DNA from: Chara braunii
Taxonomy: Eukaryota; Plantae; Charophyceae
Length of the DNA: 63,903 nt
Assembly: GCA_003427395.1 (NCBI GenBank)
Contig: BFEA01000023.1
Span: 2,272,790 to 2,336,692 of the forward strand
Direction of reading: 5' to 3'
The translations under genes were made by a program, and so were the position numbers. Position 1 is the stretch's first letter; each line of letters opens with the position of its first letter. Shown piece after piece: positions 1 through 63,903 of this stretch. The notes under the pieces are model-generated. The model saw nothing but the letters and a program-made list of their open reading frames with translations. It was not told the origin of the DNA and did no database searches.

Positions 1-44
1 TTTCTTTCTCTCTTTCACACTCATAACAATAAATGGAACAAAAC

Positions 45-78
<34 letters not shown>

Positions 79-2782
79 TCACTCTCTCTCTCTTGTGTTA
101 GCTCTTAGTCTCATTGATTTGGCTACCTTAGGGTTGCGTTCCGCGCGCCCACGCGATAGACAATTATTATCATCACCATTCTCATTATGATCATGGTTGT
201 TGTATGTTGGGACTGGAAGATGGCGTGGTATCTTGATGTTCTTGGCTTATGGGGTGGTCACGAGATTGCTGGGTGGTTTGTACAGTCTGGTTTACTCAAG
301 CCTACAGGTGGTTGGTACTCAGGTATGTAGGGTTATTTACTTAAACCTGACGCAAAGAGTTTTTTTCTGCTTTTTTTATTCCTTACTTGGCAACAGGTGG
401 TTGGTAGTCAGGCATGTTGGAAGTTGCGGGAGAGATTTTAATTTTGTTTTGTTTCAAGGTGAAAAATGCCATAAAAATTACATGTTGTGGACTGAGTAAG
501 AATCAAAGGTCTGACATATTTGCTCATGTCAGATCTTGGCAATAGACAAGGTTGGCAAATCTTGCGGGTCTTGTCGGACATATTGGCTCATGTCAGACCT
601 CGGAGAGGAAGTTGTGCATACACACATGCGTGGTTGCCCAACCATGAATTTTGTGAAAGCTCGCCCAAAAAAAGACCCCTTCAAAATGTTTTAGTTTCAT
701 TATAAGTAATCATGACTTTTTCTCCTCCACCATTTATGGCAAGAGCTTTAAATAATTAGAGGAGAATGAAAAAAGGACATTCGAGTTTTGCACATACCCT
801 TTCCCTTCCCTCTCCCCCTCAGCCTTCTCCCCTACCGCAAAAGTCTAAATGTTTTTTTTTTTTTAATGAATTTTGCATGCAAGGTGTATCTTATCTTGGT
901 CACCCTTGAGCAATAGGCACAGTGGTGCACACCCTGTAGTCTAGGAATATCGGTTTGCATCGGTTTTCGTGTCTTGTAGACCCTTTGGTGCATACCCTGT
1001 AGTGCAAGTAGTCTACTAATATCAGTTTGCTAACTTGAATGAATGTCTTTTGTTATATGTACGACATTTTAGAAATATTGCAGGAATATGACAATTGGCG
1101 TATGCGAAGAAAGAAGTCATCCTGGAAGGAGGAAGAAAGAACGACGAAAAGAATAAAATGTTAGGAAGAAATAACATGCAACATATTTTTACGAAAAAGA
1201 AAAAAAACAGGTTGTTACGATCAATGGCAAAAGCATACGCATCCTCATCATCTCACGACGTAACACTTTACCTATTAGAGGACACATTTTTGACAACAAT
1301 GAAATCCACAACTGCGTTAATAAGCAAGGAGTTAGAGGAGGGGTTTGCTGATTATGTCACGGATCGAGGGATAAGACCAATTGTTGTAGAGTGCAATCGT
1401 GCGATGACAACAATTCGGAGGAAATCACCTTCAACTTGCGACATTGGTTCTGGGCAGGAAAAGTGTGTCCACTGGTGAGAGTGAAACAAACAGATAAGTT
1501 GAAGACTCGAAGGAAATATCTTAGGAAAGAAATGATGGTCAATGACAGTTGAAGGAGAAAGGGGAATGAGACTTGGGGTGAACCTACTTTTCAGAAGGCT
1601 CTTTTGATGGTCTCCAAAAATGGTAGAGAAAGGAACAACGAAAAAAAGGTTTCTCTGCAACAACTAGCATTCACTGAACTGGCCATCAAACAAGATATCC
1701 AAGGGACGAAGAAATCTACAAATATTCGGCACAGAATCAAAGAGTTTGCTGACACAAAACACGATATTGCTTCATCGGTCCGGGCAAGAGACAGTGTGAT
1801 GACGTTCTCTCTCCTCAAATTGGATCGTATGACATTTGTGGCTGATTGCGCGAGGAAATATTTCCTTGTGAGACAACAGTCAGCAAAGGATGAAACAAAA
1901 AAAAAACGATTTTTTCTCTAATAATGATTACACTAAAGAGGTCACCGCATCGGCTCTCGTGTCTCGTAGAGGTGACGTCGACAAATAGACATCAAAGTGA
2001 ACAGTTTTGTTGTGTCACGTGTACGTGTCAAGCACGAGTTTCGTAATGTATATAACTTCATTCCTTCTTGATTGAGCATTACTGCGATGTACTATGTACC
2101 ATGTCTAATACACTAGAAGTGTTATAATACAAACAGATAAAAAAACAATAACTAATGACACCGACTCACCGACTTTCAAATAACTTAAATTGGATAGTTG
2201 AACCGCTAGTGTCTGACTGACAAAGTGTGTGTGTTTACATGTTTAGGTGTGTAGGTGCGTGTCTGTATCTGTATGTATGTGTATGAATTCATGTGCGATA
2301 GGAAGTAAATATGTGAATGTGTATGAGTTTCTTTTTTCTTAAATAATAAAGTAGGGTTTTGTGTGTGCACATTTCTATGTGTTTATTTGTTATGAGAATA
2401 AAATATTAACCTTCAACGTAGTGGGAGAGAACAAAAAACAAAGAGAGCTTGATAGAAGGTTGCAAGGATATTAATATCGAATGCGTTAATGATATGTCAA
2501 GCAAAACAATAGAGATTCTGAATTGTGACATGAACAACATGTCGGGTAAATTATGTTGAACATGTAAAATAATTACTTTTCGTATTGATAGATTGTATCA
2601 AGCACAAAAGTTCTATTTTTTGGGTGAAATGATTTAAGTTCAGATGATGACTTCATGATTTACTTAGATGAAATTGTGTCATGCAGTTATAATATGTGTG
2701 CAACTATCTTATATTTTTGATACCTCTACAGAAAAACGGTCATATATGACCCCCCCTTTCTTTCCAACGGTTTTTATTTATT

Positions 2783-2860
<78 letters not shown>

Positions 2861-2863
<3 letters not shown>

Positions 2864-3030
2864 CGATATTGTTCCTTTGTGTCTCCTTGAGCGAAGAAGA
2901 GAAAACAACATCCTACGAAACCGACCAACCGCCGAATTATTGAAAAAACAATTCATTACTGAGCGGATGTACAATGTACGTTGTACTTTAATTACAAGTG
3001 ATGCAATGAGGGTTGAAACTCTACGTACCT

Positions 3031-3108
<78 letters not shown>

Positions 3109-3601
3109 TTTCTCTCTCTCTCTCTCTCATACTCTCTCTCTCTCTTTCTCTCTCAGACTCTCTCACTCTCTCTCACTCTCTCTCTCAGACTCTCTCTCTC
3201 TCTCTCTAAGAGTGTTTATATTCATCTCTGTAAAGCAAAAGGGCAAACAACATGCGATGAAATTCAGAACTCGAAAACAAAATTAATACGTAGTACTTTG
3301 ATCCACAAGTGATGCAATCAGGGTTGAAATACTGCGTATCTATGTTCTCTTTTTTTTTTTTTTTTTTTTTTTTNTATGTTCTCTTTTTTTTTTTTTTTTT
3401 TTTTTTTCTCTCTCTCTCTCAGAGTGTTCATACCTGTCTTTATAAATAAAAAAGGTAAACAACATGCGATGAAATCCGGAACCCGAAAACAAAATTAATT
3501 TTTTTTGTAAATGTTTCCCCTTAAGGATCTACAAGGAGCGTAGAACTTTAAGCTCCAAATGATGCATTTGGGTCTTAAAGGATATGTGTGTGTGTGTGTG
3601 T

Positions 3602-3651
<50 letters not shown>

Positions 3652-3685
3652 TTGTGTGTGTGTATGTGTGTGTGTATGTGTTTGT

Positions 3686-3716
<31 letters not shown>

Positions 3717-3834
3717 AATGTGTGTGTGTTTGTAGATATCTATATATGAAAATGGTGAGCAACATGCACTGAAACCCATAACAGGAAGGCAAAATTTATT
3801 TGAGCTCCAACTGATGAATCTAGAGCTAAAAGAC

Positions 3835-3866
<32 letters not shown>

Positions 3867-4203
3867 NCTTTTCGTCCATACCAGTCTCCAAATGATCAAA
3901 AATTATAGCAACATCCACTGAAATCGAACAACCACAAACAAATATATATTCAAGAAAAATGTTATTTTAGAAAAAGACAAGGTACATACAACTTTGAGTC
4001 ATAACTGATGTATTACGGGCAAAAACACTACGTACCTTTTTTTTTTTTTTTTTTTTTTTTTTTCTCTCAGAGTGTTCATATCCATGTTTATAAAGCAAAA
4101 GGATAAACAACATGCGATGAAATTCCGAACCCGAAAGCAAAATTAATATGTAGTACTTTGATCCATAAGTGATGCAATCAGAGTTGAAATACTGCGTACC
4201 TAT

Positions 4204-4271
<68 letters not shown>

Positions 4272-4961
4272 AGTGTTCATATCTGTCTTTATAAATCAAA
4301 AGGGTAAACAACATGCGATGAAATCCGGAATCCGAAAGCAAAATTATTTTTTTTTGTAAATGTTTCCCTTTAAGGATCTACAAAGAACGTAGAACTTTTA
4401 GCTCCAAATGATGCATTTGGGTCTAAAAGAAAATGTGTGTGTGTGTGTGTATGTGTGTGTGTGTGTGTGTTCATATACCTCTATATATGAAAATGGTGAA
4501 CAACATGCACTGAAACCCATAACACGAAGCAAAATTTATTTGAGCCCCAACTGATAAAATCGGGGCTAAAAAACTCCTCTTTCTCTCTCTCTTTCCTTCT
4601 TTTCGTCCATACCAGTCTCCAAATGATCAAACGTTACAGCAACATCCACTGAAGTCGAACAACCACAGAAATATATATGTTTAAGAAAAACGTTATTTTA
4701 CAAAAAGACAACCTACGTATAACTTTGAGTCACAACGGATATATTATAGGCAAAAACACTACGTACCTTTTTTTTTTTTTTTTTCTCTCTCTCTTGTTCC
4801 TACCGGTATCCAAATGATAAAAATTGACAACAGTATCGACTTCAATCGCACAATCACAAAATTTTAAGAAAAGAAAATAATTGTTATGTAGAAAGGCAAG
4901 GTACGTAGTACTTTGAGTCATAATTTATGTATTAAGGGCAAAAACATTATTTACATTTACA

Positions 4962-5014
<53 letters not shown>

Positions 5015-5765
5015 GTCTCTAGATGATCAAGACTGACAACAATATCCATTGAAAACGAAGAACCAAAAAATCCTTAGACAAAAAATATTTTGTAGAAAGA
5101 CAAGGTACGTAGTACTTTGAGTCAGAAGTGATGTGTTAAAGGTAAAAATACAACGTACCTTTGGTTGTGCGTGTGTGTCTCTCTCTCGTTCCTGCTATAT
5201 ATATATAACAAAACCCAATAGTCATTTTATCCAAACTTGCTAGCAATTCACACAATATAGACCATACTAATTGATTATAAAAACATAACAATAAAAAACA
5301 TTTATAAAACAGTGAGGCAAAAGTAGACTTTCACATAAATTTTGTCAACATTCAGGTTCAGAAATCTTGAGAAATGTCAGAAATCTCAGCAGAGGAAATT
5401 CCAATGATCCAAGTGAGACCAAATTTCGTACACCGAAGCCTTGAAAAAAAAAAGCACCCCCCCCCCCAATTAAAACTTGACCCCTAAACTTTAATTTTAG
5501 TTTATCGGTGTGTTTGTGAGGACCTGAAAGTGGGGGTCCCTGCTACCATTGGTGCTCTCTCTCTCTCTCTCTCTCTCTGCACTTACGATTTTCCAAATGA
5601 TCAAAAGTGACAATACCATCCACTGAAGAAAAAATAAATGCAAACTGTTTATTAAAAGGGAAATTTTATTATGTAGAAAGATAAGGTACGTGTTACTTTG
5701 AGTCACAACTGGTATATTAAGGGCAAAAACACTATGTACCTTTGCGCGCTCTCTCTCTCTCACAC
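2861..5765. repeat. Degenerate tandem array of about 12 units of 110-175 bp, each separated by a microsatellite
   Basis: Recurring blocks (aacaacatgcgatgaaat...gtagtactttga...tgatg...aaaa...cgtacc) between (TC)n, (T)n and (TG)n tracts; higher-order duplication ~3210-4040 vs ~4070-4770. Confidence 0.8.
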
Positions 5766-5766
5766 T

Positions 5767-5822
<56 letters not shown>

Positions 5823-5881
5823 NNNNNNNNNNNNNNNNNNNNNNNNNNNNNNNNNNNNNNNNNNNNNNNNNNNNNNNNNNN

Positions 5882-5947
<66 letters not shown>

Positions 5948-8676
5948 CACTATAATGTAAAATAACGACTATGCAATATCTTCAAAAACAAATCTATAAC
6001 TACAACCACTGTTATGTACTTAGGCGGGGGGTGAAAAGGGTGAGGAGGGAAGGGGTGCGACTTGTGTGTGATGAATAACAACATTTTTTTTTTTTTTGTT
6101 CTTCCATTTTTGTTTACAAACACAAAATATACAGATGGTTAGCATCGAATATTTAATTTCCAACAGATGGTCAACACATTACCAACATATTATCAACATG
6201 TAACCAACATAAGGCTCACATATCTATATCTACCAATGTTGATTTCCATTAGATATCCTACAACCACATAAGAACCCCTATAAAAACAGATGAAAAAATG
6301 AAACAAACACCAGATATACATACACCCCTATGATAAACTTAGTAATTTTAAGGCTGTATTTTTTCTGTTGTAGAAGCCCCAAGTAATGGTCGTTCCCGGC
6401 GTCATCCGCGGCAACGAGGTTTTTCCACACCCCGGCTGCCCGCCGCATTACCCACCACCTAGGCGAGGCGCGTGGTGATAGCTTGCAGATATCATAAATC
6501 GTTGGCAACAACCAAACCAGACTATGCCGTCCCCATGTCTGGTCGTCATCGTCTTCTCCAAGAGTCGTCCCCGCCATGTCATCGTCCCGGCCTAACAACA
6601 ACGGTCTGCATGTGTGGTTGCCGAGCAGTGAATCGAGACTTTTGAAGGCATCCTTGGCCATCCTGCCGGCAATGGCCCATCACTGCAGCAGCGAGCTCTT
6701 ACCGCCGTCTCCTCCCGAGTCGCGACATGACTGTTGTTGCACATCAATGGGAGGCGATGGCTTGGACACCGGGTGGAGGCACCAAAAGACTTCGAACCCG
6801 TGGCGAAGGGTCTCAGGAACCCACCCCTAACCACCACCCGAACCCCAAGCACTGATGGACTCGGGGCCCGTCCAAGGGTGACAACCGCAGTGTGCCATGA
6901 ACCCTTTGCACTACACCCCGGTGGACAGCCAGGTCCTAAGGGCGAACGAAGGGAATGGGAGGGGAAGTTGGGCCCTTCCCCTCCCATTCGACACGATGGC
7001 CAATGCACCAACGAGTTGGCTTCCCACAAATGGAAAGGTTGGCGGGCACCACTTCGGCCTCACCGTTTTCACTTGAAACCGGGGTTCATAGGGCGGGGAA
7101 TGAGTGGAGGCGCACTTACCCAAAATGTTTTGTACCATTCGTACATGGGAGCCGGCCGTCGGGTCACATGCATCCCATGTGCGCGGCAGTTGTGCAATAA
7201 TGACGGTTATGAGTCATTATTGCCAAGACTTTTTTTTTTTTTTTTTAATCGTTTACGAAAACAAAATTTATTTTTGACGGGGGACGAACGCCTTCGGGTT
7301 CGGACCCCGAACGGGACTCCGAACGCTCGTGCGTACGGAGGTCGACTCGAGGACTTCCGTACGTATGGGTTTGTGACCCTGTATATTGTCATATATATTA
7401 TAACGATGTTACCATCATCATCACCCTTATCGATCTTTTTCTTCATCGTCATCATCATCAACGGGAGAGGATGAAAATGACGAAGGAGGGTCGGCCGACA
7501 AAAGTCAAGAGGAGGTCGTGAAGAGGGTACACTTTGGGAAAGGAGGAGGAGCATAAGGTTTTGGGGGATACATGTATAGATAGATAAATAGATATCTAGA
7601 TACATGGACATATATATAGACAAGTAAATAAATATAGTGATAAATAAATTGATACATCGTGAACATCTTTGTAGTAAATAAATAAGAAAAATAAAGTGAA
7701 TTAAACAATTAAAGAACGAACACATACAATGTGGAAATAAAAAGATAATGATAATGCTATTTTTTTGTTGTCGTTTTGACGAGAATGAACGAAAGTCATA
7801 AAGAGGATCATGTATATATAAACAGGTAGACATACAAATAAACATACAAAACAGAAAAAAAAATAAATTGTTATGTTATTTTCTTAAACAATTTTTTATG
7901 TCCTTATATTTTTTTATTTTATTTTATTTTATTTGCGCATGATTGCTCACCGTGACCTCCGAATTGATAAGAAAGTGTCACCTCTCCATATCTCGCAATA
8001 CTTCACTTTCTTTCTCTCTTTCGTTGTTGGTTGTTTTTGTTTTCGCCATACTACAACGCATTATGTTCATACTCGTAAACATTACAATGATGGTTGTCAT
8101 CAGAGGGCACGATCGTCAACCTCTCGTTGGGTAATATGGAAAAAGCAAGGTTAACAATAACCTCGAGGTTGGACGCATATGAGATGCTGATCAATAAGTT
8201 ATTTTCGTGTTCATATCACGCCACATCACATGTACAAACAATCAATTGTTGCCGTTAACATGATTGTACGGATAACTTTTTTTTTTTTTTTTAATCATAT
8301 TTTTTTAATTTTTAATTTTATTTTTAAATTTTTATTTCAATAATGAGGTTCTATTTATGATTTGAATTATATGTTAGAAATTAAATGAAAGTATGGGTAC
8401 GTTTATGAAATATTTTAAGGAGTTTCATTAAAAATGAGTAAATTCAATTTACCCTATAAGAAATTTGTTGTAGTAAAATAAAAGTTTCATTAAAAAATAT
8501 ATATATTTGATTGCATTTTCAATGTAAAGTTTTAACCAAGAAGAAAAACTCACTTTTATATGAAAATTTGTTAAAAAAATAAAAATAAAAATGATAAATT
8601 TTAAATATATATTTATTTTTTAAAATAAAACATTCGTTAATCTTATATTTTTAATAAGATTTTTTAAAATTTTATA

Positions 8677-9057
8677 GGGATAATTTATAAAATATCCCCT
8701 TAAGTAAAGATAGATGGCAAAATACCCCTAAAACATGTGAATAGACCATAATGCCCCTTTAGCAAATAAAACTTTTGTAAAATATCTCTGGCGTCGGTTG
8801 GACTCCCCATCTTTGCAATATACCGCTACCAAGTAGTATTCAACTTTGCAAAATGCACATGTACTTGCTAACGTTTTCAAGACCTGATTGCAAAATACCC
8901 AACCTCAATCGCGAGGTTCATATTGCAAATTTGCGGACCGACCTAACAAGGGCATAACACAAAAAATTCGGTTAGAAAGGGCATGCCGCTTTACCCACAT
9001 CGTTTAATGACATTTTGACATATATCTGAACTTATTGAGGTATTTTGCAAATTATAT
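8677..9057. mobile_element. Decayed Mutator-like MITE
   Basis: gggataatttataaaatatcccc... / ...gaggtattttgcaaattat imperfect TIRs with internal aaaataccc motifs. Confidence 0.4.
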
Positions 9058-9591
9058 ATTCGAATAATGAGTTCTTTTTATTTTTATTTTTTTTATTGGG
9101 TAATGTTGTCTATCTGTGCACGAAAAATGGCCGGAAGGTCGGATCGTAAGTCCACATATTATCCATGGAGCCTTAATAGTAGGGTGATTGGAAGGACCAC
9201 GTGCATGACCTCCCGAAAAAGGACGCAACCATGCACGACGACACTGAGGTGGATTCCCCCTGCGTGCCAAACTTTACTGAAACACTAGAGCCTATAAAAT
9301 TTTCAGGCCGACTTTATATGGTTTTCAAGTTGGCTCTATTTAGATGATAAAGTTTGTATGTGTTTTGGACGAAAATGAGAGAGCACCAACATTTTGAGTG
9401 CATTAGGATAAACTGCCTATGCAGATTCATTTATAATTTTGAAGATGGAGAGTAGTGAAACTAGGCCTTCATACGTGTGAAGCATTAACCATTGGATCAC
9501 AAGTCATTGGAGTAGAAAGACAAAACTGTTTACCGCGTGGGCGCAGGAAACACAACCTTAAAGTAGCCAAAGCAACTGGACTAAGCGAGCG

Positions 9592-9655
<64 letters not shown>

Positions 9656-10016
9656 AATGGCAAAAATGAAATATGGGTATAATTGTGGCCGCGATCAATT
9701 TTGCGGATGAAAGCACTCAAATTTTCAGGTTTTTTCACGTATTTTTTTTAGCGCGAAAAATCACTGAAGTTTGGGTACTTTTTTTGTTGGCCCACACATG
9801 GATGAGTGACAAAAATGGAAAATGCGCCGAATCGGCGCAGCGATTATTTTGTAGTACCTTTGTCGCTTCAGAAATGAGGGAAAACACCAGTTCTCGAAAA
9901 TTTCGAAAGCCGGGCCCGCCGACGGCTGCCATTAATAAATATAATCGGTGGCCGTTATTTCGTTTCGGCCTCCTGAAAGGTCGGAGGCCGAACTGATAAA
10001 GGTAGTAATGGTTTTA

Positions 10017-10047
<31 letters not shown>

Positions 10048-10321
10048 CCTGAACGAATTTTCAAATTTCCAGATTTCTTCTGTGGGTTCCTCTGAGCAAA
10101 AAAAATTGCCAAAGTTCCCTCTTGGACGGGACGTCTGTTTCGTTGCGCCTTCCCACGTCCTCCCATCGTTGAACTCCCTGTTTTGAAAAGAAGGGCTTCA
10201 AGGGCTGGGCCTGAGGGCTCTTTTGCAGTTCACATGCAAGGGAGGACCGGTCCTCCAATTTTGCTACGGCGCCGATTCTATGTGCGATAGCTTTCCATTT
10301 GCGTGTGGCCCCTTTTTAGTC

Positions 10322-10507
10322 CAGCCTCGGTCAAAAGTGACACTTGACAAAATAGGCTCGGAGGAGATATGGGTTCTTTCTAGCCCGTGTGAAAGGCGGT
10401 CACGAGCAGCAGAGCAGCCTGGGTCAAAAGTGACACTTGACAAAATAGGCTCGGAGGAGATATGGGTTCTTTTTAGCCCGTGTGAAAGGCCGTCACGAGC
10501 AGCAGAG
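10322..10507 (+). repeat. 93-bp near-perfect tandem duplication upstream of the DnaJ start
   Basis: Two copies starting at 10322 and 10415. Confidence 0.9.
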
Positions 10508-10781
10508 CGGGTACAGGTAGCGCGGCCTTTCCTGTTTGAGCTTTCGTACAACTGCGTGGCCACCGAGGGATTTGAGCCGCGTACCTAACGATCAGCAGTT
10601 CTCGGCGTTTACCAAACTTAGCCAGGGGCGCCCCCCGCTCTCGTGCCTTTCGCATGCCGTGCCACAAGCCGCGTGGCTGGCCGAACGTGGACGCTCCCGG
10701 GTCAGACAGCGTTGTGGTGTACGTGTACCGTGAAGGGTGATTGCCGTCGTCGTGCGGCACCGGCCGTCGAGATTCGCGGCG

Positions 10782-11249
10782 ATGGCGACCGCAGGGCCTG
10801 TGTGCGTGCCACCTTGTGGCTCTGCCACGTCAGCGATAGGCGTGGCCGGGTCATCGTTGGCGGGGGGGGTGTCGGGATCATCATCCAAGCGGCGGCTGTC
10901 GTGCTGTACATCGTCATCGCTGTGTCCACGTGGCATGTGGGCAAGTAGCAGACGAAGGCAGCAGCGATCATTTGCAGGGTCGAGGTGGTCAGGTGCGGGA
11001 TTGCATGTCGGCGGCGATGATGAAGGCAAGGACCTGCCGAGGCTCAAGCAAGGCCTGACACGTGGGGGCGGCCTATTCCGCGGCAACAACAAATGGGAGA
11101 GGAGGAGGAAGATAGGAGAAGGGAGGGGACGGGGATGCCGATGGAGAGGGACAGTCTGCATGGCTGCAGACTACTACGCGACGCTGGGAGTTCCACGAAA
11201 TGCGTCGAAACAGGAGATCAAGAACGCGTATCGACGGTTGGCAAGGAAG
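10782..11249 (+). CDS. dnaJ: Chloroplast type-A DnaJ (DJA7-like), exon 1: transit peptide plus start of J-domain
   Basis: ATG at 10782; Ser/Arg/Gly-rich N-terminus followed by DYYATLGVPRNASKQEIKNAYRRLARK; donor AAG|GTATGC, phase 0. Confidence 0.9.
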
Positions 11250-12205
11250 GTATGCACGCGCGTCAGCCAATCACCATCACAACCACCATCATCATCATCA
11301 GGCTAGTCAAAAGAATGTAGCCGTAATCACGGGCAGATGCACGAGGGAGGTGTTTATCTGACAACGCCCGCACTTTTCGTCTTCCTTACTCTTTGTTCGT
11401 TCTTCCATCTTCTTCTCAGTCCCGTGGCATCTGTAGAGATCAGTGTGGTGGATGCGGGAGCCACACCCCCATGAGAAGTGCTGGAGCGCAGCCAGCCGAA
11501 ATGCATCGGGGAATGTGCGCGTTTACGTGGATGTTTGCACCTGATGACAATAAATGGACGTATCTTTTTGTGTGCATGATCGCATAACATTTGCCTCGCT
11601 ATCTCCTCCTCCTCCTCCTCCTCCTCCTTGTTCTTCTTCTGGACGATTGGGTTGGAAGCATCGGCGCGTAGTGATTAGCCTTGCTTTCTCTATTCTCTAT
11701 TTTCTTGTTCTTTTTCTTCTTCCTCCTCCTCCTCTTCCTCCTCCTCACTCGCTGGGAATGACAAGCCTCGCCCATTCCTCCCGCCTCTGTGCAAGGAAGG
11801 CGGGAGGCTACGACATGCCACGTAGCTTGTCCTCCTTTTTCTTCTTCTTCTTCTTCCCCTTCCTCCTCCCCCCCTTCCTTCTCCTCCTCCTTGACGTTCT
11901 CCCCCCTTCGTCCTTTTTCTTTCCTCCTTTCCCGTTCATCCCCTCCTTCCTTCTCCTCCTCCTTTTCATCCTAATCACTCTCGCTCTCCTCCCCGTCCTC
12001 CTCCCCCTCCTCAACCCCCTCCCCCACCTCCTCCATCTCTTCTTCCCCTTTGTTCTCCTTCTCCGCCTCCTTCTTCCTGTCCTCCCCTCCTTCCTCCGGC
12101 TTCTCATCCTCCTCNNNNNNNNNNNNNNNNNNNNNNNNNNNNNNNNNNNNNNNNNNNNNNNNNNNNNNNNNNNNNNNNNNNNNNNNNNNNNNNNNNNNNN
12201 NNNNN

Positions 12206-12265
<60 letters not shown>

Positions 12266-13419
12266 CTTCATATCCTACCCACCTCGTTGTCCCCTTCGTT
12301 GGGATGAGAAGAAGGTATTCCTGAAGAACAGGAGCACCGTGGGCAGCGAAGAAGAGAAAGGCAGTACAGCATGAAGAAGTGGTTTAGAGGAAAAAGGCAA
12401 TGAAGCCGAAGGAACGAGGGGCATGGAAGGTGACCCAGTGTTCAGACGCTTTGTTGAAGGGGACTTATGACGAGATTGCTTTCGCTCCCATCAATTCATT
12501 GACCGAAGAAGGAAATCATCCTCTGTAGTCAACATTCGTGATGCCAATCGTGGTCAATCAATCAATCAATCAATCAATCGTTCAATCACTTAATCAATCA
12601 ACTGATCTTCTTTCCTTGACGTGCAGATGAGAAAGCCAAACGACATGATCATAACCATAATGGTGATTGTGACGAGGACGATGATCACTTTGTTGAAAAT
12701 GATAAAAGCATCGACATGAGGCGTCCGGAAGAACGTGGCAGGCGGGGAAAAGGGAAAAGAGATGTCCAGCTCGCCGGTCCGACCAGCAGGAGGAGGAGGA
12801 GGAGGAGGAGGAGGAGGAGGAGGAGGAGGAGGTGGCAATGGACAGAGAAGGAGGTGGTAATGGAGGAGGAGACGGTGACTGCGGGATGAGGAGCAGCATC
12901 AGGAAGAAGTGCAGATCATATCATAATGATGATAATAATGATTGCAACTAATGATTGCAATGACCACGACGCCACGGGTGCCCTGAATGCCATCCGCACT
13001 TTATGATCCACGTCAGCAACCACGTCCTCCCGTCTAATCCATTTATCCACATCCACCTTATCCACTTCATTCACCTTATCCACATCAGATACGTCCGCTA
13101 CATCGTCCGCGTCCCACATCCACCTTATCCACATCCACATCCACCTTATCCACATCCACATCATCGTCGATATTTCGGTATGGCTACCATGATCATCGAC
13201 CCCGTCGCCGATCTTTTTCATCAGATGCAACCGATCCTCGAACCTTCGCCGATCACATCTTGCCCGTTCGCGGACTCGCGCGTCGGACTCCAGAAAGACG
13301 GAACCCTCCGCCAACCCCGCTCGCCCCCACAGTCGGCACACGCCCGCCCGCACACGTACACACGCACACACACGTGCGCCCATAGAGCAAACGTTCATTC
13401 ACTCATCTGTCGCATGTGG

Positions 13420-13503
<84 letters not shown>

Positions 13504-13506
<3 letters not shown>

Positions 13507-13590
13507 GTCGGTGAAAGTCCAACGAAACAGTCTGTTCGGTACAGTCATGCTTGTTTTGAGTGTATAGCGAATATGACAACACACGCACAC
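13504..13590 (+). mobile_element. 5'-truncated hammerhead-family repeat (CA-associated subfamily)
   Basis: (CA)n-gagtcggtgaaagtccaacgaaacagtctg...acacacgcacac. Confidence 0.65.
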
Positions 13591-13833
13591 ACGGAGCAAT
13601 GCGATCCGATTACTTTACCGAAGATATGCTTTTTTAAGGATTATATATGCTAGCACTTGAAGATTTCCTATAAAAAGTTTTATTTCTCTCAAGGACAATG
13701 CTCACAAAAACATACAAATTTCAATCAAATGCCATCTTTTGTTTGTTTGGAAGACGTGATGAAAGCAAGAGTAGAAAGAAAAATTCATCTTTATACTTAC
13801 TTCTTTATGGTTAAAAATTGTAAAAGATAGAAG

Positions 13834-14106
13834 CTATACATCCAAAAGCATTTTAAAGTTTCTTGTTTGAAATAATAAAAACACCATAAAAATGGTGCTG
13901 GCAGTACCAATCAACAGAAAGATTTTACAAAAATAAGTCAAAATTATATACTCTATATCATATATGATGATTAAATTATTATAAAACCGATTAGCAGTGG
14001 TGAAAGGATTATTGATCAGCAATAGACATGTCATCAAAACACTCAGTAAACCCAACCATCCCTCATTACGCACTAATGGTGGATAATCATATCTGTGTGA
14101 AGTGAT
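13834..14106 (-). pseudogene. nad2: NUMT: mitochondrial nad2 5' fragment
   Basis: YDYPPLVRNEGWLGLLSV...FYNNLII...TYFCKIFLLIGTAST matches the plant mitochondrial Nad2 N-terminus; contains indels. Confidence 0.85.
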
Positions 14107-14404
14107 CAAAATCATGCCATAGATAAGGGGTTTGAATCGACACTCTGTTAGGACTGATAAGTTGGTGTGAGTAAAATCGAGGACTTTTTTCTCTCTCTCT
14201 CAAGGGTGGGTATCGCTCTCTCAAAATTGGGGATCGCTCTCTCGAAGTTGGGTATCGCTCTCTCAAACGGTGGGTAGCGCTCTCTCAAAGGTGGGTATGG
14301 GTGACGTGGCCAGTCCGTATCCATCATTCAATTCGTCTTGGGCGGACTGTCGGGGTTCAACCTCGTGACAAGTCGGTGACCACGTGACAAGTCGGGGTTC
14401 AACC

Positions 14405-14810
14405 TGGGCGAAACAGTCTGGCATAGTCGTGCTGTTTTTGTGGAGTGTGTATGTATGTCGAACATGCAAGCACACAGAGGGTCTGGCACAATCATGGTCC
14501 GCACACCGAGTAGTCACCGAGTATTCACCGAGTATTCACTGAGTCGGGGTGAAACCAGGACGAAACAGTCTGGCACAATCATGCCTTTTTTCTTGGGAGT
14601 TGAGTGCAGCGAACATGACAGCACACACTCAAGCAGCGTCTACACCTTCCCGTCGGGATCCATCGTCCGCACACCGAGTATTCACCGAGTATTCACTGAG
14701 TATTCCGACCGATCAGGTGACCGTACACGTCATTTCGTGAAAGATCATCGCCTGAACACGAAACACGCTGGCACAGTCGTGCTGTTTTTGTGGAGGGTGT
14801 AGAGCACCGT
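14405..14810 (+). repeat. Cluster of degenerate hammerhead-family 3' parts interleaved with accgagtattc repeats
   Basis: cgaaaca(gt/cg)ctggca-a motifs near 14409, 14560 and 14759. Confidence 0.55.
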
Positions 14811-14977
14811 CTTCTGCAATCACAACGACAGACGGAGAGAGTGATGATGATGATGGTAGTGCTCATGATGATGATCAATGCATGGGAAAACGACAACGTT
14901 CCAGAGGAGGAAGGAGAGGAAGATCACAATGAACGCTAGGGTAGGACTGCAACGTCGAAGAGAAGGAAGGAGAGAAA

Positions 14978-15014
<37 letters not shown>

Positions 15015-15159
15015 GGCAGAGTAAGAAGGGGAGGAAGATATCCGCATTCCCCAACACAACGACGACGAGTGGAGGCGGTATGATGATCATCGTGCAGCGT
15101 ATGACGGCAGCGTCGCACACCAGGGAGCTGCTGCTGCTGCTGCTGATGATGATGATGAC

Positions 15160-15201
<42 letters not shown>

Positions 15202-16661
15202 GTGGTGGATGGGCGGATCTCCCTGTCGTCCGTGTCCTCCCTTCTCTAGTCCTTGCCGTCCCCTCCTTCACCTCGTCATCCCTTTCGCCATTCTTCGCCT
15301 CCTGCTCTGCCCGACTTCCTCCACATCATCTCCCCCTTCCTCCTCCTCCTCCTTCTCCTCCTCACCTTCGTCCTCAATTCCGTAGACTCACAGTTTTGAA
15401 GACGTACGAACAGTGCGTAAGTAGGTAAGCAGGAGTTTGTGGGGATCTATCTGACGGCAATTCTGGCTAGTCAGATTCAGTCCCCCCCAAAAAAGCTCGT
15501 GTGAGTCAGTATGGCCTCCTCCTCCCATGGTGGGCGGCGATTGCCAAGTCGCGTACAGCATACTTTTTTTTCTGAGGAATCGCATCCAATGCAAGCTCGA
15601 AGGGAAAACCTCCTCCGCAGAAAACGTGTATACCTCTTTTCGGTCGAATTGTTTTGTTGACGTCAATGGAAAGTAAGTATACTGCCGCGAGTTCTTCTGT
15701 CCACATTGTTTGGAGCGCCGTTCTTGTTTATCTGCTCGACACAGGTAAGGGATACCCCTCCCCCCCCCCTGCCCCTTCNNNNNNNNNNNNNNNNNNNNNN
15801 NNNNNNNNNNNNNNNNNNNNNNNNNNNNNNNNNNNNNNNNNNNNNNNNNNNNNNNNNNNNNNNNNNNNNNNNNNNNNNNNNNNNNNNNNNNNNNNNNNNN
15901 NNNNNNNNNNNNNNNNNNNNNNNNNNNNNNNNNNNNNNNNNNNNNNNNNNNNNNNNNNNNNNNNNNNNNNNNNNNNNNNNNNNNNNNNNNNNNNNNNNNN
16001 NNNNNNNNNNNNNNNNNNNNNNNNNNNNNNNNNNNNNNNNNNNNNNNNNNNNNNNNNNNNNNNNNNNNNNNNNNNNNNNNNNNNNNNNNNNNNNNNNNNN
16101 NNNNNNNNNNNNNNNNNNNNNNNNNNNNNNNNNNNNNNNNNNNNNNNNNNNNNNNNNNNNNNNNNNNNNNNNNNNNNNNNNNNNNNNNNNNNNNNNNNNN
16201 NNNNNNNNNNNNNNNNNNNNNNNNNNNNNNNNNNNNNNNNNNNNNNNNNNNNNNNNNNNNNNNNNNNNNNNNNNNNNNNNNNNNNNNNNNNNNNNNNNNN
16301 NNNNNNNNNNNNNNNNNNNNNNNNNNNNNNNNNNNNNNNNNNNNNNNNNNNNNNNNNNNNNNNNNNNNNNNNNNNNNNNNNNNNNNNNNNNNNNNNNNNN
16401 NNNNNNNNNNNNNNNNNNNNNNNNNNNNNNNNNNNNNNNNNNNNNNNNNNNNNNNNNNNNNNNNNNNNNNNNNNNNNNNNNNNNNNNNNNNNNNNNNNNN
16501 NNNNNNNNNNNNNNNNNNNNNNNNNNNNNNNNNNNNNNNNNNNNNNNNNNNNNNNNNNNNNNNNNNNNNNNNNNNNNNNNNNNNNNNNNNNNNNNNNNNN
16601 NNNNNNNNNNNNNNNNNNNNNNNNNNNNNNNNNNNNNNNNNNNNNNNNNNNNNNNNNNNNN

Positions 16662-16662
16662 N

Positions 16663-16716
<54 letters not shown>

Positions 16717-17182
16717 GTAGTGGTCTAGAAAACAAAGCCTTTGTTGTGCAGATACAGATGACCATGCGAGGGTTCGAGATATCACAGTATTTTGTTGCAT
16801 AATAATAATTCTAGTATATCTAAACTCAACCATGGCTATCTCAGTGTACTAAATTTCCCGGGGCCCTTTTTCTAAGGTTTCCCTGTTTTTATTTTTATTT
16901 TTATTTTTTGAGTCTTATCGTTACCCTTCTCTTGCCCATTGTCCGAGCCTATCCCCCTAACCCGAACCGCATGAGAAGGGTAACGATGAGACTCAAAAAA
17001 TAAAAATAAAAACAGGGAAACCTTAAGAAAAGGGCCCCGGGAAATTTAATACACTGAGAAAGCCATGCTTGAGTCTAGATATACTAGAATTATTATGCAA
17101 CAAAGTACTGTAATATCTCTAACCCTCGCATGGTCATCTCTATCTGCACAACAAAGCCTTTGTTATCTAGACCACTACCATC

Positions 17183-17255
<73 letters not shown>
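16662..17255. repeat. Long inverted repeat (foldback): ~225-bp arms plus (GA)n/(TC)n extensions and a ~33-nt loop
   Basis: 16711-16935 is the reverse complement of 16969-17184 with scattered mismatches. Confidence 0.92.
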
Positions 17256-17949
17256 CCAGGATGATCCTGAAGTGTTGGTGCTCCAGAGCCCTCATCCTTC
17301 TCCTTTCTAAAAAAGTCACGTGTTGCAAAATTTACTGCCTGTACACGGCCATACATACATCGCCCGCGGGGCCCCCAGCGCGACTTTCATTTCAGAGGCC
17401 GGAAATGCGACAAAGGCCATTGATGAAAGGTATCAACGGCGGCCCGGCCCCGAAAGTTGCAGTGGTGGGGGCGAGTTCATTTTCTGCAAGGCTGGGGCCG
17501 TGTCTACTGGCGGTTTAAGTCTTGAGAAACAGCGACCATGCCAGTCAGCAATCCCCGCGAGCAGCAGTACCTTATCCATTATTATCGTGACCAGAGACAC
17601 TGCGGGTGTTCATCTCCACTTTTTTCATTCGTTGACTGATGTGGCTTTGACTTTTGCGAGGAATGCTGTGCTGGCGTATGCTGGTGAGATAGGTGCCGAA
17701 GGTAAGAAAGGACGAAAAGGGGAAATAAATTCAATAAGAGGATAAGGCAGGTTCTGTGTCTGATGCAGTATGCTGTGAAGCTTGGAGGGTTGGGAAGTGG
17801 ATGCTGCAGAAAGGGCAGCGTGAGAGATGGCATAGTTAAGGGGAGCTGCCAGTGGGGAAATGTGGAGGGCGTCAGCTGGGCAATTTGGGGAGTGATTGAG
17901 AGGTAAAACGTGAGCTGGACGAATGGAGGGGTAATGGTGGTGAGAGAAC

Positions 17950-18875
17950 TGATGGACAGATGGATGGGTGGATGGATGGATGGATGGATGGATGGATTGA
18001 TGGATGGATGGGATGGGATGGGATGGGATGGGATGGATGGATGGGATGGGATGGATAGTCGGATTTGAATGAATAGAGAGATGGAGATGGATAGATGGAT
18101 GGGTGTGATAGATGGGATGGATGTGATAGATGAGATGGATGGATCGATGGGGTGAATCAGATCAGATGGATGGGATGGATGAATGTAATTGATGGTTGGA
18201 TGGATGGATGGATGGGATGGGATGGATAGTCGGATTTGAATGAATCGAGAGATGGAGATGGATAGACAAATGGATGGACAGACAAATGGATGGTTGATGG
18301 ATACCTGCGATAGATGGGATGGATGGATTGATGGATTGATGGATGGTTCGATGGGGTGAATGGGATGGATGGGATGGATGAATGTAATTGATATTTGGAT
18401 GGATGGACGGCTTGATCAATGGGATGGACGGCTTGATCAATGGGATGGACGGCTTGATCGATGGGATGGACGGCTTGATCGATGGGATGGACGGCTTGAT
18501 CGATGGGATGGGATGGATGGGATGGATGGGATGGATGACGGTAATTGATAGTTGGATGGATGGATGGATGGATGGAGGGAGGGAGGGAGGGATGGAGGGA
18601 TGGATAGACGGATGGGATGGGTAGTTGGATCTGGGAGGATGTGATGGAATGAATGGATGGTTCAATGGGAGGAATGGGATGGGATGGACGGATGGACCTA
18701 GGGGATGAATGGGATGGATGGATATCATCCTCATGCGGACAAGACAGTGAGTGAACTGGGGAATGATTCAGAGGTAAAACGTAGTTTGGGAAAATGGGGA
18801 GGGAATGCTGTGGGGAATTGATGAACGGATTTGGATGGATGGGTGAATGGATGGATGAATGAATGGATGGATGAT
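17950..18875 (+). repeat. (GGAT)n/(GGGAT)n low-complexity tract containing a 21-bp minisatellite (gatgggatggacggcttgatc, ~5 copies)
   Basis: Direct inspection. Confidence 0.9.
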
Positions 18876-18881
18876 GTGCAG

Positions 18882-18950
18882 TACCATCCGGATGTGAACA
18901 AGGCAGCTGGAGCAGAAGATAAGTTCAAGGAGATAAGCAATGCCTATGAG
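18882..18950 (+). CDS. dnaJ: DnaJ exon 2 (HPD motif)
   Basis: cag|[23 protein letters not shown]|gtatgt. Confidence 0.95.
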
Positions 18951-19877
18951 GTATGTCGTTGTGCACTGTACCTTGTGAGAGAGATTCATTGCGCTTGGTG
19001 GACGATGAAGTGTATCATTGGGTAGTAAAAGAAATTAAACAGAGTCGCCATGGTTGGGGTATTTCGTTTTGCGGACCTACTGTATGGTTCCGTTTTCTTA
19101 CTATTGATATGGCAGAATTTGTTTTGGTAACCTTGTCTGCGCCCCGGCTGGTTTGGTCGGTCTATTTTGGGATGCGTAGTGGTGCTTTCATGTGGGACTA
19201 GTCATCCGGGTTCTTTTTTATTTTTGCATCCGGGTTGGTTGATTCCCGTTGTTCGGCCTGTGTGTTTGGGGGCGGTGCTTTTATGTGGGAATCGTCATCT
19301 GGGATTGTCTTTTATGTTTGTTGCGGTGGCCGCAATAGATTCAATTCTTTTTGGCAGATAAGGTGTTTTTTGCCATCCTGGCTGGTTGCTTCCCGTTGAT
19401 CGGCCTATAGTGCGGGGGCGGTGCTTATATGTGGGAATCGTCAACCGGGATTGTTTTTTTTATGCGTATCTGTTGGTGGTGTCGAAGGCTTTATCATGTT
19501 TTGAATCCTGGCTGGTTTGTCCCGTCGATTTGGCCTGTGGCGTGGGGGCGGTGTTTGCATGTGGGACTTGTCATCTAGGATTCGTTTGCCCCCTGTTCTG
19601 TAATGTTTGGCTGTTCCCTTCCTCTTTTCATTGTCTCTTCGCCTTTTGGCTGTGTGCAAGTGGGTCGATATGACACAGGGGGTGGGGGCGGCCGTCACTC
19701 AACCTACATCCACGTGGGCGGCCTTGTACGCAAGAGGTTCTGAACAGGGGGAGTTGTAAGGAAGAAGATTTTAAAAAATCGAATTTATTTTTCTTTGTTT
19801 TCTTTCTGTTTCCCTTTCGCTTTTGCGCTCTGACAACTTTGTGACAATATATATACATATAGATATGTATATATCTA

Positions 19878-20225
19878 GATGAAACAGTTTTTGACGTCTT
19901 CCTTTTGCCTCGTTTGTTGTCCTCTTCTCCGTCTCTGCCTACGGTTCACCGTGCCGTTCTCTATGACGATATATATTCTTGTCCTTTGCTACCTTTCTAT
20001 CTACCTTTCACCAGGCAGTTCTCTGTGATTATTCATATATATATACCTCCTGATGAGTCGGTGAAACTCCGACGAAACAGTTTGTCACAGCCCCTCGGTT
20101 GTTGTCCTCTTCTCCCTCTCTGCCTACGGTTTACCATAGGGCAGCTGTGTTTGACGATATAGATATGTTTCCTGTTCTTTTCTTCCTTTCTGTCTACGGT
20201 ACACGGGGAAGTCTCCTATGAGGAC
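19878..20225 (+). mobile_element. Tandem cluster of hammerhead-family repeats (TA-associated subfamily); core-bearing copy at 20046-20165
   Basis: (TA)n-cctcCTGATGAgtcggtgaaactccgacGAAAcagtttgtcacagcccctc...gtttgacgatata, flanked by partial copies. Confidence 0.8.
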
Positions 20226-20261
20226 AACCGGAGTAAAAGAGGGCAACTAGAATACAAGTAT

Positions 20262-20403
20262 GGGGGTGTTTGGGCCGTGCTCCACTACTCACCACATGCA
20301 CAAAAGGCAAAAAATGCGGCGGTGCATCTTTCCACTTTCTAGCGGAAGGTTCATTCTCATTTTGCACAATTGGTAAGTAGTGGAGCGAGCCTAAGCGAGG
20401 CCC
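20262..20403. mobile_element. Tourist/PIF-Harbinger-like MITE
   Basis: Imperfect TIRs gggggtgtttgggccgtgctccactactcacca / tggtaagtagtggagcgagcctaagcgaggccc. Confidence 0.55.
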
Positions 20404-21174
20404 TTTGTTTGAAGATACAGACGTGTACGCAGAGTCAGAAGCTTAGACGTTTTGGAATGAAGGAGAACGGAATGCCGATGAAGGAAGAAGTAACCAAAAA
20501 AATGAAATAAAAATATAAAAGGCATGTGGTTATCGAATTGTACATGCGTGCATCTGCCAGCTAGTGAGTCAGGAGTTCAAGCCATTTTGAATATAGGAAA
20601 GAAGGTATAGCTGAAGAGTTGATATCTTAAAGACAATTCATGTTCTTACCCTTTATTTCTCCCCCACCTATAAACTATTCCTGTATTTTAAGCCATCTCT
20701 GTATTTTGTCGTGTATGTGGTTTCTGTCCCCCAAGGTCTGTATTATGCACTCTCTCTCTCTCACTCTCTCTCTCTCTGTCTCTCTCTTTCTCTTTCCAAC
20801 CTGAGTATTATGGCTGCATCGCTTGGGTTTCGGTTAGAGCTATCAGGTGCGTGTAGTATCTGCAATGCATGGCTTCACACGAAGACTGAGTCGTTTTGGG
20901 GTATGGCTTCCATACACGAGGGTGTGAAAACCATTTACCGTCCTACCACCCTGTATGTGAAAATCATTTACCATCCTACCCCAGCATGTGAAAGTCATAT
21001 GCCAACCTACCCCTGTACTTCCTGCCTGCTTGCAATCAGCTCCGTTGCTGTGTAGACCTGTGTTTGCATGGAGAGTCTGCATATGACACCCGCATGTGGT
21101 AACGATTACTGATTTATTATTATACGTGTTAATTAGTGAAAGTATTAGCGTTTGTGGTTGTGGTTGTGACACAG

Positions 21175-21270
21175 GTGCTATCTGATGACGACAAGAGACC
21201 GGTGTACGATCAATATGGCGAAGCGGGTGTCAAAGGCTTTCCGGGTGGGGCCTCTAGTGGAACGGAATAC
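21175..21270 (+). CDS. dnaJ: DnaJ exon 3 (end of J-domain)
   Basis: cag|VLSDDDKRPVYDQYGEAGVKGFPGGASSGTEY|gtaagt. Confidence 0.93.
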
Positions 21271-21343
21271 GTAAGTTTAGCAATGCCTATCTCTTTAGCC
21301 CTATCTTTGCAATTTCCGTTTTTTTGTTTTTTCCCTCTTTTTT

Positions 21344-21599
21344 GAAAAGGGCGAAGACCTTGAGATATCCTCGCTGAACTAACCGGCCCTAGGTATTTCA
21401 GAAGTATTTTATTCTGTTAATCTTCATTGCATCTCGTTTCGGACTTGGGGCTGTATTCCAACAGTTCATGGGTGTACCAACTGAGCTACCGTCGTCACCC
21501 GAATATAACACCCGGTCATTATAGCTGTATTTGGCACAACTGTCAGCCCAGATATGGAGATAATTACCGGGTGTTCTATTCGGGGGAAGACGGTAGGCC
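21344..21599 (-). mobile_element. tRNA-derived SINE, interrupted by a hairpin MITE
   Basis: Minus strand ggcc[MITE]TAGCTCAGTTGGTA (A box), degenerate B box, A-rich tail; homologous copies at 46841, 48396 and 51749. Confidence 0.75.
21489..21593. mobile_element. 105-bp hairpin MITE (Tc1/mariner/pogo-like, TA TSD)
   Basis: TA-CCGTC...GACGG-TA with ~40-bp TIRs. Confidence 0.85.
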
Positions 21600-22332
21600 T
21601 GTTGCTCTGTCCTCGTTACGACGAAAGACCAGGCAACTCACCACTAACGGTATTGATTTTATTTGCGGCCTGCGGAATGCAGGTGCAGCCTATTTTCTGC
21701 TAACTGGAGGTGCAGTCTGTTATTGTCAGCAGATTTTACGTGCAGCCTGTCGTTGTCCGTAGGATGCAGATGTAACCTGTTGTTGTCTGCGGACTTTACG
21801 TGAAGACGGTTGTCTTCAGACTGCAGATGCAGCTTGTCTGCAAACTGCAGAGGCAGCATGTTGTCTGCCCACTGCAGGCTGCAGTCTATATTTTGAGCCA
21901 CCAGGTTGCAGACTGAAGGGGCTTTTCAGATCACTCACTCTGGTCAAGACTCGCCAAGTCACCACAACATGCAGACTATAGATACAGCCTGCATGTCATA
22001 GTCTAAGCCTGCAGCCTTCAATCTGTCGCCTGCAACCTGCAGCCTGGCACCTGTTGTCTGCAGCTTGCAGTGTGCAGCTGGAGCCTGAAGGTGGAGCTAA
22101 CAGACTGTGGGGTGACAAAGGTTTGATTCAGTCTTCTCGAGACCTGCAAAATCATGTCACACGCTGGTCATCTTGACCGATCCAGCCTGCCCGTGTGGCT
22201 GAATGGTACACACATGTAACTGGTCATCAAAAGATCGTGAGTTTTGGATCGCGATGAAAAGAATGTCAGGATCCTCTCTCCTTCACCAAAACAAGTAGAG
22301 CTCACTGCAGCTCTGCCCAGGGCAGAGAGCAG

Positions 22333-22424
<92 letters not shown>

Positions 22425-23449
22425 NNNNNNNNNNNNNNNNNNNNNNNNNNNNNNNNNNNNNNNNNNNNNNNNNNNNNNNNNNNNNNNNNNNNNNNNNNNN
22501 NNNNNNNNNNNNNNNNNNNNNNNNNNNNNNNNNNNNNNNNNNNNNNNNNNNNNNNNNNNNNNNNNNNNNNNNNNNNNNNNNNNNNNNNNNNNNNNNNNNN
22601 NNNNNNNNNNNNNNNNNNNNNNNNNNNNNNNNNNNNNNNNNNNNNNNNNNNNNNNNNNNNNNNNNNNNNNNNNNNNNNNNNNNNNNNNNNNNNNNNNNNN
22701 NNNNNNNNNNNNNNNNNNNNNNNNNNNNNNNNNNNNNNNNNNNNNNNNNNNNNNNNNNNNNNNNNNNNNNNNNNNNNNNNNNNNNNNNNNNNNNNNNNNN
22801 NNNNNNNNNNNNNNNNNNNNNNNNNNNNNNNNNNNNNNNNNNNNNNNNNNNNNNNNNNNNNNNNNNNNNNNNNNNNNNNNNNNNNNNNNNNNNNNNNNNN
22901 NNNNNNNNNNNNNNNNNNNNNNNNNNNNNNNNNNNNNNNNNNNNNNNNNNNNNNNNNNNNNNNNNNNNNNNNNNNNNNNGGGAAGAGTGTGATCGTGAAA
23001 TTTGGAGAGAGTGAGAGTGAGTTTTGGAGCAAGCAGGAGAGTATGTTATTGCCGGGGTTTGTGAGCCTCTGTGAGCTCCAACTGTCTCTGTTGGTTTCAC
23101 CGAGGCCCGACCAAGACTGAAATTGTGTATCTAGTGATTGTTACAGGATGACACAATACTGGGAGGGTTCTCTATTAGGTTCACTTTTTGTTCTTTGTTC
23201 ATTGTGAAATGAAGCAAGTTAATTTGGAATGACGAGTCGCAGGGGGGCCATACGCCTTCTTCATTGGTGGACAATTTTTACTGACGTCAACAATCCAGCT
23301 TGCTTGTCACTGGGGGAAGGGAGAGCAGGAACGAGGAAAGATGGAAGGGAGGAGAAGTAAGTAGGATTATGTATCGATGGGAGGGAATGAGATTGTTTGG
23401 CTTGAGGAGTGAAAGTTGTTTGTTTGTTTGTTTGTTTGCAATGTGGCAG

Positions 23450-23565
23450 ACAAATCCATTTGATCTGTTTGAATCATTTTTTGGAAGTGGTTTTGGGGGC
23501 ATGAGCGGTATGGGAGGAGCGAATGGCCGAAGGCGGCAAGGCCCAGCAGCAGGAGAGGACATAAG
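23450..23565 (+). CDS. dnaJ: DnaJ exon 4 (G/F-rich region)
   Basis: cag|TNPFDLFESFFGSGFGGMSGMGG...GEDI(R)|gtaaaa, phase 2. Confidence 0.93.
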
Positions 23566-24646
23566 GTAAAAAAAATAATCACGATGTAATTGTTAACACG
23601 TTCGAAAAATGACCTCCCCTCAGTCGCCTATGAAGTGTGGTGACCCAGAAAGCAAAGCAGGTGATTGTTATGTAGTACGTAGCAATCACTAAGTTCGTGA
23701 TAGAATATCACTTCAAGATAGAATCACTTTTCGTGTAGCATTTACGAAAGTATCACCTTCAGCGTTACGCTGGCATAATACTTGTCTAATCCTGGGGGTT
23801 TATTTGCAATTTGCCATCAAGACCCCAGGTCTACTGCCCACATGCAATAGCATCAGCCTTCGCCCCTTGAGATTCCTCGTCTCCCTCAGTTGGCGCCTCA
23901 CACGTAAATCTTAGCTATGGCTGACTCTTCTCTCATGAAAGGATCTTCCCTCCATCGTCTTTGACCGTCATACCGATACCAATATACTCGTCTCCTCGCC
24001 AAACGTCCCAGAGGTCCTACCCGAAAAGAATGTAAGTCTTCTTGACTGAAGAATGCCACTCCCTTGTAGTCTTGGAGTCTTCTTCTTCTTATTTGAATAT
24101 GGTTGCCAGGTACCAGTAGGTAAGCTGGTTGTGTCCTCACGCCTCTTCTATCTCGCACAGGTAGGTCTCTCACTGGCAGTCCTCCTCTCTATCCCCCCTG
24201 AGTCCCACCCATAGGTATTGCTGCCTGCTACGATGGTTGCCCGCCCAAGCACTCTCTCCACTCTCTGTTGGCAGCAGGGCAGTATGGCGCACAAGTGCAA
24301 TGACGAACTGAGCGCAAGGCTCTTCTATCTCTCACAGGTAGGTCTCCCAGTTCTCCTCCCTATCCCCCCTGAGTCCCACCCATAGGTACTGGCCCCAAGC
24401 GGCTGGCTGTGCAGCTGCTCCACCCAGCAGGCCTTGAACTCATCTGGAAACTTGGTCTGAACCATCAGATGTGTGTGTGATCTGTGGCCAAAAATGAAGC
24501 TGTGTTGAGAATTCCTTGACTCTTCGTCTCCAGGTGGCCATGATTTCACTTAGGCCTGGGGTACCCAAGTCCCGGCCTGGCTTGCCCAGTTGGCGTACTG
24601 GTTTGGAGTCTGACTGGACTCGGAACATTTCTCCGAACCTTCCCTA

Positions 24647-24760
24647 CCTTCTTTCCCCGAATACAAAGTACACTTAGTACGGTCATTATAGCTGTATTTG
24701 AGGCATCTTTCAGTCTAGATACGGCTATAATGACCGTACGTTGTATTCGGTGGAAGAAGG
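24647..24760. mobile_element. Hairpin MITE copy (TA TSD)
   Basis: ta-ccttctttccccgaatac...gtattcggtggaagaagg-ta. Confidence 0.8.
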
Positions 24761-25074
24761 TAGGCCTCTATGGACTCTAATGACCCTACGTTCTAGAGAC
24801 TAACTTGAGGTGTGATGAATGCAAGTTTATCTAAGTCTGTTTTCCCCCCCTTACACCCCCCTTACCCCCCCCCCCCCTCTTGGACATGATGGAATTTGAG
24901 AACAGGATTTGAATTTGGAAATTGTGAACTTGATTTTTTCAAGAGATGCACAGCAATGGTTGGTTGGCTGTGTGTAGGACTCACTCTTCCATCATCATCT
25001 GCGTTTTGTTTGTTGCGGTTATTTATATCTTGTTTCAATCATGTATGCTCTTGCTTTCGGTTGTTTCCTTCCAG

Positions 25075-25270
25075 ATTTGACTTGGCGCTGGAATTTAAAG
25101 AAGCCATATTTGGAGTTGAAAAAGAGTTTGATGCTATGCATCTGGAGACCTGTGGCGTTTGCAAAGGATCCGGCTCAAAGCCGGGTACCAGCAGAAAGAC
25201 ATGTAAGATGTGTGGTGGGATGGGTCAAGTCATGAGGACGCAGCAGACGCCATTTGGGTCGTTCTCGCAG
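25075..25270 (+). CDS. dnaJ: DnaJ exon 5 (zinc-finger repeats 1-2)
   Basis: [13 protein letters not shown]...CGVCKGSG...CKMCGGMG...TPFGSFSQ; AG/GT boundaries and phases match neighbouring exons. Confidence 0.95.
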
Positions 25271-25789
25271 GTGCAGAAACTATTTTTCTTCCTGTGCTGT
25301 TGTGCTCGTCCGTTTCTGTCTGTCTGTCTGTTTATTTGCTTGTTTGCGTGCTTGCTTTGGCTTGCTTGTTTGCATGGTACGAGCGCTGCTCACTCTGCAT
25401 GGCATTTCTTTGACAGAATTTTGCCTGATTTTTTCAGGCGGGCCACATACACATGCTGCCGGAAGTCGCAGTGTGAGCGTGAGCACTGGTTTTCACGTCT
25501 TCCTTTGTGGATGGCGTTCACGATAGCAGTAAGTTTTGCAATGTTTGGCATGTCCGCAATCTCTGTTTCATCATTCGTCGGACTGCCTACTTTTACTGCA
25601 GTAGACTTAAGGGGATGCTCAGACTAGGACCGGCCGTTTTCAAGTACCTCTCTTTTTTGTCGAAGTGCAGTAAAAATGCAATCCTTGAAGGCCGTTGTGT
25701 GAGTATTTTGGGCAATAGCGTGGGTGAGCCATGAACTGTGAGACCTTGGTTCTGTGCTAATGTGCTTGAGTGTCAAGTATGTAGGATTT

Positions 25790-26740
25790 GGAACACTTGG
25801 CACTGCAGTTTTTCGCACGGTTGGGACTGTGGTATTTCCTAGTAAGCTTGGCGGTGCAGTGTTTGGGACATCTTGCAATGCTTGGCACTTTGGGACACTT
25901 CGCAATACATGGCACTGGAGTATTTTGCTGCAATACTTGGCACTGCATGATTTGCCAGAAATCTTGGTGCAGCAGTTTTTGGGACACTTGGCAATGCTTG
26001 TTGGCACTGCAGTATTTGCCATAAATTTTGGCGCGACAGATTTTGGGACACTCGGCAATAGTTGGCACTGCAGTGTTTTGGGACACTTGCGATACTTGGC
26101 ACTGCAGTATTTGCCAGAAACCCTGGCACTCTTCTTGGCACTGTAGTATTTGCCAGAAGTCTTGGCACTGCAGTTTTTCCGGCATACTTGGCACTGCAGT
26201 TTTTTTGGCATACTTGGCACTGCAGTTTTTTTGGCACACTTGGCTCCACAGGTTTTGCAAGAAACCTTGACACTGCTCTTGGCACTGCAGTATTTAGCAC
26301 CGTTCTTGGCACTGCAGCATTTGCAAGAAATCTTGGCAGTGCAGTTTTTGGCACACTTGGCAGTGCAGTTTTTGACACGCTTGGCTCTGCTATTGGCACT
26401 GCAATATTAGGCACACTTGGCACTGCAATATTTTTTTGCCAGAAATCTTGGCACACTGCAGTTTTTTTTGGCACACTTGGCACTGCAGTTTTCAACACAC
26501 TTGGCTCTGCAGTTTTCGCCAGAAATCTGGGCTCTGCAGTGTTTGGGCCACTTAGCGCTGCAGTATTGCTGGGACACCTGGCGCTGAAGTTTCTGGCACA
26601 CTTGGTACTGCAGTATTTGGCTCACTTGGCGCCACACTATTTTTCCCATGATCCTTGGCATTGCATTTTTGACTGTACTGCAGTTTTTGGCAGGCTTGGC
26701 ACTGTAGTACTTGAGAGTCGAGACACTTGGTACTCCAGTG
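25790..26740. repeat. Minisatellite built on a (cac)ttggcactgcagt core
   Basis: Dozens of degenerate copies, alternating with ttgccagaaatc spacers. Confidence 0.9.
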
Positions 26741-26983
26741 TTTGCTAGAAATTTTTGATGTTGCAACCGCCAGATGAGATGGTGAAGGTTGAACCAACGT
26801 TTCCACCGAAGATAGCATACATTATTCCGAACACAAAGAACCGAGAAGTGAAGAAGCACTGCGAAATAGACATTAAATACTTGAAGAAGGAAGTGTCAAT
26901 AGTCATGGACTATGTTTCAGACACTAGAACCAGAAAAACTAGAACCAGACTGCCTCTTGCACAAACAAAGGCAAGACTTGTTG

Positions 26984-39174: not shown

Positions 39175-39635
39175 CAGTGTTGCATACCCCGACGGTCGGC
39201 GCCCTTGACTGGTCGGCTGCCGACCAGCCGACCGGTCAGCTGATCGGCACCTACCATCTACCGGTCGGGGGTCGTCGACACCCCGCAAACCCCCAATAAC
39301 CCTGCCAACACCGCCATACCCGCCCCCAATACCCCCGTACAATACCCCAACACCCCCAAACCGCCCCCCAACATCCTCATACCCCCCCTCAATACCCCCT
39401 ACACCACCCCTATATCCCCCTATACCCCCCTATACCCCGCCCCCACACCCCAAACCGCCACATACCCCCCCTCATCCCCAAAAGTTTCTCAGCGGATATG
39501 GGCTGTACTGACTGGTCGGCCCTACTGGTCTCCCCAACTCAGATTGAAAAAAAATCAGTGGATGGCTGTTTTCTGACTGGTCGGCCCTACTGGTCGGCTG
39601 CAAAACGGTCGGCTGTCGGCAGGTATGCAACCCTG
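39175..39635. mobile_element. hAT-type non-autonomous element
   Basis: TIRs cagtgttgcatacc / ggtatgcaaccctg; 8-bp TSD aagtggag/aaggggag; ggtcggc subterminal repeats. Confidence 0.82.
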
Positions 39636-40141
39636 AAGGGGAGGGAAAAAACAAAGAGTGGAGGAGGTAGGAGGCGGACAACTGTACTAGGAGGAGGACA
39701 CAAACAGGATGAGAAGAGGAGAGGAGGACACCGGGAGGTAAGTGCAGCCCGATAAACTTTGTGTGAAGCCTGTGAGGGCCTCAATGCCACACATCGTTTT
39801 GGGGCCCGCAGGCATCCTAGTGTCCATGCCAGTGAACCCCAATTGTTTCGGGTGGGTGCAATGCGGCTGTGTGAAAGTGAGCAAAGCGTGCGCCAGCAAG
39901 TATGCTTAACCATCTTGGTCTTCATGGCACACACCACTTCTGTTCTCGGGGGATGGAAATGAAGAACTTATAATGGCTGTGCCCTCAGTCTTCTTTGTCA
40001 ACTGCACTTCTAGTCTTCGAGAGTTCTGCAGAATAATTTCTACCAACATTTGCTTCCTGAGTTGCTCATGCGCACATATTTTTTTTGCTTGTTAATGCTT
40101 TGCAGCTCTTGTGGTCTGTGCACTGCTCTCTGCTTACTGTT

Positions 40142-40197
<56 letters not shown>

Positions 40198-40887
40198 NNN
40201 NNNNNNNNNNNNNNNNNNNNNNNNNNNNNNNNNNNNNNNNNNNNNNNNNNNNNNNNNNNNNNNNNNNNNNNNNNNNNNNNNNNNNNNNNNNNNNNNNNNN
40301 NNNNNNNNNNNNNNNNNNNNNNNNNNNNNNNNNNNNNCCCCCCCTGGTGTCTCTCTCTGTGTCTCTGTGTGTCTCTCTCTGTGTCTGTCTCTCTGTCTTC
40401 ATGTAGTCTTGATGGTCTTCTTGTGCGGGCCGCCTGGAGATCTGGATGATGGACGAAACCTTGTCGATTTTGCTTGTGCACCTAAAATGCAAGGTGCAGC
40501 CACTCCATGGAATCTGTGCATGTGCCCCTTCTGTTGGAAGGTGGAACTGCTTTTTTCTCTCAGGGAGAGCTCTGACCGTGAGTCTAAGCGATGTTTGATC
40601 TGCTTGAACGTACTCAAGGTAAACTTGACAGCCTGGTAATGCGTTGAGTGAGCCTGTGTTAGTAGTATGTCGCAGCTTGCTTTCTAGAAGGGGGAGGGAG
40701 GGGGGTGTCTGTCATTGTGTACTCCTCGATGCGAAGGGTATTTTACTCTGTTTCCATAGGTATATATTACCTGACGGTCCCAGAGGCTGCAGGAAAGCCC
40801 ATCCGGCTGGAAATGCCATTCGATGCGCTTTGCCAAAAAACTTCCTGAGGCAGGAGGGGAGGACGTCTGGCTGGGAACGAGATGTGC

Positions 40888-40988
40888 TGTCCTTCGGGGC
40901 GTCCGTTAAAATTGGAACGATACAGGGAAAGAAGATGAGCATGGGCCCTGCACAAGCATGGTATGCATAGATCAAGAAACATTCCAAA
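40888..40988 (+). pseudogene. U6: Degenerate U6 snRNA copy
   Basis: tgtccttcggggcgtccgttaaaattggaacgatacag...gaagatgagcatgggccctgcacaag. Confidence 0.85.
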
Positions 40989-41309
40989 AGATCGTGTAGT
41001 ATTTGTTCTGGTCAGTTCAATATGTGATCCATGGTCCATTGGGTACAAAAAAGAAAAATAAAACAGAAATAGAAAAAGAAAGGAGATGTGTGTCATCTGG
41101 CAAGATACTAAATGGTGAGCTAGGCTTCCGGTGCCGCCCTGCCTGGCCGGCACTGCCGTGGACCTGTGCTGCCTTTTTTTTAATGTTTGTTTTCTTCTCT
41201 CTTTTTTTTGGTGCTGGGCCTCTGCTGCGCCTGCAGATATCTTCACGAAGCTTCCATGTTTGCACTTGTTGGCCACACTAGTATTTCGCGAGTGGCAAGG
41301 GGGGGGGGG

Positions 41310-41880
41310 GGGGGTTGGGTGGGGTCTCTCTGACTCCAAGTGTTGGGGACGGGAGTGGGAGGTGGCAGGAGTGACGTCCGATATGGCGGAAGGGAGGTTG
41401 GAGATGACGGAAGGGAGGTGGGAGGTGGGAGGTGGCGAGAGTAAGGTGAGAGATGACGGAAGGGAGGTAAGAGGTGGCGGGAAAAGAGGTGGGAGGTGGT
41501 GGGATGGATGTTAAAGATGGCGGGAGTGAGGTTGGGGATGGTGGAAGGGAGGTGGGAGATGGCGGAAGGGAGGTTGGGGATGTCGGGAGAGAGGGAGGGT
41601 TGGGTGGGGTCTCTCTGACTCCAAGTGTTGGGGGCGGGAGTGGGAGGTGGCAGGAGTGACGTCCGATATGGCGGAAGGGAGGTTGGAGATGACGGAAGGG
41701 AGGTGGAGGTGGGAGGTGGCGAGAGTAAGGTGAGAGATGACGGAAGGGAGGTAAGAGGTGGCGGGAAAAGAGGTGGGAGGTGGTGGGATGGACGTTAAAG
41801 ATGGCGGGAGTGAGGTTGGGGATGGTGGAAGGGAGGTGGGAGATGGCGGAAGGGAGGTGGGGGATGTCGGGAGGGAGGTT
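41310..41880. repeat. ~290-bp purine-rich tandem duplication
   Basis: gggttgggtggggtctctctgactccaagtg... repeated near 41312 and 41597. Confidence 0.85.
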
Positions 41881-42753
41881 GCCCCGGTGTCCCTGAAATT
41901 GGCCCCCCAAGACATGCGCGCTGAGGCCACACGGGGCCTGACCGGGGGACCCACACGGCCGTGCGCCCATGCGGGGCATCCATGCGTGTCGCGGGGGCCT
42001 GTGGGGATGGAAATGAAGCCTAGGTAGTGAGAGAGTAGATGTCTGTCATCTGGCAAGAAACTTAGTGAGCGAGTACTTCTTCAGCTTCCCAATGATTGGA
42101 TGATAGTGCAGATTGCACTTCTCTCTCACTGGTGGCAGCGCTGCAGGCAATTCATTAGGGCCAGGCCGCACGGTTCGCGTAACTCGTGCTTAGAAAGCAC
42201 GAACCTGCCCACTAAAACGCCCAGATTCATGCTAGCATAGCATGAACACAGCACAGGTGCCCTTAGTCTGGTTTCCGGTTGGATCTCTGTGTAATCTCGA
42301 GCAAAGACATAATAAGATGAAAGAATCTGGTTCTGGTTGGCATGCTTAATATCAATCTGGAAGTGCAAGAGGGTGGCTGCCACACCCAAATGCACACATC
42401 AAGCCAAGACTTCTACTGCCAAATTGCTGAATATATCAGTGTCCGGAACTGTGTTACAGCCCACTGTGATCATCGCGAACCTTCATCGTTTGAAAGTTGC
42501 GATACGTCCGCTCCTAACAATCGCCACATCGTGATGCTAGCACGATGCTAGCATACACCAAAATTGTTTGAGCTGCGAGGTGATGGCTCCTTGTTATCAG
42601 TATGCCGCACAACAGCATATTGCTAGCGTTCATTCTGAGCCAGAATCAAACTCTGTTTTTTTTTAATTTTATTATGGCCTAATTTCTGGAATGTAGGATT
42701 TGAAACGACAACAATGAGTTTACCAGTTCCAGTCAATCCAATCTTAGTTAGCG

Positions 42754-42848
42754 ACCCGAATAGAACGCCCGGTCATTATAGATGTATTTGGTGGAACTTT
42801 TAAGTCTAGATGCAGTGATAATGACCGGGCGTTCTATTCAGGTGAAGA
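42754..42848. mobile_element. Hairpin MITE copy (ends eroded)
   Basis: acccgaatagaacgcccggtcattat / ataatgaccgggcgttctattcaggt. Confidence 0.8.
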
Positions 42849-42964
42849 GTCTGAAGACCATAGTTGAACTACCAATTGAACAGAACAAGGTGGGAATGGA
42901 AGTTTTTTTTTTGGTTGTTTTGTTGTTTCTTTTCCAATGTTAAAGTTTTGCCCTCATGCCAAAC

Positions 42965-43052
42965 ATACCTTTCTCGGCCTTTTGGCTCCGATCAAGTGTA
43001 GTCTCTGTTCTAAACAGTTCAATATCTGATCCGTAGTCCATCAGGCCACATT
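42965..43052 (+). pseudogene. U2: U2 snRNA 5' fragment (3'-truncated, mutated)
   Basis: ATACCTTTCTCGGCCTTTTGGCT..GATCAAGTGTAGT.TCTGTTCT...CAGTT.AATATCTGAT is the plant U2 5' end; the GTAGTA branch-pairing box is mutated. Confidence 0.9.
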
Positions 43053-43326
43053 TTTCAAAGATCAGTGGCAGTTTTTGTCCAATTTGAAGGAACAGCAGTG
43101 CAAGGAATGTACTGTTCTTTCATTTTCTGCTGTTTGTTGTGTGGGCTGTCACACAGAGAGTAATGCAATTGGTAGAGGGAATAAAGGTCATAGCATAGCA
43201 ACAAGTCAGCAACCGTAGGCTCATGCATGGATGTCGTCCTGGGCGGATTGTCGAATCTGTGAAGTCCATCAGTTGATTGTGATGGAATGATTCTTTGAGT
43301 TTCAGTGTCGAAGAAGAAGAAGAAGC

Positions 43327-43449
43327 ATATATATACGTCAAACAGAGCTGCCCGGTAAACCGTAGGCAGAGAGGGAGAAGAGGACAACGAACGAGGGGCT
43401 GTGACAAACTGTTTCGTCGGAGTTTCACCAACTCATCAGGAAGGCTGAA
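43327..43449 (-). mobile_element. Hammerhead-family repeat, 5'-truncated, inverted relative to the 43517 copy
   Basis: Reverse complement ttcagccttcCTGATGAgttggtgaaactccgacGAAAcagtttgtcacagcccctcg...gtttgacgtatatata. Confidence 0.85.
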
Positions 43450-43516
43450 GCATATATTATCCACAGCCGGGGTTAAGGTGGATTATCACTTACGGTGTAA
43501 TCAGTTAGGGGATTCT

Positions 43517-43576
43517 GCAGACTGTTGAGGGTTCAGCCTCCTGATGAGTCGGTGAAACTCCGACGAAACAGTTTGC
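43517..43576 (+). ncRNA. Type III hammerhead ribozyme
   Basis: Stem III gcagactgt/acagtttgc (9 bp); GUU cleavage triplet; stem I gagg/cctc; CUGAUGA; stem II gtcgg/ccgac; GAAA. Confidence 0.88.
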
Positions 43577-44400
43577 CACAGCCCCTCGTTTGTTTTCCTC
43601 TTCTCCCTCTCTGCCTACGGTTTACCGGGCAGCTCTGTTTGACTATTATATATATATATATGGTGTTCCTGACACTCACTGATTTGATGGATTTCCAAAT
43701 TTCTGCGATTCTCGCCGATTCATGGTTTTCTTTGAGCAGCAGCTAATTGTATGATTCTTAGAGTTTGCAGTTGTTGCAACTTCTCCAGTCTTTTCGGCGA
43801 AGAAAGAGAGGGAAAACACTGCAAAACAGTGCGATGGTACGCCGCGGAGTCCGCACCCAGTTATTCAATGCATGGATGTGCACTGAGTAATAGAATAAGA
43901 AGTATGCTCAGTCGATGGTGTCCGTTCAAGGCATCGAGATGGCATCCATTGAAGACTCGATGCCATGTTTTCAACATTGGTAATGTACTAGTTCGGGGTG
44001 GAAAAAAAAAAAGAAGGGGGAAAAAAAGTAAGGCGCTGACTTTCTGACTGACCACTGCGCACTCACTTCAAGATTTGAATACTTGGATTGGATATGCTTC
44101 CACATCTTCTCCTGCACGACTGCATTTCGATTTGCTTCTACATCCTCTCGTGGAGGACTGAATGGCTGATGAGCTGATGCTATATCTCTTGAACCTCACA
44201 TTTGTCTGGAAAAGAATAAGAATAAGTAAATTGAAACCTGGGTGAGGGTTTTCCCACCACCCGCTCCTTTTTGCGCATTTTATCTGTGAATCTCTTCCCG
44301 TGGCTGTGAAGTTCTTCCCGTGGCCTTGGTGCAAGTACTGAGAAGGGAAGCGGGTGATTGATTCATTTGACTAAGGACACACTCACACTAGGACTCGGTG

Positions 44401-44649
44401 CACTCAGATCTGGACGTGATTGCGGTTAGATGCATTCAAGTCTGGAGGTAATTGCAGCCAGGTACACTTAAGAAAAGTGCGAGTGTGAGTATGCCCTAAT
44501 TTGTGCCAGCTTGCCAAGTAGGACTTTCTGCCCTCAGCTCTGGACGTGATTGCGGTTAGATGCACTCAGGTCTGGACGTAATTGCAGCCAGGTACATTCA
44601 GAAAAGTGCTAGTGTGAGTATGCCCTAATTCATGCCAACTTGGCCAGTA
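44401..44649 (+). repeat. ~130-bp tandem duplication
   Basis: tctggacgtgattgcggttagatgca...gagtatgccctaat occurs twice. Confidence 0.85.
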
Positions 44650-45072
44650 TATATCCTGAGCACCAACCGGGCAGTGGCCACTGTGAAAGTCTGTGCATTA
44701 CATTTTCACGTCTTTTTTTTGCACTAAATTAGCAACGCTGAACTGTGATAGCACTTTTTACGACCGTCTAGGCTCGATTCGTGATATTAGGTTGGGGGAA
44801 GGAAGGCGTCAAAGGGGTGGATTTTGGCGTTCGGGGGTGCAGGTGGGGGGTGGTGGGAGATGGACGATAGAGATTGGTGGGTGGTGCTCTGCGGGGAGAT
44901 GTTATGTAAGGCGTGGGCTTGCCATATCGTTTTTTCACTTGTAGTGGTAGTTCCTGGCAAGTGGTTTTGAAATTCTTGATGATTGGCTGAGTGCTTTGTT
45001 GCGATTGTTCCCTTCACACCCTTGTCCCTTGTCTTCCATGTCTGTCTGGACCTCCGTTTTCGTTTTCTTTTG

Positions 45073-45822
45073 TTTTTTCCTCTCCGTTTTTAGTCCTCAT
45101 GTTTGTCCGACTTTTCGTTATGTCTGTCGCCGTCTTCGGCTTTGTATTTTTTTTTTTTAATCTTTGTATTCAAGTTTTGCAATTGATCTTTGTACTTGTC
45201 TCGGCAAGCGTCCTCGTCTTTGTCATTGTTCTTTGCCTTTCTCTTCAGATTCACCTTCACGTCTGTTCTCGTCTTCTCCATCTTTCTCGACAAAGCACTA
45301 GCAGCACCATAGCCATCGAAATGGCCACCTCTTTTGGTTTTTCCTCTCCGTTTTTCGTCCTCATGTTTGTCCGACTTTTCGTTATGTCTGTCGCCGTCTT
45401 CGGCTTTGTATTTTTTTTTCAATCTTTGTATTCAAGTTTTGCAATTGATCTTTGTACTTGTCTCGGCAAGCATCCTCGTCTTTGTCATTGTTCTTTGCCT
45501 TTCTCTTCAGATTCACCTGCACATCCGTTCTCGTCTTCTCCATCTTCTTGACAAAGCACTAGCAGCACCATAGCCATCAAAATGGCCACCTCCCATACGG
45601 AAGTCGCCGTCTTCGGCTTTGTATTTTTTTTTTTAATCTTTGTATTCAAGTTTTGCAATTGATCTTTGTACTTGTCTCGGCAAGCATCCTCGTCTTTGTT
45701 CTTTACCTTTCTCTTCAGATTCACCTTCATGTCCGTTCTCGTCTTCTCCATCTTTCTTGACAAAGCACTAGCAGCACCATAGCCATCGAAATGGCCACCT
45801 CCCATACGGAAGCCGCCGTCTT
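45073..45822 (+). repeat. Three tandem copies of a ~230-260-bp pyrimidine-rich unit
   Basis: gtcgccgtcttcggctttgta...acaaagcactagcagcaccatagccatc occurs three times. Confidence 0.9.
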
Positions 45823-46254
45823 CCCAGTTGCTCACGCAACCCCCTCCCAGCGGCAGTGCTCCGGATCCTGGTGCAGGGACCTCAGAACCACTCCAGCGTA
45901 AAGTGTAGAGTGTAGCCTTCCATGGATGAGCAGGGTTCTCTACTGGGCACTCGTTGGGGGCTGGTAGTGGAGGGAGGTGCTTTTGACATCTACATGATGG
46001 CATTGTACTACAGGGCCTAGTACAGGCTTCTCTTCTTTTTTTCTTTACAGGCTTTTGATTTACTTATACGAGGTGGTTCGACTCTCTCAATGGTCAACAG
46101 TAGGGGTCGGCGTCGTTGAGAACGTGTGGAAACCTGCCCTTCTGATTGTTTTCACTTTTCAGGGCATTTTTTTAATTCTGCTGTGTTACTGGACATGCTT
46201 GGCCTGGCGTCCCAAGCTGGATGCCCACGCGGGATGGCCCGGGTGAGACCCAGG

Positions 46255-46510
46255 TTCTCTCCCCCACCCTCTCCCCTCCCAGATTCTCTCCCCCACCCTC
46301 TCTCCTGCCAGATTCTCTCCCCCACCCTCTCCCTTCCCGTATTCTCTTCCCCACGCTCTCCCCTCCCAGATTCTCTCCTAGACCCTCTTCCCACCCAGAA
46401 TCTCTCCCCCACCCTCTCCCCTCCCAGATTCTCTCCTCGACCCTCTCCCCACCCAGAATCTCTCCCCCACCCTCTCCCCTCCCAGAATCTCTCCCCCACC
46501 CTCTCCCCTA
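46255..46510. repeat. ~29-bp C-rich minisatellite
   Basis: ctctcccccaccctctcccctcccagatt repeated. Confidence 0.85.
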
Positions 46511-46840
46511 ATGGCGGGCTGTGACCGCACCACCTGAGAGCATGCAGAAACTGCAGAGTTCTATATGAAACGAGGTGGTTGAGTTTTGGGGGTGTGGGAG
46601 GTTGCCCGGGGGGGGGGCGGGGATGGTTGGGCGATGACCGAGGGGAGGAGATGCAGTTGGGGAAACACATCACAATAGCGGCAGATGGGGGAAGATTGAT
46701 CAGGAAGGGGGCCAGGACAACACATTGCCATGAGTGAGAGGTGGGAGTAGTAGTTGGGGAGATGGCTTGGCATAAAAGCATTGCGCTTTTTAGTGTTGGT
46801 TTTCAGTGAAACGTTTTTCTTTTTTTTTTATAAAGAATAA

Positions 46841-46990
46841 TAAAGGGCGACGGCCTTGAGATATCATCAATGAACAGACTGGCCCCAGGTAATTCAGCCT
46901 GATTTGGTTCTGTTTGTCTGATTGCATCTGGGTTCGAACTTGAGTCTGTATTTCAACACCTCATGGGTGTACCAAGTGAGCTACACGCCC
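46841..46990 (-). mobile_element. tRNA-derived SINE
   Basis: Minus strand A box tagctcacttggta, B box gttcgaaccc, A-rich tail. Confidence 0.78.
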
Positions 46991-47072
46991 GTGAGTTTTC
47001 TGTGAACCGTCGTCCTTGTACTGTTTACCTCGTTTATCAGTTATCCCTGTTGTTGATGATCGTGATGTGCAG

Positions 47073-47271
47073 GCGCGTACCGTGATGCAAGCAGCGATTC
47101 AACATCTTCGTCAAAGACGCCATCATCAGGAACTGCATTTGCCTCTATGTCTGCTTCGGTGTCGACGCTAGAGAAGGAGGCAGAAGACGAGGACGCGTCC
47201 CTCGGACAAGAAGAAGAAGAAGAACGATCTAAGCCAGACAACATTCTCGGCACAATCGCCGAGGCAGCCAA
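47073..47271 (+). CDS. dnaJ: Probable DnaJ exon 10 (Ser-rich and acidic C-terminal extension)
   Basis: tgtgcag acceptor, phase-compatible with exon 9; encodes ...EKEAEDED...EEEEERSKPDNILGTIAEAA, resembling my recollection of the acidic tail of DJA7-type proteins; donor aa|gtatgt. Confidence 0.65.
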
Positions 47272-48395
47272 GTATGTTATGCAAGGCCCACTTTTCCCCA
47301 ACCCAACCTCTGGTCTTCAGTCTTACTCGGCTTTCTTTGGTTCATTTTTCCAGCTACAGAAACAAAAAGAACACTTTTGTGACTGCCAGAGCTTTGTCCC
47401 AACCCAAGAGGGCAAGAGGGATACTGATAGGGAGGGGGGCGAGGATTGAAACTGCTTCTTCTGCACTCAGTCCATATGTGCATCAGCGAATAGATCGACT
47501 TTACTCCAGAACCGCTAGAGAAAGGGAGGGGACGAGGGGAGGAGTGAAACTGGTTCTTCTGTGGCGAGGGCATCTGTGTGATTAGTGGTAAGATTGACTC
47601 CGCTTGAGAGCAGTGGGTTAGTCATGCAGGTGTTGCTCGCGATGGACCTGGCATGCTGTAGCCGAAGACGACCATCTAAACGGAGCGGTGATGTGACGAG
47701 GCAGAGGCAGAGCAGCGAGGCTGGGAGAGAGATGGAGAGAGAGAGCACAAACACACGCTCACTCAACTCGACGCAGACTCGACACGACTTGACGGACGCA
47801 GACACAAAGTCGCAAAGTCGCAGTCTTGAATTCCCGAACACAATGTTGAAGCAAAGTCACACTGAAGACAAGCACGGAGGCTGAAAACTGGTTGCCCGCA
47901 CTGGCCTTGAGTCCGGTCTTAAGTACCGGACTCAGGTATGGTCCTGAGGGCGAAAGTGCAAATGCCTCAGGGCCAACACTGAAAATCGGAAGTCTGAGAG
48001 TGGGCGCCAGAATGTCGGATGATACCGAGTGTCCGAAATCCGAAAGTCCTAAAAGAGGGATTTTGAAAACGGGCACCAGAATGCAGATGGCGCCAACTGT
48101 CTGAAATCAGAAAAGCAAAAACAAAGAAAAAGAAAAACAAGAAAATCATAAAAACAAAAAAAAAAGAATAAATACAGCAAGCTGGCGGGTGGTAACCCGT
48201 AGACCAGGGCTCGAGCCCTGACGGAGTCCGTAACAGGTGATATACTGCGGGTTATGCACGCACGACAGCCGCATGTAAACCATGGGCCCAGGGCTGCTCA
48301 AGGCTTAGCTATAAGCTGCGTCAGCAGACTTGTATGCAATACAAACTTGTCCTTTTTTTTTTTTTTTAACCTCTTTTTTTTTTTAATGTCGTTCA

Positions 48396-48463
48396 ACTGG
48401 ATTTGATTTTTGAGCTCAGGTCTGTATTTCAACAGTTCAAGGGTGTACCAACTGAACTAGGCC
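48396..48463 (-). mobile_element. tRNA-derived SINE head (partial)
   Basis: Reverse complement ggcctagttcagttggtacaccc...gttgaaatacagacc. Confidence 0.65.
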
Positions 48464-48994
48464 AGTCGGTACAAATCAAACTTTCCTCCTATCGCTGGTG
48501 ATATACCAAAGCCGCTTAGGGTCTCTTTGTGTTGTGGAGCGCACAGCTCTGAGGAGCTGCATGTGCCTTGTTGTTTGGCATTTCCCTTCTTTTTTGTCAG
48601 TTTGTGAGTTTCTTTGTCAAGAGACTGATCTCGCCTCGCCTCGCCTTGTTAGAAGTGGAATAACGCCATCGACATGAGAGGTTTTTCAGTTGCCCTGAGG
48701 TCGGTGGAAAGTTTGGAATTGGGAAAAAAGCAGAGTAAAAGGAACTCTGATGTGATTTGAGGGCCTGACAGAGTTGAGATGCAGTAGCTTCAGAAATGTG
48801 GTCAACCATCAATGAAGATATGAAAGCACTAGTACCTTTGTCGGTTCGGGAAATAGTGGCCCTCCGACTTCAGGAGGCGGAAACGAAACGACGGCCGCCG
48901 ATCAGATTTATCAACGGCAGTCGTTGTCGGGCCCGGCCTCCTTAAAGTTCGGTACTAGGCTAAAACTTGTCAAAACCGGATGGCAAAGGTACTA

Positions 48995-49099
48995 CCGTCT
49001 TCACCCGAATAGAACTCCCGGTCATTGTTGCTGCATCTGGACTGAAAGTTGGGCAAAATGCAGCTATATTGACCGGGCGTTCTATTCGGGTGAAGACAG
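48995..49099. mobile_element. 105-bp hairpin MITE (TA TSD)
   Basis: ta-ccgtcttcacccgaatagaac...gttctattcgggtgaagacag-ta. Confidence 0.85.
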
Positions 49100-50344
49100 T
49101 AGTGGTTTAACGCATTGGAACCTCTGCGGAAGGATGCATTATTACATCCGCTTCGCAGATGCTTTTTTTTTTTTCTAGTAGCAATCTCTGGTGCACGATC
49201 AGAAGCAGTGAAACTGAGATCTGAATTGGAATTGTTCCTTAGGGACAAACTGCAATCAACACTGTTGAGGTCACCATCAATTGAGCTTGCTCATCGCAAC
49301 ATGGCACCTTTTTGTAGGAAAGGAAACTGAGTTGAGGTACGTAGAGATTTGAACACGCGACCATCGACCTGTAGTCTGGTGTTTGCTGAAGGCATCATGG
49401 TCCCTTACTTCCTTAGCGCGGTATAGGGTGGTGATGTGTGGTACCCAAAGCTTCAAAGTTTCAAAGTTCAAAGTTCAAACCCAACACAAGACCGTCGTAT
49501 GTTAGGCTAGCGAGTCCGTAGTTCATCCGCATGGAGCCAGAATGCCCCTTTGCATGCGCACCAGTACATTGAAGCAGGTCCCTGTTTGAAGGCCCGAAGA
49601 CCCTATTTTGCCAAATCAGACTGTTCTGGTGTGGCATACTCAGATCCACATGGGCCCGCAACGCCCGACAGTAGGGTTAGGGGTTTCGTAGGGTTTAGGG
49701 CCTGTGTCACCCGTAGGACCCAGTAGGCCACCCTCTCGTTTTTGCCATCTTCCCACTTTTGGCATCGACCAGACCTTATGCAAAACCAGGTTACCACTTT
49801 TGGCTTCTACCAGACCTTATGCAAATTGGCACCGGACTTTTCATTTTTTCGTCTGGTTCCTACTTTCTGCGAATGGGTGCCAGAATTTTTGTATTTTCGC
49901 CTGGCCCCTACTTTTTGGCATTTTCGTTTTTGGCGCCAGAACGGACTTCTGTTCTTGGCGCCAGAACAGTTTTTCTTTCGACCAGACTGTTTCCTTTCAA
50001 CCTAGGACACTAGGCCCAGCGTATATATGTAGCTGGGTCGACCTCATTTGTAGGCAGGTAGTTCTCGAGGTAGTTCTTCAGGCAGTTCACTGAGGTAGTG
50101 CTAGGCGCTTCTCAGTGGTAGCTCTGAGGTAGTAGCGAGTAGTCTTCAGTAGTTGACGCGCTGGGCGCAGTTAGAGTAGTCTACAGCGCTGGGCACGAGC
50201 TAGGAGTCGGAGCACTGCGTGAGAGAGACGGGCCGAGGCCAGGAGGACTTACCTGCGACGCCATAACTCCAGCTTCGTCTTCAGGACATCCACACCTGCA
50301 TCAAGGCGGCACCTTTCTGCAGGTTAGTACCTGACATAGATGCA

Positions 50345-50428
<84 letters not shown>

Positions 50429-50778
50429 NNNNNNNNNNNNNNNNNNNNNNNNNNNNNNNNNNNNNNNNNNNNNNNNNNNNNNNNNNNNNNNNNNNNNNNN
50501 NNNNNNNNNNNNNNNNNNNNNNNNNNNNNNNNNNNNNNNNNNNNNNNNNNNNNNNNNNNNNNNNNNNNNNNNNNNNNNNNNNNNNNNNNNNNNNNNNNNN
50601 NNNNNNNNNNNNNNNNNNNNNNNNNNNNNNNNNNNNNNNNNNNNNNNNNNNNNNNNNNNNNNNNNNNNNNNNNNNNNNNNNNNNNNNNNNNNNNNNNNNN
50701 NNNNNNNNNNNNNNNNNNNNNNNNNNNNNNNNNNNNNNNNNNNNNNNNNNNNNNNNNNNNNNNNNNNNNNNNNNNNNN

Positions 50779-50844
<66 letters not shown>

Positions 50845-51373
50845 GACATTCAGACTTTGTGACATTCGGGCATTGCCCAGTTCAGTGACATTACGATTGA
50901 CATGGCATGAGCAGAGACTTTGGGGATACATTGGAGACTGGGTCCGTCAGGCTATGGTGACTGATTATCCCTACCTCTATCTTCCCCCTTCGTCTCCTCT
51001 CCCTCTTTCTGCGTGATGATGTATGCTGTCAGGTCCTGTCATTGTCCATGCTGAGTCAGATCTTGGTATTACAGTCTTCGTCTGTGCTATTTTTGTATTC
51101 TCTCTGAGAGGTCAGTTCTTGAGTTCTGACCGATGCCGATTAGGCATGAGACATCTGGGGTGGGCGCCAATCGCAATTATGGCACACTGCTGAGGCGTAA
51201 CCGGCAATCTGGATCGGCAGGTCAGTTTCTTGCCAGGTCTCGGCAGAATGACGAAAACCACTGATGATCTCGGGCCTAAGGATTGGCTACGTGGTCCTTT
51301 TCTGACCTGAAGACGGGTAGGTTGGAAGGTGCGAACACTGCAAAGTAAAGTACCACTACAGAAGAATGTAGTA

Positions 51374-51487
51374 CCGTCTCCACCGTCTCCACCGGAATAG
51401 AATGCCCTGTCATTATAGCTCTATTTGGGGCAATTTTGAGTTCATATGCAGTGATAATGACTGGGTGTTGTATTCCAGTGAAGACGG
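51374..51487. mobile_element. Hairpin MITE (TA TSD)
   Basis: ta-ccgtctccacc...tattccagtgaagacgg-ta. Confidence 0.8.
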
Positions 51488-51748
51488 TAGTCACAGCCAT
51501 GGGTCCACTTAACCATAGCTGTCTTCTGGCTACGGCTGTGGCAGCCAAGTGCTGGCAGACTGCTTTGTCGCTCTGAGATTATGATAGAAAGCTGTCACTT
51601 GTCTACCTCTCTTTCTCTGGACTAGCCCTCTGTAATGACCCCTATTATTACGCACCAATGAGTATGTATCATGTAATATGTATGTCTTCTTATTTTTGTG
51701 TTAGTGATGTTGGTTTGTGTTGATTTATTTGCTTATTTCATATCAATT

Positions 51749-51892
51749 TTAAAGGGCGACGGTCTTTATAGCATTGTCGTGACCGGCCCCAGGTAACTCA
51801 GAATTGTTTCATTTCATTCATCTAGTTCTCTCTGGATTCAAACCTAGGTCTGCATTTCAACAGTTATGGGTGTTCTAACTGATCTAGGCTCC
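51749..51892 (-). mobile_element. tRNA-derived SINE (degenerate)
   Basis: Homologous to the 21344 and 46841 copies. Confidence 0.65.
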
Positions 51893-54823
51893 TTGGCAGT
51901 GGTTTGTGCTCATGGGTTGTGCTCATGGTTTGCATTCATGGGTTGCGTTTATGGGTTGTTGTTTATGGGTTGCGTTTATGGGTCTTAACTGGATGAAAAC
52001 TTGATTCAAAAGAGAGTTGTGGTTTTTGTGCTTATGGCTAGGCTGTTTTTCTGGGCGTCCGGGCACCCAACTTATGCCCGGGTACACGCCCCGGTGCCCA
52101 GCCGGGCATGACCCCCGGGAAGGCCCAGCGCCCCCCCCCCCAAAAAAAAAAAAATCAAAAAAATCCGGGAAAAAGTATGTTGTGTAGAATTGCAATACAG
52201 ACGTTTTTTGGCTGGGGTCACATTAGAATTCCTCACAGAATATTGGGCGAGAGCTCGCGCTCGCGCTCGCGCCGTTCGGTCAGCGTTCCGCTGCGCTCGC
52301 GCTGCGCCCACCCGTTAGGGGCGTCAAACCAACCATAGCTGAACAGTGTGCCCTCGCCATAGCCTGGCCAGCGTCACGTCACGCTCGCGCCGCGCCCGCC
52401 CAGTATGGGCGTCATATCAAACCATAGCTGAATACCACATCCTCGCCTTACTCTGAAGTGTGACGAACATCAAGTGCGCGCGCCTTGGCCGCACTCGGAT
52501 CTCAAGGAACACATAATAAGACGAGTGCATAAGTGGCGAGGAGGGCATATATGCCCCGTGTAGAGGATGAGCACGTGTGCCCAAGGCAATGCGAACGATA
52601 TCCTTGACACCTTTGAAGATTGAGAGAGAGAGTTCAGGCGACGAAAAGACTCCAGCAGCTCCATGAAGACGAAGACCAGCCCTCTCGAGTGAGAACAACG
52701 CACTAACTCCCGCATCCCGGCCCCTTCCTTTTGGCAACCCCATCCCACCTCCTCCTTACCCAAGTCTCGTCCCTGACCTGACCCCCATAACATCACGCTC
52801 CCCCGCCAATCATATCATCCCAAATCGAGTCCATATTCACCCCCCTCTGTTCCTTTCGACCCAAGCACGTCCTGACTACATCGCCTTCCCAACCCCCTTC
52901 CAGCGTCAATCTAACTCCCATCACTTGCTAGAGATCGAATAGACATATCTTCTCTCCCCAATCTGTCCCAACTCATCTCCTCCTCCGCCTCCAACCTCAC
53001 CTCAACTTCTCCAACTTCGCCACCTGGCCCGAATCATTTCGGCTTGCGCCCAACTTTTGTGTAAACATCCATCCTAAACCCACCTACCCCGATAGTGACA
53101 CAACAGTGATATACCCCAGTCGTCACTATAGTCACGTACCCCCACCGTCATCTCATAGTCTGCTATAATCATCCCCGGTTGTTTGGTTCATCCACCACTC
53201 CCTTCCTCTCTCGCCGGATCCAATAGAAAACCGGTCCCCAAGAAGGGAGGGCAAACGCCGCCCAACTAGCATCTCCACCACCGACGAGGTGATAGTCCAA
53301 ACAAAAACTTATACCGTCCATGACTGTCGGCTTCTCCTCCATTCAAGCCGCAGTAAGGGCATTCCCGGCGAAACAGACAACCCAAGCCGTGTCTCCCAAG
53401 CTACAACCTTGACACGCCCCCTTCCATATAGTAACCATCAGCACGCCCCCGTCCATCAAATACTCGTCCTAGTTGAAAATCCCGACCATCTTCGACCCAA
53501 CCACACACTCCTCTTCCAACCTTCCCCGTCACCCTACCACTCGCCTCAATTAACAATTCGACCCCTTTTACCCCCAACCCGGACTTCAACACCGATCCCA
53601 ATCCGATTCCCTCTCTCCTCCTCGTCACCCATCCCCAACCCCGATCCCAACAGCGACGACTACCTCCTTGTTTATCTCTTCCNNNNNNNNNNNNNNNNNN
53701 NNNNNNNNNNNNNNNNNNNNNNNNNNNNNNNNNNNNNNNNNNNNNNNNNNNNNNNNNNNNNNNNNNNNNNNNNNNNNNNNNNNNNNNNNNNNNNNNNNNN
53801 NNNNNNNNNNNNNNNNNNNNNNNNNNNNNNNNNNNNNNNNNNNNNNNNNNNNNNNNNNNNNNNNNNNNNNNNNNNNNNNNNNNNNNNNNNNNNNNNNNNN
53901 NNNNNNNNNNNNNNNNNNNNNNNNNNNNNNNNNNNNNNNNNNNNNNNNNNNNNNNNNNNNNNNNNNNNNNNNNNNNNNNNNNNNNNNNNNNNNNNNNNNN
54001 NNNNNNNNNNNNNNNNNNNNNNNNNNNNNNNNNNNNNNNNNNNNNNNNNNNNNNNNNNNNNNNNNNNNNNNNNNNNNNNNNNNNNNNNNNNNNNNNNNNN
54101 NNNNNNNNNNNNNNNNNNNNNNNNNNNCCGATCCGATCCAATCCCGTTCACACTCCGATCCCAACCCATCTTCGAACCACACTCACCTTACCCCCACTCC
54201 TCTCTCTCCTCGATCTCATCCCGAANGCAAACTGGCCTCACCCCATCCTTTCTCTACCCNTTCCCGATCCCAACTCGATCTTATCTCTAATATATCCCAA
54301 CCCCACTCCTGCCTCAATCCCACCCGATTCAACCCCGATCCCATCCCGATCCCAATCCGTACCCATACCGCCCCAGCTCAATTCTCAATATCTGACACAA
54401 ACCAGCTCCTACCCCCCCTACTCCCACTCTCCTCCTATCCAGACATCAGTCCGACTCCCACCCCGTCCCCGACGTGCATCTGCCCCCCCACATCGTCCTC
54501 TCCTAGACCCCACTCCGAACGTAACACTCCTCCCCCGATCCCTCCCCATCTCTCACAGTATTGATCTCATACCACCCCACTCACGGGATTCCAACTCCAA
54601 TCCCAGATTTTACCCCCCGCACGCTTCCTTTCCTAACACCACCCGGATCCAAATCGCCAATCAAGGTTGGTCTCGTTGCGTGCTGATCACGGTCAGAATC
54701 CCAAGTCTTCTCCTGAATCAGGGGGACTGTCCCCTCCAACCCGTAATAGAGGCTCTTATCACAGTCCAAGGGGAACGGGTAAGATAGGTGATAGAACACT
54801 GACCAGTTTTGTCTTCTATCAGC

Positions 54824-57601
54824 ATGGCATCGCCGCTCCTCAACCCGATCCAAGCTAGTCAAGGAACGGGGGAAAGCAACAACCGCGTTATTGACAATGA
54901 AGCACTTAAGTTCCTAATAGAGAAAACCAAAGTCCAAGGAGAGCAAATCACAAAGATTCAAAAGATCGAAGGCAAAGAAGAAGAAGTTATCATTTGGAAG
55001 TATCCGGAAGAAAAGGTGGCAGCACTGGATGATTTGCACGAGAGGCATGGCGTGGTTTTCAACTTTGCACGGAATGGAGCAAACCTCCAACCACCTGAGA
55101 AAAGGAAGTGGATCATAGAAGTAATCAAGAAGGAATTGAATCTCAAACAATCCGGTGAGACATTCACACTGCAGATTCTGGGTTGGAACAACATCATGGC
55201 ACTCTTCATACGAGAGGAACATGCGAAAACAGCAGCAAAATTACAGTTCAGGAACTGTCATGGTTCGGTTTGCACAATCAGCAAATGGAAAAAACTGTCT
55301 TCCCAGAAGCAGAGTCAGACATTCGCGGTCTCGTACAAGCAGGCACTTTTAAAAGAAAATTTCTTGGTGCAATTTGACAATGTGCAACCGGGGCTGCATG
55401 GACTGCTAGTAGACAAATTAGAAAGGCAATATCCGGCAAACAGAATCCTGAAATGGGTGCTCCCCACACCGGATTTTCTAGCCCCGCACTGTGGATCCAT
55501 GACGGCAGTGATTGAGGTGAAGACAGACAATCCTCCGATCTTCCCACAGACCTGGAAATTCCAGATTGAAAGCAGATCAGTGGAAGTCAAAGTGTCCACC
55601 AAATCCTCCCCGATCTGCTTCCGCTGCAGAGAAAGAGGCCACATGGGATCAGACCCGAACTGCCCCAAGTATCCGAACCAACCAAGAGAATGAAAGCTCC
55701 TCCCCAACATGTTGGTGGAGGTGGAGGATGCCCCGGGCATTTGGTTTATTCCGGACAGCAATTACAACGGGTGGGTCTTCGACGACAATCTGGAGGCTCC
55801 GAACTGGGTGTGGCATTACGCCGATCAAGATCCAGAAGTTAAGAAACCCAATGTTTTCCCCCCGGCTGACAGCAGATGGCAAAAAAGAGCCACAGGGAAG
55901 ATATCAGGCAACCCGTCGAAAATCACTACTGACCCACTGATCGATTCACGGGTTATCAAGGAAGAAAAGGATAGAGAAGACTTGTTATGGGACCTGGAAG
56001 CAGTGAAAGAACAGGCAATACTTCACTTCAACAAAGACTCGACAGAATTCAGAAGCATGCTCTCCAAGATGGAGCAAACAGCANCTCATANCAGAACAGG
56101 GGCTCAAANAGACAACAAAAGGACAATGGAAAAGGGAAAGACACAAGGGATTCAGGAAGGGGGCCCAAAGAGGAGGAAGACAGTGGATGTTCAAGAGGAG
56201 GTGGTAACTCTCCCAGCTGACAAAGAAGGAGAGGAGGGGAGAACANAATCGGGAGGAACTGGGTCTGAGAAATCGAGTGAGAGCGGCAAAGGGNAAGGGG
56301 ACAATAAGGTATCGGAAAGTGAAGGGGATTCCCACAGATCTCTACAGTGGCTCAGGTACTATGTAGAGAAGGTGAAGAGGGAGAGGGAACAGGCCTTTGA
56401 CATCCGTGCAGCCTGTCTCAAACATGCAGAAAAATCTCAGNGAAATGGCAAGAAAGGGATGNGCGAAGTTGGGAAATCAACCNATCAGTTTGATGTTCTN
56501 AGGNAAGTGAAAGCGGAAGAACTATCGGAATACACAACATTCAGNTATGNAGAAAAGAAGAGAGCAAGGGAACAGGGAGTGAAAGANANAGATAGAACAA
56601 CTCCAGAATCAAAGGATGATTTCCAAGATCTGCGCCCAAAGAAGTGGAAATCCGGGCAAAATCAGAAGAAGAGGAACCCGAACATGACTCAGCCCGAATT
56701 GGAGGAAGAATCAGCACGCACACAGCTGGAAAAGGAAGNGGCCGTGGTAATCGCACAAACAGCGAAGCTGAACAAANTGAATGAGGAATACTCNACAGAA
56801 TTCACAACAATCGCACACATTGCCAGNGACCAGNCTCCTTTGGTGGTAGAGACAGCCAAATCATCAAGACTGACACTGATGAACATCCGCCCCTTGATTG
56901 CTGCAAGATATGTAGAAAAAATTGAGGAGTGGCAGATTGCAACAGATGTGTCCTTTCAGATTCCATGCTTTGAGGAAGGGCAAAATGTAGCTACCACACT
57001 CCGCGAGAAGATATCCACGGATTATCCATTGGGGGTCTATGATACCATGCCAAGCAACCCAGATCAGGAGGATGCACTTTCTCAACCAGAACTTGAGGAA
57101 GCAACTCAACATCACTCAGAGCATAGTAGACATTCACCGCAGGCTTTTTCACCTCTGATAGTCAAGCTGTCAAACAAAGCAATTCTGACTTCAGGGATGA
57201 AATGGAGACCATGGAGAACAATTCAAGCTGTACCCTATAGTGTCTTGGCAGGCTCGAGCCTACCGGCTGAATTGGCAGCAGTCTCATTGGCTCAATTGGT
57301 AACTTCAGGTATGTTGGAGGGAGATGGGGACTTAGATGCAAGGGCATATCCGGTGGACTGGGAAAGGTTTTATAGGAGTGACGAATCCGAGGGGGAGGAC
57401 CAGGCATGGCATTCAGATGATGAGAAGGAAGAAGAGGACCAGGAGGATGCAATGGACTCAGACAATGAGGACAGTGAAGAGTTGTTTGTGGTCCCCAGAC
57501 AGGAGATGGATAAGATGATTAGTGTAGGACAGCCTACGACTGACTCCCAAGGGGGGGAGGGGCCGTTGGACATGGACACAGGGGGGGGTGCACCTTCGTA
57601 G
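54824..57601 (+). pseudogene. LINE ORF1 (~925 codons, one in-frame TGA at 55691)
   Basis: ORFs 54809-55693 and 55709-57601 share a frame; zinc knuckle CFRCRERGHMGSDPNC. Confidence 0.8.
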
Positions 57602-60600
57602 AGCTTTCATTAAACTACAATTATACCGCTCTAACCTGACAGTAATCAGAGGATGGAGAGTTTCAGGAAGAAGGCCAACGAGAGGGAAGCCCGGAGGGGC
57701 TGGAAAGACCAAGGAATCGTCATCAGGTCATGGAACGTGAATGGTTTGGGAAATATCATAGACAAAGAAGAAAAGTGGAATGACATAATCCAAGGTTTAA
57801 CAGTCAAAAACAAAACGCCTGCAGACATAATAATGCTACAAGAAACTCATCTCTCCTTTTCAACAGAACACAATAAAATCAGAAAAATTGTGGCAAGGAA
57901 ATTGGGAGGGGTCAAAGATGAAATATGGGCGGCAGACAATGCATCAAGCACCAAAGGCACAACTATCTTAATCCCCAACTCCTCACGCATATACAAGGCA
58001 GGAAGTGTGATGATCGAGGAAGCAGACCCCCAGGAGGGCAGATGGTGCTCCATGCATATTAAATGGAAAGAGGAAGAAATTCTCCTCCTCAGTATCTACG
58101 CCCCAAACAACGCAACTGAAAGAACGTCCTCCTGTCAGAGCTGGGGTCAAAGATTCCACCGCTGACACCGTGCACAGTAGCAGGCGACTGGAATACAACC
58201 TTAGACCCAGCAACGAACCGCATATCCAGATCCTCCAACATATACAACTCTCAAGAGGCAATACCGGTCCAGAGATTGATGGTGGATCACGAACTAATAG
58301 ACCCTTTCAAAACCTTCCACCCGTCGTCGAGAGCATTCACACTGATCAAGAAAAGCCATGCGCAACATACAGCCTTCTCACGAATAGACTATTTCCTGAT
58401 CTCAGGCACAATGATGGGAGCGGTGAAAGAAGCGGAGATCCTACCTCTAGCACCCTACCCAGGACTGGATCATAAACCTATTGAGCTCACGTTGTGCTTT
58501 GAGCAACAAGTGAGGAAAGGGGCCAGCTTTCACAAACTGAACAACTCACTCCTGCTAAGCCAAACCTTTCAAGAAGGAATACGGGAATACTGGAAAGAGA
58601 GGGGTATGTGCCGCCTTCCCACTCAAGACCGATGGGGATGGTTTGTAGAGAGTTACTCGCTACTGGCGGAGGCAGCAGCCGACATGTCAAGGAAACTGGC
58701 CTCTATAAGAAAGCAGAGAAAACAAAGTCTGGAAAAGGCCCTGAAGATAGCAGAATACAACCTGAGGGATAACCCGTCTTCAACACTATATGCGGACATA
58801 TTTGAGAAAGCACGGGAAGAGCTAGCGATGTGGAGGTGGTGGGAGTTGAAAGGCATGCAGATAAGACCCAGGATGTGCGAGTATGATCTCAATGAATCAA
58901 TGACGAAACACTTCTTTGCCCGAATTAAAGCCAATGCAAAGAGCGGCCGCAATAGAAAAACTGAAGAGTCTTAGCAACCCAGAGATATCAGAGGAAACCA
59001 GCGAAGGGATTTTGGGAATAGCCAAAGAGTTTTACCAGGATCTGTACCAGACTAAAACCCAAACACCCACGTCAAGTAATACATTGGAAGCGAGTCAGAG
59101 AATGTTACAATATTTGGAACAAACGATATCATCGGAACAATCAGAAGAGCTGGACAAGCCCCTTTCGTTGGAGGAGCTAAACCAAGCTCTCAAGAGCATG
59201 AACAATGATAAAGCACCAGGTATTGATGGTTTGACAAGAGAGTTCTGGGAAAAATTNTGGCCAAACCTAGGGGGGGACCTGTTGAACTTCTACAGAGATA
59301 GCTTTGAGAAAGGGGGTTTAGGCAGTCTGCTGAGTAGCNGCGTAGTAACACTACTGTATAAGAAGGGAGNCAAGGAAGACATAAGGAACTATAGACCTAT
59401 CTCCTTACTAACTCTCCCTTACAAAATCCTGGCCAAGACCCTGGCTGCCAGAATCACGAAAATAACTGATAANNNNNNNNNNNNNNNNNNNNNNNNNNNN
59501 NNNNNNNNNNNNNNNNNNNNNNNNNNNNNNNNNNNNNNNNNNNNNNNNNNNNNNNNNNNNNNNNNNNNNNNNNNNNNNNNNNNNNNNNNNNNNNNNNNNN
59601 NNNNNNNNNNNNNNNNNNNNNNNNNNNNNNNNNNNNNNNNNNNNNNNNNNNNNNNNNNNNNNNNNNNNNNNNNNNNNNNNNNNNNNNNNNNNNNNNNNNN
59701 NNNNNNNNNNNNNNNNNNNNNNNNNNNNNNNNNNNNNNNNNNNNNNNNNNNNNNNNNNNNNNNNNNNNNNNNNNNNNNNNNNNNNNNNNNNNNNNNNNNN
59801 NNNNNNNNNNNNNNNNNNNNNNNNNNNNNNNNNNNNNNNNNNNNNNNNNNNNNNNNNNNNNNNNNNNNNNNNNNNNNNNNNNNNNNNNNNNNNNNNNNNN
59901 NNNNNNNNNNNNNNNNNNNNNNNNNNNNNNNNNNNNNNNNNNNNNNNNNNNNNNNNNNNNNNNNNNNNNNNNNNNNNNNNNNNNNNNNNNNNNNNNNNNN
60001 NNNNNNNNNNNNNNNNNNNNNNNNNNNNNNNNNNNNNNNNNNNNNNNNNNNNNNNNNNNNNNNNNNNAACCTGCAAGGACCAGAGGCTGACATGTCCTGG
60101 GATACGCCAGAAACACCCACCCGATATCTAGGCATCCTCATATCACGTGAGGGCCTGGCACCACAGATGGCCCAGAACATGTTAGCCAAACAGTTAAACA
60201 AACTGGGTAGATGGGGAAACACATTCACCTCACTGATTGGTCGTGCATTGGTACTGAACACTTCTATCTTCTCCATGATGTGGTACATTGCATCGGTCTG
60301 GACAATCCCGGACGAATCACTAAAGGAACTTAATCGAGTGGCCAGGACGTATTTATGGACAGGCAACCCCAACAAGGAAGGTTGTATCCCAAAGATAGCA
60401 TGGCATTACATTACAAGAAGACCGACACAAGGGGGTCTAGGAATCATCGAACCGAGGTGTTGAAACGAGAGCGCTTCAAGTTAAATGGATAGTCCGATTG
60501 TTGACTAAACCAGAAACAGCTTGGAATAAATTGGCCCTGGATAGCATAAGGGCCCTAGCGCCGGTGGCATCGCCAAATAACATGACAGGGCTATTCTGGG

Positions 60601-61159
60601 TAATGAATAAGGAATGGTCCTTAAAAAGGGCGAGACGAAGACCCAGGGGGGAGGCAGAAAGGAATACAGACAATCGCCAAACACCTTACTGGCATCTCTA
60701 ATTCAGATTTGGAGGGAAATAATGCCAAAAAAGACCAACAGACCAAAATTTAAGGACGAGGTACTAAGGCAGCCACTCTTCGGAAATGAATGGTTGAAGG
60801 GCGAGAGTGATGAACCCCTGTTTCTAGACCACAAATGGCAATCACGGGTAAAAAATGGAGTCTGGACAATCAGCCACTTGTGGAATGAAGAAAAGAAAGA
60901 ATGGGTCTCCGAACAAGAGCTAAGAGAACGTTTGAAGGGATGCCATAGAAGAGAACTCAACCTGCAGTACATTATTAATCTCATCCCTCAGGATTGGAAA
61001 GATATGCTAAAACAAGGAAGACAAAACTCTCGACTGAAGTCCAAGGAATTTTGCCCCAGTAATCCGTTTGAACGTTTGAATACATTCTACTCATATTTCA
61101 ATTCACAAGTATTACATAAATCCTAAGTCTCCAATTAAGTGGGGCTTATTAGAGAATCC

Positions 61160-61292
61160 ACTTCCAAAAAACGAAATTATGTTTTCGTCGGAATTTGCCA
61201 CTCCAAGAATGATGAAACTAATATCCATTTTGTTTAGTGCTATAGGCGCATTTTTGGCGTATTGTGTTAATTTTTGTGCAAATCAATTTATA
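61160..61292 (+). pseudogene. nad5: NUMT: nad5 fragment
   Basis: LPKNEIMFSSEFATPRMMKLISILFSAIGAFLAYCVNFCANQF. Confidence 0.85.
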
Positions 61293-61515
61293 AGTGAAGA
61301 ACTCGCTGCGAAGACTCAAACTCGTCGTGAAAGGGGATCCCTGGGAATAGCCAGCCCTTGGTTGAACCCCGACCTTGTCTCTGATACGCAGCTGAACGGA
61401 ATACTCGTAGATACGGGCGCCTTCGGCCTATCTATATAGAGACTCAAACGACGCCTACGTGCTTACCCGAGCAACGCAGGCTTTGAGTCTGGACAAAGAA
61501 GAAAGAAAAATCAGA

Positions 61516-61608
61516 ATGCGAGAATTCGTTCTATTTGGCATTTTACTATTCAGTGTGCTAAGTTCAAAACAAATTTTACTTTATAATGAAGAAATTCTAG
61601 TAGCTTTT
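61516..61608 (+). pseudogene. atp4: NUMT: atp4 (orf25/ymf39) 5' fragment
   Basis: MREFVLFGILLFSVLSSKQILLYNEEILVA. Confidence 0.85.
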
Positions 61609-61851
61609 TCCATACTTAGGGGGCGATTTGGTTATTATTTGGAAGTCTTTAATTTAATTTAAATTCAATAGATTCCGCGACTGTATTTATTGAATTGATT
61701 GTAATTGTTAATTGAAACCACAATAAATAATAGTAAATAACTCTTACTCGAATGAAATGAATACTATCGATTGAGGCGAAGTGGCGCAGTCTGCGACATA
61801 TAAATGCATCACTAGTGTCTCAAAATCAATTGAGCGAGCTCACAGGTAGGC

Positions 61852-61944
61852 TTTCTGTTTTTATATATTTGGGTTGGTGCAACATTTCCACGATATCGTT
61901 ATGATCAATTAATGAGACTTGGCTGGAAAGTCTTCTTGCCTCTT
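61852..61944 (+). pseudogene. nad1: NUMT: nad1 3' fragment
   Basis: [31 protein letters not shown]. Confidence 0.92.
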
Positions 61945-62001
61945 TTTTAGGCGCCTTTCTTAAGCGGAAATGGGCCACTTGTTTTGGTTTGGGTAAATTT
62001 C

Positions 62002-62191
62002 AATAGTGCCACGAATTCGAAAAGTAATAACAAGAATAGCGAGCCCAATAGCAGATTCTGCAGCAGCTACAGTTAATACGAATAAAGCAAATAATTGACC
62101 CATCATGTCATCTAGATAAACAGAAAAGACTAAAAAGTTCAAATTGACAGCAAGTAACATTAACTCAATTGACATTAACATAGTAAGGATA
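62002..62191 (-). pseudogene. nad4L: NUMT: nad4L fragment
   Basis: [60 protein letters not shown]. Confidence 0.95.
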
Positions 62192-62406
62192 TCCAAGTTA
62201 CAAATCTGTTTGGCCAAACAATCAGGTCCATTCACACTGAGAATCCAATCTTTCTCATATCAAACCTAATAGACTCGGTCGATAGAGAGGGCAACCGCCG
62301 CAGGTTGCGGACAAAAAGGATCACTGCGAAGATCCGGCGGCGATCGGAGAGCAGCCTTCAAGACGCACCTTCGGCCCTCGCGTTCGTCGGCTCGCCAGAG
62401 TCATTT

Positions 62407-62530
62407 TAATGGTAATTGATTATTTGAATTTGTAAAAACGCTATAAATAGAGAAATCAGAAGAAACATAACAAAACAAAAAGCTAAAAAAATAGATGGTT
62501 AAAACGAGAAAGTAAAGTGAACAAAAAAAG
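62407..62530 (-). pseudogene. ccmFN: NUMT: ccmFN fragment
   Basis: [27 protein letters not shown] resembles CcmFN just upstream of the W-x-x-H-E-G-S motif. Confidence 0.7.
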
Positions 62531-63903
62531 AGTTCCAGACAGCACCGATCAATGCAAAATATGTACGGAGGGAGCGGTAGAGGATATAATACACTGCCTA
62601 ATTCACTGTAGGGAAGCGACAGAAATCTGGGCAAGAGCCTCGGCCGACTAACATCCCTGAACAATTCCGGAAAGCGGAAAAGAGTTGGTATGGACTCATC
62701 CGGAAGGTGACAATATGGGTCATATGGAAGGAAAGATGCAGTAGAACAATTGAAGAAGTATCCAACTCGCGAGAGATGGTTTGGCTGGAGACGAAAGCAA
62801 TGATACAGGCGGAAATCCTATGCCGCTGGCGGAAAATTAAATCATCATGGTCAGAGGATGAGGAGCAGCGAAAGAACGCGAGACAGAAGTTCAGNCGGAT
62901 ATGGTTGGTAGGAGGGAAAGTTGCTGATCTGCGAGAAGACCACATCTANTGGAAGAACTGGCATAACTCCAACTCGGGAAGAAGTATCGGACAGAGATTA
63001 ACCGCATAAGGGCAAGGCACCTCCAGACCAGAATCTTGAAGAGGAAGGGTAGTCAAGCANGCCCCGGCAGAAGATGAGGGTCAGCGTAAGAGCGGGAGAT
63101 TGGGGCTGTACAAGAAGGGGCGAGACAAGAATGGACTGTATCTACTGGAAAGGGAACCACAAGTCAGGGTTAGAAAGGAGCTCTCAACAGAGGTCCAAGG
63201 CGGGTTCATCAATCACCTTTCACAGACATTTTAAATATCCATGGAAACTCGAGCCAAACTACAGCAGATATGATTCGACAGAACAAATTTGGACGGGTGC
63301 TTCTTCAAGACCAAAACAAGGCGAAAGGGCGTTCCAAAGGACTGCTGTAACAAGGGGCCACAGGCTGAAGGAGGAGGGTTGAGGGTTTCAGGGATGCCGT
63401 ACAAGCAATCCTAAACCTTTACAGCTATGGTTGGAGAACAGGGAGAGGGACCAAAAGAACAGAACCAAAGGGATACACCAGCTCGAAGAAAGGAGGGGCT
63501 GAAGGTTTAAGGTTCAAGGTTTTAATGATGACTTAAACGTTAAAGAAAGGGGCTCAGATAGAATGGGACAGGGGACATTACGCCTTACGGGCACGCCAGA
63601 GGAACGGGGTTGAGGCAGGCCAGCAGGGATTAAGGGGGAGCTCTTTCTAGGTGGCATAGTACTATTTGGCAGATCCGGCCTCCAGATCTGAGAGGAAAGA
63701 GAGGGATATGGCAAGCTGGCAGTCAATCCTCCACCAAGGTGGAGCAATCAATGCTGTCCAGGGGACCTTCGGCCGAAGGGAAGGAAGCGTGAGTGAGTCT
63801 CAATGTAATGTGTATTCTGACTTGCCGGTGGAATAGGAACCGGACTCACGCTCCCCATAATAGAATGGAGCCAGGACCATAAGGCCCTGATTAAAAAAAA
63901 AAA

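What the first reader, a model, noticed from the sequence alone, without database searches (positions are those of the whole stretch)
13504..43660. Family of short hammerhead-headed repeats embedded in microsatellites (retrozyme- or Penelope-like system)
Seen: related copies at 13504(+), 14409-14800(+, partial), 19878-20225(+, tandem), 37225-37280(-), 43327-43449(-) and 43527-43660(+). All except the complete copy begin a short distance 3' of the predicted cleavage site (…cctcCTGATGA or later) and abut a microsatellite or AT-rich repeat. Two subfamilies share the ribozyme head but differ in body. One (cagcccctcg...gcctacggtttacc...gtttgac) ends in and sits in (TA)n; the other (gcacagtc...tttt...acacac) ends in and sits in (CA)n. 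Inference: non-coding RNAs whose 5' end is made by self-cleavage are reverse-transcribed by a helper RT, primed by pairing of their repeat tail with the matching genomic microsatellite. I do not recognise this as a described family.
Basis: partly seen in the sequence, partly recalled or inferred. Interest (0 to 1): 0.85.

Follow-up and report, generated by a model that had tools for sequence, protein, structure and literature searches.

The report
Ribozyme-carrying mini-retroelement in stonewort microsatellites
These repeats are cut-short copies of an abundant, roughly 420-base, non-coding jumping RNA of the alga Chara braunii that lands in simple repeats and carries a viroid-type self-cutting ribozyme which, in the one full-length copy found, is switched off by its own antisense arm.

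Summary
The repeats are real. The window is Chara braunii (by protein match). 43517-43576 is a complete type III hammerhead; eight partial heads lie nearby, two with 11-bp target duplications. Tail and target microsatellite match: (TA)n with (TA)n, (CA)n with (CA)n. No copy spans a gap. The family has about 10^4-10^5 copies and is in poly(A) RNA. New here: another C. braunii locus holds a full 423-nt ORF-less unit, preceded by an identical 84-nt repeat of its own 3' end (pseudo-LTR layout). Its upstream part is an antisense arm, kept by G-U substitutions (14:1), predicted to lock the ribozyme. Best reading: a non-autonomous, retrozyme-like element moved by target-primed reverse transcription, probably by a Chlamys Penelope-like RT; the helper is not shown. 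It fits neither described retrozyme class (type III goes with LTRs, type I with non-LTR). This scan noted the family before on other pieces of this genome.

The parts
43517..43576 (+). Complete type III hammerhead: stem III 43517-25/43568-76, GUU triplet 43524-26 (cut before 43527), stem I 43527-30/43537-40, core 43541-47, stem II 43548-52/43560-64
   Evidence: Rfam RF00008 45.8 bits, E 7.8e-7; fold; GUU is the majority triplet in DNA contigs, GUC about 10%
43457..43660 (+). (TA)-type copy, 5'-truncated 70 nt upstream of the cut; body ends at 43643, then (TA)n
   Evidence: depth and loose ends at 43457 and 43641/43643; 43471-43650 is 95% identical to the L242 unit
43327..43449 (-). (TA)-type copy starting 6 nt after the cut, head-to-head with the 43457 copy; 11-bp target duplication at 43322-43332 and 43447-43457
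   Evidence: differs from its neighbour at 4 body positions plus an indel, so probably a separate template
20046..20225 (+). (TA)-type copy starting 11 nt after the cut, inserted in the TA tail of the copy before it; carries a second, diverged 3' body
19878..20045 (+). Older (TA)-type copy starting 35 nt after the cut, with duplicated 3' body; a tiny 3'-end-only piece lies at 19842
37225..37280 (-). Short (CA)-type copy starting 11 nt after the cut, inside a (CA)n tract
13504..13596 (+). (CA)-type copy starting about 20 nt after the cut at the edge of (CA)41; 11-bp target duplication at 13497-13507 and 13586-13596
14342..14805 (+). Decayed tandem array of three (CA)-type units; the first keeps the 5' strand and GUC triplet (starts upstream of the cut) but has a mutated core

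Best explanation
A family group of non-autonomous, ORF-less retroelements of Chara braunii (full (TA)-type unit about 423 nt) that carry a type III hammerhead about 120 nt from their 3' end. SHOWN: structure of the copies, 5' truncation, fixed 3' end (TGAC-purine-A then (TA)n or (CA)n), 11-bp target duplications, tail-matched microsatellite targets, a partial-tandem (pseudo-LTR) full-length copy, transcription, sense excess downstream of the cut. PREDICTED by folding: the 5' half of the full unit is an antisense arm that pairs with the ribozyme in a 97-bp rod and blocks it (40 kcal/mol); truncation that removes about 200 nt frees it. INFERRED: a helper RT/endonuclease, most likely a Chlamys-type Penelope-like element (two hammerhead-bearing lineages are described in this species), nicks a (TA)n or (CA)n tract, the nicked end pairs with the repeat at the element's end and primes cDNA. 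The ribozyme cuts tandem or read-through transcripts where it is unlocked; templates that begin at the cut give copies starting 5-20 nt after it (trimmed to a microhomology), while locked unit-length RNA (linear from a tandem, or circularised cut-to-cut) gives longer copies and pseudo-LTR repeats. My odds for sub-steps: unlocked ribozyme cuts in vitro 0.85; helper is a Penelope-like element 0.65; the cut shapes the 5' ends of short copies 0.45; circular intermediate 0.4.
For: Type III head. 11-bp duplications at two copies. 5 of 6 insertion blocks start within 10 nt of a TA/CA run against 5.7% background; loose read ends agree. L242: 423-nt unit without ORF or tRNA, preceded by an 84/84 identical copy of its 3' end and by a 20-nt inverted 3' end of a sister family, the layout described for Penelope-like elements (PMC8557442). 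Rod: -195 kcal/mol, z -8.8 on the sense strand against -118, z -3.4 antisense; 14 wobble-keeping changes against 1 opposite, p 0.0005. The apex-side arm letters recur in 317 RNA reads at 43471. Read ends from many loci peak at 43532 and 43537; joints from 43643 back to 43528/32/33/35 exist in DNA. Sense:antisense RNA is about 1:1 at 43511-34 and 3.5-4:1 in the body in two runs. C. braunii has hammerhead-bearing Chlamys; Chlamys target microsatellites and have non-autonomous forms.
Against: No sequence link to any RT-coding element was obtained. Hammerheads described in Penelope-like elements are type I; the type in Chlamys-2_cBra could not be read (supplement not held). U6 retrocopies in the same window have 11-14 bp duplications too, so TSD length does not pick the helper. 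Only one full-length unit was seen; at least two other upstream variants exist (loose ends at 43457 and 43508) and were not folded. No sharp RNA start at the cut. 4 of 13 head-bearing copies start upstream of the cut. Library strand is taken from convention, not a control. No cleavage or circle was tested.
Confidence: 0.6

Rival explanations
1. The copies are ordinary 5'-truncated 3' ends of hammerhead-bearing Chlamys elements (autonomous Chlamys-2_cBra or PLE-X1_cBra, or their deletion derivatives); the ribozyme is a passenger of the pseudo-LTR and does not set copy length.
For: Ribozyme-less Chlamys make insertions of median 128 bp in microsatellites (PMC9977147), close to the 117-125 nt cut-to-end distance. 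Chlamys-2_cBra has a 3' hammerhead. Several upstream variants share one 3' module. Tiny 3'-end-only pieces show truncation at any length.
Against: The one full-length copy is 423 nt with no ORF and a complete pseudo-LTR. An antisense arm kept by G-U changes implies selection on ribozyme control. Sense RNA is depleted upstream of the cut relative to antisense.
Confidence: 0.2
2. A SINE-like RNA whose 5' end is made by the ribozyme and which is moved by an L1/Tx1 or RTE LINE protein rather than a Penelope-like one.
For: An L1-type LINE lies at about 54800-61100; U6 retrocopies with 11-14 bp duplications show such machinery at work; a third head-sharing family at L249 ends in poly(A).
Against: The U6 retrocopies end in A-runs, these in (TA)n/(CA)n; identical partial tandem and an inverted 5' piece at L242 are Penelope-like; no Pol III boxes or tRNA part.
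Confidence: 0.15
3. Solo LTRs or fragments of a plant-type LTR retrozyme moved by a Ty3-gypsy element.
For: Type III head and self-blocked fold are features of plant LTR retrozymes.
Against: 11-bp not 4-bp duplications; 5' truncation with a fixed repeat-tailed 3' end; no Met primer site or sense-strand polypurine tract at L242.
Confidence: 0.03
4. Pieces of a DNA transposon with terminal inverted repeats (the head-to-head pair being its TIRs).
For: 43327-43655 is a near-perfect inverted pair.
Against: Most copies are single or direct-tandem; the inverted copy has its own 11-bp duplication; ends are asymmetric (fixed 3', variable 5').
Confidence: 0.02

Closest known systems
Chlamys Penelope-like elements of C. 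braunii (Chlamys-2_cBra, PLE-X1_cBra) and non-autonomous Chlamys such as MRC1 and Chlamys-N4_cRei (PMC8557442, PMC9977147)
   Same: Same species for the hammerhead-bearing lineages; microsatellite targets; heavy 5' truncation to about 130 bp; partial-tandem pseudo-LTR and inverted 5' piece; hammerhead near the 3' end.
   Different: No RT link shown. Non-autonomous Chlamys with a hammerhead are not described in the papers found. Hammerhead type III here; type in Chlamys-2_cBra not readable. No antisense lock reported.
Metazoan non-LTR retrozymes (PMC7229834; bioRxiv 10.64898/2026.07.22.740005)
   Same: Non-coding 170-450 nt units with a hammerhead, very high copy number, large TSDs, proposed Penelope-like origin.
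   Different: Those have type I heads, occur as long tandem arrays and mostly leave the ribozyme unblocked; here type III, mostly dispersed truncated copies in microsatellites, ribozyme blocked by an arm.
Plant LTR retrozymes (PMC4918200) and hammerhead viroids
   Same: Type III head with the natural loop consensus; ribozyme blocked by a complementary sequence in a very stable fold; plant lineage; unit size near that of viroids.
   Different: No LTR pair around a primer site and polypurine tract, no 4-bp TSD; circular RNA not shown.

Membership tests
Hammerhead ribozyme type III (RF00008) | Core CUGAUGA..GAAA, NUH triplet, three stems with ends in stem III | tested here: met
   (45.8 bits, just under the 48.5 gathering score; E 1e-8 at L242)
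Hammerhead ribozyme type III (RF00008) | Self-cleavage | not testable with these tools
   only indirect: sense RNA depleted upstream of the cut; no sharp start site
Plant LTR retrozyme | Two 300-400 bp LTRs around a primer site and polypurine tract | tested here: not met
   L242 unit has neither on the sense strand
Plant LTR retrozyme | 4-bp target duplication | tested here: not met
   11 bp at two copies
Plant LTR retrozyme | Type III head blocked by complementary sequence | tested here: met
   predicted at L242; one copy only
Metazoan non-LTR retrozyme | Type I hammerhead | tested here: not met
   order of stems is type III
Metazoan non-LTR retrozyme | Tandem 170-450 nt non-coding units | tested here: inconclusive
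   423-nt unit in partial tandem, decayed array at 14342-14805, tandem joints in DNA; no full dimer seen
Retrozymes (either class) | Circular monomer RNA | not testable with these tools
   raw reads were oligo-dT; back-joints also stand in DNA
Non-autonomous Chlamys Penelope-like element | Pseudo-LTR (partial tandem) and inverted 5' piece | tested here: met
   L242, 84/84 identical repeat and 20-nt inverted 3' end; one locus
Non-autonomous Chlamys Penelope-like element | 5' truncation and microsatellite targets | tested here: met
Non-autonomous Chlamys Penelope-like element | 3' end shared with an autonomous GIY-YIG/RT element | tested here: inconclusive
   no such ORF found in the window or sampled loci; the profile used was from distant clades; published consensus not held
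tRNA-derived SINE | tRNA head with Pol III A and B boxes | tested here: not met
TIR DNA transposon / MITE | Symmetric fixed ends with terminal inverted repeats | tested here: not met
   fixed 3' end, scattered 5' ends

The most novel reading that the evidence does not exclude
A third class of retrozyme: a viroid-sized (423 nt) RNA with a self-locked type III hammerhead that circularises, is primed internally at its own short (UA)n or (CA)n run by a nicked genomic microsatellite, and is copied by a Penelope-like RT. The linear cut-to-cut form would give the short post-cut copies and the circle the pseudo-LTR copies. It would join the animal (Penelope-linked, type I) and land-plant (LTR, type III, viroid-like) kinds in a close relative of land plants.
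Probability: 0.3. Interest if true: 0.85.

Novelty: new variant of a known kind. Interest (0 to 1): 0.6.

Why it matters
Retrozymes are sorted as type III with LTRs (plants) or type I without (animals), and hammerhead viroids have been proposed to come from such genomic elements (PMC11722881). A type III, self-locked, viroid-sized element that inserts the non-LTR way in a charophyte breaks that split and gives a cheap test system: one short RNA for cleavage, locking and circularisation assays, and thousands of genomic copies to test whether a ribozyme sets retrotransposon length. It also bears on the open question of what hammerheads do in Penelope-like elements (PMC8557442 calls it unclear). 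For the host, truncation would turn locked ribozymes into free ones inside transcribed regions.

Tried and rejected
Exact 31-nt core in JGI metagenomes: no hit. Relaxed core in metagenomes and viral contigs: about 240 loci with unrelated hammerheads, none sharing the body or upstream part. Two of them were Penelope-like ORFs followed by type I heads (L045, L104); a homolog search from L104 listed no Chara protein among its best 120. A profile built from these found no RT in the window or in ten Chara loci (L249 was not scanned); it may be too distant to see Chlamys. The 'telomerase RBD' gene at L001 looks like host TERT, not a helper. Supplements with Chlamys consensus and hammerhead sequences are not held. 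A type I fold using the downstream GUC was considered and dropped: by inspection no stem I partner. Summed contig depth was not taken as copy number: overlapping unitigs can overcount up to about 31-fold. Rfam miRNA hits are hairpin or microsatellite artefacts. I left out folding the loose-end consensus letters of the other upstream variants because they have no reference id.
Full report
Source. The window's LINE ORF1 is 71% identical to Chara braunii CBR_g45715, and every paralog I looked up lies in assembly GCA_003427395.1. The window also holds plant-type U6 and U2 retrocopies and exons of a DnaJ gene with very long introns. I take it as C. braunii; an earlier scan note gave the same name first.

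Observation. All copies are present. The one at 43517-43576 is a complete type III hammerhead: Rfam RF00008, 45.8 bits, E 7.8e-7, three-way fold with z -2.7, GUU triplet at 43524-26, cut product starting at 43527. The core motif occurs 4 times against 0.01 by chance. Two bodies follow the shared head; both end in TGAC, a purine, A, then (TA)n or (CA)n. A third body, ending in poly(A), follows a decayed complete head at L249. No copy spans an assembly gap, so the gap question does not touch the finding; I did not test continuity with reads.

Insertion signature. Two copies have 11-bp target duplications that begin in the microsatellite and end in a 3-nt microhomology with the truncated 5' end (43322/43447 and 13497/13586). 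Five of six insertion blocks start within 10 nt of a TA or CA run, against 5.7% of the window. At 13504 and 37280 the long (CA)n lies on the 5' side, so it is target, not tail. The 14342-14805 array is the exception. Reads agree: 3' loose ends sit at 43641/43643 followed by (TA)n, 5' loose ends are scattered and preceded by TA- or CA-rich letters. A fixed 3' end, variable 5' ends and duplications of this size point to target-primed reverse transcription (established knowledge of non-LTR and Penelope-like elements), not to an LTR element or DNA transposon.

Abundance and expression. One DNA run laid 15,221 contigs on 350 nt; summed depth was about 2 million in the body and 5.8 in the unique flank. 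That sum overcounts by up to about 31-fold. Four head-bearing segments turned up in 287 kb of other loci and nine in this window. With a genome of about 1.4 Gb (my knowledge) this gives 10^4 to 10^5 copies. Two oligo-dT RNA runs hold 750 and 876 reads per million, and a run under a second species label holds both bodies.

Do copies start at the cut? Partly. The commonest multi-locus 5' loose ends in RNA reads are 43532 and 43537, 5 and 10 nt into the cut product, and DNA joints return from 43643 to 43528, 43532, 43533 and 43535. Sense and antisense reads are about equal at 43511-34 but 3.5-4 to 1 in the body, in both runs (strand by library convention). This fits cleavage, or selection against free ribozymes in transcripts. 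Against a strict rule: DNA depth 5-16 nt upstream of the cut is still 62% of the body and about 20% at 30-50 nt upstream; 4 of 13 head-bearing segments with known flanks start upstream (43457, 14342, L242 unit, L249); no sharp RNA start was found; and Chlamys elements without a ribozyme leave copies of median 128 bp (PMC9977147), about the 125 nt from cut to end. I put the claim at 0.45.

The full unit. L242 (BFEA01000027.1) holds a 423-nt unit with no ORF over about 70 codons and no tRNA part, ending in the same 3' module (95% to the window copy) and (TA)n, and preceded by an 84/84 identical copy of its own 3' end and a 20-nt inverted 3' end of a sister family. Partial tandem plus inverted 5' piece is the layout drawn for Penelope-like elements (PMC8557442). 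The sense strand folds at -195 kcal/mol (z -8.8), the antisense at -118 (z -3.4). The rod has 97 pairs, 20 of them G-U. Its 5' arm is a reverse complement of the ribozyme region with 14 changes that keep pairing by wobble and 1 of the opposite kind (p 0.0005). DNA decay would be strand-symmetric, so I infer selection on the sense RNA. The active fold costs 40 kcal/mol in the full unit, linear or circular, and 1.5 once the first 200 nt are gone (equilibrium prediction). The letters next to the rod's apex recur as a loose end in 317 reads of one run, and DNA depth falls at the same place, 43471, which suggests but does not prove that the arm is common. Other upstream variants exist (43457, 43508). 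In the window, the inverted neighbour would likewise lock the only complete head on a + strand transcript (50 kcal/mol).

Mechanism. Most likely a helper RT with endonuclease nicks a (TA)n or (CA)n tract and primes on the matching repeat at the element's end. The ribozyme cuts where no arm precedes it (pseudo-LTR, truncated copies in host transcripts) and is silent in the full unit, which keeps the template whole. Either a linear transcript from a partial tandem or a cut-to-cut circle primed at its internal (UA)n run would give the identical pseudo-LTR; I cannot separate these. The helper is inferred: C. braunii has two hammerhead-bearing Chlamys lineages, Chlamys target microsatellites and have non-autonomous forms. 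An L1-type helper remains possible, since U6 retrocopies here have 11-14 bp duplications, though with A tails. I found no RT linked to the module.

Comparison. It works like a non-autonomous Penelope-like element or non-LTR retrozyme, but fails membership of the metazoan class on ribozyme type, and of the plant LTR class on LTRs, primer site and TSD length, while sharing that class's type III, blocked ribozyme. Only the Chlamys paper mentions hammerheads in C. braunii; it does not describe short non-coding families in the text I could read, and its sequence files were not held, so overlap with its consensus set is not excluded.

Verdict. Real, abundant, apparently undescribed: a new variant of a known kind. 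Interest 0.6, held down by the missing helper link, one full-length example and no bench evidence; 0.85 if the circular, locked, Penelope-driven reading holds (probability 0.3).

Noticed in passing
window 29330-29430 (-), 33598-33698 (-), 40889-41060 (+), 42965-43139 (+): U6 retrocopies with A tails and 11-14 bp target duplications; a decayed U6 followed directly by U2-like sequence; a 5' U2 piece 190 nt from the hammerhead pair.
   Followed up: partly
window about 54800-61100 (+): L1/Tx1-type LINE with zinc-knuckle ORF1 and broken endonuclease/RT frames.
   Followed up: partly
window 10737-36582 (+): DnaJ gene of the chloroplast type spread over at least 26 kb; most copies lie in its introns. 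I did not establish whether 43517 is still inside the gene.
   Followed up: partly
window 43234-43253 (+): 18 of 20 match to 14333-14352, the 5' strand of the (CA)-type head ending at its cut site; borderline (E 0.04-0.07).
   Followed up: no
window 16845-17053; 21486-21596, 24680-24767, 27030-27390, 42754-42848, 48991-49103, 51382-51490: A long hairpin and a separate dispersed palindromic family of about 95-110 bp, MITE-like.
   Followed up: no
L249 6820-7020 (-): Third family with the same head (GUC, decayed core), extended stem III and a poly(A) end.
   Followed up: partly
L001 3148-9473 (-): Probable C. braunii telomerase RT gene fragment next to an L1 copy.
   Followed up: partly
L104 375-2576 and proteins P0035-P0154: A large metagenomic family of endonuclease-less Penelope-like RTs with a 3' type I hammerhead; not linked to this finding.
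   Followed up: no
window 43457 loose end: The consensus of one upstream variant contains 8 letters matching the Met-tRNA primer site; agreement only 0.7, probably chance.
   Followed up: no

What the first reader, a model, noticed from the sequence alone, without database searches (positions are those of the whole stretch)
43517..43576. Complete type III hammerhead ribozyme on the sense strand of a DnaJ intron
Seen in sequence: all elements are present and pair. Stem III 43517-43525 pairs with 43568-43576 (8 Watson-Crick pairs + 1 G-U). The GUU triplet predicts a cut after 43526. Stem I is gagg/cctc (loop GUUCAG), the core CUGAUGA is at 43541-47, stem II is gtcgg/ccgac (loop UGAAACU), and GAAA is at 43565-68. 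Sister copies read gaaacagtCtg, which would turn the G-U into G-C, so the variation preserves the structure. Established: type III hammerheads mark plant retrozymes, viroids and satellite RNAs. Inference: this is a genomic self-cleaving RNA in what looks like an early-diverging streptophyte.
Basis: partly seen in the sequence, partly recalled or inferred. Interest (0 to 1): 0.9.

Follow-up and report, generated by a model that had tools for sequence, protein, structure and literature searches.

The report
Hammerhead ribozyme in retroelement fragment
The self-cutting RNA motif is really there and looks intact, but it sits in a short, silent, truncated copy of a very abundant jumping element of this alga, of a kind already reported to carry hammerheads, and it has not been shown to lie in a DnaJ intron.

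Summary
Window 43517-43576 (+) holds a complete type III hammerhead motif, exactly as described. It scores 45.8 bits on Rfam Hammerhead_3, just under the 48.5 gathering score, with a local E-value of 3.7e-9. Its minimum-energy fold is the hammerhead fold.

It is not a stand-alone ribozyme gene, a viroid-like unit or an LTR retrozyme. It lies in a roughly 185-nt, 5'-truncated copy (~43460-43645) of a dispersed non-coding repeat. That copy is joined head-to-head to a shorter inverted copy (43336-43449), with (TA)n at all three junctions. Seven more fragments lie in the window, next to (TA)n or (CA)n, and none has a working ribozyme.

Poly(A) RNA reads cover only the repeat, at hundreds to thousands deep and mostly 95-99% alike, so they come from other copies. 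The unique flanks have zero depth.

The anatomy fits Penelope-like (Chlamys) retroelements. Craig et al. 2021 report these in Chara braunii at very high copy number, some with a "canonical 3'-HHR". I could not test identity to those consensus sequences.

The recognisable DnaJ exons end at about 36.2-36.6 kb. The motif lies about 7 kb downstream, so the intron claim is unverified.

This scan has already followed up the same family on other DNA (s1-546361, s1-527501).

The parts
43517..43576 (+). Complete type III hammerhead motif. Stem III is 43517-25/43568-76 and the predicted cut lies between U43526 and G43527. Stem I is 43527-30/43537-40, the core CUGAUGA is 43541-47, stem II is 43548-52/43560-64 and GAAA is 43565-68.
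   Evidence: Read directly. Rfam RF00008 scores 45.8 bits, E 3.7e-9. The minimum-energy fold equals the hammerhead fold.
43460..43645 (+). 5'-truncated copy of the hammerhead-bearing repeat family: about 57 nt upstream of the ribozyme, the ribozyme, and a tail of about 70 nt with a predicted 3' hairpin (43611-43632). It ends at (TA)n.
   Evidence: blastn and alignment of the window copies. RNA reads of other copies reach back to about 43466 and run into (TA)n at 43641/43646. Fold.
43336..43449 (-). Inverted copy of the same family, truncated at its 5' end inside loop 1, so it lacks the 5' strands of stems III and I. Its 3' end points outward, and with the + copy it forms a 115-nt, 94% inverted repeat.
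   Evidence: the repeat finder I1. Rfam scores only 14.5 bits. blastn 93.5% over 123 nt. A transcript spanning both arms would fold into a -241 kcal/mol hairpin that buries the ribozyme.
43327..43335 (.). Left (TA)n junction.
   Evidence: loose ends before 43336 are (TA)n.
43451..43458 (.). Middle TA-rich junction between the two copies.
43644..43661 (.). Right (TA)n junction.
20046..20166 (+). Sister copy of the (TA)n subfamily, truncated at its 5' end at the 3' strand of stem I, directly after (TA)n. More severely truncated tail copies lie at 19908-19976 and 20167-20211. It sits inside DnaJ intron 2.
   Evidence: Rfam scores 23.2 bits, E 0.25.
37236..37282 (-). Sister copy flanked by (CA)n on both sides, truncated at its 5' end at stem I. 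GAAA is mutated to AAAA.
13505..13590 (+). Sister copy of the (CA)n subfamily, truncated inside the core. It sits inside DnaJ intron 1.
14336..14620 (+). Two decayed copies of the (CA)n subfamily. The first keeps both strands of stem III and a GUC triplet, but its core reads GUGACAA and carries an internal duplication.
   Evidence: No Rfam hit at E<=1.

Best explanation
The motif is the 3'-proximal hammerhead of a very abundant non-coding retroelement family of this alga. The family is most likely the terminal region of a Penelope-like (Chlamys-type) element, or a non-autonomous derivative of one.

Such elements are copied into (TA)n or (CA)n microsatellites by target-primed reverse transcription. 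That process produces heavy 5' truncation, partial tandems and adjacent inverted truncated copies.

In an active, tandemly arranged or read-through element RNA, the ribozyme would fold on its own, because stem III has 9 bp. It would cut after U43526, trimming the transcript about 120 nt from its 3' end.

The copy at 43460-43645 is an insertion relic. It has kept the whole ribozyme only because its truncation point lies about 57 nt upstream. It has no promoter evidence and is not detectably transcribed. If transcribed together with its inverted neighbour, it would be locked in a 115-bp hairpin.

Shown: the motif, its family membership, the microsatellite junctions, the truncation pattern, the inverted pair, strand-biased family RNA and silent flanks.
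Inferred: the mobilising enzyme, self-cleavage, and the role of the cut.
For: - Motif: complete and significant.
- Copies: nine family pieces lie in the window. All except the focal one and the decayed 14.34-kb copy start 3' of the cut site, at equivalents of 43531, 43536-37, 43543-45, 43562 or later. They directly abut (TA)n or (CA)n.
- Inverted pair: each arm has its own 3' end pointing outward, and each arm carries private differences from the family majority.
- RNA reads: they cover only 43331-43454 and 43517-43646, at up to about 1,900x per strand class in a bin. 2605 of 2794 reads in run X21 are 95-99% alike rather than >=99%. Depth is zero on 43145-43268 and under 1 read up to 43330. 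It is zero on 43703-44322 and on 44695-44985. Under 2 reads lie over the 130-nt repeat at 44323-44694.
- Read junctions: loose ends run into (TA)n at 43336/43339, 43425, 43531/32/35 and 43641/46. 'Goes back' joints show tandem truncated units separated by (TA)n. Strand bias is 3-7:1, the same relative to the element on both arms.
- Literature: Craig et al. 2021 (PMC8557442) describe Chlamys Penelope-like elements in C. braunii. They report very high copy number, a canonical 3'-HHR in Chlamys-2_cBra and the PLE-X type, and insertion bias for (CA)n/(C)n (and (TA)n in the sister Naiads). They also report frequent 5' truncation, partial tandems and an adjacent inverted 5'-truncated copy.
Against: - No reverse transcriptase or GIY-YIG ORF lies near this copy. 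Ten long ORFs of the window gave no Pfam hit.
- The published consensus sequences are not held, so identity with Chlamys-2_cBra or PLE-X could not be tested.
- Published Penelope-like hammerheads are type I or minimal variants (PMC4209133, PMC7761336). This one is type III.
- The paper reports (TA)n targeting for Naiads, not explicitly for Chlamys.
- Reads show no pile-up of RNA ends at 43526/27 (table 6), so cleavage in vivo is not shown.
- The species name rests on earlier scan notes, not on my own test.
Confidence: 0.62

Rival explanations
1. A SINE-like non-autonomous retroposon mobilised by a microsatellite-specific LINE (non-LTR element) rather than by a Penelope-like element. The hammerhead would be a passenger or a 5'-processing device.
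For: - 5' truncation, a 3' terminal hairpin and microsatellite targets are also typical of LINE/SINE pairs (established knowledge of R1/R4-clade elements).
- A LINE lies in the window at about 54.8-63.9 kb.
- No Penelope-type ORF was seen.
Against: - The 211-nt query has no match in the LINE at 54.8-63.9 kb.
- The head-to-head pair has two outward 3' ends. That is the arrangement described for Penelope-like elements (PMC8557442), not the single-element 5' inversion of LINE twin priming.
- Hammerhead-bearing Penelope-like elements are documented in this species.
Confidence: 0.17
2. One reading: a retrozyme or viroid-like system whose RNA is excised by hammerheads and circularised. Here it would lie in a DnaJ intron, where it would cleave the pre-mRNA.
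For: - Type III topology and the loop 2 and stem II sequence resemble the plant/viroid consensus of RF00008.
- The family RNA is abundant and strand-biased.
- The motif is on the same strand as DnaJ, and a donor-like GTAAGG lies at 36227.
Against: - There is no partner hammerhead in direct orientation, no LTRs or direct repeats and no primer-binding site.
- Most family units are 5'-truncated at varied points inside the ribozyme and lack its 5' part, so tandem arrays of them cannot self-excise.
- No DnaJ exon was found beyond 36.6 kb.
- The four fragments that do lie in DnaJ introns are ribozyme-dead.
Confidence: 0.06
3. The family spreads as the hammerhead-cleaved 3' fragment. Self-cleavage would set the 5' end of the RNA that is reverse-transcribed, which would make the ~115-nt (TA)n-flanked units products of ribozyme processing rather than of random truncation.
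For: - The listed (TA)n junctions on the + arm lie at 43531, 43532 and 43535, and three window copies start at 43531-43537. These are 4-10 nt 3' of the predicted cut.
- Read depth upstream of the ribozyme is only 9-14% of depth on it.
- An earlier follow-up of this scan reached the same idea on other DNA (s1-546361). That is not independent evidence.
Against: - No copy seen here starts exactly at 43527.
- Other 5' ends are spread at equivalents of 43544, 43551-55, 43562, 43572 and within the tail, as expected from ordinary truncation.
- The alignment clip positions are affected by mismatches.
Confidence: 0.15

Closest known systems
Chlamys-type Penelope-like elements of Chara braunii with a canonical 3' hammerhead (Chlamys-2_cBra; PLE-X type), Craig, Yushenova, Rodriguez & Arkhipova 2021 (PMC8557442)
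   Same: - Same species, according to the scan's notes.
- The hammerhead lies near the 3' end.
- Very high copy number.
- Microsatellite insertion bias, 5' truncation, partial tandems and an adjacent inverted truncated copy.
   Different: - Sequence identity was not tested, because the consensus files are not held.
- No ORF accompanies this copy.
- The paper does not state the hammerhead topology, and it reports (CA)n/(C)n for Chlamys. The main subfamily here sits in (TA)n.
Hammerheads of metazoan, fungal and Selaginella Penelope-like elements (Cervera & de la Pena 2014, PMC4209133)
   Same: A hammerhead embedded in the repeated terminal region of a Penelope-like retroelement, proposed to process tandem transcripts.
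   Different: Those are type I or minimal motifs, many with a 1-2 bp helix III that act only as dimers. This one is type III, with a 9-bp helix III and closed helices I and II, so it should fold and cut as a monomer.
Plant LTR retrozymes (Cervera, Urbina & de la Pena 2016, PMC4918200)
   Same: A type III hammerhead in a non-coding, non-autonomous retroelement of the plant lineage. The stem II and loop 2 sequence is close to the RF00008 consensus.
   Different: - There are no LTRs, primer-binding site or polypurine tract, and no pair of direct hammerheads bounding a 600-1000 nt unit.
- Insertion is into microsatellites with 5' truncation.
Animal non-LTR retrozymes, proposed derivatives of Penelope-like pLTRs (bioRxiv 10.64898/2026.07.22.740005; PMC7761336)
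   Same: Short non-coding hammerhead repeats, partly tandem, thought to derive from Penelope-like terminal regions.
   Different: Animal units carry type I hammerheads and each tandem unit holds a whole ribozyme. Here most units lack the 5' third of the ribozyme.
Phage type III hammerheads in IMG/VR contigs (L122, L123)
   Same: An identical 29-nt core, stem II and loop 2.
   Different: Stems I and III and the context (between phage genes) are unrelated. This is a shared common solution, not homology.

Membership tests
Hammerhead ribozyme, type III (Rfam RF00008) | Conserved core: C3-U4-G5-A6-N7-G8-A9, G12-A13-A14, the A15.1-U16.1 pair, H17 at the cut and the G10.1-C11.1 pair. | tested here: met
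   All present: CUGAUGA 43541-47, GAAA 43565-68, U43525-A43568, U43526 and G43548-C43564.
Hammerhead ribozyme, type III (Rfam RF00008) | Three helices, with I and II closed by loops and III open. | tested here: met
   Stems of 4, 5 and 9 bp. The minimum-energy fold reproduces them.
Hammerhead ribozyme, type III (Rfam RF00008) | Score at or above the curated gathering threshold (48.5 bits). | tested here: not met
   45.8 bits, 2.7 bits short. The E-value is 3.7e-9 on 301 nt, and the motif is absent from the gathering scan.
Hammerhead ribozyme, type III (Rfam RF00008) | Compensatory covariation in the stems across copies. | tested here: inconclusive
   - Only one other copy keeps both strands of stem III. 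It shows two one-sided changes.
- In reads, the last pair of stem III is G-C here and G-U or A-U in the family (43517 G>A about 30%, 43576 C>T about 95%).
- No double changes were seen.
Hammerhead ribozyme, type III (Rfam RF00008) | Mg2+-dependent self-cleavage at the predicted site. | not testable with these tools
   Reads show no excess of ends at 43526/27. The libraries are oligo-dT fragment libraries of a multi-copy repeat, so they are not informative on this point.
Plant LTR retrozyme | Two direct LTRs, each with a hammerhead, bounding a non-coding unit. | tested here: not met
   The only other core matches are at 20050 (+, truncated) and 43411 (-, inverted). No direct repeats enclose the site.
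Plant LTR retrozyme | tRNA-Met primer-binding site and polypurine tract. | tested here: not met
   The only near-match to the primer-binding site in the window is at 26992, 16 kb away and at chance level. I did not search for a polypurine tract separately.
Penelope-like element (Chlamys clade), terminal region or non-autonomous derivative | Insertion anatomy: 5' truncation, partial tandems, an adjacent inverted 5'-truncated copy and a microsatellite target. | tested here: met
   compared with the description in PMC8557442.
Penelope-like element (Chlamys clade), terminal region or non-autonomous derivative | The same tail found 3' of a Penelope-type RT (with or without GIY-YIG) ORF, or sequence identity to a curated consensus. 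| not testable with these tools
   - The supplement is not held.
- The window has no such ORF.
- Protein-based attempts to fetch other copies failed.
Animal-type non-LTR retrozyme | Tandem units that each carry a complete (type I) hammerhead and yield circular RNA. | tested here: not met
   This motif is type III. Tandem joints in reads link truncated units that lack stem III 5' and stem I 5'.

The most novel reading that the evidence does not exclude
A monomer-competent type III hammerhead is the standard 3' module of a Penelope-like or non-LTR, microsatellite-targeting retroelement in a streptophyte alga. Its cut would define the ~120-nt RNA that is most often copied back. That would be a third kind of hammerhead retroelement, beside plant LTR retrozymes and animal type I non-LTR retrozymes. 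It would place the association of type III hammerheads with retroelements in the plant lineage before land plants.
Probability: 0.2. Interest if true: 0.6.

Novelty: new member of a known kind. Interest (0 to 1): 0.3.

Why it matters
On its own this copy matters little. It is one silent relic among what seem to be very many, and hammerhead-bearing Penelope-like elements are already published for this species.

The family is of some interest for three reasons:
- Its ribozyme is type III with a long helix III, unlike the type I or minimal hammerheads so far described in Penelope-like elements.
- Its RNA is abundant.
- It sits on the algal side of the plant lineage, where the origin of the type III hammerheads of angiosperm retrozymes and viroid-like RNAs is an open question.

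For annotation, the lesson is that an intact hammerhead in this genome marks a retroelement tail, not a host ribozyme gene. In addition, all four sense-strand fragments that really lie in DnaJ introns here are ribozyme-dead.

Tried and rejected
- Whole-window Rfam scan at gathering: no hammerhead listed, only 3 U6 and 1 U2. The motif appears only at the E-value threshold.
- My first fixed-spacing pattern missed the motif because I miscounted the spacer. Corrected.
- Supplementary consensus files of Craig et al. are not held.
- Fetching other genomic copies through proteins read across the repeat failed.
  - The representative search gave one unrelated tandem-repeat protein, P0001. Its contig L121 has no hammerhead core.
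  - The word-indexed search gave nothing.
- The metagenome scan with a degenerate hammerhead pattern returned 120 generic hammerhead loci. None has this stem II/loop 2 version.
- The viral scan with the exact 29-mer found two phage hammerheads with unrelated stems I and III.
- Pfam on ten long ORFs of the window: no hit.
- PDB sequence search of the DnaJ tail exon and of a candidate ORF at 47.07-47.45 kb: nothing relevant.
- The findings search by sequence was blank.
- A resemblance between the element's 3' end (GCAGCUCUGUUUGAC) and the ribozyme's 5' strand was considered as a sign of a permuted unit. I rejected it: across a (TA)n junction no stem I can form and stem III would be mismatched.
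- DnaJ exons were searched one by one by reference.

Full report
**Observation.** The 60 nt at 43517-43576 (+) read as follows.
- Stem III 5' strand: GCAGACUGU.
- U43526 is position 17, and the predicted cut follows it.
- Stem I: GAGG-GUUCAG-CCUC.
- Core: CUGAUGA.
- Stem II: GUCGG-UGAAACU-CCGAC.
- GAAA, then the stem III 3' strand CAGUUUGC.

All invariant core positions are in place, including the A15.1-U16.1 pair (A43568-U43525) and the G10.1-C11.1 pair (G43548-C43564).

Rfam Hammerhead_3 matches end to end at 45.8 bits, E 3.7e-9 for the 301 nt searched. That is 2.7 bits under the curated gathering score, which is why the whole-window scan at gathering does not list it. The core pattern with a variable spacer occurs three times in the window against 0.02 expected. 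The minimum-energy fold of the 60-mer is the hammerhead junction, at -23.6 kcal/mol with z = -3.2. The same fold survives in the 191-nt element context.

**What the motif sits in.** It is not solitary.
- The repeat finder shows a 115-nt inverted repeat, 94% complementary, with arms 43327-43441 and 43539-43653.
- The left arm is a copy of the same sequence on the minus strand. It starts inside loop 1, so it lacks the 5' strands of stems III and I. Rfam scores it at 14.5 bits.
- Both copies have their 3' ends pointing outward, at 43336 and about 43645. TA repeats lie at the left, middle and right junctions.
- blastn of 43455-43665 against the window finds seven further pieces.

These pieces fall into two subfamilies.
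- The (TA)n subfamily has a tail of about 70 nt and includes 19908-19976, 20046-20166 and 20167-20211.
- The (CA)n subfamily has a different, shorter tail and includes 13505, 14342, 14540 and 37282(-).

Apart from the focal copy and the decayed 14.34-kb copy, every piece begins 3' of the predicted cut site and directly abuts a microsatellite. None of them is a working ribozyme:
- the core is missing at 13505;
- the core reads GUGACAA, with an internal duplication, at 14342;
- stem II is decayed at 14540;
- the 5' third is missing at 20046;
- GAAA has become AAAA at 37282.

Rfam gives at most 23.2 bits for any of them.

**Expression.** I laid three oligo-dT RNA runs (raw reads) and one contig set of the same organism label on 43145-44985. 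This stretch avoids the U2 and U6 copies and the tandem repeats.
- Depth is confined to the two repeat arms, at hundreds to about 1,900 reads per strand class in a bin, although only 6-13% of each run was read.
- Depth is zero at 43145-43268 and under 1 read up to 43330.
- It is zero at 43703-44322 and at 44695-44985. Under 2 reads lie over the 130-nt repeat at 44323-44694.
- About 93% of the laid reads are 95-99% alike rather than >=99%.
- At the positions private to this copy (43494, 43576, 43595), 78-100% of reads carry another letter.

The reads therefore come overwhelmingly from other copies. The family is highly represented in poly(A) RNA, while this locus shows no transcription of its own.

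Strand bias is 3-7:1 and mirrored on the two arms, so it is the same relative to the element. If the libraries are of the usual dUTP type, the RNA is hammerhead-sense.

Read ends that leave the stretch run into (TA)n at 43336/43339, 43425, 43531/43532/43535 and 43641/43646. 'Goes back' joints show truncated units in tandem, separated by (TA)n. Depth just upstream of the ribozyme (43455-43516) is 9-14% of depth on it. No excess of molecule ends was reported at 43526/43527, but these libraries cannot show cleavage of a multi-copy RNA.

**Interpretation.** The features are:
- heavy 5' truncation;
- microsatellite targets;
- partial tandems;
- an adjacent inverted 5'-truncated copy with its own 3' end.

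These match the structural description of Penelope-like elements given by Craig et al. 2021 (PMC8557442).

Earlier notes of this scan name the genome as Chara braunii. I did not verify the species. For this species the same paper reports three Chlamys types at very high copy number. One (Chlamys-2_cBra) has a 'canonical 3'-HHR' and a gag-like ORF, and another (PLE-X type) also carries canonical hammerheads. It also reports non-autonomous derivatives of Chlamys elements, in Chlamydomonas reinhardtii, that share the 3' ends of autonomous families.

The best reading is therefore that 43460-43645 is a truncated terminal fragment of such an element, or of a non-autonomous derivative. It retains the whole ribozyme only because truncation happened 57 nt upstream of it.

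The link has gaps:
- the consensus sequences are not held;
- the window has no Penelope-type ORF;
- three attempts to fetch other genomic copies through proteins failed.

A LINE-driven SINE-like element remains a real rival. However, the LINE in the window shares no sequence with the tail, and two outward-facing 3' ends are not what LINE twin priming gives.

**Mechanism.**
- Shown: the RNA of the family exists and is strand-biased, and the focal sequence can adopt the hammerhead fold.
- Inferred from established hammerhead chemistry: in a transcript containing the full motif, the ribozyme cuts 3' of U43526. This leaves a 2',3'-cyclic phosphate upstream and a 5'-OH on G43527, about 120 nt from the element's 3' end. 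With a 9-bp helix III it should act as a monomer, unlike the minimal dimer-dependent hammerheads of animal Penelope-like elements (PMC4209133). GUU is a permitted triplet, though not the best one. The (CA)n subfamily copy at 14.34 kb has GUC.
- Proposed in the literature, not shown: the cut trims read-through or tandem transcripts.
- More specific idea: the cleaved 3' fragment is the main template. Several 5' ends cluster 4-10 nt downstream of the cut (43531-43537), which is suggestive. But no copy seen here begins at 43527, and other truncation points are scattered.
- For this locus: a transcript spanning both arms would fold into a -241 kcal/mol hairpin that sequesters most of the ribozyme. 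That makes it a better Dicer substrate than a ribozyme.

**DnaJ context.** Searched exon by exon, by reference and with no joined model, the + strand carries a plastid-type DnaJ gene.
- J domain: 11154-11252 and 18882-18953.
- Zinc-finger exons: about 25.1 and 27.8 kb.
- DnaJ_C: 30625-30762 and 33282-33440, where the Pfam profile ends.
- Tail exon from 36121, with an in-frame stop at 36580 and a GTAAGG donor-like site at 36227.

The fragments at 13.5, 14.3, 14.5 and 20.05 kb are thus truly intronic and in gene sense, and all are ribozyme-dead. The focal motif lies about 7 kb beyond the last recognisable exon. A further 3' exon cannot be excluded, since the introns here are 2.5-7.6 kb long, but I found none. 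'DnaJ intron' is unverified.

**Comparison and novelty.** The motif is a hammerhead by every sequence and structure criterion except Rfam's curated threshold.
- It fails the defining features of LTR retrozymes: no direct hammerhead pair, LTRs or primer-binding site.
- It fails those of animal non-LTR retrozymes, because it is type III and the tandem units lack a whole ribozyme.
- Its exact core, stem II and loop 2 also occur in two phage hammerheads. That module is therefore a common solution, not a sign of kinship.

Published Penelope-like hammerheads are type I or minimal. A search for 'type III hammerhead' together with 'Penelope-like' found three papers by title. I opened none of them for this point, and one of them (PMC6155905) is a hammerhead review. 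The topology here may therefore be worth a line in a family-level study.

This scan has already followed up the same family on other DNA of the genome and reached similar readings (s1-546361, s1-527501). This copy adds one intact example and a clean head-to-head pair. I rate it a new member of a known kind, of low to moderate interest.

Noticed in passing
window 29330-29430 (-), 33598-33698 (-), 40889-40993 (+), 42965-43139 (+): Three U6 snRNA-like copies (87, 96.7 and 58.5 bits) and one U2-like copy that lacks the central stem-loops (71.6 bits). The U2 copy ends about 190 nt before the hammerhead pair. They are probably retro-pseudogenes or parts of composite repeats.
   Followed up: no
window 16845-17053: A long, near-perfect hairpin that hits several plant MIR precursor families far below their gathering scores (for example MIR837 at 62.9 against 117 bits). 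It looks like a MITE-type inverted repeat inside DnaJ intron 1.
   Followed up: no
L122 3338-3366 (-), L123 3908-3936 (+): Two IMG/VR phage contigs carry an intergenic type III hammerhead with the same 29-nt core, stem II and loop 2 as the algal motif, but with unrelated stems I and III.
   Followed up: partly
window 36121-36582: The DnaJ tail exon has a GTAAGG donor-like site at 36227. Alternatively it reads through for 118 codons to a stop at 36580. The true 3' end of the gene is unresolved.
   Followed up: partly
window 13505-13590, 14336-14620, 19908-20211: All hammerhead-family fragments that lie inside confirmed DnaJ introns are in gene sense and ribozyme-dead (truncated or core-mutated). 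With only four cases this is too few to argue selection against active sense-strand ribozymes in introns.
   Followed up: partly
window 41300-41899, 45066-45823, 46219-46538: Tandem repeat blocks with periods of 21/284 nt, about 262 nt and 29 nt. They give long proline/serine-rich or glycine-rich pseudo-ORFs.
   Followed up: no
window 43461-43468 and 43576-43583: The octamer CCACAGCC occurs both at the 5' edge of the focal copy and just 3' of the ribozyme. It may be microhomology at the truncation junction, or chance.
   Followed up: no
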